64,000 bases of DNA. Origin: Alphaproteobacteria bacterium (GTDB lineage Bacteria > Pseudomonadota > Alphaproteobacteria > SP197). How positions within the stretch are numbered: the first letter of the stretch is position 1; the number at the start of each line of letters is the position of its first letter. The position numbers and the translations under genes are program-made. The notes under the pieces are model-generated. The model was not told the DNA's origin and did no database searches. It saw only the letters and a list, made by a program, of their open reading frames with translations. Below are positions 1-64,000 of the stretch, in pieces. Location: contig OZ219747.1 in the NCBI GenBank assembly GCA_964291265.2, positions 2,112,001 through 2,176,000 on the forward strand, read 5' to 3'.

Positions 1-2
1 AA

Positions 3-2006
3 CTCGAACGCCTGACTGTGGGTGTTGATGGCGACGAAGACCTTGCCGATACGGTCCCCGAAGAGGAGGACGGAGACGATCCTGGCGATGCACGGGAAGC
101 GGACCAGTCGGAACGCGACCTTGCCGAATTGATGGAGACTGCCACCGCGGCGACGAGCGATGGCCGCGACGAGAACTTGAGAGCGGCCCTGACGGCGGAA
201 CTCCGGAGTGTCGACGCGATGGCAAGCATTGCCGAGACGGCCCGCTACGATCCCGATCCACGCGCCGAAGCCATCATCAGGTGGATCGACGAGAACATGT
301 GTCCGGTCCTGTCGTTCGAGCGCTCGACACCCGCTCGATGGAACGAGCGACGCCTGCTTGTCTTCACGGAGTACGAAGATACGAGGCGCTGGCTGCAACG
401 CTGCCTGGAAGAAGCGATCGAGCATTCCGATCAGGCTTCCGAGCGGATAGCGGCCTTCACCGGAAGAACGTCCCGCCAGAGACGCGAAGACATCAAGCAT
501 GCCTTCAACACCGAACCCGACAGTTATCCGCTTCGCATCCTGATCGCCACCGACGCGGCACGGGAGGGACTCAACCTGCAGCGTCACTGTCACGACCTCT
601 TCCACTTCGACCTCCCCTGGAATCCCAGCCGTCTGGATCAGCGCAACGGCCGCATCGATCGCAAGCTCCAGCCCGCAGACGAGGTGGTCTGCCGCTACTT
701 TGTCTTCCGCCAGCGCCCGGAGGACCGGGTGCTTCAGGTCCTGGTCGAGAAGGTCGAGCGCATTCGCGAGGAACTCGGGAGTGTCGCAAGGGTGGTGGAG
801 AACCGCATCGCTAGCTCGATTGGTCGAGAGGGCATGCGGCGTGACGCCCTCGATGCCCTCACCATCTCCATCAGATCGGCCAGGGCCGACAAGCACCGCA
901 GGACTGTTGAAGAGGAACTCGAATCGTCCCGTCGACGTCAGGATGTCTTGCGCGAGGAGATCGACAGACTGCGAAACGGTCTGGATCGATCACGCAGGCA
1001 CATCGGCATCACCGCAGAGCAGTTCCGTAACACCCTTTCCATGGGCCTGCGGCTCGCACGTGCGCCTGGTATCAGGGAACTGGACGCAGAAACGTCGGAG
1101 GATGCGCCGCAGCAGTTCACGTTTCCCGCCGAAGACGATGCCCTTGTCAGGGATGCGGGGTGGGCTGCGGCCCTTGATTCCCTGCGGGCGCGAAGACAGA
1201 AAGGAGAGACCCTGGGCGAATGGCGCCACCGTGCCGCCATCAGGCCCGTCGTCTTCGAGGACGTCGGTGGTCTGGGTGACGATGCCGTTCACCTGCACCT
1301 CGAGCACCGTGTGGCGAAGCGTCTTCTCGGGCTCTTCACGTCACAGGGCCTGATCCATCACGATCTCTCCAAGGCGTGTCTCACCTCGACCTCCGATTCG
1401 ATCCCGCGCGTGCTGTTGCTTGGCCGCCTCGCTGTCTACGGGCCAAGGGCCGCGCGTCTGCATGAAGAGATCATCGCGGTCGCGGCACGCTGGATCGAGC
1501 CCGATCGGCGTCGCGGCGCTCTCGAGGTCTATGGCCGGACAGGCGAACGGACAACACTTGCCTCCTTGCAATCGGCGCTCGATGAGGTCGGACGATCGCG
1601 GGTACCGGAGAAGGTGAGCGAACGCTTGAAGGAAGCGGCGGCCCGCGACATCAAGGACCTTCTGCCGCACCTTGAACGCCGGGCACGTGAACACGAGGAC
1701 ACGGCCCGGGAACGCCTTGGCAAGCGTTCCGAGGTCGAGCAGAAGGCCATGGTCGAGTTGCTCGAGCGTCAACGTGAACGGATTGCCAGGGCTGCCAAGG
1801 CTGCACACGAGGATGAGCCCCAGTTCGATTTCAATGACGCCGAGCAACGCCAACGTCAGGCGGACCTGCGCGCCTGGCAGCGGCGTCTCGAGGAGATCGA
1901 AAGGGAACGCGTGTCGGAGCCGGGACGGATTGCAGAGTCATTCGGGGTCCAGGCATCCAGATTGGATCCGATCGGCCTCGTCTACCTGTGGCCCAGGTCG
2001 GGATGA
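3..2006 (+). CDS. drmD: DISARM SNF2-like helicase DrmD, C-terminal part (5' end outside window)
   Basis: Frame open from window start. HELICc motifs LVFTEYEDT, ILIATDAAREGLNLQ, HFDLPWNPSRLDQRNGRIDR; C-term PIGLVYLWP. ATGA overlap with the following methyltransferase. Confidence 0.85.
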   Translation, partial: LERLTVGVDGDEDLADTVPEEEDGDDPGDAREADQSERDLAELMETATAATSDGRDENLRAALTAELRSVDAMASIAETARYDPDPRAEAIIRWIDENMCPVLSFERSTPARWNERRLLVFTEYEDTRRWLQRCLEEAIEHSDQASERIAAFTGRTSRQRREDIKHAFNTEPDSYPLRILIATDAAREGLNLQRHCHDLFHFDLPWNPSRLDQRNGRIDRKLQPADEVVCRYFVFRQRPEDRVLQVLVEKVERIREELGSVARVVENRIASSIGREGMRRDALDALTISIRSARADKHRRTVEEELESSRRRQDVLREEIDRLRNGLDRSRRHIGITAEQFRNTLSMGLRLARAPGIRELDAETSEDAPQQFTFPAEDDALVRDAGWAAALDSLRARRQKGETLGEWRHRAAIRPVVFEDVGGLGDDAVHLHLEHRVAKRLLGLFTSQGLIHHDLSKACLTSTSDSIPRVLLLGRLAVYGPRAARLHEEIIAVAARWIEPDRRRGALEVYGRTGERTTLASLQSALDEVGRSRVPEKVSERLKEAAARDIKDLLPHLERRAREHEDTARERLGKRSEVEQKAMVELLERQRERIARAAKAAHEDEPQFDFNDAEQRQRQADLRAWQRRLEEIERERVSEPGRIAESFGVQASRLDPIGLVYLWPRSG

Positions 2007-5000
2007 GCATGGACCGACAGCATCGGGCCCTTGTCTTCGCCCACCAGGAGTGGCTCGGGTTCGTTCAGCCCACGGGACTCGTCGTCGCTCCGTTCGTGAT
2101 GGTGGACGCTCTGGTGGTCCCCGATCGAAACATGATGGGGCGCCAGCGGGAGTTTCGCGACCTTCTTGAAGAGACCGGAGAAGGCGCCTCGGCCGGATTT
2201 CGGGCTCCCGATCTGCGTCGGCTCTTCCTGGAGTATCTCCGGTGGGAAGAGAGCGATCTCATTGACGCAACCCAGCACCGCGACACCCTCGAGATTGCCT
2301 TGCCGGATTTGCAGGCCGTGCTCTCCCCGACATGGGCCGTCCCCGGGGGTGCGGCCGACGATGCCAACCAGATCATGCTGATCGGCGTCGAGGACGCCGG
2401 CGCGGATCTCGACAGGCCTGCGGACGACAGCGACGGATGGAACGCGTCACGGCACGCCCGGTTCGAACGCCTGCTGCGAGAGACAGGGATTCCAATCGGG
2501 CTGCTCGCAACGGATGAACGGGTCCGCCTCGTCTACGCTCCGAAGGGTGAAACGTCGGGACATCTCGATTTCGACTTGTCAGCCATGGCGCAACCGGCGG
2601 GACGGCCGATCCTTGCGGCCTTCGACATGCTGCTGTGTGCCGACTCTCTCTTCAGTGGTCCCGAGATATCACGATTGCCGGCACTTCTTGCAGCAAGCCG
2701 GGATGCCCAGGCCGGAGTTTCCACCAAGCTCGCCCGCCAGGTGCTGGCGGCGCTCTACGAGCTGCTTCGCGGGTTTGTTGCGGCGGACGCGCGACGCGAC
2801 TCGCCAAGCCGGCCCTCCCCCGACGAACTCTACGGTGGTCTTGTCACAACGCTCATGCGTCTGGTCTTCATTCTCTATGCCGAAGACCGCGGGCTCATGC
2901 CCGATCATCGTGTCTACCAGCAGCACTACTCCCTGGGCGGCCTCTTCTCCCGGTTGCGCGCCGATGCCGCGGCCTGGCCCGATACGATGGATCAGCGGTT
3001 TGGCGCCTGGGCGCAGTTGCTGTCCCTCTTCCGGCTGATCCACGGCGGCGGCGGACACGGCGATCTTTCCTTCGTCGCGCGCCGCGGCGCCCTCTTCGAC
3101 CCCCACCGCTTCGGGTTTCTCGAGGGACGCCATGGAGACGATGAACCCTCGATTCCGTTGGTGCCGGACGGATGTGTCTGGAAGGTCCTTCGATCGCTGA
3201 TGATGCTGGACGGGGAGCGCCTCTCCTATCGCACTCTTGATGTCGAGCAGATCGGTTCGGTCTACGAGGCGATCATGGGTTTCCGTGTCGAGACCACCAC
3301 GGGTCGCTCGATCGCCGTCGCCTCCCCAAAGGCGACGGGCGCCGCCGTCGTCGTCGACCTCGATCATCTGATCGGACTCGATGGAGCAAAGCGAGCGACG
3401 GCTCTTCGGGACGCAACGGCCCGAAAACTGCCGGACAAGGCGACAAGGACCCTGCGTCAGGCATCGACGATTCCTGACCTGGTCGCAGCCCTTGATCGCA
3501 TCATCGATCGGGACGCGACCCCCGATGTCGTGCCCATCGGCACTCCCGTGTTGCAGCCCTCCGATGAGCGTCGGCGTTCAGGGAGTCACTACACGCCCCG
3601 TTCCCTCACCGAACCGATCGTGAAGGAGGCCCTGCGTCCGGTTCTCGCCCGCCTGGGTCCTGAGGCGCGGCCAGAGGAAATCCTCGACCTCAAGGTCCTC
3701 GATCCCGCAACGGGGTCCGCGGCCTTTCTTGTCGAGACCTGCCGCCAGTTGTCGGTGCGCCTGGTCGAAGCCTGGGGCCGTCATGGCGCTCCGCAGGATC
3801 TCGGCGCGGATGAGGATCAGTTGCTGCACGCGAGGCGTCTCGTCGCTCAACGCTGCCTCTATGGTGTTGACCGCAACGCCATGGCCATCGACCTCGGTCG
3901 ACTTGCCCTGTGGCTCGTCACGTTGTCAAGGGACCACGAGTTCATCTTTGTCGACCACGCACTGCGTCACGGCGACTCGCTGGTCGGCCTCAGTCGGCAA
4001 CAGATCGAAGGATTCAGCTGGGACGCCGATGCGAAGCATTTCCAGTTCGGGACGGATCCGTTGCAGATCGAGAAGCGTCTGGAGCGGGTCGCGGAGACAC
4101 GCAATCTCATCCGCGACATCGGAGATCAGGCGGGTGAAGAGGAATTGCGGGACCTTCTCGACGAGGTCGAAGAGGAACTCTCGGACATCAACCTGACGGC
4201 AGCCCTGGTCCTGGCGGCCTTCTTCGCAGCACACAAGCCAAGGGAACGCGAGGAACTCCGCCTGGCGTTCGGCGACATGCGTTTCGCCGACCACTGGCGC
4301 GAGCAGATATCGCAAGTGGTCAGTGAGCGCCTGGCACTGACGCCGCACTTGTCACTGACGCCGTTTCACTGGGAACTCGAGTTCCCCGAGGTCTTCGACC
4401 GCGACAATCCGGGTTTCGACGTCATCGTCGGCAACCCACCCTTTGCCGGCAAGAACACGCTGATCGCCGGCAATCCCGATGCCTACCTCGACTGGCTCAA
4501 GCACAAGCACCGAGGAAGCCACGGGAACGCGGATCTCGCCGCTCATTTCTTCCGCCACGCCTTCGGTCTTCTGCGCCAAGGCGGCGCCCTCGGGCTCATC
4601 GCCACCAACACCATCGGTCAGGGCGACACGCGTTCAACAGGTCTGCGCTGGATCTGCAAGAATGGCGGGGAGATCTACCGCGTCCAGAAGCGGCTCAAGT
4701 GGCCGGGCGAGGCCGCCGTCGTGGTCAGCGTGGTCCACATCATCAAGGAAGGGAACGTGAGTTCCCGATCCATCGACGAACGGGAGGTCGAGTCCGTTTC
4801 GGCGTTCCTTGCACCGGGGAGTTGGCATGACGATCCGGTACGGCTGGAAGCTAATGCCGACAAGAGCTTCGTCGGAAGTTATGTTCTCGGCATGGGCTTC
4901 ACGTTTGACGACACGGACACGAAGGGAATGGCGTCATCACTGTCGGACATGGAGCGGTTGATCGAAGACGATCCGAGCAACGCCGATGTCATCTTCCCCT

Positions 5001-5977
5001 ATATCGGCGGCGAGGAGGTCAATACCAGCCCGACCCACGCCTACCATCGCCATGTCATCAACTTCCGCAACTGGCCGCTGCGGCGCATGAATCTCGGGAG
5101 AACATGGCGGTGGGCAGACGCGGATGCCAAGCGGGATTGGCTCCGCTCGGGAACCGTGCCGCTGGACTATCCTGAGCCAGTGGCAGCGGATTGGCCCGAG
5201 TTGCTGGCGATTGTCCAGGAGAGGGTGAAGCCGGCCCGCGCACATCTCACGACGAACGCCATCGGGCGAAAACGAGCCGACTTCTGGTGGCGGTACGGTT
5301 CTTCTGCTGGCGAACTGTACGCCGCCATCAAAGACATGAACCGTGTGCTGGCGATCTCCAGAGTAGGACAGCATGCGGCCTTCACCTTCTTGCCTGGAAG
5401 GTTGGTCTATGCCGAGTCCATGATCGTCTTCCCCTTCGACACCGTCGCCGCCTTCTGCGCCCTGCAATCCCGGCTCCACGAAACCTGGGCCCGCTTCTTC
5501 GGTTCGTCCATGAAGGACGATCTCCGCTACACCCCCTCCGACTGCTTCGAGACCTTTCCCTTCCCCGAAGGCAGGGAAACTCACCCCGCCCTTGAGGAGG
5601 CAGGAGAAGCCTACTACGAGTTTCGGGCCGCGCTGATGGTCGAGAACAACGAAGGTCTCACCAGGACCTACAACCGTTTCCACGACCCGGACGAACGCGA
5701 CCCTCGGATCGAAGAACTGCGTCGGCTTCATGCAGTGATGGACCGTGCCGTGCTGGACGCCTACGGTTGGCGCAACATCCCGACGGAGTGCGAGTTTCTG
5801 CTGGATTACGAGATCGACGAAGAGACCTGGGGCAGGAAGAAGAAGCCCTGGCGGTATCGCTGGCCCGACGAGGTCCGGGACGAGGTCCTGGGTCGGCTGC
5901 TGGCGCTCAACGCCGAGCGGGCCGACGAAGAACAGGCGGATTCGGAATCAGCAACCGACCCCCGGAGGAAATCGTGA
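2003..5977 (+). CDS. drmMI: DISARM N6-adenine DNA methyltransferase DrmMI (Type IIG/MmeI-like architecture)
   Basis: GSHYTP, VLDPATGSAAFL (SAM binding), VIVGNPPF (catalytic). ATG 2003 overlaps the drmD stop. Position in operon. Confidence 0.85.
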   Translation: MSMDRQHRALVFAHQEWLGFVQPTGLVVAPFVMVDALVVPDRNMMGRQREFRDLLEETGEGASAGFRAPDLRRLFLEYLRWEESDLIDATQHRDTLEIALPDLQAVLSPTWAVPGGAADDANQIMLIGVEDAGADLDRPADDSDGWNASRHARFERLLRETGIPIGLLATDERVRLVYAPKGETSGHLDFDLSAMAQPAGRPILAAFDMLLCADSLFSGPEISRLPALLAASRDAQAGVSTKLARQVLAALYELLRGFVAADARRDSPSRPSPDELYGGLVTTLMRLVFILYAEDRGLMPDHRVYQQHYSLGGLFSRLRADAAAWPDTMDQRFGAWAQLLSLFRLIHGGGGHGDLSFVARRGALFDPHRFGFLEGRHGDDEPSIPLVPDGCVWKVLRSLMMLDGERLSYRTLDVEQIGSVYEAIMGFRVETTTGRSIAVASPKATGAAVVVDLDHLIGLDGAKRATALRDATARKLPDKATRTLRQASTIPDLVAALDRIIDRDATPDVVPIGTPVLQPSDERRRSGSHYTPRSLTEPIVKEALRPVLARLGPEARPEEILDLKVLDPATGSAAFLVETCRQLSVRLVEAWGRHGAPQDLGADEDQLLHARRLVAQRCLYGVDRNAMAIDLGRLALWLVTLSRDHEFIFVDHALRHGDSLVGLSRQQIEGFSWDADAKHFQFGTDPLQIEKRLERVAETRNLIRDIGDQAGEEELRDLLDEVEEELSDINLTAALVLAAFFAAHKPREREELRLAFGDMRFADHWREQISQVVSERLALTPHLSLTPFHWELEFPEVFDRDNPGFDVIVGNPPFAGKNTLIAGNPDAYLDWLKHKHRGSHGNADLAAHFFRHAFGLLRQGGALGLIATNTIGQGDTRSTGLRWICKNGGEIYRVQKRLKWPGEAAVVVSVVHIIKEGNVSSRSIDEREVESVSAFLAPGSWHDDPVRLEANADKSFVGSYVLGMGFTFDDTDTKGMASSLSDMERLIEDDPSNADVIFPYIGGEEVNTSPTHAYHRHVINFRNWPLRRMNLGRTWRWADADAKRDWLRSGTVPLDYPEPVAADWPELLAIVQERVKPARAHLTTNAIGRKRADFWWRYGSSAGELYAAIKDMNRVLAISRVGQHAAFTFLPGRLVYAESMIVFPFDTVAAFCALQSRLHETWARFFGSSMKDDLRYTPSDCFETFPFPEGRETHPALEEAGEAYYEFRAALMVENNEGLTRTYNRFHDPDERDPRIEELRRLHAVMDRAVLDAYGWRNIPTECEFLLDYEIDEETWGRKKKPWRYRWPDEVRDEVLGRLLALNAERADEEQADSESATDPRRKS

Positions 5978-8900
5978 TCCAGTCTCCCGCGCCTTCCGTG
6001 ACCGACAGCGCAGCGGTCCGCGATTACATCATCGATGCCCTGTGCCTCGATCTTGTCGGTCCCGGACCGGACGATGCCCGGTATCACCAGGAACGTCTCT
6101 CCCGTGCGCCGTCATTGTGGTACCTGACAGGGTTTCTTGTGCCGACCGACGCACCGGAGTCCCAGCGCGCCCAGGACGCCGAAGAGGAGCTCGACGAGCC
6201 AACCGATCCGGTGGAGGGAAGCGATGATGCGACCACGCCGGAACGCGGCACGACCAAGCGGGTCCATTTTCCCTCGTCAATGGGCCTGAGCGTCCTGGTC
6301 GAGGAAGATTGTCAAAGCCTCGACGTGACGGTGTCCTGGGGCGACTATCATCCGGACAAGACCGATGCGGTCGGCGCCGAGGGAGATGGCGATGACGCGG
6401 CAGGGCGGCGCTATCGCTACGCCGGGTGGACGCGTGTGCCGCGCGAGGAAAGCCTTCGTGTCGATCTCGCTTCCCTTCGGAACGGTGAGCAGGCCTCCCA
6501 TGACATTCCAGGGAGCGGCGGCCTCCAGGTGGTCTGCCTGGCGCGGACCACTCAGGTTCGAGACGCCAGTGGTCAACGGGCCGCTCGTGCGCTGTCGGTT
6601 TTTGTCGTCAACCGCCGACATCCGGCGGGCGACGATGATCTTCAGGACACGGCTTACGCCTTTCAGGTTGCCCTGTGTGTCGAAGCTGACCAACCCTTCA
6701 TCCCGCGGTTCGACCCGCGTGGTCTGGAGAGCCGGGACTGGGATGAACGCCTCGCCGATCTGCACTTCCACGACACGGCTGAGTTTGCTGTCGGTCACAA
6801 CGTCTCCGTCCGGGCCGAGGTGACGGGCGATGTGTGCCGTCAAGTCCACAGCGAATGGATGCCCCGTGCTGCCGTGGAGCGGGTCGAACCCCGCGACATC
6901 ACCGATGTCGAACTCTCCATGGAATCACTCGACTCCCTGCAGGATGTGAAGTCCGCAAGGAAGTCGCTCATGCCCCTGATCACGGCCTATCGGGACTGGA
7001 TCGATGAGCAGAACCAGGCTACCCAGGCCTTCACCGGGCGACGGCGCGAGGTCGCCGACGAGCTGGTCAGTCGCGCGAAGGGTGTGGCGCACCGATTGGA
7101 AGGCGGTGTCGACTGTCTGAATGATCCGGACGTGCTGGAGGCATTCCGCATGGCCAACAGGGCCATGGCCCGTGCGGCACGCAGACGGGAAGCCCAGAAG
7201 CCCGGCGTTTCCTCGCCGTCGGCAGCGCCCCCACCGCAGTGGCGCCCTTTCCAGCTCGCCTACATCCTGATGAACCTTCGAGGGATCGCTGAACCCACAC
7301 ACCTCGAAAGGGAATTCGTCGACCTTCTCTTCTTCCCCACAGGCGGCGGCAAGACCGAAGCCTATCTTGGCCTCGCCGCCTTCACCCTTGTCCTGCGCAG
7401 ACTGCGGGACCCGGACCCTGTGCATCGCGGGCTGTCGGTTCTCATGCGCTACACGCTTCGTCTGCTGACTCTCGATCAGCTTGGCCGTGCCGCTGCACTC
7501 ATCTGTGCCCTTGAACTGGAAAGGGAGAGCAACCCGGGGCGTCTTGGCTCCTGGCCCTTCGAGATCGCGCTCTGGGTGGGCCGCGCGGCAACCCCCAACC
7601 ACATGGGCAAGAAGGGTGATCCGTCCAAAAGGACGGCGATATGGAAGATACGGGACTATAAGAAAGACTCTGCACGCGAACCACCGCTGCCCCTTGAACA
7701 GTGTCCTTGGTGCGCCACCAGATTTGACAAGAGTTCCTACCACCTCCATCCCGACACCAATCGGCCGACCAACCTTCATGTCTATTGTGCCAGCAGGAGT
7801 TGCGACTTCTCGAGCAGACCCCTTCCCATTGTCGCCGTCGACGAACCGATCTATGAACGTCTGCCGGCGTTCATGATCGCTACGGCCGACAAGTTTGCCG
7901 CCATGCCGTGGACCGGCGAGACGGCACGCTTCTTCCGTGGCGGTGATGCCGACAATCCCCGCCCGCCCGATCTCATCATCCAGGATGAACTTCACCTGAT
8001 TTCGGGACCCCTCGGCACCATGGCGGGTCTCTACGAAACAGCGATCGATCATCTCTGCCAGCGTCGGATCGGTGACAAGGTCGTGCGCCCGAAGATCATC
8101 GCCTCCACGGCCACGGTGCGCCTCGCCGAAAAACAGATCCGCGCACTCTTCGGTCGTTCCACGGTATCGGTCTTCCCGGCGCCGGGCCTTGACCGCAGGG
8201 ATTCCTTCTTCGCGAAACAGGCATCCCGCGAGGAAGTCAACCCGCGGCTCTATCTTGGCATCGCCGCTCCAGGAAGGGGATCCAAGGTGATCTTCCTGCG
8301 ATGCGCCATCACGGTCATGGCGGCAGCCCAGGCCGCATGGGATGCGGCATCGACCAGCGGTCGCGCCAACCCGGCCGATCCCTACATGACGGTCGTGGCC
8401 TACTTCAACGCCCTCAGGGAACTCGGCAGTGCGCGGCGCATTGTCGAGGATGAGATCAATTCCCGACTGCGGACCTATGGCAAACTCCGCATGCGTCCTG
8501 ATGAAACACCCGGACTCTTTGCCAACCGCACAGCTGCCCTGGAACCCGTCGAGTTGACATCGCGGGTGACGACCAGCGAAGTCGCGGATGCCAAGAGGCG
8601 CCTGGCCCTGGACTTCAGCAACAATGAGCGGGTCGATGTGGCCCTCGCCACCAACATGATCTCGGTTGGTCTCGACATCACGCGTCTTGGACTGATGCTT
8701 GTCTCGGGCCAACCGAAGACGACGGCCGAGTACATCCAGGCGACAAGCCGGGTTGGGCGTGATGCAGATAGTCCGGGACTGGTGATCACCTTGCTGAATG
8801 TGCACAAGCCCCGCGACAGATCGCATTACGAGCATTTTTCTGCCTGGCACGAGAGCTTCTACCGCAGTGTTGAGGCAACCAGTGTCACGCCCTTTTCGCC

Positions 8901-9348
8901 CAGGGCCATGGACAGAGGCCTGCCCGCAGTCGCGGTTGCCCTGGCACGACTTGGCATTCCAGGCCTGAACTCGAATAGAGACGCGGGATTGGTCGAGCGG
9001 TATGCGACGGAAACCACCGCCCTGGCCGACGCAGTGGGCGAACGCGCCAGGGTTCATGCCGATGGCCTTCCAGGTGACTTCGGTCCGCACGTCCGGGATC
9101 GTGTGCAGAGCCTGTTCGACGATTGGGCGAAGCTTGCCGACACGGTTCAACAGGGCGGTGTGTCCCTGCACTACACAGCGGAACGCGGCAAGGGAGATGC
9201 GACACGCCTCTTGCGTGAGATGATCGATCCCGACCGCGGCGTGATCAGCGAAGACCGTTTCCGGTTCCGTTCACCACGCTCCCTGCGCGACGTGGAGCCA
9301 GGAGTGCTTCTCGGGGTCAAGTCACCGGACGGCAAAGACATCAAGTAG
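5974..9348 (+). CDS. drmA: DISARM SF2 helicase DrmA
   Basis: FFPTGGGKTEAY (Walker A), YTLRLLT, IIQDELHLI, ASTAT, TNMISVGLDI, EYIQATSRVGR. GGAGGA RBS; GTG 5974 overlaps the upstream stop. Confidence 0.9.
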   Translation: MIQSPAPSVTDSAAVRDYIIDALCLDLVGPGPDDARYHQERLSRAPSLWYLTGFLVPTDAPESQRAQDAEEELDEPTDPVEGSDDATTPERGTTKRVHFPSSMGLSVLVEEDCQSLDVTVSWGDYHPDKTDAVGAEGDGDDAAGRRYRYAGWTRVPREESLRVDLASLRNGEQASHDIPGSGGLQVVCLARTTQVRDASGQRAARALSVFVVNRRHPAGDDDLQDTAYAFQVALCVEADQPFIPRFDPRGLESRDWDERLADLHFHDTAEFAVGHNVSVRAEVTGDVCRQVHSEWMPRAAVERVEPRDITDVELSMESLDSLQDVKSARKSLMPLITAYRDWIDEQNQATQAFTGRRREVADELVSRAKGVAHRLEGGVDCLNDPDVLEAFRMANRAMARAARRREAQKPGVSSPSAAPPPQWRPFQLAYILMNLRGIAEPTHLEREFVDLLFFPTGGGKTEAYLGLAAFTLVLRRLRDPDPVHRGLSVLMRYTLRLLTLDQLGRAAALICALELERESNPGRLGSWPFEIALWVGRAATPNHMGKKGDPSKRTAIWKIRDYKKDSAREPPLPLEQCPWCATRFDKSSYHLHPDTNRPTNLHVYCASRSCDFSSRPLPIVAVDEPIYERLPAFMIATADKFAAMPWTGETARFFRGGDADNPRPPDLIIQDELHLISGPLGTMAGLYETAIDHLCQRRIGDKVVRPKIIASTATVRLAEKQIRALFGRSTVSVFPAPGLDRRDSFFAKQASREEVNPRLYLGIAAPGRGSKVIFLRCAITVMAAAQAAWDAASTSGRANPADPYMTVVAYFNALRELGSARRIVEDEINSRLRTYGKLRMRPDETPGLFANRTAALEPVELTSRVTTSEVADAKRRLALDFSNNERVDVALATNMISVGLDITRLGLMLVSGQPKTTAEYIQATSRVGRDADSPGLVITLLNVHKPRDRSHYEHFSAWHESFYRSVEATSVTPFSPRAMDRGLPAVAVALARLGIPGLNSNRDAGLVERYATETTALADAVGERARVHADGLPGDFGPHVRDRVQSLFDDWAKLADTVQQGGVSLHYTAERGKGDATRLLREMIDPDRGVISEDRFRFRSPRSLRDVEPGVLLGVKSPDGKDIK

Positions 9349-9353
9349 ACATC

Positions 9354-11156
9354 ATGACCGACAACATCCTTCGCCAAAGCCAGCTCGTCACAACCTATGG
9401 TCCGGGCGCCATGGTCGATCTGCCAGAGTATTCGGTGGTCGTGTCCAGCCTCGAACAATGGTCCGCGCTCAGACGGGAAAAAATCGATGAACCTCGCCTC
9501 GTTGCCAAGCTGAAACGCTTGTTGAACGTACCAGCGCTGGTCCTTCAGTCACCTCCTCGCCATGAAGATGTCGTAAGGGACAAGAAGAGCCCGGTAGGCG
9601 CCCGCATCTTTCCGACATGGTTCATCGTGAAGGATGTCGTGACCTCGACAACCAATCCGCAGTGGCGCCGACGTCGGCTGGTGAGGTGGAACGATCTGGA
9701 GAGGGGACAATACCGCAACGAGGAGGGCAAGCGCAGGCCGGTTGTTCCGGTGCGGTTCGTCTGTGGATGCCGCAAGGGCCATATCGACGATCTGGACTGG
9801 CGGCGGTTTGTCCACCGTGATGGAAAGTGCGCACGGCCCATGTGGCTTGAAGAACGCGGAACCGGAGCTGATATCGGAGATGCGTTCGCCGTCTGCGAGT
9901 GTGGCAAAGAGCGCTCACTCTATGAAGCTTCCATGCCGGGTACCGAAGCTCTCGGCCCCTGCGAGGGCAAGAGACCATGGATTGGTCAGTATGCCAGGGA
10001 AGCCTGCGGTGAACCCTATCGCCTCCTGGTACGCACGGCGAGCAACGCCTACTTCCCGCAGACGATGCGTGTCATCTCACTTCCCGAACACGATGTTGGC
10101 CTCGCCTCGATGGTGTCCCCTTATCTTGATCACCTGAAAACGGCTGACGACCTCAACATGCTTACAGATTTCCGGAAGATACGGGACCTCGATGCGGCGT
10201 TCGCCAACATCGATGATGATGTCGTGATCGCCGAGTACCGGCGTCAGCTTCGCAGTGGCGATGAAGACGACATTCCGGTCAAGGCCGCCGAGTTCGACGT
10301 GCTGAACAACGGGTCCACAACCATCGGACACGATGACCCGCATTCAACGTTCCACGCCGAGACGCTCCCCCGAGGAGACTGGGACCCGGGCGGTATCCCA
10401 ACCCTCGCAGATATCGACAAGCTCGTCCTGGTTCACCGACTGCGAGAGGTCGTGGCTCTGATCGGGTTCACACGTTTCGAGGCCGTCAATCCGGACAAGG
10501 ACGGTGAACTCGACATCGGTGTGGCAAGAGCGGCGTTGGCAGAGACAATCGAGTGGCTCCCTGCCATCGAAAATCGCGGTGAAGGTGTTTTCATCTCCTT
10601 TTGTCAGGCCGCTATCGAGAAATGGCTGGCGCTACCCGGTGTCCAGAAGCGAGGACAGGAGATTGAAAGTGGGTGGAGAGCATGGGCCAGGGAACATCAC
10701 CGTTCCGTCGAGGACTTTCCCGGTCTTGCCTATGTGATGCTGCATTCGCTTTCCCACATGCTGTTGACGTCCATCGCCCTCGATTGCGGGTACCCCGCGA
10801 GCTCCTTGCGTGAACGTGTCTATGCCGGCGAAAATGGATACGGCATCCTGATCTATACAGGCTCGTCAGATGCCGAAGGCACGCTCGGTGGTCTGGTCGA
10901 GGCAGGTCGACGCATCGACATCCATATGCACGCTGCACTCGAGAAGGGCCGTCTGTGCTCGAATGATCCAGTGTGTGCTGAACATCGCCCCGACTCCCGA
11001 CTCGAAGGGCGCATGCTGCAGGGAGCCGCCTGCCACGGCTGTCTTCTCATAGCCGAAACAAGCTGCGAGCAACGCAATGACTTTCTGGACCGGGCCCTCG
11101 TGGTGCCGACAGTCAGTGTCCAGGACGCCGCCTTCTTTGATCGCAACAATCCGTGA
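9354..11156 (+). CDS. drmB: DISARM DUF1998 protein DrmB
   Basis: N-term RQSQLVTTYGPGAMVDLP; C-term HSLSHML...CSNDPVC...GAACHGCLLIAETSCE Cys cluster. Confidence 0.9.
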   Translation: MTDNILRQSQLVTTYGPGAMVDLPEYSVVVSSLEQWSALRREKIDEPRLVAKLKRLLNVPALVLQSPPRHEDVVRDKKSPVGARIFPTWFIVKDVVTSTTNPQWRRRRLVRWNDLERGQYRNEEGKRRPVVPVRFVCGCRKGHIDDLDWRRFVHRDGKCARPMWLEERGTGADIGDAFAVCECGKERSLYEASMPGTEALGPCEGKRPWIGQYAREACGEPYRLLVRTASNAYFPQTMRVISLPEHDVGLASMVSPYLDHLKTADDLNMLTDFRKIRDLDAAFANIDDDVVIAEYRRQLRSGDEDDIPVKAAEFDVLNNGSTTIGHDDPHSTFHAETLPRGDWDPGGIPTLADIDKLVLVHRLREVVALIGFTRFEAVNPDKDGELDIGVARAALAETIEWLPAIENRGEGVFISFCQAAIEKWLALPGVQKRGQEIESGWRAWAREHHRSVEDFPGLAYVMLHSLSHMLLTSIALDCGYPASSLRERVYAGENGYGILIYTGSSDAEGTLGGLVEAGRRIDIHMHAALEKGRLCSNDPVCAEHRPDSRLEGRMLQGAACHGCLLIAETSCEQRNDFLDRALVVPTVSVQDAAFFDRNNP

Positions 11157-11953
11157 ACACCGGGGATTTCAAGGGCCTCTCCCCCCTTGCAAAGGACGAC
11201 CTCCAGAGGCTCGCTGAACTCCTCGATGCCGGCCTTCTCGTTCCACCAATCAGTGCTCTTGCACTTCATGCCCACGTTCCCATGTCCGCCGCCGAGCCTG
11301 TGGCGCTGTTTCTGTCGCACTACCTTGATGAGGGTATGGCCCCGGGCGACGTCGCGCGACTCCTCCGGGCCTTCATGGCGGGGCTACAGGCAGGAAATTC
11401 CACATCACGGTCCGTCGACGTGGTGGTCAGTGGCCCGGGCGACACCGAAGGAGCACGCGACACCGGTGTTGTTGTCAGGCAGCTGTTCGCAAGGGCCACA
11501 CAACGCATCCTCGTAGCCGGCTTTGCGGTCCACCAGGGCAAGACACTGTTTAGAGTCCTTGCCGACCGTCTCGACGCGGACCCGTCACTCGACGCAATTC
11601 TCTGCCTTGACATCAGTCGGGGCCCCGGTGATACGTCACTCGCAAGGGACATTGTCCGCCGGTTTGCAATCCGTTTCCGAGATCATGAGTGGCCCGGCCA
11701 GCGCCTTCCCGACATCTGCTACGATCCTCGCTCTCTTGAAAGGGCCGGGAGGTCCGCAAGCTCCATGCACGCAAAATGTGTGGTCATCGACGGTCGTGAA
11801 GCCCTGGTCACGTCAGCAAACTTCACCGAGGCTGCACAGCAACGAAACATCGAGCTTGGCCTGCTCGTTAACTCAGAACTTGTCGCGCAGCGCATCGAGG
11901 ACTATTTTCGCAAGTTGATCAAGAGCCGTACTCTGATACGACTGCCTGTATAG
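11153..11953 (+). CDS. drmC: DISARM phospholipase D-family nuclease DrmC
   Basis: HKD motif MHAKCVVIDG...TSANFTEAAQQRNIELG. GTGA overlap with drmB. Confidence 0.88.
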   Translation: MNTGDFKGLSPLAKDDLQRLAELLDAGLLVPPISALALHAHVPMSAAEPVALFLSHYLDEGMAPGDVARLLRAFMAGLQAGNSTSRSVDVVVSGPGDTEGARDTGVVVRQLFARATQRILVAGFAVHQGKTLFRVLADRLDADPSLDAILCLDISRGPGDTSLARDIVRRFAIRFRDHEWPGQRLPDICYDPRSLERAGRSASSMHAKCVVIDGREALVTSANFTEAAQQRNIELGLLVNSELVAQRIEDYFRKLIKSRTLIRLPV

Positions 11954-12028
11954 AATACTCCTTCGCCTTTCACACTCGGTCAAACCAACAACCCCAAAAG
12001 CGGTCTACGACGGAGGTTTGCGGCATTT

Positions 12029-13372
12029 CTACAGCTTAGTAAACCGAGGTGCCAACTTAGCAACAAGCTCTGCCGAGCAAAAGTCCAAATCGAATAAATT
12101 CAAGATCGGGCATCCTAGCTCTGCAACGACTTTATGCCAGTCCGTATTGAGCTTCACAACAGGCCATTCACCGCTCGTTATGCGCCTGTCCGCGGTGGCA
12201 ACCCTACCTGGCGGCCAGTATATTGATGGATCAAAATCCCCAATCCTTCGTCCCTTCAGTCCGGTCCATTCACACTTAAAATGGACCGCTGAAACAGATG
12301 GTAAATGACGAGCAAATGCTCGCGCATGACGGACGAGTTCGGCAGTCTCTCTCAGCACGGTCATCGGAGAAAGCCATGCTCCGATGTCTTCGAGTCTTTT
12401 GTCCTCCCGATAGCCCCGAATCAAACTGGTGCGTCCATCAGGTGCAACGCGCCAGAATTCCGGTATGCAAGTACTGAACCGACTGTTGTCAATGAGGTTT
12501 GCCTCCAGCAAGTCACCCCCAGTCCCGTCAGAGTGTTCCGGATGCACTGTTGCAGCGATCTCCGGTTTGGTAAACGGGTAGAACATGCTCCACCTGGTGT
12601 ACACAGTATCGCGAACCTCGTGGTTAATTTTTTCAAGAAGAAGCCGCAGTTCGTTGATTGGGATGTTCGGGCACTCATGCTGGATGAGGTAGCTGAGACG
12701 GTAATGATTGGCGGCTAGGGACACTGGCCAGCTACAGCCCTGCGCTGTTTTCAGTAACACATCGAACCGCTGTTCATTCGCCTGGTCCCATGCGGACAGA
12801 CGTTCCTCGATGCGTGAAACACGTGATTGTCTGCCTTGAAGCACATGCGAAATCTGGCTCAACAGGGTTTCCCGGTCGTTCAGTGTGCAGCGGCGAATGA
12901 GCGGTGCCCACTGCTGCTGCGACGTGATCGGCACGCTTTCAGGTCCAGGCGCACGAATATAATATGTCTCGGAGCGGAGTCCTTGAGGCTTGCCCTTTGC
13001 ATCCTGCGGGCCATTTCGTACAGCGCAAACAGGCGTGGCTTCATGACCGGGGACGTGTACAACGGGATATCTCTGCGCAACACTACTTGTCACCTCGCAC
13101 ACGCGCACTTCAAACACGGGATGCAGGTAGCGTTTGACAATCGCATTAAGTGTATCGTGATTATACGCATCTAGAGATGCGGGACGATCAGGATCGACCG
13201 TTAGATCGTCCCGAAAGCCGAAAACCAGATATCCTCCACCATGGTTGCACAAAGCGGCAATGTGGCGAGCGACATTGGCTTTATTCACGTTGTCGTTTAA
13301 GTCCAGCCAACTTTTCAACTCAATGTCGAGCGTTTCACGGGGATTGTCTACAAGATCGGCAAGGTCTATCAC
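12029..13372 (-). CDS. Schlafen/AlbA_2 domain protein with uncharacterised C-terminal domain
   Basis: N-term RETLDIELKSW...RHIAALCNHGGGYLVFG typical of AlbA_2. GGAGA RBS before GTG 13372. Lower GC than flanks. Confidence 0.75.
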   Translation of the reverse strand: MIDLADLVDNPRETLDIELKSWLDLNDNVNKANVARHIAALCNHGGGYLVFGFRDDLTVDPDRPASLDAYNHDTLNAIVKRYLHPVFEVRVCEVTSSVAQRYPVVHVPGHEATPVCAVRNGPQDAKGKPQGLRSETYYIRAPGPESVPITSQQQWAPLIRRCTLNDRETLLSQISHVLQGRQSRVSRIEERLSAWDQANEQRFDVLLKTAQGCSWPVSLAANHYRLSYLIQHECPNIPINELRLLLEKINHEVRDTVYTRWSMFYPFTKPEIAATVHPEHSDGTGGDLLEANLIDNSRFSTCIPEFWRVAPDGRTSLIRGYREDKRLEDIGAWLSPMTVLRETAELVRHARAFARHLPSVSAVHFKCEWTGLKGRRIGDFDPSIYWPPGRVATADRRITSGEWPVVKLNTDWHKVVAELGCPILNLFDLDFCSAELVAKLAPRFTKL

Positions 13373-13523
13373 TATTGTTCTCCATGTTGTACGCGTCGAT
13401 TCGCAGCAGCGAAAAACGGGCACAATGATCCCTGGGCCGAAGCTAACCGATTTCCGGTGTTGATTTCAAGGGGAGCTGTGCCATGGCAATTCAAAAAGCC
13501 AGGCGCACCTCGCTCAGCTGCAT

Positions 13524-14027
13524 GTGCGAATCGCCAGGGCCACCGCCAGGGGCAAGACAACAGACGCTCTCGCTGCCGAGGTCGGCGCCATCGAGGAGGA
13601 CCTCGCCGAACTCAAGGAGCGCCGCTCAACCCTGGCCAGCCATGTCCGTGTCGGCGAACTTGCCGACAGCGACAAGCCCGACACCCTGCCACGAACGCGA
13701 CGCCTCCTCATCGATCTCGTCCGCATGATCTGCTATCGCGCCGAAACCCGCATGATGGCCCCCGTGATCCGGGGAAAGGCGCGACCCAACACAGTCCGCA
13801 CCCTCATCGCCGCCCTGATGACCGCCGATGCCAGCATCGAGCCGGACCACGAAAGCGGCATCCTCAGGGTCAACATCCTCGGCCTGGCCAACAACGCAAC
13901 CGAAAAAGCGCTGCTGGCGCTGATCGAAGAACTCAACCAGACCAGGACCGTCTATCCGGGAACAAACCTCCGCCGTCTACAACATCGACGGCGCAACACC
14001 CCAGAATCGTCTCACCCGTGCCTATAA
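13524..14027 (+). pseudogene. C-terminal remnant of a transposase paralogous to 48290..50554
   Basis: LLIDLVRMICYRAETRMM...EELNQTRTVYPGTNLR matches LLLDIVRMIAYRAETRMM...DELNQTRTIFPGTDLR. Confidence 0.75.
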
Positions 14028-14263
14028 AGTCAAGCTTCGAAGGATCAACAACCCGACGATATCAAAAAACATCCACCGCGACCAACGTCGCCACATGCTC
14101 AGGCCTGCCGAGATGCCTAGGCTGTTACGATTTTGGAAGTGTTGAACCTGATAACAGTCCCTATGCCTGTTGTTGACCGACAGGGTGCCTTGACACTGCC
14201 GCACCTTGACACCAATTTAGCTCTCCTAATCATCAAACCAACTTACCGACAGGAGATGAAATC

Positions 14264-14524
14264 ATGACAGATCAGAAAAAACCATTTCTCTACACGTTTC
14301 ATTGGTGTGGAGATCGCAAACAGGACATGCTCTTTAAACGCATTTGGGGATCAGCAAAGAACTACCAAGGCAGTCGCGTGTGGGGAATACACATAGACAT
14401 TGAAGATCCTACACCAGAATCCGTAATTATATTCGTGAGGGCGGACATAAGAGAAGAAGAGATCATGGACAAAATCAATAAGGCTCAGACATATTTCCGC
14501 GAACAGGTCGAAAAAAAACCTTAA
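14264..14524 (+). CDS. AT-rich hypothetical protein (86 aa)
   Basis: AGGAGA RBS, AT-rich coding sequence, two TTGACA boxes upstream (14190, 14206). Confidence 0.55.
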   Translation: MTDQKKPFLYTFHWCGDRKQDMLFKRIWGSAKNYQGSRVWGIHIDIEDPTPESVIIFVRADIREEEIMDKINKAQTYFREQVEKKP

Positions 14525-14760
14525 ACCATCGATGTTACAGTCGCATCTTCACGAAGTGCATCTCGCACCAGTGCAATCGATGTTACGTCAACATCCTGAC
14601 GCCAAGATCTATCGACTACGCCTGCATTCTCCGTAGTCTTCCCGATTGTCGGCGCATCGGTTCCAGTGGGTACAGATCTCGCAACGCCCGGTCGAGGTGC
14701 CATGGGCCTTTCAAGCGGACACGGTTAACTCTGTGTTCATGAGGCCGCATATTGTGTCCC

Positions 14761-15165
14761 ATGAGGATTGGCTTTCGACATCTGTCTGCGACGACGGTTG
14801 ATTGGCTGAAGGCGGCGTCGGTTGCCGAGGGCAGCACGCGCTCGTCCCTGGGGCGGGGATTGTGCGAGCGCGAGAATTGGCGCAACGCGAAGGGCGCCTT
14901 GTGCCTTGCCTCGGCGCGTGCGGCCCTGCCTGGTCTTGCCTCGTCGCTCGACATCGTCCTTCCTGCACCAAGGCCTCATGCCCTCGACACCGGCATCCTC
15001 GAGCGGGACTATCCCGACACGTCACTGGCCTGTGCTCTGGGGGACCTTGGTGAGGTCACCCTTGGAGCCGGTCGGCGACGGCGAGGACAAGCGCCTGGCC
15101 CGTTCGATGATGGCGACCTGGCATCCCGAGGGCGAGGCGCGCGCACCCGGCGCCCGGGTGAGTTA
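14761..15165 (+). pseudogene. N-terminal remnant of a DUF4338-type transposon protein, frameshifted and interrupted
   Basis: RSSLGRGLCERENWRNAKG..CLASARAAL and MMATWHPEG..PGARVS; parallels 62219-62850 and 15405-16271. Confidence 0.55.
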
Positions 15166-15352
15166 GTGCCCGCCCGAGAAAGTGCAACCATCTGACTCCA
15201 ATACCTGAATCGTGTATAGGGGAGACGAAGAATCCCGCTTTGGGGCGGGAATCGTCCGGTTTGGTTTCGAATCAGCCGGATTTTCGGGAAACTTCGCGAG
15301 AATAGCCATGCGAGACGTCGTCCGCCCTCAGCTGGAATTGGGACAGGTTGTG
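15166..15352 (+). mobile_element. Left end of an IS (ISNCY/IS5-like) with first 15 codons of transposase
   Basis: Begins GTGCCCGCCCGAGAAAG after a TA; ATG 15308 reads MRDVVRPQLELGQVV, then breaks at the intron stub. Confidence 0.45.
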
Positions 15353-15368
15353 GTGCGCCAGGCGAACT
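15353..15368 (+). ncRNA. 16-nt 5' stub of a second group II intron copy, cut by IS66
   Basis: GTGCGCCAGGCGAACT is 15/16 identical to the intron start at 17100. Upstream exon GGGACAGGTTGTG resembles GGGACTGGATGCG (10/13). Confidence 0.7.
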
Positions 15369-15404
15369 GTAAGCGTTCGGTCGCGCGGTGATTGTTGGTG
15401 ATAT

Positions 15405-16271
15405 TCACCGGTTGAGGATGCGTTTCCAGTCCTTGCGGAGAGGCCTCAGCCAGATGTCCTTTTTTGGTTTGTCGAGTTTCCTGTGCGTATCGTAGCGTCC
15501 GCGTCCTTTGGTGGTGCCGACATGGATCCATCCTGACGCCTTGTAGACGGTGCCTGTGTAGCGCGGTGTCTGGACGAAGGTTTCGATGAGGACCGGTGTG
15601 GTGTTGTAGCGTCTGGTCCAGTCATCGGACAGTCGGCGTCGCATGATGGCGAGGATGTGGGACCCAAGGTTGGCGATGGAAATCCAGGACATGATCAAGA
15701 AGCGTGGATTATCGACCACCAGCGGCAGGTTCTTCTGCCGCTGCTCGGGTGTCCATCCGATGAAGGTGTCGCGCGGGGCGATTTTCCAGGCGGCGGTGGA
15801 GAAGCCGAGCATGGCGACGGGCGCTCCGTTGCGATCATGGAAGGCGTAGCGCATCTGGGCTCCGACCAGTCTCGTGTAGCCGAGATAATGGTAGCGGGCG
15901 ACGAACTCGTTCCACAGCTTTCCTTCCCGGGTGCCGCATGTGACGATGGAGACGGCAAGGGGGCGGACCTCGTCGAGGGTTGTGGGAGGCGCGCCGCGTG
16001 GCGGTTCGCTGTCGGGTCCGAAGACGATGGGCTTGGGCCGGACCGGCGGGTGTTTGGGTGGCGGCAGGGTGATGAGGCCGTCGCGGTGCATGGCCAGGAA
16101 GGTGACACTCGCCATCATGTTCTTGAGGCCGCCGTCGGGCTTGTACCAGCCGGTCTCGCGGCAGAAGGCACGGGCGATGGCCGCACGGGTGGGGTGCTGG
16201 GTGATCAGGGAGCGCAACAGCGCCATCTCGTGCGCGGTGAAGTCACGGCCGTAGTAACGGCACTCGATCAC
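15405..16271 (-). CDS. DUF4338 (DruA-like) passenger protein of the IS66
   Basis: WNEFVARYHYLGY, GAQMRY, AAWKIAPRDTFIGW, NPRFLI, IETFV, GTVYKASGW. GTG overlaps the tnpC stop (GTGA). Confidence 0.75.
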   Translation of the reverse strand: MIECRYYGRDFTAHEMALLRSLITQHPTRAAIARAFCRETGWYKPDGGLKNMMASVTFLAMHRDGLITLPPPKHPPVRPKPIVFGPDSEPPRGAPPTTLDEVRPLAVSIVTCGTREGKLWNEFVARYHYLGYTRLVGAQMRYAFHDRNGAPVAMLGFSTAAWKIAPRDTFIGWTPEQRQKNLPLVVDNPRFLIMSWISIANLGSHILAIMRRRLSDDWTRRYNTTPVLIETFVQTPRYTGTVYKASGWIHVGTTKGRGRYDTHRKLDKPKKDIWLRPLRKDWKRILNR

Positions 16272-17099
16272 CCCGGTTCCGTGAGGTCCCGTCGGCGCTC
16301 CGGGCTCATCGACCATGGCAGCCACGGGTCGAGGTCGTCCGGCGGCTTGCCGCCGTTCTGCGCACAGGCATCAAGCCACTCATGAAGCCAGCGCCGAACA
16401 TTGATGTTGTTCATGGCAAGGGTGCCGATGACCGAGTACATGATGGCGGTGAAGGCGGCGCCCTCCTCGCTGTCGGAGCCGAAGTTCAGCTTTCTCGCGG
16501 TCACCGCACCCCGGAGGGTTCTCTCGGCCAGGTTGTTGTCCATGGGCACCTGGGGATGATCGACGAAGACACACAGTCCCTCGCGGTGACGGATCAGGGA
16601 GCGCAAGGGCTTCGCTTCGCGTGCACCCTCGGGCAAGGCGTCGAGTTCCTCCTGTGCCTGCCTGAACAGCGCCTCGACAGCGACACGAAGGGCATCCTGC
16701 AGGGCATCGAACATCGCTGACTGATGCTCCCGTGCGTGCGGGATCGTAGTGCTTCAGCCGTTGCCCATTCAGTGTGTAGATCAGCGCGATCCTGTCGAGC
16801 CACCTGTCGCACCACTCTTCCAGCCCCTCCTGGCCTGCCGCAGCCTCGATCACATCGCGCCTGGAGTGCGTCCAGCAAAAGCAGAGGATCACCTTGCCAT
16901 CGAGCTCGCGCTCAAGTTTCTTGTAGACCGCGTAGCGGTCGCAGACAAGGAAGACGGTGCCTTCGGTGGAGGCGAACAGCACCATGGCCACCCGGGCGTT
17001 GCGTGACGGGTCGATGAGGAAGAAGACGGAGTCGGCGCTGACCGAGTTCCACAGCCAGGCCTTCTGCGAGCGCCCCGAGGCCTTGAGGGACTGGATGCG
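16268..17099 (-). pseudogene. tnpC: IS66 transposase TnpC, 3' part (frameshift near 16730)
   Basis: AWLW, CDRYAVY, CWTHSRR, PMDNNLAERTLR, WLPW motifs. Confidence 0.85.
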
Positions 17100-17349
17100 G
17101 TGTGCCAGGCGAACTGGCGGAAGGTAGGGGGGGAAAGTCCCCTGAAACGAAGGAGTAACCAAACCACGTTTCTCCGCGAGCCGTGCGTCGGTTCCCGCGA
17201 GGGGGCAGGCGAAGCGTCGGTAGCGGTACGGATGGGCAGGGCTAATGAGCACCGAAAAGTCCGTTGTTCGGGGTGCCGAGGCTTTCGCATCGGTCGAAGG
17301 CAACATCGCAGGCATCGATTTGGTGAGATGTCGGCGAGCCCCGCGGTGT
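17100..17349 (+). ncRNA. Group II intron, 5' part of domain I
   Basis: Starts GTGTG. EBS1 CGCATC (17286-17291) is complementary to exon GATGCG (17094-17099). Candidate EBS2 AGTCC (17258-17262) pairs with GGACT (17088-17092). GAAGGCAAC motif. Confidence 0.88.
17340..17349 (+). repeat. Left junction direct repeat CCCGCGGTGT
   Basis: Identical to 30627-30636; joining the two copies restores a continuous intron domain I. Confidence 0.85.
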
Positions 17350-17864
17350 GGCCCACAAGGTCACACCTGAGAGCGATGATCTGACTGACAGACGCCCCAC
17401 CTTCTCCCTCACGAATACCGCACGTTATCAGTGACATGGATGGTCTGTCAATGCCCTCGTGGCGTGGCGCCGCCAACCACATCCAGGCCCGTTTCCAGTG
17501 CATGAAAGTTGCATTTGCGGAAACGACGGCCGAGATACACACACCGTCCAGGCCCCTGCCTGATCGTCGGAACTGCGCGCTTCCAGGCACCACAAGAAAG
17601 CCACATGGAAGCAGCGCCAGACCGGACCTGCCACTTTACACAGGGTAGACCCGTGGTATTCTGGCATCGAAGTGAGCGAGATGACCACGAGAGACTATCC
17701 CATGTGGTGCAGGAGACACAGCCACATCAACGGTCAGTCACAGGCACCACAAGAGCGTCACATGGCATGCCTTGAACCGGGCGCTTCACAACACCATAAG
17801 AACGACATAGCAAGGGCCGCGCCGTGGACCACAGAGACACCATAGGGCCGCCACCGGTCGACAC

Positions 17865-18167
17865 ATGAAGAAGACCACAAAGAAGCAACACACGGTGATG
17901 ATGACCGACAGCGAGTGGCAGGATCTCAGGGAGACCTCTGCCGCTGCCGGCATGACGGTCTCGGCTTTCATCGTCCATCGCCTGGCAGGGTCGGCAGAGG
18001 CTTCCGGAAGCGATCCGCGGATCGATGCGAGGCTCGAGAGGATCGAGCGCTCGGTGCGGATCCTCGAGGAGATCGAACGCCTGCGCCTGAGTGCGGACGG
18101 CGAGACCTGGGACAAGATCAGGGACATCGTGGAGGCACGCATGAAGATCGACCGCAGGCTGGACTGA
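17865..18167 (+). CDS. Ribbon-helix-helix/MobC-like protein 1
   Basis: HTVMMTDSEWQDLRETSAAAGMTVSAFIV; paralog of 47522-47860. Confidence 0.7.
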   Translation: MKKTTKKQHTVMMTDSEWQDLRETSAAAGMTVSAFIVHRLAGSAEASGSDPRIDARLERIERSVRILEEIERLRLSADGETWDKIRDIVEARMKIDRRLD

Positions 18168-18178
18168 AGGAGGTGTCC

Positions 18179-18496
18179 ATGGCAGACGAGGCGCGTCCTC
18201 GGCAACGCAACTACTACTGCACGCCGAGCCAGAACCGGATGATCGAGAAGCGTGCCAAGGAAGCCGGGATGAACCGTTCGAGGTTTCTCGTGGCCTGTGC
18301 GCTCCACGAGGACGCCGGCGGTGGCGAGAAGCTGGTTCTCAACGAAGAAGAACAGCACAGTCTCCTGGATCGGGTGACGTCCTTCCATACGTTCGCGGTG
18401 GCGCTCGGCAGGGAGCTGCCGGATATCGGCATGACGCCGTTGGAGGCGCTGTCGTTCCTCGTCCGTGCGGCGAAGCGGGAAGGGGCGGAACCATGA
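18179..18496 (+). CDS. Ribbon-helix-helix/MobC-like protein 2
   Basis: AGGAGG RBS; YCTPSQNRMIEKRAKEAGMNRSRFLV; paralog of 47232-47525. Confidence 0.7.
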   Translation: MADEARPRQRNYYCTPSQNRMIEKRAKEAGMNRSRFLVACALHEDAGGGEKLVLNEEEQHSLLDRVTSFHTFAVALGRELPDIGMTPLEALSFLVRAAKREGAEP

Positions 18497-18894
18497 GGCG
18501 CCGCGAGCGGGTGACGAAGTACTCGCTGTCGGCGACGGACGAGGAATGGGAACGCATCAAGGCCCGGGCCAGCCGCGCCGGCATGACGGTCTCGGCCTTC
18601 CTTGTGGAGAGTGCCCTTGCCGTCGATCCGGGGCGTCCTGCCATCACCCTTGCGCTGACACACGCTGACCAGCGGGTGTTGCTGATGCTGGTCGAGGACA
18701 TTCATGCCGTGCTTTCCGAGAGTCGATGGGACGACCCGTCGATCCGCGACAAGATCCGCAACAGCACCTCCTTCCTCGCCCGCCAGAAGATGCAGGACAT
18801 GATCCGGGATGGCCGCCGCGAGGACCTGTACGCCATCCTGGCGGCGATGCTCGGTGAGGAGGAGGCAGCGAGGGTCATCAAGGCGCTGACCTGA
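18493..18894 (+). CDS. Ribbon-helix-helix/MobC-like protein 3
   Basis: SLSATDEEWERIKARASRAGMTVSAFLV...MIRDGRREDL; ATGA overlap; paralog of 46759-47241. Confidence 0.7.
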   Translation: MRRRERVTKYSLSATDEEWERIKARASRAGMTVSAFLVESALAVDPGRPAITLALTHADQRVLLMLVEDIHAVLSESRWDDPSIRDKIRNSTSFLARQKMQDMIRDGRREDLYAILAAMLGEEEAARVIKALT

Positions 18895-19183
18895 CGGGCC
18901 GCAAGCCCGGTGGGGTCAGGGGCGTGTCCTGGCGGCGGAGGGCGCTCTGGAGTGGTTCCAGACCAGGTCTCCCGGCTTTCGCGTCGATGACGAGGCGGCG
19001 GATGGCCACGTCTCGCTCGTGGACGCCATCAGGAGTGAGTGGGAATTCGTGGTGGCTGCGGATGGTCCAACACGGGGCGGGGACTACAGGAACAATCCCG
19101 TTCTCATCCGGGAAGATTCTGCACCTCCTCGCCGCCGACACGATGTCGAAGACGGGCGGCGTATCTCGCCGACTGGCTCCTTG

Positions 19184-22100
19184 TCACATGGAGAACCCGC
19201 GGCTCCGGGATCGCGACTGCTCCTGCCTTTGCTCCTCGCGCCGCCGTTCCATCCGCACGCTGTCATCGGGTGGACCATAAGCCTTCCTGATCTCCTCGAA
19301 GGCGGCCATGGCCTCGGCCATGTCACGAGCCGTCGCGCTGCCGTCGGCAAGCACCTCGCCGTAGGCTCCTTCACGCCCGAGAACCCGGCGAGCGTTCCAG
19401 GTCCAGCTCTGGGTCGCATCGTGCCAGTACTTGTATGCTGCGCTCTGGTGGAGAGCGAGACCCTCCTTCCCGGCTTCCGTGGCAAGCGACCGAGCGCGCC
19501 GATGAAAGTGATCGATCTTGCCTGCAAGGCGCCTGACCTCGGCTTTCACCTCATTGCGCCTGTCCTCGTCGTAAGTCTCCTGCCACAGCATCCGGCAGCG
19601 GGGATCGTCCGCCTCGAGTCTGCGGTAGAGCGCCGTCATTTCGGGGATGATGTCCTTCCAGGCCGGCGTCTGTGTGGGATGGACGCCCCGGCGGTCAGCC
19701 TCCTCGGCGTTGTCGTGGAGACGCAACAGCAGCCAGCCCGGAAGGGTGTCGCGTTTGTTTCTCTTCGCGATCATGCGCTCGACGCGGGAGACGAGAGCCC
19801 GGGCGCCCTCGGTCCCGTCGAGGTGGTGTGCGAGGGCGGGACTCTTCAACTCCCCGATCACCGGCGCCAGCGTCTCCGCCTCCTTCCGCCAGCGTTTCCA
19901 TCTCCTGTTCCAGCGTCGATTGAGCGGCCTGTCGCGTGATCCCTCCCGCTCCAGCAGTACCCTGCGGTCGCGGTCGAGGGCGCTCACGGACGCCAGGAGC
20001 GTTTCCACCCGTTCCCGCTCCCGGGCATGGGTGTCGGCCTCCTTGAGAGCCCGGGCGAGCGCCTGGGGAAGCACGGCGTCCTGGGGAGCCTGATCCTTCA
20101 GGCGTCGGATGGCTGCCAGGATCCGGCCGGCATCAGGGTGACCGAAGGCATCGCCGCCGGTCCGCCCCGCGTCATCGGCATGGTGGCGCCAGGTCTCGAC
20201 GAGGGCGTTGGCCTCGGTGTCGAAGGCGACGAGAGCCTCGAGGCGTTCTGCATCCCGCCATGTCGTCGCGCCCGTCGCGCCCGCCGCACCGGCTTTCCAG
20301 TCCGCGATCGCCGATCGGGTCTCCCGGCGCCATGTCTTCCATGCCGCCAGCGACGCGAGCGCCTGGCCCTCGGATGCGTACTGCAGTCGCTGACGCTCCT
20401 GCAGCGCCCGGGCAATTGCCTGTGCCGCCAGGACAGGATCGGGCGCCGGGGGTGGTGGAGTCGCGATCGATGGTGAGGATACCTCAGCGGGTGGCGGCGC
20501 CGGTCTGACGGGCCGCGGCGCCGGCGTTGCCGGCTGACGCGTTGGCGGAGTTGCCGGTGGACCGGGAGCCGGTGCCGGTTCTCGCGTCATCGTCGGCGTC
20601 CGCTCTGGCGCAGGCTTCCGTGCGGAAGGCGGGGAGGCCGCCGGTGCCGGACGCGGAGCGGGCGCCGTCGTCGCCGGCTGGCGCGTTGGCGGATCTACCG
20701 TTGGACCGGGCGCCGGTGCCGGTCCTCGCGTCATCGTCGGCGCCCGTTCCGGTGCAGGCTTCCGTGCGGGAGGCGGGGAGGCCGCCGGTGCCGGACGCGG
20801 AGCGGGCGCCGGCGTTGCCGGCTTGCGCGTTGGCGGAGTTGCCGGTGGAGCGGGCGCCGGCGCCGGTCCTCGCGTCATCTTCGGCGCCCGTTCTGGCGCA
20901 GGCTTCCGTGCGGCAGGCGGGGAGGCCGCCGGTGCCGGACGCGGAGCGGGCGCCGGCGTTGTCGGCTGGCGCGTTGGCGGAGTTGCCGATGGACCGGGCG
21001 CCGGCGCCGGTCCTCGCGTCATCGTCGGCGCCCGTTCTGGCGCAGACTTCCGTGCGGAAGGCGGGGAGGCCGCCGGTGCCGGACGCGGAGCGGGCGCCGT
21101 CGTCGCCGGCTGCGCCTTCTTCACACCCGTCACCGGCCCAGGTTGCGCCTCCTGCTTCTTCCGTTCCGCGCGCCATGCGTCACGGCGTTCCATGAAGTCA
21201 GCAAGGACCCGGGGTAGGGGTTCTCCATCGAGGATTCTCAAAGTCATGTTGTTGATGCAGTCCATCGCCAGAAGAGAGACATCAAGTCCGGCCTGGGGAT
21301 CGCGCGCGGCTGCCCTGGCCTCGGCCTCGTGCGCTTCCAGGCGGGCGACGAGGTCAACTGCACCATCATCCAGGTCGAAGGCCCGGCCAAGCCGAGCTGC
21401 GTCACGATCAGCCACGTCGCTCAGCGCACCATCGCGCCGCTGCCAGGCATCGACTGCGGCTTCGGCTCGCTTCCGCCAGCTGGCATAGGCGGCAAGCGAG
21501 GAAATCAGACGGCCCTCGGCCTCGGCAACCAGCGCCCGGCGTTCCTCGATCGCGGCAGCAAGACCTTCGACGACATCGTCACCTGATATGTGGTCGCCTG
21601 CAGGGGTCTCTGCCGGCGCCTCGGCGGCATCGTGATCCGTGGCGGGCATCTGCGGGGCCTCTCCGGATTGCGGCCTCTCCGCATGCGCCACGGCAAGCAA
21701 CTCCTCCTCGCTGAACAGAAGATCCAAGGCATCGGTGCCCGTTGTCGTCTCGTAACGGCGGACAAGGTCGTCCAGATCCCAGGGCAGTCTGGCGTAAGGC
21801 GGCGCTTCGCTGCCAACCAGGACCACATGCTGCACCAGTTCTCTGGCATCCGGGCTCAGGAGAGAATCCTCGTCGGGTTCTCCTTCCTTCGCGACATGAC
21901 GCCGGAGCTTCTCCACGAGTTCCAGAACATCGTTGTCGAAGGCAAGCAGGCCTTGCAGGGTCTCTGCTGTCTCCGTCCAGTCGATACGGCCTGCCACCTC
22001 GCCACCGATGTCGAGAGCGGCCGTCGTTCTCTCCTTCCATGCCGCATACCCGTCCATGCCGGAAAGGGGTGCGCCGTCAGCCGCGTCCTCGAGGCGAAGG

Positions 22101-24982
22101 CGTTCCTCGAGACACCGGTCGAGGTGGGGTTCAAGGGCGCGAAGCTCCTCCAGTCCCTTGGTCCGTCCGCGGACATCCTGCAGAGCGTCGTCGGAGAGAA
22201 CGGGCTTGGGGAGAACGTCGACCCGTGTTTCCCCTTCTTCCCGGAATTGTCCGCCGATCGCCTCGAGAGCGGAGAGTTCATCTCCCGTCGCCGTCTCGAG
22301 AGCCTCCACCAGAGCATCCCGGTCGTCGGTCAGCAGCACCGCGTTGTCGCGGGCCCGCGTCAGTTCGACGTAGAACGCCGCCTGGCCCGTGATGGCGCCC
22401 TGGTTCGCATCGAGGACAGCGATCACCTGATCGCAGGTCATCCCCTGGGCCGCATGAACCGTCGAGGTCCATGCATGATCGATGAAGTGCAGATGGGGGT
22501 CATCATGAGCCAGGGTCAGTGTGCGGCCGTCGGCGGCCTGAAGCCACAGGCTGCTCTTGCCGATCGAGAGGACCCGCGCCTCCTCGCCGTTGAGAAGACC
22601 GCGTTCCTTGTCGTTGCGGGTCCAGCGGATCCTCTCCCCGGCCTGGAGTTCGATTGGTTCCGTCTCGAAGAGATCGACCCGGTAGCGCAGGTACTTCGAC
22701 GGATCGGCCCGGCGGGTCTTCCCGTCCGGATGCCTGAGCAGGACCTTCTCTCCTTGCGATCCGATGACGCCGAAGATGTCGCCCGACTTCGCCTGGACAC
22801 CGTAGACATCCGCATGGAAGACGGCGATGTCGCCCTCGCGCCAGTTGTCGAGATCCCCTTTCTGGGCCCGGGTGAGGTGGAGATTGACGTAGCGCTCGAT
22901 CTCGAGTGTGCGCCCGTGGAGGTTCCCCTCGGCCTTGAGGCCATCGCGGATGCCCTGCGTGATCTCCCGGCGCCGGGCATGGGTCGGGGCCAGGACCTTC
23001 GTGGCCTTACGCGATTCCCGGTCGAGATCAAGCCACAGGGCCGCGGCCCGTGGTCCGAGTTCGTCCGCGTCCATCTCCAGGACGCCGGGGCCGAGTTCCT
23101 CGATGGCGAGATCCGGCTTGCCCTCGATCATGTGGAGCACCGCGGCCTTCAGGCTCTCGTTGCGCTGCCGCAGGACCTCGTCCATCACCGCCGTCTCCAT
23201 GCCGGCCTTCTGCAGCACCCGGAACGGCTGACCGGCCTCGACCGAGCGCAGCTGCGCCCGATCGCCCACCAGGGCAACCCGGGCGATGCCCGTCGCCTCG
23301 GCGATGCGGCTGAGACCGTGCATCTGCGCCATGCTGATGAGCGACGCCTCGTCCACCACGAGAAGGGTTCCTTCCAGGGCCTCGCGAGCTCGTGCCAGGG
23401 ATTGGATGTCGGCGCAGCCGTCGCCGACATCCCGGTAGCGGGTGAGGAACCACTGCAGCGTCTTCGTGCCGATCCCGGTCTCCCGCTGCAGCGTGCGGGC
23501 CGCACTGCTCGAGGGCGCCAGGGCGACGATCCTGTCGGCCCCGGCCAGTTCGACGACCTGCTTCAACATGGTCGTTTTCCCGGTGCCCGCATGCCCCTGA
23601 ACACCGCAGACATGACGGGAGGACAGCAGCAGGGTGTTGACGGCGGCCTTCTGGCCGTCGTTGAGCGCACCGGCCGCAAGGTGGCGCTCGATGTGGTCGG
23701 CATCGATGGCGAACCGCTCGGGGGCATCACTCTCCTGCTTCATCCAGCGAAGCACCGCGCGTTCGGCCTTCACGGCCCGGTCCGTGACGAAGGCGCAGTC
23801 GGAACGTGCCGCCGTCGCCTCGATGAGGTGACCTTCCCGTCGCAGCCGGCCGATCGCCGCATCGACCTCCTTGAGGGTCCAACGGCCCGGCGCCAGGACG
23901 AGGGCCCGCAGCATGTCGGCCGTGAAGACCGTGCGCCGCTCCTCGATGTGCTCGACCGCCCGGCGGACGGCGTGGAGCGCCGAGGGAGACTGCCGGTTGG
24001 CAACTCCCCGGCGCGCAAGGTGCCAGCGCTCGCGGTCGAGGCGTGTGTGGGATGCCGGGCGGTTGCGGGAGATGTGGCGGTTGCGGGGAGCGCACTCCGC
24101 CATGCGGGCCTTCCAGATGTTGGCGAGTTCCTCGCGCGACGGCTCGTCCTTGCGCTTGCGGGTATAGAGAACCGCCTGTTGCATCACGGCGGCCGACTGC
24201 TCGTCCAGGTTACGCTCCCGGGCCCACGCCACGGCCTGCGCCCGGCGGGTCGAGAAGGCCTCCAGCGTCGCCTTGTCGTAGCCGGCAATCTCGAAACCGG
24301 GCACGCTACCCACCATGGTCTGTTCGGTGGCGTAGCCCAGGGCCTCGATGCGCCGCCTCAACTCCGCCCGGTAGTGAGCGCCGATCAGCAGCTTCGCGCG
24401 CTCGATCCTGATGAAGTCGGCGCTGCGCCACTCGCCATCCGGGTTCCGGGTCATGTTGGCGACAACGCTATGGGTATGAAGCTGCGGGTCGAGGTTGCGG
24501 CTGGCGTAATGGCGGAAGGTCGCCGCCACAAGGCCGTCGGCCTTGATGCGCGGGCGCTTGCGGGTGGCGGGGTCCCATCCCCGGGTCTCCAGCAGCTCCC
24601 TCTCGATGAAGTCAAGTGTCGCGGTCACTGCCTCGTCATGCGCTCGGATGATCCGGGCTGCCGCCTTCGGCGCCGCGTGCACCAGGGCCTCCAGAGAGAC
24701 CGACTTCGGAGCCGAGAAGGTGATGTCGAGGCCCGGACGGTGCTCGTGCCGACCCTTGCGCAGGCGGCCCAGCCGGGTCTTCGTGCCAGGAATGCGCCCG
24801 GAGAGGACTTCCTCGAAGCGCTTCGGCTTGACGGGACCGTGAAGGCCCAGGGCCTCCACGCCCCTGCCATGCCAACGGCTCGCCTTGCGGTGCTCGAGGT
24901 CGTTCTTCGCGTAATATCCATCCACCTCGAAGTAATGGACCGTCGAGGCAGCTTCAGTGAGGCGGGTAACCGTGGCAACCAT
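19184..24982 (-). CDS. MOBF (TrwC-like) relaxase-helicase, 1932 aa, long C-terminal extension
   Basis: YFEVDGYY, DITFSAPKSVS, DPQLHTH (HUH), GHAGTGKTT, VVDEAS, TVHAAQG, YVELTRAR; tail RSRSRGFSM. Confidence 0.9.
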   Translation of the reverse strand: MVATVTRLTEAASTVHYFEVDGYYAKNDLEHRKASRWHGRGVEALGLHGPVKPKRFEEVLSGRIPGTKTRLGRLRKGRHEHRPGLDITFSAPKSVSLEALVHAAPKAAARIIRAHDEAVTATLDFIERELLETRGWDPATRKRPRIKADGLVAATFRHYASRNLDPQLHTHSVVANMTRNPDGEWRSADFIRIERAKLLIGAHYRAELRRRIEALGYATEQTMVGSVPGFEIAGYDKATLEAFSTRRAQAVAWARERNLDEQSAAVMQQAVLYTRKRKDEPSREELANIWKARMAECAPRNRHISRNRPASHTRLDRERWHLARRGVANRQSPSALHAVRRAVEHIEERRTVFTADMLRALVLAPGRWTLKEVDAAIGRLRREGHLIEATAARSDCAFVTDRAVKAERAVLRWMKQESDAPERFAIDADHIERHLAAGALNDGQKAAVNTLLLSSRHVCGVQGHAGTGKTTMLKQVVELAGADRIVALAPSSSAARTLQRETGIGTKTLQWFLTRYRDVGDGCADIQSLARAREALEGTLLVVDEASLISMAQMHGLSRIAEATGIARVALVGDRAQLRSVEAGQPFRVLQKAGMETAVMDEVLRQRNESLKAAVLHMIEGKPDLAIEELGPGVLEMDADELGPRAAALWLDLDRESRKATKVLAPTHARRREITQGIRDGLKAEGNLHGRTLEIERYVNLHLTRAQKGDLDNWREGDIAVFHADVYGVQAKSGDIFGVIGSQGEKVLLRHPDGKTRRADPSKYLRYRVDLFETEPIELQAGERIRWTRNDKERGLLNGEEARVLSIGKSSLWLQAADGRTLTLAHDDPHLHFIDHAWTSTVHAAQGMTCDQVIAVLDANQGAITGQAAFYVELTRARDNAVLLTDDRDALVEALETATGDELSALEAIGGQFREEGETRVDVLPKPVLSDDALQDVRGRTKGLEELRALEPHLDRCLEERLRLEDAADGAPLSGMDGYAAWKERTTAALDIGGEVAGRIDWTETAETLQGLLAFDNDVLELVEKLRRHVAKEGEPDEDSLLSPDARELVQHVVLVGSEAPPYARLPWDLDDLVRRYETTTGTDALDLLFSEEELLAVAHAERPQSGEAPQMPATDHDAAEAPAETPAGDHISGDDVVEGLAAAIEERRALVAEAEGRLISSLAAYASWRKRAEAAVDAWQRRDGALSDVADRDAARLGRAFDLDDGAVDLVARLEAHEAEARAAARDPQAGLDVSLLAMDCINNMTLRILDGEPLPRVLADFMERRDAWRAERKKQEAQPGPVTGVKKAQPATTAPAPRPAPAASPPSARKSAPERAPTMTRGPAPAPGPSATPPTRQPTTPAPAPRPAPAASPPAARKPAPERAPKMTRGPAPAPAPPATPPTRKPATPAPAPRPAPAASPPPARKPAPERAPTMTRGPAPAPGPTVDPPTRQPATTAPAPRPAPAASPPSARKPAPERTPTMTREPAPAPGPPATPPTRQPATPAPRPVRPAPPPAEVSSPSIATPPPPAPDPVLAAQAIARALQERQRLQYASEGQALASLAAWKTWRRETRSAIADWKAGAAGATGATTWRDAERLEALVAFDTEANALVETWRHHADDAGRTGGDAFGHPDAGRILAAIRRLKDQAPQDAVLPQALARALKEADTHARERERVETLLASVSALDRDRRVLLEREGSRDRPLNRRWNRRWKRWRKEAETLAPVIGELKSPALAHHLDGTEGARALVSRVERMIAKRNKRDTLPGWLLLRLHDNAEEADRRGVHPTQTPAWKDIIPEMTALYRRLEADDPRCRMLWQETYDEDRRNEVKAEVRRLAGKIDHFHRRARSLATEAGKEGLALHQSAAYKYWHDATQSWTWNARRVLGREGAYGEVLADGSATARDMAEAMAAFEEIRKAYGPPDDSVRMERRREEQRQEQSRSRSRGFSM
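20516..21112 (-). repeat. In-frame tandem repeat, 4 x 144 bp (48 aa, Pro/Ala-rich) plus a partial unit
   Basis: Unit QPATTAPAPRPAPAASPPSARKPAPERAPTMTRGPAPAPGPPATPPTR; full units span 20537-21112. Confidence 0.9.
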
Positions 24983-25181
24983 GCAAGCTTATCCCCGAGC
25001 GATCGCAATAGAATTGCACAAGGCGTTCACCACACCGCTAGTTGCGACACTGACACCATATGAGTAGACTAATCTAACGAACTGAGCAAGTGGACTAAGC
25101 TTCCTGGCACTCCACGAAATGCAACGTTTTGCAACGCAGAAGTATAGACAAAGACACATTCCACAGTGGGGCGAGATCGCA

Positions 25182-26105
25182 ATGTCAGTGGAAATTCATT
25201 TTGGTGACTGTCTGGCTGTAACACCTGACTTCGAAACGGGATCGTTCAGCCTTGTATACATAGACCCTCCCTTCAACACGGGCCGAAAGCAAAAACGCAG
25301 ACAACTGAAGACGGTGCGAGACAACAACGGTGATAGAACGGGATTTCAAGGAAAGCGATACACAACACGCTGTCTTGGTGAATCATCATTTCACGACTCA
25401 TTCGATGACTACATGGGATTTCTGAAACCGCGCTTGATAGAGGCGAAACGCCTCTTGTCATCGACAGGCTCATTCTTCTTGCACATTGATTACCGGGAGT
25501 CTCATTATTGCAAGGTGTTCTTGGACACCGTTTTCGGACGCGAGTCGTTCATCAACGAGATCGTGTGGGCTTATGATTACGGTGCCAGATCGAAACGCCG
25601 ATGGTCTGCAAAACATGATACGATTTTGTGGTATGCTGTGAACCCGAAGGAGTACACCTATAGATATGAGGACATTGACCGCATCCCATATATGGCCCCA
25701 AATTTGGTAACGCCGGAGAAGGCCGCTCGCGGCAAGACGCCCACGGATGTTTGGTGGCAAACCATAGTCAGTCCAAATGGCAAAGAGAAAACGGGGTATT
25801 CAACACAAAAGCCCATTGCCATTCTGAATCGAATTATAAAGGTGCATAGTAACCCAGGAGACCGTGTTCTTGATTTCTTCGCGGGAAGTGGAACGACCGG
25901 TGAGGCGGCAGTTCGTAATGGTAGAAACGTGGTGTTGGTTGACAACAGTACAGAGGCGATTCGTGTTATGCGCCGGCGACTTGCGTTTGCAGAGCCGATC
26001 ATTCAGGGAGAAATGAAGGATGACGACAATTCAAGACCCGGAGGTCGGAATTCTAGCGACCTACTCGAAAGTACTGCAGTCGGACTACAAGGCCCCGGAC
26101 GATGA
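25182..26105 (+). CDS. Beta-class N6/N4 DNA methyltransferase
   Basis: YIDPPF precedes TQKP and LDFFAGSGTTG; lower GC. Confidence 0.88.
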   Translation: MSVEIHFGDCLAVTPDFETGSFSLVYIDPPFNTGRKQKRRQLKTVRDNNGDRTGFQGKRYTTRCLGESSFHDSFDDYMGFLKPRLIEAKRLLSSTGSFFLHIDYRESHYCKVFLDTVFGRESFINEIVWAYDYGARSKRRWSAKHDTILWYAVNPKEYTYRYEDIDRIPYMAPNLVTPEKAARGKTPTDVWWQTIVSPNGKEKTGYSTQKPIAILNRIIKVHSNPGDRVLDFFAGSGTTGEAAVRNGRNVVLVDNSTEAIRVMRRRLAFAEPIIQGEMKDDDNSRPGGRNSSDLLESTAVGLQGPGR

Positions 26106-26586
26106 CCTATGGAACGGAAGCCCCTTCAACTGGATTCGATCCAGACCATCGAGACAGAAAGGTGCAATTGGTGAGAAGTTGATTGCTGGCTATCTAGCTT
26201 GTAAGGGGCTCGATGTCACTCGTTCGCCTGATGCTGAGGCAGATCGAATCATTGGCGGGAAACGAGCTGAAATAAAGATGAGCACTCTTTGGAAAAACGG
26301 TTCATACAAGTTTCAACAACTGCGCGATCAGAATTATGAGTTCGCGATTTGCCTGGGTATCAGTCCTTATGACGCTCATTGTTGGGTCATACCAAAGACA
26401 GAAATTACTAGCAAGCGGCATTCTATGGCGATCCCGTCTCAGCACGGCGGAAGAGTGGGAAGCGATACGGCATGGCTAACTGTCGATCCCCACGCAGTGC
26501 CCGACTGGTTGACAAAATGGGGCGGACGACTGTCAGATGCCGTGAGATTGATTACCAAGATTACCGAGCAAGAGCCGCTGAAGTGA
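26020..26586 (+). CDS. Putative Type II restriction endonuclease (PD-(D/E)xK-like)
   Basis: KGAIGE...ADR...EIKMS...FQQLRDQ; overlaps the MTase 3' end; same low-GC block. Confidence 0.6.
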   Translation: MTTIQDPEVGILATYSKVLQSDYKAPDDDLWNGSPFNWIRSRPSRQKGAIGEKLIAGYLACKGLDVTRSPDAEADRIIGGKRAEIKMSTLWKNGSYKFQQLRDQNYEFAICLGISPYDAHCWVIPKTEITSKRHSMAIPSQHGGRVGSDTAWLTVDPHAVPDWLTKWGGRLSDAVRLITKITEQEPLK

Positions 26587-26605
26587 ACAAGCGGGTGCGC
26601 CAGGC

Positions 26606-27303
26606 TAAGGAGTCACGCCAAAATAGGTGATTTTTTTGTGTGGATCGGTTGTCCATGGTGTCATGGCAGCGACGGTTGATACGCTGCGATCCAGATTTGT
26701 GGTGTTGCGTCCGTTTCTGAACGAACGTGCGCGGCGCCTGTGGGCGGCGACGGAGGCCCGTGCCATCGGGCGCTCAAGGTATTGAGCGAGTGGCCGAGGC
26801 GACGGGGATGTCGCGTAGCACCGTTCGCGCCGGGCTGAAGGAGCTCGGATCGGACGCGGTCTCGGGGTCTTCGAGTGAGATTCCTTCAGGGCGTTTGCGT
26901 CGCCCCGGCGGCGGGCGCAAGCGGGTGACGGATGTGGATCCGGGTTTGGTGGCGGCGCTGGAGCGCGAGCTTGAACCGATGACGCGCGGCGATTCGGAGA
27001 GTCCGCTGCGCTGGACGTGTCACAGTGCCGCACGGCTGGCGGCCCGCCTTGCGGTCGAGGGTCACCGCGTCAGCGAGCGCACGGTGAACCGGCTACTCCA
27101 CGATCTGGGGTACAGCCTTCAGGCCAATCGCAAGACGCTGGAAGGCCGCCAGCATCCGGATCGGGATGCGCAGTTCCGACGCATTGACCGCCGGGTGCGC
27201 GCGTTCCAGAGGCTGGGCCAGCCTGTGGTGTCGGTCGACACCAAGAAGAAGGAAATCGTTGGCCAGTACCGCAATGGCGGCCGGGAATGGCGCCTCAAGG
27301 GCA
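26606..27303 (+). mobile_element. ISAzo13-family remnant (left end plus frameshifted, truncated transposase)
   Basis: End TAAGGAGTCACGCCAAAATA; LNERARRLWAA, RRPGGGRK, TRGDSESPLRWT, GYSLQANRKT, SVDTKKKE. Confidence 0.8.
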
Positions 27304-27611
27304 ACCCTGGTGTGGCATGGGCGGGCTGGAGCGGTAGGGAGGGTGTCATAACGAGCCAAAAATGGAACATGCGATATTAGATGCATTTATCGCCACATGT
27401 CAAGTGGAATCCGCGCTGAAACAGGCAGAAACACAGGAAAACCATGGATTTCCTGATCGGTGCGATATGCCCCTCAAAAGAGCAGGTCAGGATGTCTGAA
27501 GCTTGCTCCTCCGATGGCAGGTGGGATTACTCTACTTGGCCATGAGGCCTATTGTCTACATGTGGTGATTTCCCGGGGGTTTCCCAGGCAGATTCCAGGA
27601 AAATCGTGCCG

Positions 27612-27640
27612 TTGACACCGTTTCGTCAAGTCCTTACCAT
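27612..27640 (+). promoter_or_regulatory. Sigma70-like promoter with overlapping palindromic operator
   Basis: TTGACA-N17-TACCAT; TTGAC-N8-GTCAA inverted repeat over the -35. Confidence 0.5.
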
Positions 27641-27673
27641 ATTGGCCCGGAACGGAACATCAGAGGACGAGAG

Positions 27674-28165
27674 ATGAGATGTCTTGCACTCGCGGTCGTG
27701 GCGATGGTCGCGGCTCCGGCGGTTGCCGAAGAGGTGAGCGATCGAGCTCGTTTCAACCTATGGAACGATTGCGGAGTTGTAGATCTGGTAGTCGAGACAC
27801 CGTATGGTGACGCTGAAGCGATTGGTCTTCGCAAAGCGGACATTGAAACAACAGTGCGGAGCCGTCTGCGCGGCGCTCGCATTTATAATAGTGGAACCGA
27901 AGACACAGACATGTATCTTTATGTGCACATCAGCGTGGTCAGTTCCGCCTTTAGCCTCACTGTAGAACTTAAGAGGTTGGTTGCCCTGCCCCATTGGTCG
28001 ATCCCGGAAGGGGTGGCCCCGCTCATAGGTTACGCCTCAACGTGGATTGCAGGCAGCACCGGAATGCATGGCGGTGATCCGAATTTCCTCCTATCGGGTG
28101 CGGCTCAATACACAGACAAGTTCATCGATGAATATCTGCGCGTGAATGCCGCTGCGTGCCAGTAG
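27674..28165 (+). CDS. Hypothetical exported protein
   Basis: Signal peptide MRCLALAVVAMVAAPAVA; GAGGA upstream; promoter present. Confidence 0.7.
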   Translation: MRCLALAVVAMVAAPAVAEEVSDRARFNLWNDCGVVDLVVETPYGDAEAIGLRKADIETTVRSRLRGARIYNSGTEDTDMYLYVHISVVSSAFSLTVELKRLVALPHWSIPEGVAPLIGYASTWIAGSTGMHGGDPNFLLSGAAQYTDKFIDEYLRVNAAACQ

Positions 28166-28218
28166 TCATGTCGTTTTGCTCGAAAGTCGAAGTGGAACAC
28201 TATCCCCGGTCCATGTGT

Positions 28219-28247
28219 CTTGACGGGCCCGAAGTTATCCCGTCAAG
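28219..28247. terminator. Hairpin between convergent genes
   Basis: CTTGACGGG-N11-CCCGTCAAG, perfect 9-bp stem, no U tract. Confidence 0.35.
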
Positions 28248-29382
28248 CGGTGGATGACATCCCGAGCAACCCTGAAATCAGCCCGCCAACCCGCTCGGCG
28301 GCGGCTTCGGTTTCACGATCGCCCGTGTGGGCGTAGCGCAGGGTCATGGTCGTCTGCGCGTGACCGAGGAGCCTTGCGACGACGGGAAGCGGCGCTCCCT
28401 GCATGACGGCATGGCTGGCGAATGTATGGCGCAGATCATGGAGCCTGACATCCTCGATGCCGGCCTCCCTGCGGACGACGTACCACAGTGGGAGGTCGTC
28501 GTTGAGCGGCCGTCCGGGATCGCGGGGGGACGGGAAGACGAATGCGCTGTCGCTGGGAAGACGGCGCTCGATGATGGCCCGGGCCGGAGCATTCAGGACG
28601 ACCGTGCGCGGGCCGACCTTACTGTTCTGGAGTCGGAGATTGTTGCCGAGCACCTCCCGCTTCTGCAGGCGGACGATCTCGTTCTTGCGGCACCCGGTGA
28701 GCATGAGAAGCCGGATGATGTCGATCTGCATTCGCCGTGATCGACTGATCCCCTGGAGATTGTCGTGGCGGTCCAGCACGCCATGCAGCCGATGAAGTTC
28801 CTCGCGCGAGAGGAAGCGGGTGAGTTTCCTGCGCGGGTTGGGTTTCACCGACCTTGCCGGGTTCGCTGTGATGTGGCCGCAGGCCATGGCGTGATTGAGG
28901 ATGTGTCGAAGGACCTTCAGGCAGGAATTGGCGCCGCCGGGCGCCGTTCTGCTGTAGTCGTCGAACCAGCGGTGCACCATGGCGGGCGTGATCCGGTCCA
29001 GGCATCGGGAACCGAATGTCGGCAGCAGGCGGGCTTGAAGGCACCTGTCGCGCCACTGGATCGTCCCGGGCTTGCACCGATGGATCCAGGAGTCGCGCCA
29101 TGCGCCGACAGCAAAGTCCCTGAACAACGGGGCCGAAGCCCTGTCGTCGTGACCGGCTGCCAGTCTTTCGAGGCTCTCCTTGCGGGCCACTTTGACCGTC
29201 TTGAAGGCGACCGGACCAAGCGATGTCCTTCTTCCGCCGTCGATGTGAACGAAGCCGCGGCCTCCCGACGGGTGGACCCGAACCCCGAGAGAGGGAACGA
29301 AGGTATCGCGAAGCGTGTACTCCCGGGATCGCGGCTTGAGGTTGTGCACGAGGGTATCCGTCAGCTTCTTCCTGCGGTTCAT
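28243..29382 (-). CDS. Tyrosine recombinase/integrase 2
   Basis: Arm-binding-like N-term; TGCRKNE, RLHDLRHTFAS, LLGH, TLRY. Confidence 0.9.
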   Translation of the reverse strand: MNRRKKLTDTLVHNLKPRSREYTLRDTFVPSLGVRVHPSGGRGFVHIDGGRRTSLGPVAFKTVKVARKESLERLAAGHDDRASAPLFRDFAVGAWRDSWIHRCKPGTIQWRDRCLQARLLPTFGSRCLDRITPAMVHRWFDDYSRTAPGGANSCLKVLRHILNHAMACGHITANPARSVKPNPRRKLTRFLSREELHRLHGVLDRHDNLQGISRSRRMQIDIIRLLMLTGCRKNEIVRLQKREVLGNNLRLQNSKVGPRTVVLNAPARAIIERRLPSDSAFVFPSPRDPGRPLNDDLPLWYVVRREAGIEDVRLHDLRHTFASHAVMQGAPLPVVARLLGHAQTTMTLRYAHTGDRETEAAAERVGGLISGLLGMSSTA

Positions 29383-30506
29383 GCGTCAGTCCTTCCGAGA
29401 ACGGAGCCCACGGCCTCTGCCGCTTCAGCCATCATGCCGTCGGCGAGATGCGTGTACTTGAGAGTGGTCGCGGGATCGTTGTGACCGAGCAGTCGACCGA
29501 CGGTGAGAATGTTCTCTCCGTGCATGACGGCAAGGGAGGCGTAGGTGTGACGCAGGTCGTGAAGGCGCACATCCTCCAGGCGCGCTTCGGAGCGCACACG
29601 CATCCAGAAGTATCCGATGGCGCCTTGCGAGATGGACCTGGCGGTGGTCCTTGGCGATGGAAACATCCAAGGCGAACGACGAGGCAACGTCTTCAGGACC
29701 TTACGGGCGGGAGCCGACAGCCAGACCATGCGTGGCCCCGTCTTGGAATCTGCGAGATGGAGATGACCCTCGCGGTAATCCGCCCAGCGCAGCGACAGGA
29801 TCTCCTGGCTTCGGCACCCGGTGAGGAGCAGGAGGCGGATGATCGCCACCTGTGCCGGGAAGTGCGCTTCATGGTCCTGCAGCACGCGCCCGAGCCGGCG
29901 GACCTCCTCCACGCAGCAGAAGCGCTCCCGTCCCTGCCGTCGATAGCGCCTGATGCCCCGGCACGGATTGCTGCCTTCAGGCCGGTATCCGTAGTCCTCG
30001 GCACGGGCCATGATGACCGAGAGAACCGGAGCCGACCGGTCGGCTGCGACCGGCGTCGCGTGCAGGGAGGCGAACCACTCCTGAACATCGCCGCGCACGA
30101 TCTCCGCGATCTGGCGTCCACGGAACCACGGCAGGATATGGTTGCGGTAGTAGCCCCGGTTGACCGTGAGCGTACTGGGCTTCCATGTGCGCCCGTACCG
30201 GCGAAAGACCTCCTCGGCAACCGTCTCGAACAGGGTCTCGTGCGATGAAGCGGGAGCGCCGCTTCTGATGGCGGCGAGCATGGCCTGTGCGCGTTGTCTG
30301 GCCTCGGCGAGACCGATCCCGGCAGCGTCACCGACGATCTTCCAGATCCTCTGCCCATCATGCTGGGTATGGATGAAGTAGCGCTTGCGCCCCGATGGGT
30401 AGACACGGATGCCGAATCCCCTGAGATGGGCGTCACGGATGTCCCGGGCAGTTCTGCGAGGACGCAGGGCCTTGATGCGGCTCTCGGTGAGATGTGTTGC
30501 GGCCAT
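29379..30506 (-). CDS. Tyrosine recombinase/integrase 1
   Basis: Arm-binding-like N-term; TGCRSQE, RLHDLRHTYAS, LLGH, TLKY; stop overlaps the start of integrase 2. Confidence 0.9.
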   Translation of the reverse strand: MAATHLTESRIKALRPRRTARDIRDAHLRGFGIRVYPSGRKRYFIHTQHDGQRIWKIVGDAAGIGLAEARQRAQAMLAAIRSGAPASSHETLFETVAEEVFRRYGRTWKPSTLTVNRGYYRNHILPWFRGRQIAEIVRGDVQEWFASLHATPVAADRSAPVLSVIMARAEDYGYRPEGSNPCRGIRRYRRQGRERFCCVEEVRRLGRVLQDHEAHFPAQVAIIRLLLLTGCRSQEILSLRWADYREGHLHLADSKTGPRMVWLSAPARKVLKTLPRRSPWMFPSPRTTARSISQGAIGYFWMRVRSEARLEDVRLHDLRHTYASLAVMHGENILTVGRLLGHNDPATTLKYTHLADGMMAEAAEAVGSVLGRTDA

Positions 30507-30611
30507 GGAGTCTCCCTCGAATGCGAGTTGCAGGAGCGGGAGATTCCGCTCGCGAAATCGCCTGCAGTTGCAGAAACGAGAGAGAAAATACGGCGTTAGT
30601 TCAGTTGTTTA

Positions 30612-30636
30612 GCACCACAGGTGCGTCCCGCGGTGT
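30612..30636 (+). other. Right junction: oriT-like hairpin plus direct repeat CCCGCGGTGT (30627-30636)
   Basis: GCACC-ACA-GGTGC-GT-CCCGCGGTGT; hairpin arms match the R388 oriT hairpin as recalled. Confidence 0.5.
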
Positions 30637-32305
30637 CGGAGAACCCATGCACGTCCGCACGCCTTCTGTTGGGACCCTGGGAGGTCTTCGAACTATCCCG
30701 CCTGTCGTGGCGGGACCGTGTAGGGAAAGGAGAAAGCCGAAGCCTATGAGGAACGGTTTGAAGAAGTCGGATGGGGCCGTAAGACCGGTGAAGGCGGCGA
30801 ACAAGGGAGCGTCAGCTTCTGCGGAGTCGCTGGAGGAAAGGGCCTCAACCAAGGGGAATCCGGGACGCCAAAGCACGCACCGAACGCAGTGTCGGGCAAG
30901 TGTGCCACAGGCGGCGGACCGGATACGGGAAGCTGCAGAGAGGAACCCGAAGGAGCGTCTCACTGCACTCTTCCATCACATTACGCCGGACGCGCTCCGG
31001 GCGGCCTACTTCGGTTTGAAGAAGGAAGCCTCGGCAGGTGTCGACGGCGTGACGTGGGCGGCGTATGGCGAGGGTCTGGACGAGCGCTTGCTTGATCTGC
31101 ACTCGCGCCTGCATCGTGGGGGAGCGTACCGGGCGCCGCCGGTTCGGCGGGTTGAGATACCCAAGCCGGACGGCGGGACACGACCGCTCGGGATTGCCGC
31201 ACTGGAGGACAAGATCGTCCAGAAGGCGGTTGTGGATGTGATCCTGACACCGATTTATGAGGTGGAGTTCCTTGGCTTCAGCTACGGGTTCCGACCGGGC
31301 CGAGGGGCGCATGACGCTCTCGACGCCCTGGCGTTCGGGATCGAGCGGCGCAAGGTCAACTGGATAGTCGACGCGGACATTCAGGGGTACTTCGACACAA
31401 TCCCGAGGGATTGGTTGATCAAGTTCCTGGAGCATCGCATTGGCGACAGGCGGGTGATCCGTCTGATCCGCAAGTGGCTGAACGCTGGCGTCATGACCGA
31501 CGGATCATGGAGCGACACCGGTGCGGGCACGCCTCAGGGCGCCATTGTCAGCCCCTGCCTGGCGAACGTGTTTCTGCACTACGTGCTCGATCTGTGGTTT
31601 CACAAGGCATGGCGTCCGAAGGTTCCGAACGGTAAAGCGATCATTGTCCGCTACGCGGACGATATTGTGGTCGGGTTCCAGCATAAGCGGGATGCGGAGA
31701 CATACCTTCGCGACGTTCGGGAGAGGCTGGACCGCTTTGGTCTCACCCTTCACCCGGACAAGACCCGTCTCGTTGAGTTTGGACGGTTTGCCAAGGCGAA
31801 CCGGCGATCTCGCGGGGCGGGCAGGCCGGAGACGTTCGACTTCCTGGGCTTCACGCACTTCTGCACGGAGACCCGGAGAGGACGCTTCAGGCTTGGTCGC
31901 AAGCCGGTCGCAAAACGGGTCGCAAGGACCCTGGCGCGCATCGAGGAGGTGCTTCGCAATCGACGGCATCACGACATATGGGAGGTCGGCATGTGGCTTG
32001 GGCGAGTTGTCAATGGCTGGTCCAACTACTTCGCCGTTCCGGGGTCGACCCGATGGCTGCGCACGTTCCGCCAAAGGCTGCAACGCCTATGGCTGCGAGC
32101 GATCCGCCGCCGCTCCCAGCGCCACTGCTTTGACTGGAAGCGATTGGAGCGCATGACCGAGCTTCTTTGGCCGCGCGTCTCCATCCGCCACCCATGGCCG
32201 GACCAGCGGTTTACCGTCAAGCACCCGAGGTAGGAGCCGGATGGATTAACGTCCATGTCCGGATCTGTGCGGGGGGTGCGCAGCAATGCGCATCCCTACC
32301 GCGAC
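30637..32305 (+). ncRNA. Group II intron, 3' part (rest of DI to DVI; class E-like)
   Basis: DV GAGCCGGATG...TCCGGATCTGTGCGGGGGG; DVI ends CCCTACCGCGAC at 32305; flanking exons rejoin in frame. Confidence 0.9.
30746..32233 (+). CDS. ltrA: Group II intron reverse transcriptase/maturase, no endonuclease domain
   Basis: IPKPDGGTRPLGI, SYGFRPGRGAHDAL, GTPQG, RYADD, FDFLGF; ends HPWP..RF. Start uncertain (alternative GTG 30902). Confidence 0.92.
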   Translation: MRNGLKKSDGAVRPVKAANKGASASAESLEERASTKGNPGRQSTHRTQCRASVPQAADRIREAAERNPKERLTALFHHITPDALRAAYFGLKKEASAGVDGVTWAAYGEGLDERLLDLHSRLHRGGAYRAPPVRRVEIPKPDGGTRPLGIAALEDKIVQKAVVDVILTPIYEVEFLGFSYGFRPGRGAHDALDALAFGIERRKVNWIVDADIQGYFDTIPRDWLIKFLEHRIGDRRVIRLIRKWLNAGVMTDGSWSDTGAGTPQGAIVSPCLANVFLHYVLDLWFHKAWRPKVPNGKAIIVRYADDIVVGFQHKRDAETYLRDVRERLDRFGLTLHPDKTRLVEFGRFAKANRRSRGAGRPETFDFLGFTHFCTETRRGRFRLGRKPVAKRVARTLARIEEVLRNRRHHDIWEVGMWLGRVVNGWSNYFAVPGSTRWLRTFRQRLQRLWLRAIRRRSQRHCFDWKRLERMTELLWPRVSIRHPWPDQRFTVKHPR

Positions 32306-32390
32306 CCAGCTGGTCTCGTCGCCGTGGCGCACCGTCATCTGGTTCTGATGATCGAGGATGGCCTGAGCGAGAAGCGCGAACATCGGTTTC
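32306..32390 (-). pseudogene. tnpC: IS66 TnpC, upstream piece
   Basis: Reads LKPMFALLAQAILDHQNQMTVRHGDETSW and continues in frame at 17099 as RIQSLKASGRSQKAWLW. Confidence 0.85.
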
Positions 32391-32707
32391 AGGAGATCGT
32401 TCGGCTTCGAAGAGTGAACGTCTGCCGGACGGGCCGTCGGTCTGTGCAGCTTCCCGGGGAGTATCCCGGTGTTTCTCCCCTGGCACGGCCTTCATCGTGT
32501 CAGCGGGCAAATCCGCGTCCGGCGATCATCGGATGGGTGGGCAGACAACACGCTGACTGCCGAGTGTGCCGCCACGGCATGTCATCGCCGGTTTCGACTA
32601 CTACCCGCTCTTCCCGTCGATTCAGCGGTTGCATTCCGCCTTTTCCTGTGTGCATCCCTGTCTTGGCTTGGGGAGGCGACTGAAGTCACGACAGGGGGAG
32701 ATGCGCC

Positions 32708-33505
32708 ATGACACGAGGAAAGACCCTTCTTCGCCCGCTTGAACCGGCACAGCGCCTGGCGTCGGCGGACCGTGAGACGCTGGAGACAATCCAGGCCGCC
32801 GTGGACGCGTGCCAGTCCCTCGTCAGCGAGCAGGGTGCGGCGTTGCAGAAGTCGATGGAGCAGCAACTCAAAGTCCTGAAGGCCCTGGTAGATGCTGTCA
32901 GTTCCCTTGCGGAGCGGCTCAAGGAGCAAGACAGCAACGGTGCGGAGGGACACGCGGAGCTGATGAAGGCGGTGCGAAGCGTCCTTGCCGCCGTCGCCGG
33001 TCTTGCGGTGAGGCTCGACGAGGCCAACGTGAAGTCGGCAGCCGCCGTTCACGCCGACCTTGCCGCCCTGAACGACACGCTGAACAGGATCGCCGACACG
33101 CTCGCGGACCATGACCGTCGGCTCGCCGCTGCCGCGGATGCCGTCCCGGCGCTGTCGACTGCCGTCGAGACGTTGCGCGAGGAGACGAACGACGCCATGG
33201 CGGAGAGGAAGCAGGCGCAGGCCGGCGAGGCGCGGACGCTGGGCGACATTGCCAGTGGGACGGCCTCGCTCGGCCTTCGGTTCGGGCATATCGAGCAGGC
33301 GCTCAAGCGCTCCCGGCGCGATTTCTGGCTTACCGGCGTGGCTCTTCCCCTTCTCGTCGGCTGCGCGTTCTTCTTCGGCCTCATGACCGACTTCGTGGTG
33401 CGGTATCTCGAGGCTCCTCCTGCGGTCACGGCCATGCTGCCGGCGGCGGAGTTGCCGCCCTGGCCGCCGCCGGACCTGTCGCTGGAGATCGTGACGCCGG
33501 AGTGA
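32708..33505 (+). CDS. Coiled-coil protein with C-terminal TM helix, upstream of relaxase 2
   Basis: GGGGGAG RBS; Ala/Leu heptads; FWLTGVALPLLVGCAFFFGLM; 6 bp from the relaxase ATG. Confidence 0.7.
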   Translation: MTRGKTLLRPLEPAQRLASADRETLETIQAAVDACQSLVSEQGAALQKSMEQQLKVLKALVDAVSSLAERLKEQDSNGAEGHAELMKAVRSVLAAVAGLAVRLDEANVKSAAAVHADLAALNDTLNRIADTLADHDRRLAAAADAVPALSTAVETLREETNDAMAERKQAQAGEARTLGDIASGTASLGLRFGHIEQALKRSRRDFWLTGVALPLLVGCAFFFGLMTDFVVRYLEAPPAVTAMLPAAELPPWPPPDLSLEIVTPE

Positions 33506-33511
33506 CGCTCC

Positions 33512-34120
33512 ATGGTGGCGACGGTTCACGAGCTTGCGTCCTCGGCGACCGCGGTTTCGTACTACGAGCAGGACGGGTACTACGCCCGCAACGATCCCGA
33601 GCACCGCAAGGCGAGCTTCTGGCATGGCCGTGCGGCGGGCGACCTTGGGTTGAGGGGCCACGTTGTGCCGTCGCGCTTCGAGTCGGTGCTGCAGGGCAAG
33701 GTGCCGAAGACGGACATCCGTCTGGGGAGGATCGTCGAGGGAGAGCGCCAGCACCGTCCGGGCTGGGACATCACGTTCTCGGCGCCGAAGTCGGTGTCTC
33801 TGGAAGCGCTGGTGATGGGGGACGTGCGTGTCATCCGGGCGCACGACGAGGCGGTTCGGGCGACCCTGGACTGGATCGAGCGGGACCTCTTGCAGACCCG
33901 GGGCTGGGATCCGGCGACGAAGCGCCGGCCGCGGGTGAAGGCGGACGGCATGGTGGTGGCGGGCTTTCGCCATCTCACAAGCCGTGATCTCGATCCCCAG
34001 CTTCACACGCACTGCGTTCTGGCGAACATGACGCGCTCGTCCGACGGCGCCTGGAAGAGCATCGAGCCGACATCCTTGCGGCGCAGCGAGAAGCTGATCG
34101 GAGCGCACTACCGCAACGAA
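33512..34120 (+). pseudogene. MOBF relaxase 2, N-terminal 203 codons (interrupted by IS21)
   Basis: YYEQDGYY, DITFSAPKSVS, DPQLHTH; HYRNE continues as LASRL at 39447. Confidence 0.9.
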
Positions 34121-34598
34121 TGTTGATGGCTGCATAGAACGGCGGGATTTCGGCGATTTGCCGCGCTTTGTCAGGGTCGTGTTTCTTCCCTGTTGTTAGG
34201 TCCTATTGTCACGTCCTGTTGTCGTGGTTTGAGTGTTCGGCTGGTTGTCTCCCCGAGCGCCGCCGTCTTTTCCTATTGTCGTTTTGGTCCGGTTCGGGTT
34301 CCGTCGACCTCTGCTTCGGTCTTGGTGACGGTTGCCGGGAGGGTTCCGGTTCCGAGGCACTCGCGGGATCGTCTGTCTTCCCTGTGGGCGGGTCGCGTTG
34401 TCCGGTCCCGGGGCGGCGTTTTTGCCGCCGCCCCGGGTGGATGCTAGATCGGCATCAAGAGAAAGAGCGATGCGATGCCGGGCGGAGTTGTGACGCCCCC
34501 CGGCGCAGCACCCGGACGAGCCGGTCACGGGGGACCGAACTCCCGTGTATTGTCGAGCCATTTTGCGTCCGGGTCCACCCCCGCTCTCGAGACGGACG

Positions 34599-35075
34599 GT
34601 GTGCACGACAGGACGACTGTTCAACTGCAGGCGGTGTCAGCGGCAGGTTGTTCTCTGCCGGTCGTGTGACCGGGGGCATGTGTATTGCTCCAAGGAGTGC
34701 AGGGAGCGGTCCCGGATCGAGCGGCGCCGCGCGTCGCGTCGTCGCTACCAGAGCACGCTGAAGGGCCGTGAGACGGGCCGTCACCGCCAGCGGCGTTACC
34801 GGCTCCGCAAGGCGGAGGAGGCGCGTGCGTTGAAGGCCAGGGCGGCGATGGTTGCCGAGATCATGGACACGCAGACGTCTGCTGTGGTGCTGCTTGGCGA
34901 CGTTCCGGCGGTGTCTGGAGACGCCGGTTCTGAAGAAATCGTTACGGACCACCCTTCCCGACTGCTGCCGACCTCCCTACCTGCGGTTGTGAAGGCGCAA
35001 GAGCGACGCGAATCGCCGCTTCGGTGCGCCCGGTGCGGACGGGTCGTGACGCATGTGGTGCTGAGGGACCTGTGA
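34599..35075 (+). CDS. Cys-rich, basic putative zinc-binding passenger protein
   Basis: FNCRRC..VLCRSCDRGHVYCSKEC, Arg-rich helix, C-term CARCG. Confidence 0.6.
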   Translation: MCTTGRLFNCRRCQRQVVLCRSCDRGHVYCSKECRERSRIERRRASRRRYQSTLKGRETGRHRQRRYRLRKAEEARALKARAAMVAEIMDTQTSAVVLLGDVPAVSGDAGSEEIVTDHPSRLLPTSLPAVVKAQERRESPLRCARCGRVVTHVVLRDL

Positions 35076-35107
35076 TGCGGCGTTGAGGAACCAAAGGGAG
35101 GGAGTTC

Positions 35108-36601
35108 ATGGCGATCGACGAGGACACGCGGGCGACGATCGTGCGGCTGTCGCGGGCCGAGGGCTGGGCTGTGGGGACGATTGCCCGGCATCTCGGCGTG
35201 CACCACGGCACGGTGACGCGGGCGCTCAAGGCGTCGGGGCAGGAGCGGCGGCCGCGGGCCAAGCTCATCGACCCCTTCGTTGCCTTCCTCGGGGAGCGTC
35301 TTGAGGCGTCGCCGGACCTTCCGGCCAGCACGCTCTGGCGACAGGTCGTGGCCCTGGGCTACCGCGGCGGCGAGGATCACTTCCGTCACGACCTGCGCCG
35401 CCTCGGGCTGAGGCCGGTGAAGAGGCCCGAGCCGTCACTGCGGCTGAGCTTCCTTCCGGGCGAGCAGGCGCAGGTTGACTGGGCCGAGTTCGGGAAGGTC
35501 CGCATCGGCCGGGCGGAGCGCAGGCTCATGGGGCTTCTCGTCACCCTCAGCTACTCGCGCCAGACTGTCCTGAGCCTGTTCCACGACGCGCGGATGGCCA
35601 GCTTCCTGCAAGGCCATGTCGAGGCTTTCGCGGCATTCGGGGGTGTGCCGCGGAGGCTTCTGTACGACAACCTGAAGAGTGCCGTGGTGACGCGCCGCGG
35701 CAAGGCGGTCACCTATCATCCGATGCTGCTCGGCCTCGCGGCCCACTATGCCTTCGAACCGAGCGCCGCCTGGCCCAGGAGCCCGCAGGAGAAGGGCCGC
35801 GTGGAACGCCGTGTGCGCTTCGCGCGCACCGGGTTCTTCGCCGGGCGCGACATCACGGTCCCGCTCGGCGAGCTCAACGCCGCAGTTCGGGAGTGGTGCT
35901 TCGGCGCCGCCGCGGAGCGGCCCTGGCCGGACGACGACAGTCTCCTGGTGCGGGACGCCTTCGCCCGGGAGAGGGAGCACCTGATCGTCCTTCCCGCCGA
36001 TCCCTTCCCGCATCACGAGGTCCGCCCGGTGCGCATCGACAAGACCTGCCACGCCCGCTTCGACACCAACGACTACAGCGTTCCGGGTAGCTTCTCCAAG
36101 GCCCTGCTGACGCTGGTCGCCGACCGCGACGAGGTTCGCATCCTCGACGGCGCCGACGAGGTCGCGCGCCACCGACGCTCCTACGACAGGAAGCAGGCCG
36201 TCACCGATCCGGAGCATGCCAGGGCGATCGCCGCGGGCAAGCGGCGGGCCCGCTCCATGAGCGTCCGCGACCGGGTCCTGCGCACCGTGCCGCGGGCCGA
36301 GGAGATGCTGGCGCGCGCCGGGACCAACGGGCGCAACGTGGCCTCCTGCGCCCGGATGCTGGAGACGCTTCTCAACGCGCACGGCGCCGACGCTCTCGAC
36401 CGGGCTGTCGCCACGGCGCTGGAGCGCGGCTCGTGCCACCCCGAAACCGTGCGCGTCATCATCGAGGAGCGCCGCCGGGAGCAGGGCCTGCCGCCCCTCA
36501 GCATCGCCGACGACGGCCGCGGCGGCCGTGGCACGACGCCGCGGGGGACCGCTCTCGACGCCTACGACAGGCCCGAAGCCAGCGCCAGGAACAAGACATG
36601 A
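35108..36601 (+). CDS. istA: IS21 transposase IstA
   Basis: PGEQAQVDW, LSYSR, FGGVPRRLLYDNLKS, PQEKGRVE, DTNDYSVP. Confidence 0.92.
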   Translation: MAIDEDTRATIVRLSRAEGWAVGTIARHLGVHHGTVTRALKASGQERRPRAKLIDPFVAFLGERLEASPDLPASTLWRQVVALGYRGGEDHFRHDLRRLGLRPVKRPEPSLRLSFLPGEQAQVDWAEFGKVRIGRAERRLMGLLVTLSYSRQTVLSLFHDARMASFLQGHVEAFAAFGGVPRRLLYDNLKSAVVTRRGKAVTYHPMLLGLAAHYAFEPSAAWPRSPQEKGRVERRVRFARTGFFAGRDITVPLGELNAAVREWCFGAAAERPWPDDDSLLVRDAFAREREHLIVLPADPFPHHEVRPVRIDKTCHARFDTNDYSVPGSFSKALLTLVADRDEVRILDGADEVARHRRSYDRKQAVTDPEHARAIAAGKRRARSMSVRDRVLRTVPRAEEMLARAGTNGRNVASCARMLETLLNAHGADALDRAVATALERGSCHPETVRVIIEERRREQGLPPLSIADDGRGGRGTTPRGTALDAYDRPEASARNKT

Positions 36602-37299
36602 GCGAGCTCAGGGAGCGTGCCCGGGCGCTCGGCCTCCACGGGCTCGTCGAACGCTGGGACGAGGTCGCCGGGACCGCATGGATCGAGGAGGTGGTCAGCG
36701 GCGAGGAACAGGCCCGCAGGGCCCGCAGCCACGAGCGCCGCCGCGCCGCGGCGCGGCTGCCCGCCTTCAAGCCCCTGGCGGACTTCGACTGGACATGGCC
36801 GCGCGACATCAGCCGGGCCCATGTCGAAGCGCTCCTCGGCCTCGGCTTCGTCGACCGTGCGGACAACGCCGTGCTCGTCGGCGGGCAGGGCACCGGAAAG
36901 ACCATGATCGCTGCCAACGTGGCTCACCAGGCCCTGCTGCACGGCCACACCGTCCGCTTCGAGAAGGCGCCGGAACTGCTCGAGGCACTCGCCGAGACCG
37001 TCTCGCGCAGCGAGCTGCGCCGCCGCCTCGCGATCCTCGCCAGGCCCCGCCTGCTCGTCCTCGACGAAATCGGCTACGTGACCCTCGAAAGCCACCATGC
37101 CGACATCCTCTACGCCATCGTCTCGCGGCGCTATCAGCGCCGCTCGACCATGGTCACGACAAGCCTCGCCTTCGCCCAGTGGGACCGCGTCTTCCCCAGC
37201 GCCTCCGGCATCGCCGGCACCGTCGACCGGCTCATGCACGACGCAACCCTCATCTCCATCGACAGCGACTCCTGGCGGCTCAGGCGTGAAACCCGATAA
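36598..37299 (+). CDS. istB: IS21 AAA+ helper IstB
   Basis: GGQGTGKT, LLVLDEIGY, VDRLMH, SWR; ATGA overlap with istA. Confidence 0.92.
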   Translation: MSELRERARALGLHGLVERWDEVAGTAWIEEVVSGEEQARRARSHERRRAAARLPAFKPLADFDWTWPRDISRAHVEALLGLGFVDRADNAVLVGGQGTGKTMIAANVAHQALLHGHTVRFEKAPELLEALAETVSRSELRRRLAILARPRLLVLDEIGYVTLESHHADILYAIVSRRYQRRSTMVTTSLAFAQWDRVFPSASGIAGTVDRLMHDATLISIDSDSWRLRRETR

Positions 37300-38179
37300 A
37301 CCCCGCCGCGTCGACTTCGACGCCGTCAAGCGCATGCCGTTCGAACGCATCGCCGCCGACTGGGGATACGTCCGCGACGAACAGGCCTCGACACGCGCCA
37401 ACCCCGTCCTGTGCGCACCCGGCCTGCCGAAGCTCGTCACGAAGTGCCTCAACAACGGACACTGGGTCTACTTCAACACCCAGAACGATGAAGACAACGG
37501 AACCGTCATCGACTTCATGCTCAACCGCGGACTGGCCTTCGCCGACATCTGCACCCGCTTCACAGCACCCGACGCCGCGCCACGCGACTTCCGCAGCCTC
37601 TGGGCCGCGGCAACGCCCGATGCGGCCCCGGACTGGCTCACCGGGCGCGGCATCCTCCCGGAGACCCTCGACACCTGCCGCCCCCTGGTCCGCCGCGACC
37701 ACAACGGACGCGTCCTCTTCGCCCATCGCAACAGGAAGCGAAAGCTCACCGGCTTCGAGATCGGTCCCCCCGACGGACCGAAACGCTTCGCCACCGGTGG
37801 AACCCGAAGCCTGTTCGCCGTCCGCGCCGGAACCGCCGCGGACCTCGAGGCCCTCGTCATCACCGAAAGCGCCGTCGACGCCCTCAGCCTGGCCCAGATC
37901 GACCAATGTCCCCCCAGCCACGCCTTCCTCTCCACCGCCGGGGCACCCTCGCGAAGACAGCACGAACAGATCAGCCTCGCCGCAAGCAGCCTGCCCAACG
38001 TCAGGACCATCGTCCTCGCCCAGGACCACGACGAGGCCGGAGAGCGACAGGCCGAAACCCTGCGCAAAAAGATGAAGCTCCCCTCCCACGTCTCGTTCCA
38101 CAGACGCAGACCGCCGGAAAACGCCGACTGGAACGACGTCGTCAACGCCAGGACCAAAGAACCACAAGCGAGATCATGA
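37286..38179 (+). CDS. Toprim-domain (DUF3991/primase-like) passenger protein
   Basis: DNGTVIDFM, WLTGRGI, TGFE, VITESAVDALS, STAG, LAQDHDEAGE, DWND. Confidence 0.75.
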   Translation: MKPDKPRRVDFDAVKRMPFERIAADWGYVRDEQASTRANPVLCAPGLPKLVTKCLNNGHWVYFNTQNDEDNGTVIDFMLNRGLAFADICTRFTAPDAAPRDFRSLWAAATPDAAPDWLTGRGILPETLDTCRPLVRRDHNGRVLFAHRNRKRKLTGFEIGPPDGPKRFATGGTRSLFAVRAGTAADLEALVITESAVDALSLAQIDQCPPSHAFLSTAGAPSRRQHEQISLAASSLPNVRTIVLAQDHDEAGERQAETLRKKMKLPSHVSFHRRRPPENADWNDVVNARTKEPQARS

Positions 38180-38496
38180 CCACGTCCGTCACAAGGAGAC
38201 CACTCATGCCCCTCACGCCCGCCGAAAAGCAGCGGCGATACCGGGAACGGCGCAAGGCCGGCATCCCTCCCGTCCACACCCCAAAGCACCGTGACCGGCG
38301 CTCGCGACCGCAACGCTGGAACGACGCCGTGGCCGAACTGCGCGCCCTGCAGGACGAATGGCGTGACCACCTCGACAGCATCCCCGAAAGCCTCCGTGAC
38401 ACGCCTTACGGAGAACGCCTGCAGATCGTCGCCGATGCCGACATCGAGGCCCTCGAGGACATCGAACCGCCACGCGGCTACGGAAGGGATACGTGA
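38176..38496 (+). CDS. Small hypothetical passenger protein (106 aa)
   Basis: ATGA overlap; LTPAEKQRRYRER..RSRPQRWNDAV..PPRGYGRD. Confidence 0.6.
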   Translation: MTTSVTRRPLMPLTPAEKQRRYRERRKAGIPPVHTPKHRDRRSRPQRWNDAVAELRALQDEWRDHLDSIPESLRDTPYGERLQIVADADIEALEDIEPPRGYGRDT

Positions 38497-39290
38497 TCCC
38501 GCAAGACCCTTGAACGCGGTCACGCGTTACCATCCAGGAATGAGAACGTCTCACCCCGACGCGCCGCTCAGCCTCCCCGGGAAACTCCCGGGCCGTCCAA
38601 ACGACACCGCATCACGAGACTGCCGCAGCCGCTGGCCGGACTGGCTTACAGGTCGCAGCATCCGCCCGAAAACACTCGACGCCTGCCGCACCCTGCAGGA
38701 CGAATGGCGTGACCGCCTCGACAGCATCCCCGAAACCCTCCGTGACACGCCTTACGGAGAACGCCTGCAGAGCGTCGCCGATGCCGACATCGAGGCTCTC
38801 GAGGACATCGAACCGCCACGCGGCTACGGAAGGGACACGTAATCTCGCAAGACCCTTGAACGCGGTCACGCGTTACCATCCAGGAATGAGAACGTCTCAC
38901 CCCGACGCGCCGCTCAGCCTCCCCGGGAAACACCCGGGCCGTCCAAACGACACCGCATCACGAGACTGCCGCAGCCGCTGAGCCGCAGCAACGCCCGATC
39001 CGCCGCCGGGCTGGCTCACAGGTCGCAGCATCCGCCCGAAAACACTCGACGCCTGCCGCACCCTGCGCCGCCGCAACCGCAACGCACGCAGCCTCTTCGC
39101 CCAGCGCAACAGAAACCGTCAGCTCTCCAGCCTCGAGATCGTCCCGCCCGACGAACCACGACGAGGACGGAGAACGCCAGAACAAGACCCCGCGCAAAAG
39201 CCTGAAGCTCCCCTCCCACATCACGTTCCACAAACGCCGAACGCCAGAAAACGCCGACCGGAACGACATCGTCAACGTCAATGCAAGACC
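38345..39290 (+). repeat. Tandem duplication (period 346 bp) and degenerate copy of Toprim gene segments
   Basis: CCCTGCAGGACGAATGG at 38345 and 38691; ~38960-39280 aligns to ~37590-37775 and ~38024-38150. Confidence 0.8.
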
Positions 39291-39446
39291 AATGGGATCC
39301 AACAATAGGCAGAAAACAAAGACCGGGCGGACCTTCGTCCAATGCCGCACGTTCTCCTGTCGTGGTCACCCACTCACACGATCAGCGCCCAAAAGAGCGG
39401 TTCTCCGCCAATATCCCGCCGTTCTAAATCGCCGCCGACAAACGAA

Positions 39447-42400
39447 CTGGCGTCGCGCCTGGTGGCGCAGGGTTTCGCGGTGACGCCGCGGATGATCGGC
39501 CCGGTTCCGGGCTTCGAGCTGGCGGGCTACGACGGGGAGTTCCTGGACGCCTTCTCCGGGCGTCGCCGGGAGATCCTTGCCTACCTCGAGAAGCACGGGC
39601 TTCCGGCGACGCGTGAGGCGACGCAGAAGGCGACGCTCCACACGCGCCGCCGCAAGGTCGAGGCGGGCCTTGCCGAGCTGGTGCCGCAGTGGCGCGCCCG
39701 GGCGCGCGCCCTGGGCCTTGTGCGCGACGAGGCGGCGCTCAGGCCGCCGAGGCCGGTCGAACCGGAGACGGGCCGGGAGATGGCGCTGCCGGTGGCCCCG
39801 GAAGCGGGGCTGACGAAGAACGAACGCCGGCGGCGTCGTCGGTCGCCTGCAGCGCCGCACCTCGAGCCGGTGGCGGAGACCGCGGTGCGGCGGCGCCGGT
39901 TCCGCCCCTCGGCTCCGGCGGAACGCATCGCCGAGCCCGAGACGGGCGTCCTCGAGGCGGTGGCGCGGGCGGTGGCTCATGTCGAGGAGAGACGCACGGT
40001 GATCCCGGCTGGCGATATCCGGGCCCTGGTCCTGGGCCATGCGCCGGGACGCTACCGGCTGGAAGAGATCGACGCGGCGATCGAGCGCCTCGTCGCGGAA
40101 GGGGAGTTGCTGGAGACGGTCCTGCGGGGCTCGGACCGTTCCTTCGTCACCGACCGGGCGGTCAAGGCGGAACGGCGCATCCTGGAGGCGGTGAGGCAGG
40201 GCCGGACGTTGGCCGTCGCCCTGGTCCCGGAAGAGACGGTGACGGCCCGCCTTGCGGCGACGAGGCTGACCGCCGGGCAGGCGAACGCGGTGCGTCACGT
40301 CCTGGGGTCCGGCGATGTGGTGGTGGGCGTGCAGGGTCGGGCCGGCAGCGGCAAGACGACGATGCTGAAGGAGGTGGCGGGCCTCGTGGAGGGGCGCCCG
40401 CTCATCGCCCTTGCTCCCTCGGCCGCCGCGGCGCGGGTGCTGGAGAAGGGAGCCGGGGTCCCGACCCGCACCCTTCAGTGGTTCCTGGTGCGCTACGGCG
40501 ATCTCTCGGACCCCGACCGCCTGGAGCGGGCCCGCGAGGACATGGATGGCGGGGTGCTGGTGGTGGACGAGGCCTCGATGATCGGCACGGTGGCGATGGA
40601 GAGGCTGCTCGCCCTGGCCGGGACCCTTGGTATCGCTCGCGTGGTGCTCGTCGGCGACACGGCGCAGCTGAAGGCGGTGGACGCCGGCCAGCCCTTTGCC
40701 CTCATGCAGAAGCGCGGCATGGCGACGGCGGTGATGGACGAGGTGCTGCGCCAGGAGGATGCGGACCTGAAGGAGGCGGTGGTGCGGGCCCGCGAGGGCG
40801 AGGCCGGCGAGGCCATGACGCGGCTCGCCAACCGGGTGACGGAACACCGGGTGGAGGATCTCGGGGCAGAAGCGGCCCGGGCGTGGCTCGCCCTCGGGGC
40901 GGAGGACCGGGAGGCCTGCGCCGTCCTCGCCCCGACCCATGCCGTGCGCCGGGAGATCAACGCGGCCATCCGCGAGGGCCTGGCGCAGGAAGGCGTGCTG
41001 ACGGGAAGGACGCTCACCATCCAGCGCCTCGTCGACCGGCGCTACACCCGCATCGAGGCCTCGGTTCTCGCCAACTACGAACCGGGGGACACGGTGGTCT
41101 TCCACCGCGACGCCTATGGTTGCCGTGCCGACGATGTCTGCACCATCACCGGGGTCGGCGACGGCTGGGTCGTCCTCGACCATGCCGACGGCCGGGAACG
41201 ACGTTTCCGGCCCTCGGGCAACGCCGCCCGCAACCTCGGGGTGCACGAGACCGTGGAGATCGAGATCCGGGCCGGCGACCGGGTGCGCTGGACGCGCAAC
41301 CGCAAGGCCCGGCGGCGCACGCCGGCCCTGGTCAACGGCGAGGAAGCCCGCGTGCTGTCGATCGGGCCCGAGCGGGTGCGGCTGCTGGCGGACGACGGCA
41401 CGGAGTACTCCCTGGCCCGCAGCGATCCCCACCTGCGCCACCTCGACCATGCCTGGAGTTCCACGGTCCACGGCGCCCAGGGCAAGACGGCGAAGAAGGT
41501 CATCGCCGTCCTCGATGCCGGACACATGGCGAACCGGGAGATGTTCTATGTCGAGGTGAGCCGTGCCTCGCAGGGGTTCACCCTGTTGACGGACGACCGC
41601 GAGGCGCTGATCGAGTGTCTCGAGACCTCGCCCTACGTGCCCGACGCCGCGCTCGAGGCCCTGGGCGAGGATCTCGACGGCCCGATCGTCGATCCCGAGG
41701 CGTGGGCCGCCGTCGTGGCTGCCTGGGAAGAGGTGGAACGGGAGGCGTCGGGTTCGCCTCCCTCGTCGGTTCCGGCCTATGCCGGGGTGATGGCGCGCCT
41801 TGCCGCCTTCGCGGCGGTCGAGGACCTGCCGGCCGAGATGCGCGCCTTCGTCGATGAGCGCCTTGGAGCCCATGAAGCATCCCGTGCTGCGGAGCGCCAG
41901 GTGCGGGAGCTCATCGCCGGCCTGCAGGACCAGCCGCGGCGCTGGCCGGAACTGGCATGGGCGGCCCGGTCCACAGGCCACCCTGCAGGAGACGGCCCGG
42001 CCTGGCGGACGTGGCGCGATGCGGGAACGGCCCTTGTCGACAGCGCCCGGCGGCGGCTCGCCGGAGAGGAGGCGCCGGCGATTCCGGAGAGTGACCGCCG
42101 GCGCCTCGAGGCCGCGCTTGCCGGTGTGGAGAAGGTGCGGCTGAAGGACGATGCCGCGCGCTTTGCCCGCGACTGGCGGGCCCTGGTCGAACGGTCGCGG
42201 GAGAAGGCCGTGCCGGTCTCCCTCCTGGCGGACCATGCGGACCTCTCCCGCCGCGGCGCAGCCCTGGCGCGGTCCACGGGGCTGACGGCGGAGGAACGTC
42301 GTGCGGTGGAGGCCTGGCAGGCGCGCCATGCCACGGAGACCGCTCTCGTCGACGACTTCAGGTCGGCGCGTCAGAGAGCCGGCATGCTGGCGGCATGGTT

Positions 42401-45400
42401 CGCAGACCACGTGCCGCTCGATGGCGCGGGCGGGGTCGATCCCGAGGATGCCGATGTCACGCGGTGGCGGCGTGACGCGGAGGCTCACCTGCGGCATATG
42501 CGCTCGCTCCTTGACACGGACGGTCCTCATGGTCCGTACATCGCCGCCATGCCGGAGGAGCGCGACGGGATCGTGACGGCGGGCCGGGAGGTCGTCGAGA
42601 GACTGGAGGCGCTTGACCGCGCCACGCTGCTGTGGCGGGTCTGCGGGATCGCTGGCCGGGCCCGCCTCGAGGACCGCCTGCCCCTCGACCTCGCGGAATG
42701 GTTCGGCACGCTGGGCGAGATCCGCCGTGCCGTCGATGCCGCCGCACCCGGCGATCCGGTGGGCCGCCATCTGGAACGCTGGCTGGCAGACGACGGGCGC
42801 TGGCGCCGCGACCGCCACCGCGTGGCGGAAGTCGTCGGCCTGCTGAGGGACCTCGAACGCTCAAGGCCTCGCTACGCGGACCTCCGTGGCGACGCCCAGA
42901 ATCGCCGGGCGTGGCGCGACGGGGCCGAAGCCCTGGACGGCGCCCTCGAGACCGTGGTCGCCCTTGCCGACCACGAGCGCAGAGCCCACCTCGCGGCCTG
43001 CGGCATGACGGCGCAGGCCTTCGCTTCCCTGGTCGGCGCCGTGCCCCTGTGGCGCGCCACCGACGCGGCCCTCGCCGGCCTCGACGACTGGTCGGGGCGG
43101 GCCGCCGAGGTGCTGCGCGAGGGCGGCGAGGGTCCGACCATCGCGCAGGAGGATGTCGAACGGGCTTACGCCCTGATCGAGGAGGGCAGGAAGCTTGTGG
43201 AGGAATGGGCCGCCCATCCCTCTCGCACGGGCGACATGGCGGGCGCCCGGGACGCCGTCGACAGCGTCGTCAGGCAGCTCGAGGCAGCCCGGTTGACGGC
43301 CGCATGTCAGGCGTTCGCCGCCCTCACCTGGTCCGTCAGCCGGGCCCATGAGGAAGGCGGCGTGCACCCCCTCGATGCGGCGGACTACCCCCGGCTCCTG
43401 GCGGCTCTGGAGGATCTCGCCGGACGCGAGGGCACGCCGCAGGCAACGCGCGACCTGATGGTCGACTGGCGGGACGCCGACGGCAGGTGGAGGCAGGAAC
43501 GCCGCGAGACCGAAGCCACCGTCGCCAGGGCCCGGGTCCTGGCGAAGACGGGGCCGGCGCCTGCGGCGGCGGACCATCCCGATGCGGACCATCCCGATGC
43601 CCAGGCCTGGCGCACCGAGGCGGCGGCAATGCTGACGGCTGCCCGGGCGATGTTGGCCGACAGGTCGCTGAAGGCCCGCCACCTCGATGCACTCGCCGAC
43701 GCCCGCCACGGCCTCGCTGCGGCAACGGCAACCATCGAGACGACCCTTGGAGCCCTGGACCGCGCCGCACTTCTGCAGCGGGTGAAGGAGATCGAGGACC
43801 GCGCCGAGGCCGCCGGGCGGCTCCCATGCGACCTCGCTGACTGGCCCGGCCTTCTCGAGGAGGTCTCCGCGGCGGTGGCCGACGGCGCACCGGCGGCTGG
43901 AACCGTGCGCGCGCTTGCCCGCCGGCTCGATGACGACAGGCGCTGGCGCCGTGACCGCGCCCGTCTCGCCAAAGCCCTTGCCCGCCTCGCGGAGGTCGAG
44001 ACGAACCGGCCCACGTTCGGCGGCTCAGGCGACGACCGTGCGGCCTGGCGCGCCGCGGCCCCGGCGGCGGCAGAGGAAGCCGGGGCGGCGATGGACGCCA
44101 TCCCCGAAGGCGAGCGCACCGCGCAGCTTCGCGCCCTCGGAACATCCCCCGATGCCTTCCGGCAACGCCTTGCCTCGGTGCCCTCCTGGATGGCGACGGA
44201 CGCCGCCCTCGATGTTCTCGCGGACTGGCGCCGCCGCGCCGGCCGCCTGGTGGGCGAGGCGGCGGAACCGGGTGATCCCCGCTGGCGCCGCGACGCCACG
44301 GCGCTCCTGGCCGAGGGACGCGCACTTCCCGGCGCGTGGAAGGCCGGCGGCCTGCCGGCTCGCGACATGGCGGGCGCCCGGGACGCCGTCGACAGCGTCG
44401 TCAGGCAGCTCGAGGCAGCCCGGTTGACGGCCGCATGCCAGGCGTTCGCCGCCCTCACCTGGTCCGTCAACCGGGCCCGCGAGGAAGGCGGCGTGCACCC
44501 CCTCGATGCGGCGGACTATCCCCGGCTCCTGGCGGCCCTGGATGATCTCGCCGAACACGAGGGCACGCCGCAGGCAACGCGCGACCTGATGGTCGACTGG
44601 CGGGACGCCGACGGCAGGTGGAGGGCGGAACGCCGCGAGACCGAAGCCACCGTCGCCAGGGCCCGGGTCCTGGCGAAGGCGGGGCCGGCGCCTGCGGCGG
44701 CGGACCATCCCGATGCCCGGGCCTGGCGCACCGAGGCGGCGGCATTGCTGACGGCCGCCCGGGCGATGCTGGCCGACAGGTCGCTGAAGGCCCGCCACCT
44801 CGATGCCCTCGCCGACGCCCGTCACGGCCTCGCTGCGGCAGCGGCAACCATCGAGACGACCTTCAGAGCCCTGGACCGCGCCGCACTTCTGCAGCGGGTG
44901 AAGGAGATCGAGGACCGTGCCGAGGCCGCCGGACGCCTGCCATGCGACCTCGCTGACTGGCCCGGCCTTCTCGAGGAGGTCTCCGCGGCGGTGGCCGACG
45001 GCGCGACGGCGGATGGAACCGTGCGCACGCTTGTCCGCCGGCTCGATGACGACAGGCGCTGGCGCCGTGACCGCGGCCGTCTCGCCAAAGCCCTTGCCCG
45101 CCTCGCGGAGGCCGAGGCGAACCGGCCCACGTTCGGCGGCTCAGGCGACGACCGTGTGGTCTGGCGCGCCGTGGCCCCGGCGGCGGCAGAGGAAGCCCGT
45201 GCGGCGATGGACGCCATCCCCGAAGGCGAGCGCACCGCGCAGCTTCGCGCCCTCGGAACATCCCCCGATGCCTTCCAGCAACGCCTTGCCTCGGTGCCCT
45301 CCTGGATGGCGACGGACGCCGCCCTCGATGTTCTCGCGGACTGGCGCCGCCGCGCCGGCCGCCTGGGCGAGGCGGCGGAACCGGGCGATGCCCTCTGGCG

Positions 45401-46721
45401 CCGCGACGCCGCGGCGCTCCTGGCCGAAGGTCGTGCACTCCCCGGCGCGTGGAAGGCCGGCGGCCTGCCGGCCCGCGACATGGCGGGCGCCGGGGATGTC
45501 GTCAAGACCGAGGCCGAGCGCATCGACGCCATGCTCCTCGGCGACAGCCTGCGGGCTCTCGTGCGCCGGGCAGACGCCATCAATGGGGAGGTGCGGGACC
45601 ATCATCGCCATCCCCTCGATTCGCCCCACATGGCGCCCCTGCGCGAGGCGCTGCGGCAGCTCCGGGACGATCCGCGCCTTACCGCGGAGGACCGGACCAC
45701 CGTCGGCGCGTGGCGCGAGACGCTCGATGGCTGGGACGGCGAACGCCAGCGGGTTCATGAGCTCGTCGCGGAGGCCCTGGCTCTCCAACCCGGCCTCCAG
45801 GGAAGCGCAGCGCTGTCCGACGCCTGGCGCCGCCGTGCCCGGATGCTGCTGGAGGCCGTGGAGGCAGGGTCGCTGAACCAGGAGGCCCACATCCGCGCCG
45901 CGGGCGCTTCGCCCCGGCGCCTCGCCTACATCGTGGCGGCACTCCCGGAACGCCTGGCCCAGGACGATGCGGTGCGCGAGGAGGCAGGCCGGACCCGCCA
46001 CCTCCTCGAGGTCCGCACCGCCATGCGGCAGCTGCGGGAGGCGCCGTTCGACGTCTCCCGCAGCGTCCGCTGGGACGGGACCGAGCCCCTGCTCCGCGGC
46101 GACCGGCTCAGCTGGGTCGACGCAGAGGGCCGCCACGACGCGGTTGTCGAGATGGTCAGCCACGTCACCGGCCCCGACGTCATCGATCGCCTGCGCATCC
46201 GTCCCGTCGGCGGCACAGAGACCCGCAGTCTCCACGCCGAGACGCTCCGCCCCCTTGCCGACAACGTCACCTGCCGGCGCCTCCTGTGGCCCGACGAGAC
46301 GCTGCGCCAGCGGGAACGCGACCGGCAGTATCCCGCCCGCAACGACGCCTTCCCCTTCGCCTGCGAGGAGAGGGTGCTACCGGGCGACAGGATACGCTGG
46401 ACCATGGTGCGGCATGCCGGCCCGGTCCAGCCCCCGCTCGAGGGCGACACCGCGCAGGTCGAGGCGATCGTCGAGGCCGTCGAGGCCGGCGTCAACGACG
46501 TGGTGGGAGACGGGGTGACGCTCCGCGTGGTCCGCTCCTGGGGGATGCAGGGAGCGCCTGCAGCCGGTTCGACGATCCGCCAGGACATGCGCTCCCTCTT
46601 CACGCGCGGATGCGTACGCGCGCCCTGGGATGACGAGACGGCGCGGGAGAGGCGCATGGCCGAGACGCTCCGGGAGATCGAGGCCCGCAGGCGTGGACGG
46701 TCCCGCGGCCTGTCGATGTAG
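39447..46721 (+). pseudogene. MOBF relaxase-helicase 2, remaining 2424 codons (2627 aa when rejoined)
   Basis: FSGRR, GRAGSGKTT, VVDEAS, TVHGAQG, YVEVSRA; tail RGRSRGLSM. Confidence 0.9.
43233..45495 (+). repeat. In-frame tandem duplication of ~1.12-kb units
   Basis: GACATGGCGGGCGCC at 43233, 44364 and 45477 (periods 1131 and 1113 bp). Confidence 0.9.
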
Positions 46722-46758
46722 GCGCCAGGCTCATGCTCCCCCGATGATCCCCTGCCGT

Positions 46759-47241
46759 TCAGGAAAAGAGATCCGGCTGGACCGTATCCGCGGCCCGCGG
46801 GCGCTCCGTCGTCGTTCTCCTGACGGAGGCCATGACGGCGGCCGCCTGCTCCTCGCCGAGGATCGAGGCCAGCTCGGCCTGGAGATCCTCCTCCCGGCCG
46901 CGGGCGATCATGTCCTTCGCCCACAGGTTGAACATCACCGCGACCCGCGCCTGGATGTCGGCCATCAGCGACGATGTGTCCTCATCGCCCTGCAGCAGCG
47001 AGAGCATCTCCCGGTGAAGCTCCAGGAGCTCCCGCTGCTGAACCCCGGCCAGCACCAGCGGCGGTCCCCTGTCGCCCTCGGCCCCGTCCCGGGCCGCCAG
47101 GCCCACGAGATAGCGGGCGATCGAGAGCCCGCGGCCTGCCGCTTGCGACCTCACCATCTCCCACTCGGCGTCCGTCGCCGAGACCGTCAGGTGCTTCGAC
47201 GGCGGCTTCTTCCGGCGACGCCGCCGCGGCCTCATCGCCAT
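46759..47241 (-). CDS. RHH/MobC-like protein 3 of element 2
   Basis: TVSATDAEWEMVRSQAAGRGLSIARYLV...MIARGREEDL. Confidence 0.7.
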   Translation of the reverse strand: MAMRPRRRRRKKPPSKHLTVSATDAEWEMVRSQAAGRGLSIARYLVGLAARDGAEGDRGPPLVLAGVQQRELLELHREMLSLLQGDEDTSSLMADIQARVAVMFNLWAKDMIARGREEDLQAELASILGEEQAAAVMASVRRTTTERPRAADTVQPDLFS

Positions 47242-47525
47242 CGGCTCATCACCGCCACCGCCGCAAGGAGGGTCAGGCCCTCCGTGCCGGGAAGCTCCCG
47301 GCGCAGGGCGCTTGCCACCTCCTGCAGGGTCCTCGTGCCCTCGAGGAACTCACGCTGATCCTCCGGCGACAGCACCAGGGGATGGATCTGCGGATCGTCG
47401 TCGCGGGCAAGGTCAAGCAGGTAGCCCGACACCGTCTTGCCGGCGGCCTTCGCCTTCCCGCGGATCATCTCCTGTTCCTCGGGCGGACAGTGCACGGAAC
47501 GCTGGCGCTTCAGCTGGCGCGTCAT
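47232..47525 (-). CDS. RHH/MobC-like protein 2 of element 2
   Basis: SVHCPPEEQEMIRGKAKAAGKTVSGYLL...RELP; ATGA overlap. Confidence 0.7.
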   Translation of the reverse strand: MTRQLKRQRSVHCPPEEQEMIRGKAKAAGKTVSGYLLDLARDDDPQIHPLVLSPEDQREFLEGTRTLQEVASALRRELPGTEGLTLLAAVAVMSRWR

Positions 47526-47860
47526 CCCCCGTCTCCCGCCGCCTTCCAGCGGTTGGCCGCTCCCGGATCGGTCAGGCGCGCCAGGACGCCCTCGCTCTCC
47601 AGCCAGGCGTTGACCGCCTCTCCGGCCTCCTCCCAGGCCTCCCCGGAGCCAGCCTCGCGCAGGCGCCGCTCTTCCAGGCGGGCCATGACGAGCACCTCCC
47701 GCACGGCCCGCCGCAGCACCTCCACCGGCAAGGCATCCGGCAACAGGGTGCGCTGCACGATGAAGCGGGAGAGCTCCATGCCGGCCGCACGGGCCGCCCG
47801 GGTGATGCGTTCCCACTCGGCGTCCGTCGCCATGACGGCGTGCTGGCGGCGGTCGGTCAT
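47522..47860 (-). CDS. RHH/MobC-like protein 1 of element 2
   Basis: QHAVMATDAEWERITRAARAAGMELSRFIV. Confidence 0.7.
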   Translation of the reverse strand: MTDRRQHAVMATDAEWERITRAARAAGMELSRFIVQRTLLPDALPVEVLRRAVREVLVMARLEERRLREAGSGEAWEEAGEAVNAWLESEGVLARLTDPGAANRWKAAGDGG

Positions 47861-48289
47861 GGCGCCGTGACCAGCGTTGACTGGGGAAACACATGCGCCG
47901 GATGAGGGCCGATCAGAGATGTCATTGTCCTGTGCTCATCCTGCATGGCGATATCGAAGCCCCTTCTTGTGTTGTTCTTGTGGCGCGCTGATATGTTTCT
48001 GTTGCGTCATCCTGGACGGCCGTGAGGGATCTGGCAAGCGGACAGTCGTGGCCGTTCTACTTCCCTGGGTGCAACAATTTAACGACATCGGAACGACACC
48101 GCGTTGTTCCGGCGCGATCGAAAATTCCCTTGCACTGTCCCGTAACCTGTTGTAGAAGGGCCGGGAAGTGAGAGATGACGTTTGGTTGCCGTTGGCCGGT
48201 TGGTGTCGTTACCGACGGTTCTTGTGCTTACACCATAGCCGTGGGGTGATCCAATATGACATGATGCCTATATTGGAGCAGTCCAGGCC

Positions 48290-50554
48290 ATGAACACGCT
48301 CGCAATGCACCCTCCCGAAGCCGTCCAGATCGGAACCTCGTGCTTCTCCCTTGCCGACCTCGACGGACAGACCGTCTACTTCTCGAACATGGAGCCCTTC
48401 GACTGCCACGACGAGGGCGACCGGCCGGCCATGCTGCTGCGGATCGTCAGGTTCGCCAGGCACGGCGTTCCTCAAGGAGACCTGCAGGCGGCCTTCGACG
48501 TGAGCCGCGCGACCGTGCAGCGGGCGGTGAGGAAGCTCCGGGACGAGGGCGAAGCGAGCTTCTACGAGCCACGCAAGGGCCGTGGTCTCAGCGTGATCAC
48601 AGGCGAGACGGCAGCCGCGGCGAACCGTCTCCTGGCCGAGGGCATGAACGCCGCGGCACTGGCCCGGGAACTGGGGATCGCGAGATCGACGGCGTACTAC
48701 AACCTCAGCAACGGCTTCATCGGCGGCGGAGAGCGGCCGCAGGCGGCGCAAGTCGACGAGGCCACGCGATGCCCGGACGATCTTCTCGGCCGCGGCGAAC
48801 GGGACCGTCGCGACAGGGTCGCGCCGATGGGGCGCGGCGCGCGCGACAGCGCCGGGCGCGTCGCGGCCTCGACGGGAGCCATGAATGAAGCGCCGCCGCG
48901 CTTCGACGAGCCACTCTCGGCGGTCGCCGGCGGCGGCGTCCTGGCGGCGCTGCCGGCGCTGCTGAAGGAGGGTCTCCTGGAGCACGCGGACAGGTTCCTG
49001 TCGCTGCCGAAAGGGTACTATGGGCTGACGAGCGTGCTTCTCATGCTCGCCTTCCTGTTCATGGCCCGGATCCGCAACCCCGAGGCGCTGCGCCACGAGG
49101 CGCCCGGAGAACGGGGCGCGGTCCTGGGGCTCGACCGCTGCCCGGAGGTCAAGACGCTGCGGCGCAAGATCAGGGCGCTGGCGAGCGACCCGCAGCGGGT
49201 CCGGGACTGGCAGGACGCGCTGGCGAAGGACTGGATCGCGGGCGCGCCGGATGTCTGCGCGACACTGTCGGTGGACGGGCACGTGAAGGTATATTCGGGC
49301 CGCAAGGGTCGCCTGCCGAAGCACTTCGTGTCACGTCAGAAGCTCTGTCTGCCGGCCTCGACAGGCTATTGGGTCAACGCGCTCGGCGGCCGGCCGCTCC
49401 TGTGCCTGCACAAGGACCTCGACCCGACCATGACGCACGCGCTGGAGCACGACATCCTGCCCGCGCTGGAGCGGCTCGGCCTGCCGGGGCCGGAGGCGCT
49501 GAACCTCGCCAGGGGAGAGGCGGTCGCGCCGGGGCTGACGCTGGTGTTCGACCGCGAGGGCTGGAGCCCGGCGCTGTTCGCCCGCCTCGCCCGGCGCGGG
49601 GTGGCGGTGATCACCTGGCACAAGGGGTTCCGGAGCGATCCCTGGCCACAGGGAGAGTTCCGCACGGTCCGGGCGCCGCTCCACTCACCAGGTGGCGTCC
49701 GCACCGCCGAGGTGCGGCTCGCACAGAGACGGATCACGCTGTCCGGCGGACCGCAGGTGCGCCAGATCCGGCGTCTTCTGGACAGCGGCCGGCAGGTGCC
49801 GCTGATTACCACGGACATGCACACGCCCATGGAGCGGGTCGCCGGCGCGCTGTTCTCGCGCTGGTCCCAGGAGAACTTCTTCAAGTACATGCGCCAGGAG
49901 TTCGGCCTCGACGCGCTGGCCGTGCACGGCCTTGTCGAGCAGGACCCCGAAGCGCGCGTCGTCCATCCGCACTGGCGCCGCTGCGACCGCCGCATCCGCC
50001 AGCTGCGCCAGAAGCTCGGCACACTGCGCAACCGCGTCGCCGACCTGCTCAAGGGCGCCCCGTCCGACACCGCCATCACGGCCGCCGCAACGCTGCAGGA
50101 CAAGATCGTGACGCTCGACGCCGAGCACGAGGCGCTCAAGGTCCGGCGTTCAGAAATCCCGAAACATGTCACCGTGGCCGAGCTCGACGAGAACGACAGG
50201 CTCGACGCCCTGCCCTCCAGCGAGAGGCTGCTGCTCGACATCGTTCGCATGATCGCCTACCGCGCCGAAACCCGGATGATGGCCGCCGTCGCCCAGGCCC
50301 AGGGCGCAAAGCAGCGCCCGCGACGCCCTCTCGCCGAACTGTTCCAGTCGGACGCCGACATCATCCCCGATCAGGAAAACCGCGTCCTGCGGGTGCGCTT
50401 CCTCGGCACCGCCAGCAACGCGCGCGACGCCGACATCGCCGGACTGCTCGATGAACTCAACCAGACACGCACGATCTTCCCAGGAACCGACCTGCGCATG
50501 ATCTACGACATGCCAGACAACCCACCCAAACTCGGCCCAGAAGCATCAAACTGA
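48290..50554 (+). CDS. Large putative DDE transposase with two N-terminal HTH regions
   Basis: VSRATVQR and IARSTAY HTHs; SVDGH, VFDREG, RWSQENFFK as candidate D-D-E. Confidence 0.7.
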   Translation: MNTLAMHPPEAVQIGTSCFSLADLDGQTVYFSNMEPFDCHDEGDRPAMLLRIVRFARHGVPQGDLQAAFDVSRATVQRAVRKLRDEGEASFYEPRKGRGLSVITGETAAAANRLLAEGMNAAALARELGIARSTAYYNLSNGFIGGGERPQAAQVDEATRCPDDLLGRGERDRRDRVAPMGRGARDSAGRVAASTGAMNEAPPRFDEPLSAVAGGGVLAALPALLKEGLLEHADRFLSLPKGYYGLTSVLLMLAFLFMARIRNPEALRHEAPGERGAVLGLDRCPEVKTLRRKIRALASDPQRVRDWQDALAKDWIAGAPDVCATLSVDGHVKVYSGRKGRLPKHFVSRQKLCLPASTGYWVNALGGRPLLCLHKDLDPTMTHALEHDILPALERLGLPGPEALNLARGEAVAPGLTLVFDREGWSPALFARLARRGVAVITWHKGFRSDPWPQGEFRTVRAPLHSPGGVRTAEVRLAQRRITLSGGPQVRQIRRLLDSGRQVPLITTDMHTPMERVAGALFSRWSQENFFKYMRQEFGLDALAVHGLVEQDPEARVVHPHWRRCDRRIRQLRQKLGTLRNRVADLLKGAPSDTAITAAATLQDKIVTLDAEHEALKVRRSEIPKHVTVAELDENDRLDALPSSERLLLDIVRMIAYRAETRMMAAVAQAQGAKQRPRRPLAELFQSDADIIPDQENRVLRVRFLGTASNARDADIAGLLDELNQTRTIFPGTDLRMIYDMPDNPPKLGPEASN

Positions 50555-50836
50555 TTGGACAAATTCATAGCCGAGGTCAGGACGTCTGAAGGTTGCCCCG
50601 GCATGCGCCGTACGTCCTTCCCCAGGTTGTCTCGGACGCCCCGCACACCTTCACTGACGACAGTTGCAACTCGCCAGCCGTCCGCTCACCGTCGATCAGC
50701 GCGATCCTCTTCGCGCACGGACGTAGTGTTCCAGGACACCATTCTCGGGAGTCTGATCGGCCAGGATCAGGTCGCGTCGCAGTTCAAGGACGCCGACGAT
50801 GAACGTGTCTGAGGATACCCGGCGCCTGGCAGAGGA

Positions 50837-50881
50837 AGCGGTTCTCCGCCAATATCCCGCCGTTCTGAATCGCCGCCGACA
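50837..50881 (+). repeat. Orphan second copy of the IS21 right end
   Basis: 44/45 identical to 39396-39440, same orientation, ends GACA. Confidence 0.88.
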
Positions 50882-51131
50882 TCAAGCACATAATGCTTCC
50901 GTACATGGGTACATTGTGAAGCCCGACAAATCCAACAAGCGACGCAAGATCAATGAATTGCCGCGGCTGTCAGCTGGAACGTTCGGAACTTCGGGTCAGT
51001 GACGGCCGGAGCGCCGTGACTGACCAGAGTCTTGTCGGACTGCTTGCACCCCGGGAATCAACACCACGGCTCGCCCCCAAAGCCCGGACAAACGAATTCT
51101 CGCCACGACACCACCTGCAACTCCGAAAGCC

Positions 51132-51281
51132 TCACAGCGCACCTGCCTCGTGGTTGACCGGATGATGCCGGTCGCCGTCAGCACAGACAAGCTGACCGTC
51201 CTTGAGGTGAACGCGTGTGCCGCAGTGGCAGGCACACATGCAGCAGGTGGTGGTGACGATATCGTCGACCGTCACCGGCAT
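51132..51281 (-). pseudogene. N-terminal 4Fe-4S fragment of a molybdopterin oxidoreductase
   Basis: TTTCCMCACHCGTRVHLKDG..GDRHHPVN.GAL, then stop. Confidence 0.65.
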
Positions 51282-51377
51282 GCAGCCGATGCGCTGCTCA
51301 ATTCCGGCGGCCGGTCTACGCCACGGATTTCTGCGACATGGGCTCATCTTCAGGCATGGAGCCGGATGCACGTGTCA

Positions 51378-53048
51378 TCAAGGACGGGCCTGGACATGGG
51401 GATAGTCCACTGCGGCCCGTTCCGGGGTGGTCAGTCCTTCGGCAAGGTCATGCCTGATCGCTTCGACGGGGCGGTCGCCGGGCCGGCCGTAGCCGCCGCC
51501 ACCGCCGGTGTGAATGGCGAGAACATCCCCCTTGCGCAAGGTCATCCCGGCCTTGGATCTGACCGGTATGACCTCTCCGTCGCGCAGTACGTGGCACGAG
51601 CCGGGGACACCGTCTCCACCACCATGGAGTCCTGCAGGAGCGATGCGGAACCGATCAGCATAGATGGCAAAGATCACGTCGTCGCGGATGATCTCGTAGG
51701 CGCGGGTAAATCCCAGTCCGCCCCGGCAGCGGCCGGCGCCCCCTGAGTCGGAAAGCAGCGTGTAGTCGATGACCCGGAAGTAGTCGTATTCCATGTCCAG
51801 GGCCTCGACGGGCGCGTTGGAACAGTTCGACAGGGGACTGTCGATGGCGTCGCACCCGTCGGCTTCCGAAGACGCTCCGTAACCGCCGCCGAAGATCTCC
51901 ACGTACACCTTGTAACCGCTATCCGTGGGACGGGAGAGAGCGAAGACGGCGGTGGTGTCGAACCCGCAGGCGATCACGCGGTCGGGGGCGGCCGAAGCCA
52001 GGGCCTTCATCACCGCATTGAAGACGCGATAGGCTGGTTCCATGCGCGCCCTCACGGGTGCAGGAGGCTTCGGATTGAGCAGGGACCCGTAGGGGGCGGT
52101 GATGTTGAAAGGCCTCTTCACTCCTTCGTTGAAGGGGACATCGGCGCTTGTCAGCACCGATTTGACACAGGCCAGCGCAGCCGAGACCGTGGAGGAAAAG
52201 GGACAGTTGAGGTTGCGCCCCACCTGGGGCGCCGTGCCTTCGAAGGAGATGTCGAGACGATCGCCCTCGATGGTCACCTGGGCCTTGACCGGCAACGGAC
52301 GGTCGTCGATGCCGTCGTCATCCACTGCATCTTCGCCCTCGTAGGTGCCGTTGGGGATGGTGGCGATCGATGCCCGGACCCGGCGTTCCGAGTAGTCAAG
52401 CAGTTCTGCCATGGCCTGGGTGACCGCCTCCGGGCCGAACTTCGTGGTCAGTTCCTTCAGGCGCAAGCCACCAATGGCGTTGGCGGCAAACTGTGCATTG
52501 AAATCTCCGATGGTGAGCTGGGGTACGCGGATGTTTGCCGCCACGAGGCGCTCGAAGCAGCCGCCGTTCCAGTCGCGTTCCAGATTGTAGCACGAGGGAG
52601 GGATCTGCAGACCTTCCTGATAGATGTCCGAGGCATCGGCGTTCAGTCCCGGGGCGCCACCGCCCAGATCGAGATGGTGTGCCACCGAGGCGCCAAAGCC
52701 GATGATCCGGTTCTCGAAGAAGATGGGCGAAAAGATGAAGACATCGGGAAGGTGCTGACCGCCGTTGAAGGGATCATTAGTGATGTAGAAGTCCCCCGGC
52801 TCCAGGGAATCGACCGGGTGTGTCTCGGCGCAAGGAACGAAGGTCATCTTCATCGGACCGAGTTGCATGGGGATGAGTTCGGCCTGTGCGACGACATTTC
52901 CGTGCCGGTCGAGCAACGCGGCCGAGGCGTCCTGCGCTTCCCTGACAATCGTCGAGTAGGCGCTGCGAATGAGTTTGGCGCCCATCTCCCTTGCCGCCGC
53001 GATGATACCCTGGCTGATGACCGCATAGTCCACAGGATCGAGTGACAT
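51378..53048 (-). CDS. Hydantoinase B/5-oxoprolinase family protein
   Basis: LIRSAYSTIVREAQD, NDPFNGGQHLPD, HHLDLGG, YQEGL, SGGAGRCRGG, TGGGGGYG. Confidence 0.9.
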   Translation of the reverse strand: MSLDPVDYAVISQGIIAAAREMGAKLIRSAYSTIVREAQDASAALLDRHGNVVAQAELIPMQLGPMKMTFVPCAETHPVDSLEPGDFYITNDPFNGGQHLPDVFIFSPIFFENRIIGFGASVAHHLDLGGGAPGLNADASDIYQEGLQIPPSCYNLERDWNGGCFERLVAANIRVPQLTIGDFNAQFAANAIGGLRLKELTTKFGPEAVTQAMAELLDYSERRVRASIATIPNGTYEGEDAVDDDGIDDRPLPVKAQVTIEGDRLDISFEGTAPQVGRNLNCPFSSTVSAALACVKSVLTSADVPFNEGVKRPFNITAPYGSLLNPKPPAPVRARMEPAYRVFNAVMKALASAAPDRVIACGFDTTAVFALSRPTDSGYKVYVEIFGGGYGASSEADGCDAIDSPLSNCSNAPVEALDMEYDYFRVIDYTLLSDSGGAGRCRGGLGFTRAYEIIRDDVIFAIYADRFRIAPAGLHGGGDGVPGSCHVLRDGEVIPVRSKAGMTLRKGDVLAIHTGGGGGYGRPGDRPVEAIRHDLAEGLTTPERAAVDYPHVQARP

Positions 53049-53099
53049 AACTCTCATCTCCCTTCCACAGCCGTACCATGCCAAGCGTGATGGCACCAT

Positions 53100-54509
53100 G
53101 CTCGGTGGTCACTGACATACCCTTCTGCGACATCGTCGTCGATCAGGACCTGATCCCGCTCGTCCGGGGCACTGTAACCGGCGCCGACACCGGTACGTAT
53201 GGTCACGATGTGTATGGTCACGATGTCGCCGATTTCGAGCGGCATCATTCCCTTGCTCGCCACGTCGGTGATCCTGCCGTCGTGTTCGACTCAGCATGAT
53301 GTCCGCCTCCCATCGTGGCCGCCGAAGAGGTCGGCCGGCGCCAAGCGGAACCAGTCGGCATAGAGGGTCAGAGCGCAGCCCGGTTCGAGAACCTCTTACA
53401 CCCGGTCCTCCCCAAGCCGCCCCGCCGCTGTCGACGCGCAGGGTGCAGGCGGAAGAAGAAGTACTCGAGATCCAGAGCCTCGAACCGGTGTATTGGTGCA
53501 TTGGTGCAGTTGGCCAGGGGGCTGGCAAGTGCGCTCTCACCGGCTTTGTACGCCGAGGCGCCGGAGCCGCTGCCGAGCTCCTCCGTGACAACCTGGCAGT
53601 GCCGGCCGTCGAAGCGCGTCGGTGAGCGCCGGTGGTGTCGTAACCGCGGGCGGTGACACGCTCCGGAACGGCGCTGACAAGAGCCTTCATGACGGCATTG
53701 CTGCCCTGTGACAGGTTTCCCATGCGGGCATGAACCGGCGTCGGGCATTGTGGGTTGAGCAGGCAGGGATAGGGCATGCGGAGCGTCACGGGCTGTGTCA
53801 TGTCTTGATTGAAGGAGGCATCGGGGCTGGCGAGTGTCGCCTTGATCGCTGCATAGGTGGCCGATGCGGTCGAGGAAAGGGGGCTGTTGAGGTTGCAGAC
53901 CAACTTCACCCGCGGTTCCGGCAAAGTAGCCTCGATCCGGTCTTCGTCGATGTGATGGCCACGCGCACGGGTCGTGGCTGGTCGTGGACGCCGTCGTCAT
54001 CGACCGCATCCGCTCCGTGCCACGCGCCCTCGGGGACGCCCGCGATCTCCCTTCTCATGCGCCGCTCGGAACAGGCGATGAGCTCTGCCATCGCTTCGCC
54101 GGCCCGGTCCAATCCGTGTCTGGTGGACAGGTGCGCACGAGGTGTTCTGCACCCAGGGCGTTGTTGGCGGCGAGCTGCGCATTGACATCACCGGTGGTGG
54201 GCCGGGGCGCGCGGATGTTGGCAGCGACAAGGCGCTGCAGCGGTCCGCCATGCCAGTGGCGCCTATCGAGGCCAGCACGAGGGCGGCAGGCGCAGACCTT
54301 GATTGTTTCCGCCATCGAGTCGGGGTGCATGGGCAACATACCGGCCTCGGCGACGTTTCGTCCTGCGGGATCGAGCAGCGCGGCAGAGGCATCGGCCGCC
54401 TCGCGGGCGACAGTGAAACTAGGGCCGAGCGCACGAGCTTCGAGCCCGTTTCATGTGCCGCGGCGATGATATCCCGGTTGATGACCGCCTGATCGATGAC
54501 ATCGAGCAT
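53100..54509 (-). pseudogene. Degenerate tandem paralog of hydantoinase B
   Basis: Fragments in several frames: GSKLVRSA, RLVAANIRAP, SERRMR, CNLNSP, SPLANCTNAP, TGVGAGY. Confidence 0.8.
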
Positions 54510-54715
54510 CAAGGAGAACGCCTCCGCCATGCCGCTCATCCATAACCATGTTCTCACGTTCGTGCCGGGATGTCTCGCGCGGGCGGTCGATATACGTGTT
54601 TTTCGGGAATGCCGCCACCTGCTATCATGGACCGTGACGGGGCGGACGCGGCGTACATCCTCACAACGCCAACCGCCTTGCGTGATTGGGCGCCGTCGAC
54701 GCACCGGGGGGATCC

Positions 54716-55978
54716 ATGGGTGAACGCGGTCATGTGACGGTCATCGGGGCAGGTGTCGTGGGCGTGGCGACGGCTCTTTGCCTTGTCCGTGACGGATTTG
54801 ACGTGAGCGTGATCGATCGCGACGGACCCGGCGAGAACTGCTCCTTCGGCAACGCCGGCATGATCTGCGATACCAGTTCGGCCCTGCCCCTGCCGTCATC
54901 GAGCGTCATCCGGGAACTGCCCCGAATGCTGATGGATCGCAAGAGCAGTCTTCACATCCGCTGGAGCTACCTGCCAGCGCTGATGCCCTGGCTCCTCGTG
55001 TTCATGAAGAGCGCCGGGGCCGGCCAACGGCTTCACAATGGCCGAACCTTCCATGCCCTGCTCGAAGGCGCCGTTGAATCCTGGGAGCGGCTTGTCGACG
55101 GAACAAAAGGAGCGGCGCTGATCCGCAAGCGCGGACTCGCCATCGTCTACGAAACCGAACGCGGCTTTACGTCGGCGGCTGCGGATCGCGCCATCCTGCG
55201 GGAGCTCGGCGCCACGTTCACTGAGCTCGATGGCGTCGAAATGCGCCAGAGCGAGCCACAGATATCCGATGTCGTGGCAGCCGCAGCCTTTATTCCCGGC
55301 GTCAATCACACGGTCAATCCCTACCGTCTCACGTGCGCGGTTGCCGACAGCGTGGTGGCCGCCGGAGGAGTGGTCGAGACGGCGACGGTGACGGGGATCG
55401 AGGTGAGCGACGGCAGGGTGCGGACACTGCAGACCACTGCTGGGAACAGGAAGGTGGATCGTCTGGTGGTGTCCGCAGGAGCGTGGTCGGGGCGTCTGGC
55501 AAAGATGCTCGGGTTCCGTGTCCTGCTCGATACCGAGCGGGGGTATCATACCGTTTTTCACGGTACCGACAGCGGGCTGCGCCTGCCTCTCATTCATGGA
55601 GAACAGGGTTTCGGCATGAACCAGATGGACGAGGGGCTTCGTATCGCCGGAAGTGTCGAGATGGCGGGTATCGATGCCCCCGCAAACTACGCGCGCGCCG
55701 ACATCCTGGTCGAAAGGGGACGCGGTCTGTTGCGCAACTTCAGGCCTGATCCTTCGGCGAAGATCACCCGATGGATGGGTCGCCGGCCCACTTTGCCCGA
55801 TTACCTCCCCGCGCTCGGCAAGGTCGACGGCCTGATGAACACGTGGTTCAACTTTGGGCACCAGCATCTGGGCCTGACCCTGGCGGCGCGCAGCGGCGAG
55901 GTGATGGCGAATCTTGTGGCGGGCCGTGATCCCGGCCTTGACCTTGGCGCATTCAGACCGGATCGTTTCCACGGGTAA
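54716..55978 (+). CDS. FAD-dependent D-amino acid dehydrogenase-like oxidoreductase
   Basis: VIGAGVVG, CSFGNAG, ERGYH, WMGRRPTLPD, FGHQHLGLT. Confidence 0.85.
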   Translation: MGERGHVTVIGAGVVGVATALCLVRDGFDVSVIDRDGPGENCSFGNAGMICDTSSALPLPSSSVIRELPRMLMDRKSSLHIRWSYLPALMPWLLVFMKSAGAGQRLHNGRTFHALLEGAVESWERLVDGTKGAALIRKRGLAIVYETERGFTSAAADRAILRELGATFTELDGVEMRQSEPQISDVVAAAAFIPGVNHTVNPYRLTCAVADSVVAAGGVVETATVTGIEVSDGRVRTLQTTAGNRKVDRLVVSAGAWSGRLAKMLGFRVLLDTERGYHTVFHGTDSGLRLPLIHGEQGFGMNQMDEGLRIAGSVEMAGIDAPANYARADILVERGRGLLRNFRPDPSAKITRWMGRRPTLPDYLPALGKVDGLMNTWFNFGHQHLGLTLAARSGEVMANLVAGRDPGLDLGAFRPDRFHG

Positions 55979-55997
55979 TGGATGGAGACCGGGTGCC

Positions 55998-56498
55998 ATG
56001 AGCCGTGCCTTTGTCCGGGAGACGGACGCCGACAGCGTCGTCGACGCCCTCCCCGAACTTCCCCAGGAGCCGATTCCCAACTATGTCACGCCGGAAGGCA
56101 TGGTCATGCTTGAGGACTGGCTTGACCGGCTGCGCCAGGAACGCGATGCGCTGGAGGTTGATCAGACCAGCATGATCGGGCGCAACCAGTTGGCTCATGT
56201 CAGACGCGATCTGCGCTATGTGGAAGGACGCATCGACCACGCTGTGGTGGTGGATCCGGCCGCACAACCTGCCAGCAAGGTGGCGTTTGGCGCCCGGGTT
56301 GACGTGCTGGACGAAGACGGGGAGCACCGCACCTGGCGCATCGTCGGTGAGAACCAGGCGGACATCGGCAAGAGCATGGTGAGTTGGGTCTCACCCCTGG
56401 CACGCGCGCTCATCGGCGCCGAAGTGGGCGACACCGTCATCTGGCGGCGCCCTGCGGGCGACCTCGAACTCGAGATCACCTCCATCAGCTTCGTGTAG
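55998..56498 (+). CDS. GreA/GreB family factor
   Basis: MSRAFVRE, NYVTPEG, VAFGARV, WRIVGE, VSWVSPLARALIG. Confidence 0.85.
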   Translation: MSRAFVRETDADSVVDALPELPQEPIPNYVTPEGMVMLEDWLDRLRQERDALEVDQTSMIGRNQLAHVRRDLRYVEGRIDHAVVVDPAAQPASKVAFGARVDVLDEDGEHRTWRIVGENQADIGKSMVSWVSPLARALIGAEVGDTVIWRRPAGDLELEITSISFV

Positions 56499-56799
56499 CT
56501 GACTCGCGCCGGATTTCTGCATTTCCGTGTGTGTTCCGCAGCACCATCCGACAGCGGTCCCTCACCACGCGCGGTCGGCCGTCTGAAGCACATCGAGTCA
56601 GCCCGGCACCTCGCGCTGCCGCATGACCCGAAACACCCGTCTTCCGTTGGCGGAGCCGCGGCGGTCAGCGGCCCGAACCATGGGCGGCGCTGTGACGGGG
56701 GGAGTTCGCATGGCCGCGCTCAACACCTTCGAGAGGTCCGTCGCGCCCGCCGCTGTGACCGAAGCGATCTCCGGCGGGGACCTGCGCCGTCATCCGCGA

Positions 56800-58062
56800 C
56801 ATGCTCGATGCCGACAGCCTGGCCCTCCTGCGCCGGGCGCTCGGCAGCTTCCGCGGTCCGGGCGCGGTGGAGATGTTCAGGGACCGGTTCGTCCGGGGAT
56901 GCCTCGACAACGGCTACGACGGCGCGTTCGCCGAAAGCTGCTTCCGGCAGCTCCAAGGCTTCTTCGGATACGGCTTCCCGGAAAACCACGCGGCGAGCTT
57001 CGCGCTGCTCGTCTACGCGTCGGCCTGGCTCAAGCGCAATCATCCGGAAGCCTTTGCTTGTGCGTTGCTGAACGCCCTGCCCATGGGGTTCTACGCGCCG
57101 GCGCAGATCGTGCGCGACGCTCGGAAGCACGGCGTCGACGTCCGCCCGGTCTGCATCGAGCGGAGCTACTGGGACCACGTGCTCGAACCCTCGGCGGACG
57201 GCGGCCTTGCGGTACGTCTCGGCTTCCGCCAGATCAAGGCTTCCGCGAGGAGGACGGGCTCCGGCTCGCCGCCGCCCGCGGCAACGGATACCGCTCGGTC
57301 GACGCGGTGTGGCGTCGGGCCGGCCTCGCCGGGGCGGACGCATTCGCGGAGCACGGACTTGGCCGCAGGGACGCGCTGTGGGCGGTCAAGGGGCTGGTGC
57401 AGAGCGTCCGCTGCCGCTGTTCGAGCAGACCGGAGAGGGCCTGCCGGAGGTCCCGACCCGCTGCCGCCAATGTCCGCGTGGCAGGAAGTGTTCGAGGATC
57501 ACGTCTCGATGCGCCTCAGCCTGCAGGAGCACCCCGTGTCGCTGCTCGCGCCCGCACTCGGCCGGGTTATCGACGCGGCGGAAATCCGCAATACGCCCGA
57601 CGGGGTGTGGGTGACGGTGGCTGGCCTCGTCATGACCCGGCAGCGCCCCAGCACCGCGAGCGAGGTGGTATTCATCACTCACGAAGACCAGACCACCCCG
57701 GCGTCGCCAGCATCGTCTGGTCGAAGACATTCGAGAAGCACCAGCGGCAAGTCATGGCCGGGCGGTTACTCCGCATCCGCGGCAGGCTCCAGCGCGAAGG
57801 GATCGTCGCCCACGAGGTCTCATCAAGGATAGGGGACCTGTCCGTTCTGCTCGCCCCCCTCGGCGGTCCGCCATCCGGCGCCGCCGGTATCCGCCTCTTC
57901 CGGGCGCCGACGACATCGGACGGCCTGCCTCCGGCGGCGAGAACCTGCGCCCGCGGTCGGAAGCAGTCACGTTGGCGCTGCAACGCGCCGGCCGGGCTGC
58001 CGGCGCAACTGCATCCTCGCGAACAAGAGAAGGCGCCGTTCGGCAGCCGCGATTTCCGTTGA
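56800..58062 (+). pseudogene. dnaE2: Error-prone DNA polymerase DnaE2, C-terminal remnant with frameshifts
   Basis: GYGFPENHAASFALLVYASAWLK, PMGFYAPAQIVRDA, RQRPSTA, terminal SRDFR. Confidence 0.85.
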
Positions 58063-58365
58063 CCGGGGATGTGGCGGCCGCAGCGGCTGCCGGGGCCCGA
58101 CAACACCCGGCGCCGGTGTGCATGCGGGCCTGGAGGTCAACCCGACAGGGCCGCAGCGATCGTTGCGGTCGGCATGACCATGCGGTGGGGACCCGCGTCA
58201 TGCCCGACGGGTCGAGGATCGGCAAGGCCGTGCTGTGGTGGCTGGGGGATTGACGCGGCGGAACCGACGGTCGAGGAATGCTGGTCTCCGGCGGGCGGCG
58301 TCGTGGGCACCGGTCCGATTGATACCGCTCCTGGCAGGGCGCGAGGAAAGCGAGATGGGTTCGAC

Positions 58366-59229
58366 ATGTTGCACATTGCGGGAATGCCGCCCGTCTACGA
58401 CCGCTGGCTGAATGGCGTGATGCCGGCCCGGGCCGGTCTGAAGGCGGATCGAATCACTGTGCTGCGCGTCATGCCGGCCTGGGAGGGCGGGGCGCTCCGC
58501 CTGGTGTTCGATCTGACGGGCGCCGACATCGCCTGCTCGCCGACGGTGCAGAACGCGTTCGTGCTGATGCGCGCCGCCGGGGAGGTGGACGGGCTGGAAC
58601 TGACCGCCCGGGGCCACCTGAGGCTGGAGACCGTGTCGGCCATGCGCGAGGCGATGGACTGGCCCGGCTGCCTGTTCGAGGAGAGATTGCGCGCCGGCAA
58701 GCGGCTGGGGGAAGGCCACGTCGAGGAACTGCGGTTGCTCCGGGAGCTGCTGACGATGGACAGCCTGCTGATCCGAAAGCACGGCAGACTCAGGGTCGGG
58801 GCGGACGGGCGCCGTGTGCTCAAGGGCGCGCGGGAGCGCGTTCAACGGGACTTCTTCCGTTCCGGCACTGCTTCTGGGAAGTGAGCCCGAGCCTGTTCGG
58901 TGAGCCCGAATGCGGATATTGGCCCCAGCCGCAGTTCGGGCCGGCGCTGTGGGTTCTTTCAACGATCGGGGGCCGCTGGCAGAACACGGCGACGCTGATG
59001 CGTCTCAGCGTGCTGCCGGACGGCGGTGCTGCGCAATCCGGACAGGGCGCCGCCGGTGTTGTTGGTGCTGCGCCTGCTGCAGCCGCTGCGCTGGTTCGGA
59101 TTGGTCGAATGCCGCGGTGAGGATGCGACGCTGACGGACCACGGCGAGTGGCGCAAGACACCGATGTTCGACCGGTTCGTGCAGTTCGATCCCGACCCGT
59201 TTGGAATCGGCAAGGTCACCGTGCACTGA
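58366..59229 (+). pseudogene. Frameshifted hypothetical protein
   Basis: Protein-like segments in three successive frames (..LELTARGHLRLETV.., ..WPQPQFG.., ..LLQPLRWFGLVE..WRKTPMFDRF). Confidence 0.45.
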
Positions 59230-59630
59230 CACGGGCGGCGATACGGGGAAGACCGGCCTGCACGATCCGGCGGGCTGCCCCTGCCAGCGAAGCCAGGGCA
59301 ACATGAAAGCCGCCAGGCTCGGCGAACAGGTCGATGAAGCGAAGGAGGCTCATGTTCATTCAGCCCTTGTGCGGCCGTCCGTCACAGGTCCGCTTCGCAG
59401 ACGGCAGCCCGGGGCCAATCAGCACCACCGGTACTCGCGCCGGATTGCCGAGCGCCGCCAGTGCCGCAGTGCACTGACATACGGCTCCCGAGCCCTTTCC
59501 ACCCTCACCGAAGCTTGCCGATCAGGGGGAGAATCGAGCGCTTGCAACAGCTGCCGGCACGGAATAAACTGTCGGCTCGTCATGCCTTCATGCCCTGCCA
59601 TGGAGGCCCATCCATCGAGGAGCGAGCGCG

Positions 59631-64000: not shown

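Follow-up and report, generated by a model that had tools for sequence, protein, structure and literature searches.

A two-integrase island splits a group II intron at a duplicated 10-bp core, probably as an opportunistic lodger

How did a group II intron come to lie in two halves 13.3 kb apart, and is the DNA that separates them adapted to introns? The question arises from the window analysed here, a stretch of 64,000 nucleotides of an alphaproteobacterial genome (G000). The 5′ half of the intron (nt 1-250, domain I; 17100..17349, plus strand) begins with GTGTGC at 17100, directly after the exon end GATGCG (IBS1; 17094..17099, plus strand) that is common to most full-length copies. The 3′ half (30637..32305, plus strand) runs from the remaining domain I through domain VI and ends in AC, its terminus being ACCGCGAC at 32305. 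The decamer CCCGCGGTGT is present twice, at 17340-17349 and at 30627-30636. When the 13,287-bp insert between the halves (17350-30636, which includes the right copy of the decamer) is taken out, the halves rejoin into a 1919-nt group II intron that shares 100% identity across its 1919 nt with another, intact copy of this genome (G000:C2:1144144-1146062) and is 99.7-99.95% identical to 10 further full-length copies, with two more aligning from nt 8.

The Rfam model group-II-D1D4-6 (RF02005) scores 150.5 bits for the split 5′ half and 169.7 for the intact copy, and RF00029 gives a full-length match to domains V-VI at 32232-32305 (34.7 bits, E 1.5e-4, below the gathering score of 40). The reverse transcriptase/maturase (495 aa; 30746..32233, plus strand) is intact and passes TIGR04416 with 356 bits against a cut-off of 300. 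Helices and loops of domain I were placed from the Rfam alignment and not by MFE folding. In this alignment EBS1 (CGCATC; 17286..17291, plus strand) occupies a hairpin loop and is the exact reverse complement of IBS1 (6/6), and in the RNA the left decamer (CCCGC-GGTGT; 17340..17349, plus strand) supplies the 3′ strand of a helix of domain I, the one closing the region with EBS1. Two nucleotides beyond the break, the G at 30638..30638 (plus strand) is likely EBS3, as judged from covariation: the base is G with a 3′-exon C in full copies and A with T in ORF-less copies. The preliminary description, made from the sequence alone, had been right about the two halves and their repeat, the 1919-nt intron with its reverse transcriptase and the EBS1/IBS1 pairing, and the covariance-model comparison that it proposed agrees. 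The genome holds 11 full-length copies of this family, and the assembly about 35 copies in all, fragments and ORF-less derivatives among them; the 99.7-100% identity of the 11 may be an indirect sign of splicing or retrohoming activity.

The intron is antisense to an IS66 transposase gene. Its removal joins the exons in frame (HGDETSW|RIQSLK in the joined-exon translation, as previously described), and intron-less IS66 copies in the genome support a precise intron insertion. What had been overlooked is the state of the host copy: on the 5′ side of the gene only an 81-nt remnant of about 27 codons (...HGDETSW; 32306..32386, minus strand; sequence comparison) remains, and the 3′ part, on the intron's 5′ exon side (16268..17099, minus strand), is frameshifted into two pieces, with PF03050 in two frames. 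Judged by its reading frames, this IS66 copy is dead irrespective of the intron.

The insert, here called e1 (17350..30636), has by its gene content the gene set of an integrative mobilizable element (IME). Its left end (17350..17390, plus strand) has orphan look-alikes at G000:C2:2569304 and C2:275598, neither in an intron. Three small NikA/MobA-like mobilisation proteins follow (17865..18894, plus strand; PF21983, weak NF041264), then a MobF (TrwC-type) relaxase-helicase of 1932 aa (19184..24982, minus strand; PF08751, AAA_30, NF041492 above cut-off, YY and HTH motifs). The cargo is a type II methyltransferase and restriction enzyme at 50% GC (25119..26586, plus strand; PADLOC MTase_II 9e-134, REase_II 2e-53), followed by an ISAzo13-family transposase fragment (26727..27380, plus strand; PF07592) and a 163-aa ORF with no match in Pfam, NCBIfam or PADLOC (27674..28165, plus strand). 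No T4SS family was found among the e1 ORFs scanned with Pfam and NCBIfam. The whole locus lies in turn within a larger member of the two-integrase family, 52 kb long (G000:C2:2108126-2160230, repeat GCTATGGTGT; 1..48230 of the window), whose integrase end lies just beyond the window.

Two tyrosine recombinases with intact catalytic motifs sit together at one end of e1: IntB (379 aa, R-K-HxxR-H-Y; 28243..29382, minus strand; PF00589 and motifs) and IntA (375 aa; 29379..30506, minus strand; profile search and motifs), the latter overlapping the start of IntB by 4 nt. The pair is 36.6% identical (E 6e-57), and IntA carries an Arm-DNA-bind_3 domain (PF13356, DUF4102; 39 bits) for which IntB gives no hit. 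PDB matches are limited to distant Xer/integrase folds, and the plasmid relatives of IntA are all <42% identical. Past the integrases comes the right-end motif of the family, GCACC-nnn-GGTGCG, then T, then the core CCCGC-GGTGT (30612..30636, plus strand). The 10-bp direct repeat flanking e1 and the empty site in intact intron copies support the decamer as the attachment core. The contigs of three runs, which drop rare forms, contain no e1 circle junction.

A second element, e2 (16,731 bp), splits another intron copy at the same base as e1 (C2:936304|953036). Its integrase pair is 96% identical to that of e1, its cargo and left end differ, and the relaxases are 66-69% alike; the integrase modules, compared over 2346 nt to within 45 nt of the core, show 82 differences, and the intron 3′ halves of the two loci are identical. 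The chance of two hits at one intron base, if GGTGT were the whole target, is about 2e-5, and the repeat use of the site is therefore not chance; comparison of the two elements supports two independent uses in this genome. The same sub-lineage is found elsewhere too. A sister element, 96% identical, adjoins a urocanate-hydratase-like gene, and the right junction of e3, which recurs in run X1, is outside introns. Run X2 holds a near-identical right end joined to the same decamer in non-intron DNA, a junction linked to e1 cargo by depth alone (29.6 vs 25-32); a third branch is possibly missing there (depth 210.8 vs 153.3), and one of the X2 flanks is absent from G000. In run X3, a 467-nt contig that differs from e1, e2 and e3 and lacks e1 cargo begins in IntA and continues for 20 nt into the 3′ half of the intron, which hints at a third intron insertion. 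No left end could be located for e3, p1730 or p3800. The notion that the e3 right end and the orphan left end at C2:2569304 belong to a single split element was rejected, since the cores differ and the flanks resemble different genes.

Across the family, junctions read N5-GGTGT with a variable N5. The 84 right junctions contain 71 different N5 and fall in 75 flank clusters, with G at -5 in 69/84 and no base preference past +1. A 10-11-bp repeat of its own lies 13-52 kb away for six of the nine right ends in this genome, and for the other three no 10-bp repeat occurs in the searched range. Three of the six have near-identical left ends, yet their N5 are GCTAT, CGGTA and AGGAT. At relatives' loci a repeat was found within 20 kb in 5/38 (decoy rate 75/3320), and 33/38 were without one. 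The N5 of e1 and e2, CCCGC, is also that of run X3 and of a non-intron junction in run X2; CCCGT occurs in e3 and run X1, and CCGTG in run X2, with a matching empty site at C2:895796. Below 90% IntA identity, 1.35-1.57 of the 5 bases of N5 agree, close to random. At or above 90% there are only six different-site pairs, three of which share 4/5 of N5, and e3 is in two of these three; the apparent memory for N5 therefore rests on few, related cases, and it is with this limit that the e1/e2/e3 sub-lineage seems to keep its key. A Fisher test of the point was discarded, as two same-site pairs had entered its counts. Another sub-lineage holds a fixed gene site in several genomes. Of the 8000 protein clusters that were scored, no fewer than 2511 belong to the family at E <= 1e-100, and a genome may have up to 17 IntA matches; a class-wide search found it in 2/400 other genomes at E <= 1e-110 (four candidates scored per genome). 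Its sites are often inside genes, and restriction-modification cargo is carried.

Is the intron nevertheless a dedicated target? Exact decamers in the genome are intron-borne in 31/43 cases, or in 29/41 with each att pair counted once, and on this account the intron is likely the main landing pad of this lineage in the genome. Three of the four exact-decamer junctions are in the intron, in line with its share of sites. The preliminary description had gone further, reading a conserved sequence of the intron RNA as the element's attachment site and the element as a parasite of a retroelement. The attachment core is supported, and the intron site is used twice; a specialisation on the intron is not supported, given the sister sites outside introns, homologues at unrelated sites (75 flank clusters for 84 junctions), which that description had itself named as refuting targeting, and a decamer that is exact in only 5/11 related introns. 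The comparison that it suggested, of homologous integrase pairs at the same intron position elsewhere, gave 0/82 among the other right junctions (blastn or 12-sequence profile), so that only 2/84 are in an intron, both from this genome. Similarly, the pattern of an element end joined to the intron had no match in metagenome contigs, and among 23 genus genomes junction patterns occurred in G000 only. Among the matches of the element-end pattern listed for genome contigs (122 loci, from 5/64 parts), 16 have an integrase hit and none matches the intron or its reverse transcriptase.

Several other readings of the split were weighed. Mis-assembly between repeated intron copies, of which the assembly has about 35, is extremely improbable, since the junctions carry the family end motif and core repeat just as members at unique sites do, the two inserts are distinct, run X1 has the e3 junction as well, and in run X3 there is a hint of one between element and intron. 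It is improbable, too, that e1 and e2 descend from one event, copied along with IS66 and remodelled by recombination, in which case repeat use would be no sign of a preference. Both split introns do lie at the same homing site in IS66 copies, the genome is rich in repeats, and the e2 integrase module is nearer to that of neighbouring e3 (53 differences) than to that of e1 (82). However, the two elements are unlike in relaxase, in cargo and at each end, although the intron halves are 99.2-100% identical, and the IS66 flank of e2 is nearer to eight copies with intact introns (576-584/600) than to that of e1 (569/596). A working split intron, through excision on demand or RNA assembly of the halves, we hold to be very improbable. 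Both halves and the reverse transcriptase are undamaged, and Ll.LtrB fragmented in domain I can trans-splice, according to PMC1874635, but recent age explains the absence of decay and a consensus scan found no promoter-like site before the 3′ half. The insertion parts EBS1 from the likely EBS3, and from everything 3′ of it, by 13.3 kb. This copy would thereby be silenced, and an exact excision would revive it; the earlier idea that excision switches the intron back on holds insofar as the product would equal the intact intron sequence. With 11-13 intact copies making this one redundant, and a host IS66 that is truncated, carries a frameshift and runs antisense to the intron, a role as a switch is unlikely to be of consequence: precise excision would give back one intron among about a dozen, in an IS66 that is dead.

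A more serious alternative, though in our judgement still an unlikely one, is dedicated or emerging targeting: recognition by the sub-lineage would extend past the decamer, and domain I of this intron clade would be its favoured landing pad, one that is safe and multiplies itself, other sites being secondary. It accommodates the two independent insertions at one base, the X3 contig with the third insertion at which it hints, and the fixed gene site of the other sub-lineage. It also predicts that copies altered exactly at this site should exist, and 6/36 intron-derived copies are so altered. In two copies precisely 5 nt of the core are missing, and GGTGT is the breakpoint of two fragments; the fragments were not counted as recombinase products, since they share microhomology with other repeats. 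Against it stand the absence of the intron from the other 82 right junctions, and of junction patterns from metagenome contigs and from the other genus genomes; e3 and two X2 junctions outside introns; the nearest relatives (80-81%) at other sites; and five intact introns with the exact decamer that are unoccupied in genomes having 17, 17 and 3 IntA matches.

We consider it probable that a two-integrase island with a relaxase split the intron opportunistically, its key happening to match an amplified intron; we infer that the family has not evolved to target introns. The recombinases would use any GGTGT that is preceded by the same five bases as in the island, and landing in the intron would be likely because its copies supply 29/41 matching places. 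Tyrosine integrase specificity can be set by overlap identity, not composition, as 10.1101/2023.11.06.565760 reports, and the junctions, as distinct from cut sites, suggest that N5 is the strand-exchange overlap, which would usually have to match and be reset by occasional mismatched events. Excision as a circle would fall to IntA and IntB, and transfer to the MobF relaxase with a helper conjugation system. Beyond this opportunistic reading, we regard as possible, but doubtful, that the lineage has been captured by a retroelement: its key matched intron domain I, retrohoming multiplied the landing pads, and the lineage came to reside mainly in introns, where it disrupts copies immediately before EBS3 and leaves behind scars of 5 bp, an incipient hyperparasite. 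If so, the lineage would belong to an undescribed two-integrase family, with a target that a change of five bases can reprogram; if the overlap rule is true, IntA/IntB is a candidate retargetable integration tool. With the multicopy intron providing about 70% of the sites that fit e1's current key, one mobile element may become another's main target without evolved specificity. The family is characterised by a very short N5-GGTGT site, an apparently changeable overlap, restriction-modification cargo and the disruption of genes.

In the main texts of the literature covered, with subscription papers mostly outside its scope, we found no tyrosine-recombinase element in intron domain I and no description of a paired IntA/IntB family. 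Among the closest known systems are the IMEs MTnPi1-3 of Prevotella intermedia, with two tyrosine integrases (PMC4755523 and PMC5704250), which share with e1 tandem integrase genes, a relaxase, short att cores (11-bp there), low site specificity, several copies per genome and cargo. By these descriptions the two are set apart: the MTnPi integrases have no significant mutual homology and use AT-rich targets, whereas IntA and IntB are 37% identical paralogues accompanied by MobF and using N5-GGTGT. IntA resembles IntSXT/P4-type integrases with DUF4102 in combining PF13356 with a catalytic domain; as far as PMC8138268 describes them, those are single and insert beside conserved genes (tRNA, guaA, prfC), unlike the paired integrases of the e1 family, scattered over many N5-GGTGT sites, often in genes (75 flank clusters for 84 junctions). 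The integrase of phage mv4 has degenerate core-binding sites, and attP/attB overlap identity sets its target, a role that the overlap may share in e1. However, mv4 has a single integrase with a 7-bp overlap and one tRNA target, shown in vitro, compared with a 5-6-bp variable part suggested by the junctions of e1.

IMEs within other mobile elements are also known, including IME_oriT in the oriT of ICEs and serine-integrase IMEs in genes of Tn5252-type ICEs (PMC5704250). Like these, e1 is an integrative element lodged within a conserved stretch of a different mobile element, and such insertions occur repeatedly in a single genome; the known IMEs are described as specific across many strains, whereas the e1 family has 2/84 junctions in the intron and the same lineage elsewhere too. 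The split intron itself resembles RF02005-type introns homing into IS66 in its GTGTG start, EBS1/IBS1 pairing, RT-maturase, domains V-VI, many near-identical copies in IS elements and ORF-less derivatives, and it differs from such bacterial introns in that integrative elements interrupt domain I of two of its copies.

Removing the 13,287-bp insert e1 (window positions 17350-30636) from the split group II intron (17100-32305) yielded the 1919-nt intron proposed in the preliminary description, identical to an intact copy elsewhere on the same contig (C2:1144144-1146062). The reported repeat was likewise recovered: the decamer CCCGCGGTGT (CCCGC-GGTGT) ends the 5' half (17340-17349) and recurs directly before the 3' half (30627-30636), and all coordinates of that description were correct on re-check. 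In the rejoined intron, domain I was recognized by Rfam model RF02005 (150.5 bits for the split 5' half, 169.7 for the intact copy), domains V-VI matched RF00029 below its gathering score, and the reverse transcriptase (RT), previously called intact, passes TIGR04416. Intron removal also restores the IS66 transposase frame as claimed, in a host copy of which only about 27 codons remain 5' of the intron and which also carries a frameshift.

The genome holds ten further full-length intron copies at 99.7-99.95% identity and two others that match from nucleotide 8. About 15 more, each about 660 nt, lack the ORF; these derivatives (C2:857514-858173 (L271) and about 14 others) differ in EBS1 loop, EBS3 and homing site, and were likely moved by the RT in trans. 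At least four copies of the intron carry, near nucleotide 396, another intron-like element that starts G(G/T)GTGTGCTGGG, a twintron-like arrangement (C2:1375420-1376264, 2243026, 1430693 and 1339360 (L270)), with a loose end in sequencing run X2.

In the Rfam alignment, the decamer forms the 3' strand of the helix that closes off the region around EBS1. Across copies, the base two positions beyond the break is G when the 3' exon begins with C and A when it begins with T; because of this covariation, it is likely EBS3, and e1 separates this candidate from EBS1. The split copy is thus likely silent. Exact excision of e1 would restore it; against a role as a switch stand 11-13 intact copies and a host gene that is dead and antisense. 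No excision was seen in contigs of three coded runs from one study (X1, X2 and X3; 6, 4 and 13 contigs, with 5 left out), and the e1 locus gave no evidence of trans-splicing, which PMC1874635 presents as possible for Ll.LtrB split in domain I.

From left to right, e1 encodes three NikA-like proteins and a MobF relaxase-helicase of 1932 aa; next come a type II methyltransferase with its restriction enzyme, a fragment of ISAzo13, an ORF without a family match and, last, two tyrosine recombinases (IntA and IntB), whose genes overlap and whose products are 37% mutually identical with catalytic motifs intact in both. No mating-pore genes were found among the ORFs scanned, and the gene content of e1 is that of an integrative mobilizable element (IME). 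Its relaxase carries proline/alanine-rich repeats with a period of about 140 nt (window 20480-21200). The locus is itself wholly enclosed by a 52-kb member of the two-integrase family (C2:2108126-2160230, repeat GCTATGGTGT) with an empty look-alike site at C2:2194720, giving five layers of nesting. The relaxase of this enclosing element (window 1-48230) is in two pieces (33512-34126 and 39342-46721) separated by IS21 genes and a Toprim ORF. A DUF4338 (DruA-like) gene lies directly behind IS66 in many copies, with an AlbA_2 protein gene nearby (window 15405-16325 and 12029-13423).

A second element, e2 (16,731 bp), splits another intron copy at the same base (C2:936304|953036). The e2 integrases share 96% and 94% identity with those of e1; the integrase modules differ at 82 of 2346 nt, up to 45 nt from the core, and the intron 3' halves are identical. 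The left end and cargo are unlike those of e1, the relaxases are 66-69% alike, and the IS66 flank of e2 is closer to eight other copies than to that of e1. Two separate insertions are the simplest reading of these comparisons. If GGTGT alone mattered, the chance of two intron insertions would be near 2e-5, so the repeated use of this site needs explanation.

A third integrase pair, again 96% identical, belongs to e3, which ends at CCCGT-GGTGT just after a gene that we take to be urocanate hydratase; its junction is present in X1 contigs. In X2, a 2285-nt contig (depth 29.6; e1-like cargo depth 25-32) joins the right end and exact decamer to non-intron DNA, and a second junction reads CCGTG-GGTGA, with a matching empty site at C2:895796. 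X3, without e1 cargo, yielded a 467-nt contig spanning IntA to window position 30656, with 16 differences from e1, compared with 25 for e2 and 23 for e3. Reaching 20 nt into the intron 3' half, below the 31-nt rule applied, it hints at a third intron insertion.

IntA has relatives in 11 of 22 further genomes of the genus, 0 of 18 more distant genomes in that sample, 2 of 400 genomes class-wide, 26 metagenome loci and at least 2511 protein clusters; one (P0109, 654 aa) is possibly a fusion or read-through of an integrase pair. At 84 distinct right junctions of fetched loci, the end motif GCAC(C/T)-nnn-RGTGCG precedes a short spacer and then G(T/C)GT, whose constancy, unlike the fixed distance, was partly built into the search pattern. 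Thirteen integrases for which the pattern gave no motif or core were left out, none of them flanked by intron sequence on visual inspection or in blastn. The five bases preceding G(T/C)GT (N5) took 71 values, and the flanks formed 75 clusters; blastn and a profile from 12 intron sequences found an intron flank only at this genome's two junctions. For six of the nine right ends in the genome, a 10-11-bp repeat lies at a distance of 13-52 kb; three of these, with left ends 90-93% alike, nevertheless have N5 of GCTAT, CGGTA and AGGAT. A 13.9-kb member (C2:1751349-1765290) splits a D12-type methyltransferase gene, and e2 cargo includes a similar gene. Of 40 loci from relatives, each at most 20 kb long, 38 contain the motif and five the 10-11-bp repeat (decoy rate 2.3%); L181 has a 10,450-bp repeat.

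Tyrosine integrases require overlap identity between partners while overlap composition is free (10.1101/2023.11.06.565760). GGTGT would accordingly be the binding half-site and N5 the overlap carried by the circle to the next target, with CCCGC as the putative key of the e1/e2 lineage. Within this sub-lineage N5 hardly varies, and below 90% IntA identity it is near random; only six pairs at 90-100% identity occupy different sites, three of them sharing four of five N5 bases. The intron bears 31 of the genome's 43 exact decamers (29 of 41 when an att pair counts as a single site), and exact-decamer junctions fall in it in two of two cases, or three of four, as that share predicts. This match suggests that the intron's own spread built landing pads for the lineage.

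Dedicated targeting of the intron would also yield repeated insertions, and six of 36 intron-derived copies are indeed altered at the att site: two by insertions, two by exact 5-bp deletions in different variants (C2:1375269 and 2663622) and two as fragments breaking at GGTGT. The fragments can be microhomology joins, and the 5-nt losses are possibly scars left by excision that was imprecise, or else products of slippage. Members of the family may be faithful to a site, since one two-integrase sub-lineage keeps a fixed CCACTGGTGT-type gene site in several genus genomes (L004, L005, L006, L008, L010, L017, L018 and L192), through either site-specific insertion or old inheritance. Against targeting, in a comparison that covered 21 of the relatives' 25 intron places, five related introns have the exact decamer unoccupied; their genomes contain 17, 17 and 3 IntA matches. 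The decamer is absent from six introns that are more distant. Junction patterns had no match in metagenome_contigs and, among 23 genus genomes, only in this one. What survives of the attachment-site claim is an integrative element with its core at the intron; specialization on intron RNA finds no support in the 82 other junctions, none of which matches the intron, or in the non-intron e3 and X2 sites. The lineage is an IME by anatomy, repeatedly lodged in the intron, and neither dedicated targeting nor an intron specialist is shown; its capture by an amplifying intron, to live mainly inside intron ribozymes, is rather unlikely. Landing pads built by intron spread remain our preferred account.

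Titles and abstract openings in the literature described neither the paired IntA/IntB family nor an intron whose domain I houses a tyrosine-recombinase element. IMEs targeting other mobile elements are already known (PMC5704250). The DUF4102 domain of IntA recalls the IntSXT group, whose members, as far as PMC8138268 describes them, insert beside conserved genes. Prevotella IMEs, in the portions of PMC4755523 and PMC5704250 that treat them, likewise combine a tyrosine-integrase duo with short att cores and low specificity; unlike IntA and IntB, their two integrases are mutually unrelated.

Follow-up and report, generated by a model that had tools for sequence, protein, structure and literature searches.

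The sequence at 30612-30636 of the window (the whole stretch of 64,000 nucleotides analysed here) raises two questions: which enzyme placed a mobile element inside a group II intron at this point, and whether the junction formed there also carries a transfer origin. This sequence forms the right-hand end of an integrative element of 13.3 kb with tandem tyrosine integrases and a MOBF relaxase (Table 1). It begins with the hairpin GCACC-ACA-GGTGC (30612-30624), followed by G, by T, by the five bases CCCGC (30627-30631), referred to below as N5, and by GGTGT (30632-30636). The last ten bases are duplicated at 17340-17349, where the left copy is followed by GGCCCAC. These letters, read from the sequence, agree with the hairpin, core and GGCCCAC that an earlier note on this DNA had reported for the predicted circle junction. 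The ends of the element and its 10-bp duplication are exact, because the intact intron site is found in 27 copies and because public contigs carry the empty-site joint 17339-to-30627. The hairpin and the G and T behind it are counted as property of the element, since this T mismatches the target, while N5 appears, from the comparison of sequences presented below, to be the overlap region where strands are exchanged. The circle joint 30636-to-17350 was not seen in the contigs of two runs from one study, and contigs drop rare forms.

Table 1. Features of the element, its two ends and the surrounding sequence, in window coordinates.
Feature	Position	Strand	Basis or remark
Group II intron, 5' part (domain I)	17100..17349	+	Rfam RF02005 at 17134-17355; starts GTGTG
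attL, left 10-bp core copy (N5 = CCCGC, then GGTGT)	17340..17349	+	27 intact site copies in genome
Element left arm, first base a purine	17350..17560	+	Purine first in 27/27 left arms
Predicted outward promoter	17424..17451	-	TTGACA 17451-17446, GATAAC 17429-17424
Three small ORFs	17865-18167, 18179-18496, 18493-18894	+	Last two NikA-like ribbon-helix-helix
MOBF relaxase-helicase, 1932 aa	19184..24982	-	PF08751, E 9e-78; NF041492 above cut-off
Cargo: DNA methyltransferase, ORF, ISAzo13-type transposase fragment, ORF	25119..28165	+	
intB, tyrosine recombinase, full R-K-H-R-H-Y set	28243..29382	-	PF00589
intA, tyrosine recombinase, Arm-DNA-bind_3 (DUF4102), full catalytic set	29379..30506	-	Overlaps intB start
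Right arm, two GTTGCA..G(G/A)GAG motifs	30507..30611	+	
Conserved hairpin GCACC-ACA-GGTGC, then G and T	30612..30626	+	Element-owned
attR, right 10-bp core copy	30627..30636	+	Junction matches profiled in 27 elements
Group II intron, 3' part, reverse transcriptase/maturase ORF and domains V-VI	30637..32305	+	TIGR04416 above cut-off
Left junction of second, 52-kb family element	48230..48241	-	12-bp duplication, exact empty copies

The gene content is that of a mobilisable element. When aligned with TrwC of R388, the relaxase shows the equivalents of Tyr18 and Tyr26 and three histidines, that is, the catalytic tyrosines and the histidine triad expected of a MOBF relaxase. Tandem repeats of about 141 bp lie within its C-terminal region (20498-21118). 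The first small ORF (17865-18167) gave no family match. Motif enrichment brought out TTGCA..GGAA in the left arm and twice more in the right arm, and these motifs are predicted integrase arm sites. Of 28 left arms, 22 have an outward TTGACA located 99-107 bp from the end; the promoter scan did not call the left-arm promoter of the window, which in the circle would read across the junction into intA. Tyrosine integrases, direct repeats within the range of 8-60 bp, an empty site, a relaxase of its own and no secretion system together point to an integrative and mobilisable element (IME). With the queries used, no match to TrwB, VirB11 or PF03135 (VirB4-family) was obtained in the genome; with no such coupling protein, VirB11 or VirB4-family match, transfer would therefore need a helper from elsewhere.

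The insertion splits domain I of the intron (17100-32305), which itself lies antisense inside an IS66 transposase gene; the intron-less joint, 17099 to 32306, is present in contigs. RF00029 matched at 32232-32305 (E 1e-4), below its gathering score. The ten-base core has 43 copies in the genome, of which 27 are intact intron sites and 4 are junctions, leaving 12 others, and a different member of the family occupies the same intron position elsewhere. Landing in an intron was indeed to be expected, because 27 of the 39 unoccupied perfect CCCGC-GGTGT sites are intron copies. The intron occurs at about 30 places besides the window (G000:C2); about 14 of the copies are full-length and near-identical, and about 14 are short and devoid of the ORF (about 660 nt, 92-96% identity), many of them in IS66 in either orientation. 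An ORF resembling Druantia DruA (15405-16325) adjoins the IS66 transposase and has many genome copies; it apparently belongs to the insertion sequence.

IS66, the intron and the 13.3-kb element are all enclosed in the second family element, of 52 kb, the right end of which lies beyond the window at G000:C2:2108139. Its cargo at 18-11953 consists of helicase, methyltransferase, helicase, MrfA Zn-binding and phospholipase D genes, in an order which we take to be that of a class I DISARM system. This larger element has its own MOBF relaxase (33512-46721), split by inserted sequences into an N-terminal part of 204 aa at 33512 and a remainder within a 2459-aa ORF at 39342.

The two elements belong to a larger family, the source genome alone holding at least seven members with both ends. 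Relatives of IntA at E < 1e-60 were found in 21 of the 151 genomes searched, and in 14 of the 22 others in the genus. Judged on the window alone, the hairpin is at chance level, since its pattern occurred in 19 of 100 shuffles of the window and its fold had a z-score of 0.03, and its significance was not accepted on that basis. It is real because it is conserved family-wide. The end pattern was matched 68 times in 13 of the 23 genomes of the genus, versus once for the reversed control, and a perfect stem was present in 53 of the 58 ends with TGCG-N5/6-xGTGT, which read GCACC-N3-GGTGC, then G(T/G)-N5-(G/C)GTGT. Two of the remaining ends have the compensatory pair GCACT/AGTGC, two a broken pair and one a four-base loop. 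Loops are variable, GAA being the commonest (27 of 58). The caution expressed earlier, that a 5-bp stem can arise by chance, is thus justified for the window by itself and does not extend to the family, in which the conservation at homologous ends that the earlier note proposed as a check is found. The other suggestion made there, that CCACA-N14-TGTGG across the same junction may be an ordinary integrase core site, was rejected as this repeat is not conserved: its five pairs were all present in only 1 of 27 junctions, with a mode of two out of five.

Other features vary within the family. The relaxase gene is convergent with the small ORFs in the window element; related relaxases are co-directional with them in L130-L145, L167 and L168. 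Relaxase-free members of 10 kb (L048, 9400-19550; L191, 1900-12400) carry a Calx-beta protein of about 1980 aa behind the small ORFs. Three elements (G005:C11:74657, G013:C1:1574658 and G011:C1:1556774) interrupt genes at a DTN codon run containing ACACC, presumably the run typical of PIN-domain proteins. In G038, no N5/N6 end was seen at seven integrase loci, three of which lie at tRNA-like ends.

The two ends of each element were then compared. Among 31 elements, 24 had a perfect duplication of N5 and core, 4 had one mismatch, 2 had discordant ends and 1 had a left end that was not found; in other words, at most one mismatch was seen in 28 of the 30 elements with both ends found. Over the five N5 positions, the junctions of 27, 27, 27, 26 and 24 of the 27 paired elements agreed, versus 12 and 9 at the flanks, an agreement that is partly built in inside the N5 block, because the left end of each element was selected as the best match to its right end (by hand in four cases). 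The distance from left end to first small ORF is about 390-590 bp in every case, the arms behind the left ends are homologous, and the ends of four elements in the source genome, as well as the porin site described below, are confirmed by exact empty sites. The two discordant cases, L120 (N5 ATTAC at one end and AATCA at the other) and G013h (where the left end matches the right end of another element), are assumed to result from rearrangement. For the element at G000:C2:917824, the left end was found neither within 80 kb nor by motif.

N5 itself was variable. It took 25 distinct forms among the 27 paired elements, which are not all independent, as three pairs of elements share a target, and all four N5 mismatches were at the last or second-last N. 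In pairs of ends with at least 95% identity, 4-5 of the five N5 bases are the same (4 pairs, not independent), versus 0-2 in pairs with 90-93% identity (6 pairs). Two ends identical at 49 of the 50 bases leading up to the hairpin carry GCTAT in one case and GAAGA in the other. The lineage of the window element displays CCCGC, CCCGT and CCCGG at different sites, and it is essentially in this one lineage that inheritance of N5 is seen.

The origin of such an end may be sought in conjugative transfer. The oriT of R388 consists of a hairpin, GGTGCG, eight bases and the nick (PMC4814116, Table 1), and the R388 sequence quoted in the earlier note agrees with that table and with record L174. An inverted repeat ending in TGCG, placed 5' of a putative nick, is likewise present at 30612-30625. 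The window end does not conform to an R388-type nic, because the stretch from the arm to the last base of GTGT measures 11 bases, five of which are free. The distance from arm to nick is thus 11 nt here and 10 nt in the sister clade, instead of eight, and only (G/C)GTGT and one purine are fixed, instead of the 6+2 core around the nick which TrwC is described as needing (PMC3264647). As to the resemblance to a MOBF oriT put forward earlier, it is borne out by distant relatives which end in nic-like sites, and not by the spacing and core of the window's own clade, which are noncanonical.

These distant relatives were found both in the same genus and on plasmids. Within the genus, hairpin-CG-N3-GGTGT is found about 190 bp upstream of an integrase pair 42-44% identical to that of the window, one copy of which is accompanied by a 15-bp repeat at a distance of 29 kb. 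A 29-kb element of the distant pair (G000:C2:3749397-3778764; L225, L226) bears canonically spaced nic-like sites at both ends; no TrwC match was obtained inside it. Similar motifs, found with a hairpin filter, occur near related relaxases with no integrase pair, and hairpin-nic motifs with canonical spacing were located in these bacteria at 1.5-9 kb from related MOBF relaxases. The plasmid survey covered 8 loci taken from the 25 matches listed, with pairs 38-42% identical. A C(G/A)-N3-GGTGT end lies just upstream of the first integrase in 7 of these 8 loci, with the 8-nt spacing of R388, and in four of the loci a stem 4 bp or longer, of differing sequence, keeps the same register. The pair of a Vibrio plasmid (L273) had no GGTGT end.

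In each of four Shewanella plasmids, the element lies at the predicted oriT, flanked by a 13-bp repeat; its cargo differs between the plasmids, and its annotation contains no relaxase. In the empty site, present in two related plasmids, GCGTGGGGTGT comes after an inverted repeat, at about 0.7 kb from a MOBF traI, and this position and motif make it a predicted oriT. The Shewanella loci L272, L279 and L282-L287 are relaxase-free twin-integrase cassettes of 7-11 kb at a predicted MOBF oriT, with a restriction-modification system, a retron Ec67 gene or a bacteriocin cluster as cargo. Their integrases are sister to the window pair (SH-aLRT 97, quick tree with midpoint root). The attachment core and hairpin are likely to descend from a MOBF nick site, the direction, nic-targeting first, being a tentative one under a quick, midpoint-rooted tree of kin that are not independent.

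A third context is a porin gene, in which an integrase pair 63-67% identical to that of the window lies between inverted CCACT-GGTGT cores, with neither relaxase nor hairpin. Relative to the flanking sulfotransferase types, this cassette has opposite orientations in G000/G004 and in G011/G012, and this comparison between genomes suggests that it inverts. The porin cassettes form one clade and therefore count as one event. Such shufflon loci (G000:C2:4025184-4036819, L179; L180-L183; G013:C1:2893543-2898170) combine a Porin_4 porin and a sulfotransferase, with one promoter and signal-peptide exon borne by the integrase cassette. At least six silent porin halves were counted in G009, and the G000 cassette is interrupted by two insertion sequences. 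Mobile members of the family also insert into the porin CCACT-GGTGT core (G013, G005, G019).

Taken as a whole, it is probable that the integrases exchange strands across N5 under a homology requirement that admits rare single mismatches, using a core derived from nic-targeting ancestors. Identity of the overlap is described as the usual rule in tyrosine recombination (PMC2817482), and the turnover of N5 beside 50 near-identical bases places the crossover 5' of N5, as in tyrosine recombination. Spacer length and class follow the IntA tree in 27 of 27 elements and one relaxase clade has both spacings, in trees that are otherwise largely congruent and with one mosaic carrying much of the spacer-class evidence. 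Relaxase domains 98-100% identical are moreover paired with unrelated N5. Two complete elements from different genomes, in which the Calx-beta protein replaces the relaxase, have perfect duplications and hairpins, and a relaxase may be supplied to them in trans. The earlier note had envisaged, as one of two options, that the relaxase inserted the element at a nic-like sequence of the intron. In a TrwC-like form of this proposal, the relaxase would bring in a single strand and join it to the nic-like GGTGT, with no need of integrases. The junction does come right after GTGT with a purine on the element side, the relaxase carries both catalytic tyrosines, which TrwC integration needs, and TrwC is reported to tolerate target changes at the termination step (PMC3264647). 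However, in the model described for TrwC, strands are joined at the nick and the donor bases preceding it stay at the downstream junction (PMC3264647). Such retention is not what is observed, since N5 differs between ends 90-93% identical, and a TrwC-like process cannot replace N5 at the right end. Nor does it fit elements devoid of relaxase with the same ends, an integrase pair which, at the ends examined, stands 105-135 bp away from the hairpin, or targets lacking hairpin and arm. We consider it very improbable, and the proposal is not supported, in view of N5 turnover, of a spacer that follows the integrase in 27 of 27 elements and of the similarity of relaxase-free elements. A true target-site duplication would be another way to obtain 25 distinct N5 in 27 elements, most with perfect duplications: staggered cuts with fill-in, or biased heteroduplex repair, would allow any GGTGT to be a target, with N5 copied anew each time and possibly altered by point mutation afterwards. 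This is unlikely, in view of the two different elements at the same intron position despite 10,319 GGTGT sites in the genome, of the CCCGN series within one lineage and of four mismatches all located on the last two N.

From a mechanistic point of view, recombination by the integrases through N5 may have arisen as follows. An ancestor would have targeted MOBF nic sites, and its attP would thereby have copied hairpin-CG-N3-GGTGT. One clade may then have gained two to three bases after the hairpin, which would have moved the overlap off the hairpin arm and left it free to vary. Each element could from then on enter any N5-GGTGT matching its own, with an occasional mismatch at the last or second-last N, and N5 would drift over many moves through the single mismatches tolerated. 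Here, N5 being CCCGC, the free sites are mostly intron copies, and landing in an intron is expected. IntA and IntB would each read one of two unlike half-sites, formation of the circle would put the left-arm promoter ahead of intA, and the relaxase would serve transfer via a helper system, and not integration.

As regards the persistence of the hairpin, we give an even chance to its being a vestige of a nic-like attP, now used as an integrase site or single-strand fold, the oriT lying elsewhere or being that of the helper. The hairpin is indeed found where a core half-site is expected, adjoining the overlap, and it accompanies the integrase module in four relaxase clades as well as in relaxase-free elements. 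However, neither the porin cassette nor targets show constraint at that position, and compensatory stems in the wider family (GCATC/GATGC, GCAGC/GCTGC and GCCGC/GCGGC) point to a fold rather than a fixed sequence. A somewhat less probable addition, compatible with insertion by the integrases, is that the joined ends are also a working oriT, with the relaxase binding the hairpin and nicking after GTGT; it would then loop out the variable bases, and transfer would start only after excision. This possibility is in line with the hairpin in 53 of 58 ends, its two compensatory changes and its frequent GAA loop (27 of 58), with its loss in the porin cassette, where recombination evidently went on, and with the purine that comes first in 27 of 27 left arms, unlike targets. 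It is also in line with the canonically spaced hairpin-nic motifs 1.5-9 kb from related MOBF relaxases, and with the absence of a conserved canonical nic from 45 left-arm or pre-ORF regions, which gave 8 scattered exact or one-mismatch matches, and from the sequences upstream of 8 relaxases. TrwC, moreover, is reported to cleave rearranged hairpin/nick oligonucleotides in vitro, but rearranged R388 oriTs transferred poorly in vivo (PMC4814116). Against a working oriT, the putative nick lies 10-11 nt from the arm, versus 8 nt in R388 and R388-like plasmid sites, and five bases vary in a region where TrwC is described as needing a fixed 6+2 core (PMC3264647). The spacing follows the integrase, and relaxase domains share no insertion that could absorb the extra bases (3 of 13 rows, out of frame, being ignored). 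The hairpin loss in the porin cassette is one event, and the hairpin persists in relaxase-free elements. A literature search on the DNA-contact residues of TrwC found nothing relevant. A nic-like stretch upstream of the relaxase (25030-25039, minus strand) was discarded as a candidate, being absent from the seven other aligned upstream regions.

Combining these elements, we tentatively propose, as a reading that we hold to be possible and somewhat short of an even chance, that the circle junction is attP and oriT at once, in a module of oriT-parasitic origin which escaped through an insertion of two to three bases and was domesticated once, as the porin shufflon. Excision would in that case assemble a MOBF nick site in which the variable overlap of the integrases separates hairpin from nick. 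The relaxase would read across five arbitrary bases, and transfer would be hard-wired to excision.

The module thus ties a two-integrase family to MOBF transfer origins, and presents one recombination site in three states: cassettes inserting in oriT, a mobilisable element in many copies, with targets chosen through a 10-bp match that drifts, and an inversion switch that is fixed. The contribution of the window is the clade with relaxed targets, the N5 rule and a path between these three states. Should the junction also be an oriT, it would link excision to transfer in a simple physical way and would offer the relaxase a substrate whose core is free. A pair of integrases that takes its target from five bases of the donor would moreover be of interest as a tool. 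In the full-text literature open to the search, we found no description of this two-integrase family; the module is widespread and apparently undescribed. In a 2017 review (PMC5704250), no MOBF relaxase is listed for the canonical IMEs then known, nor is any member of this category in Proteobacteria. PMC4853378, PMC5714925 and bioRxiv 2024.01.30.577996 were used as background only.

Known systems share one or another of these properties. With R388 oriT and TrwC, the likeness lies in the GCACC/GGTGC stem, the GGTGCG proximal arm and a relaxase about 41% identical (PMC4814116, PMC3264647), as well as in a relaxase gene placed opposite the nic-like strand; the difference lies in 8 nt and a fixed core in the R388 system as described, versus 10-11 nt, five free bases and no coupling protein in the window clade. 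Like the SE, GInt and Tn554 elements, the window element has two RHRY tyrosine recombinases and a short spacer adjoining its ends. As presented in PMC10214605, however, these have a core of four genes, inverted terminal motifs and a 6-bp footprint that does not match the target, and they have no mobilisation genes, whereas intA and intB overlap directly here and the spacer is identical at both ends in 24 of 31 elements. Arm-binding tyrosine recombinases are shared with the CTnDOT/Tn916 type, in which IntDOT is described as needing no full overlap identity (PMC2817482). The window family, by contrast, limits mismatches to one base, and 28 of 30 elements, with one mismatch or none, do not show the heterologous coupling sequences of Tn916 and CTnDOT. 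IntA carries DUF4102, a marker of the IntSXT group; members of that group are described as targeting conserved genes, and the account given in PMC8138268 mentions no tandem pair. Mobilisable elements with a tyrosine integrase duo, low target specificity and several copies per genome are described in Prevotella intermedia (MTnPi1-3; PMC5704250). Compared by that description only, they differ by an AT-rich preference, with no nic-like core mentioned.

A further parallel is that of the IME_oriT of streptococci, in which elements with a tyrosine integrase reside in the nic stem-loop of a conjugative oriT (PMC7563843, PMC7563491, PMC5704250), some copies being reported at secondary chromosomal sites (PMC7563843, Libante et al. 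2020; PMC5704250). Insertion of this kind is shared by the Shewanella relatives, which occupy a predicted oriT. By contrast, IME_oriT are described with one integrase gene, a Rep_trans relaxase, MOBT targets and Firmicutes hosts, whereas the window element has two integrases, a MOBF relaxase and a MOBF-type core; it sits in domain I of an intron, and its clade, whose targets lack a hairpin, has ceased to target oriTs. The window element is IME-like but outside the IME_oriT family, and its relatives work like IME_oriT.
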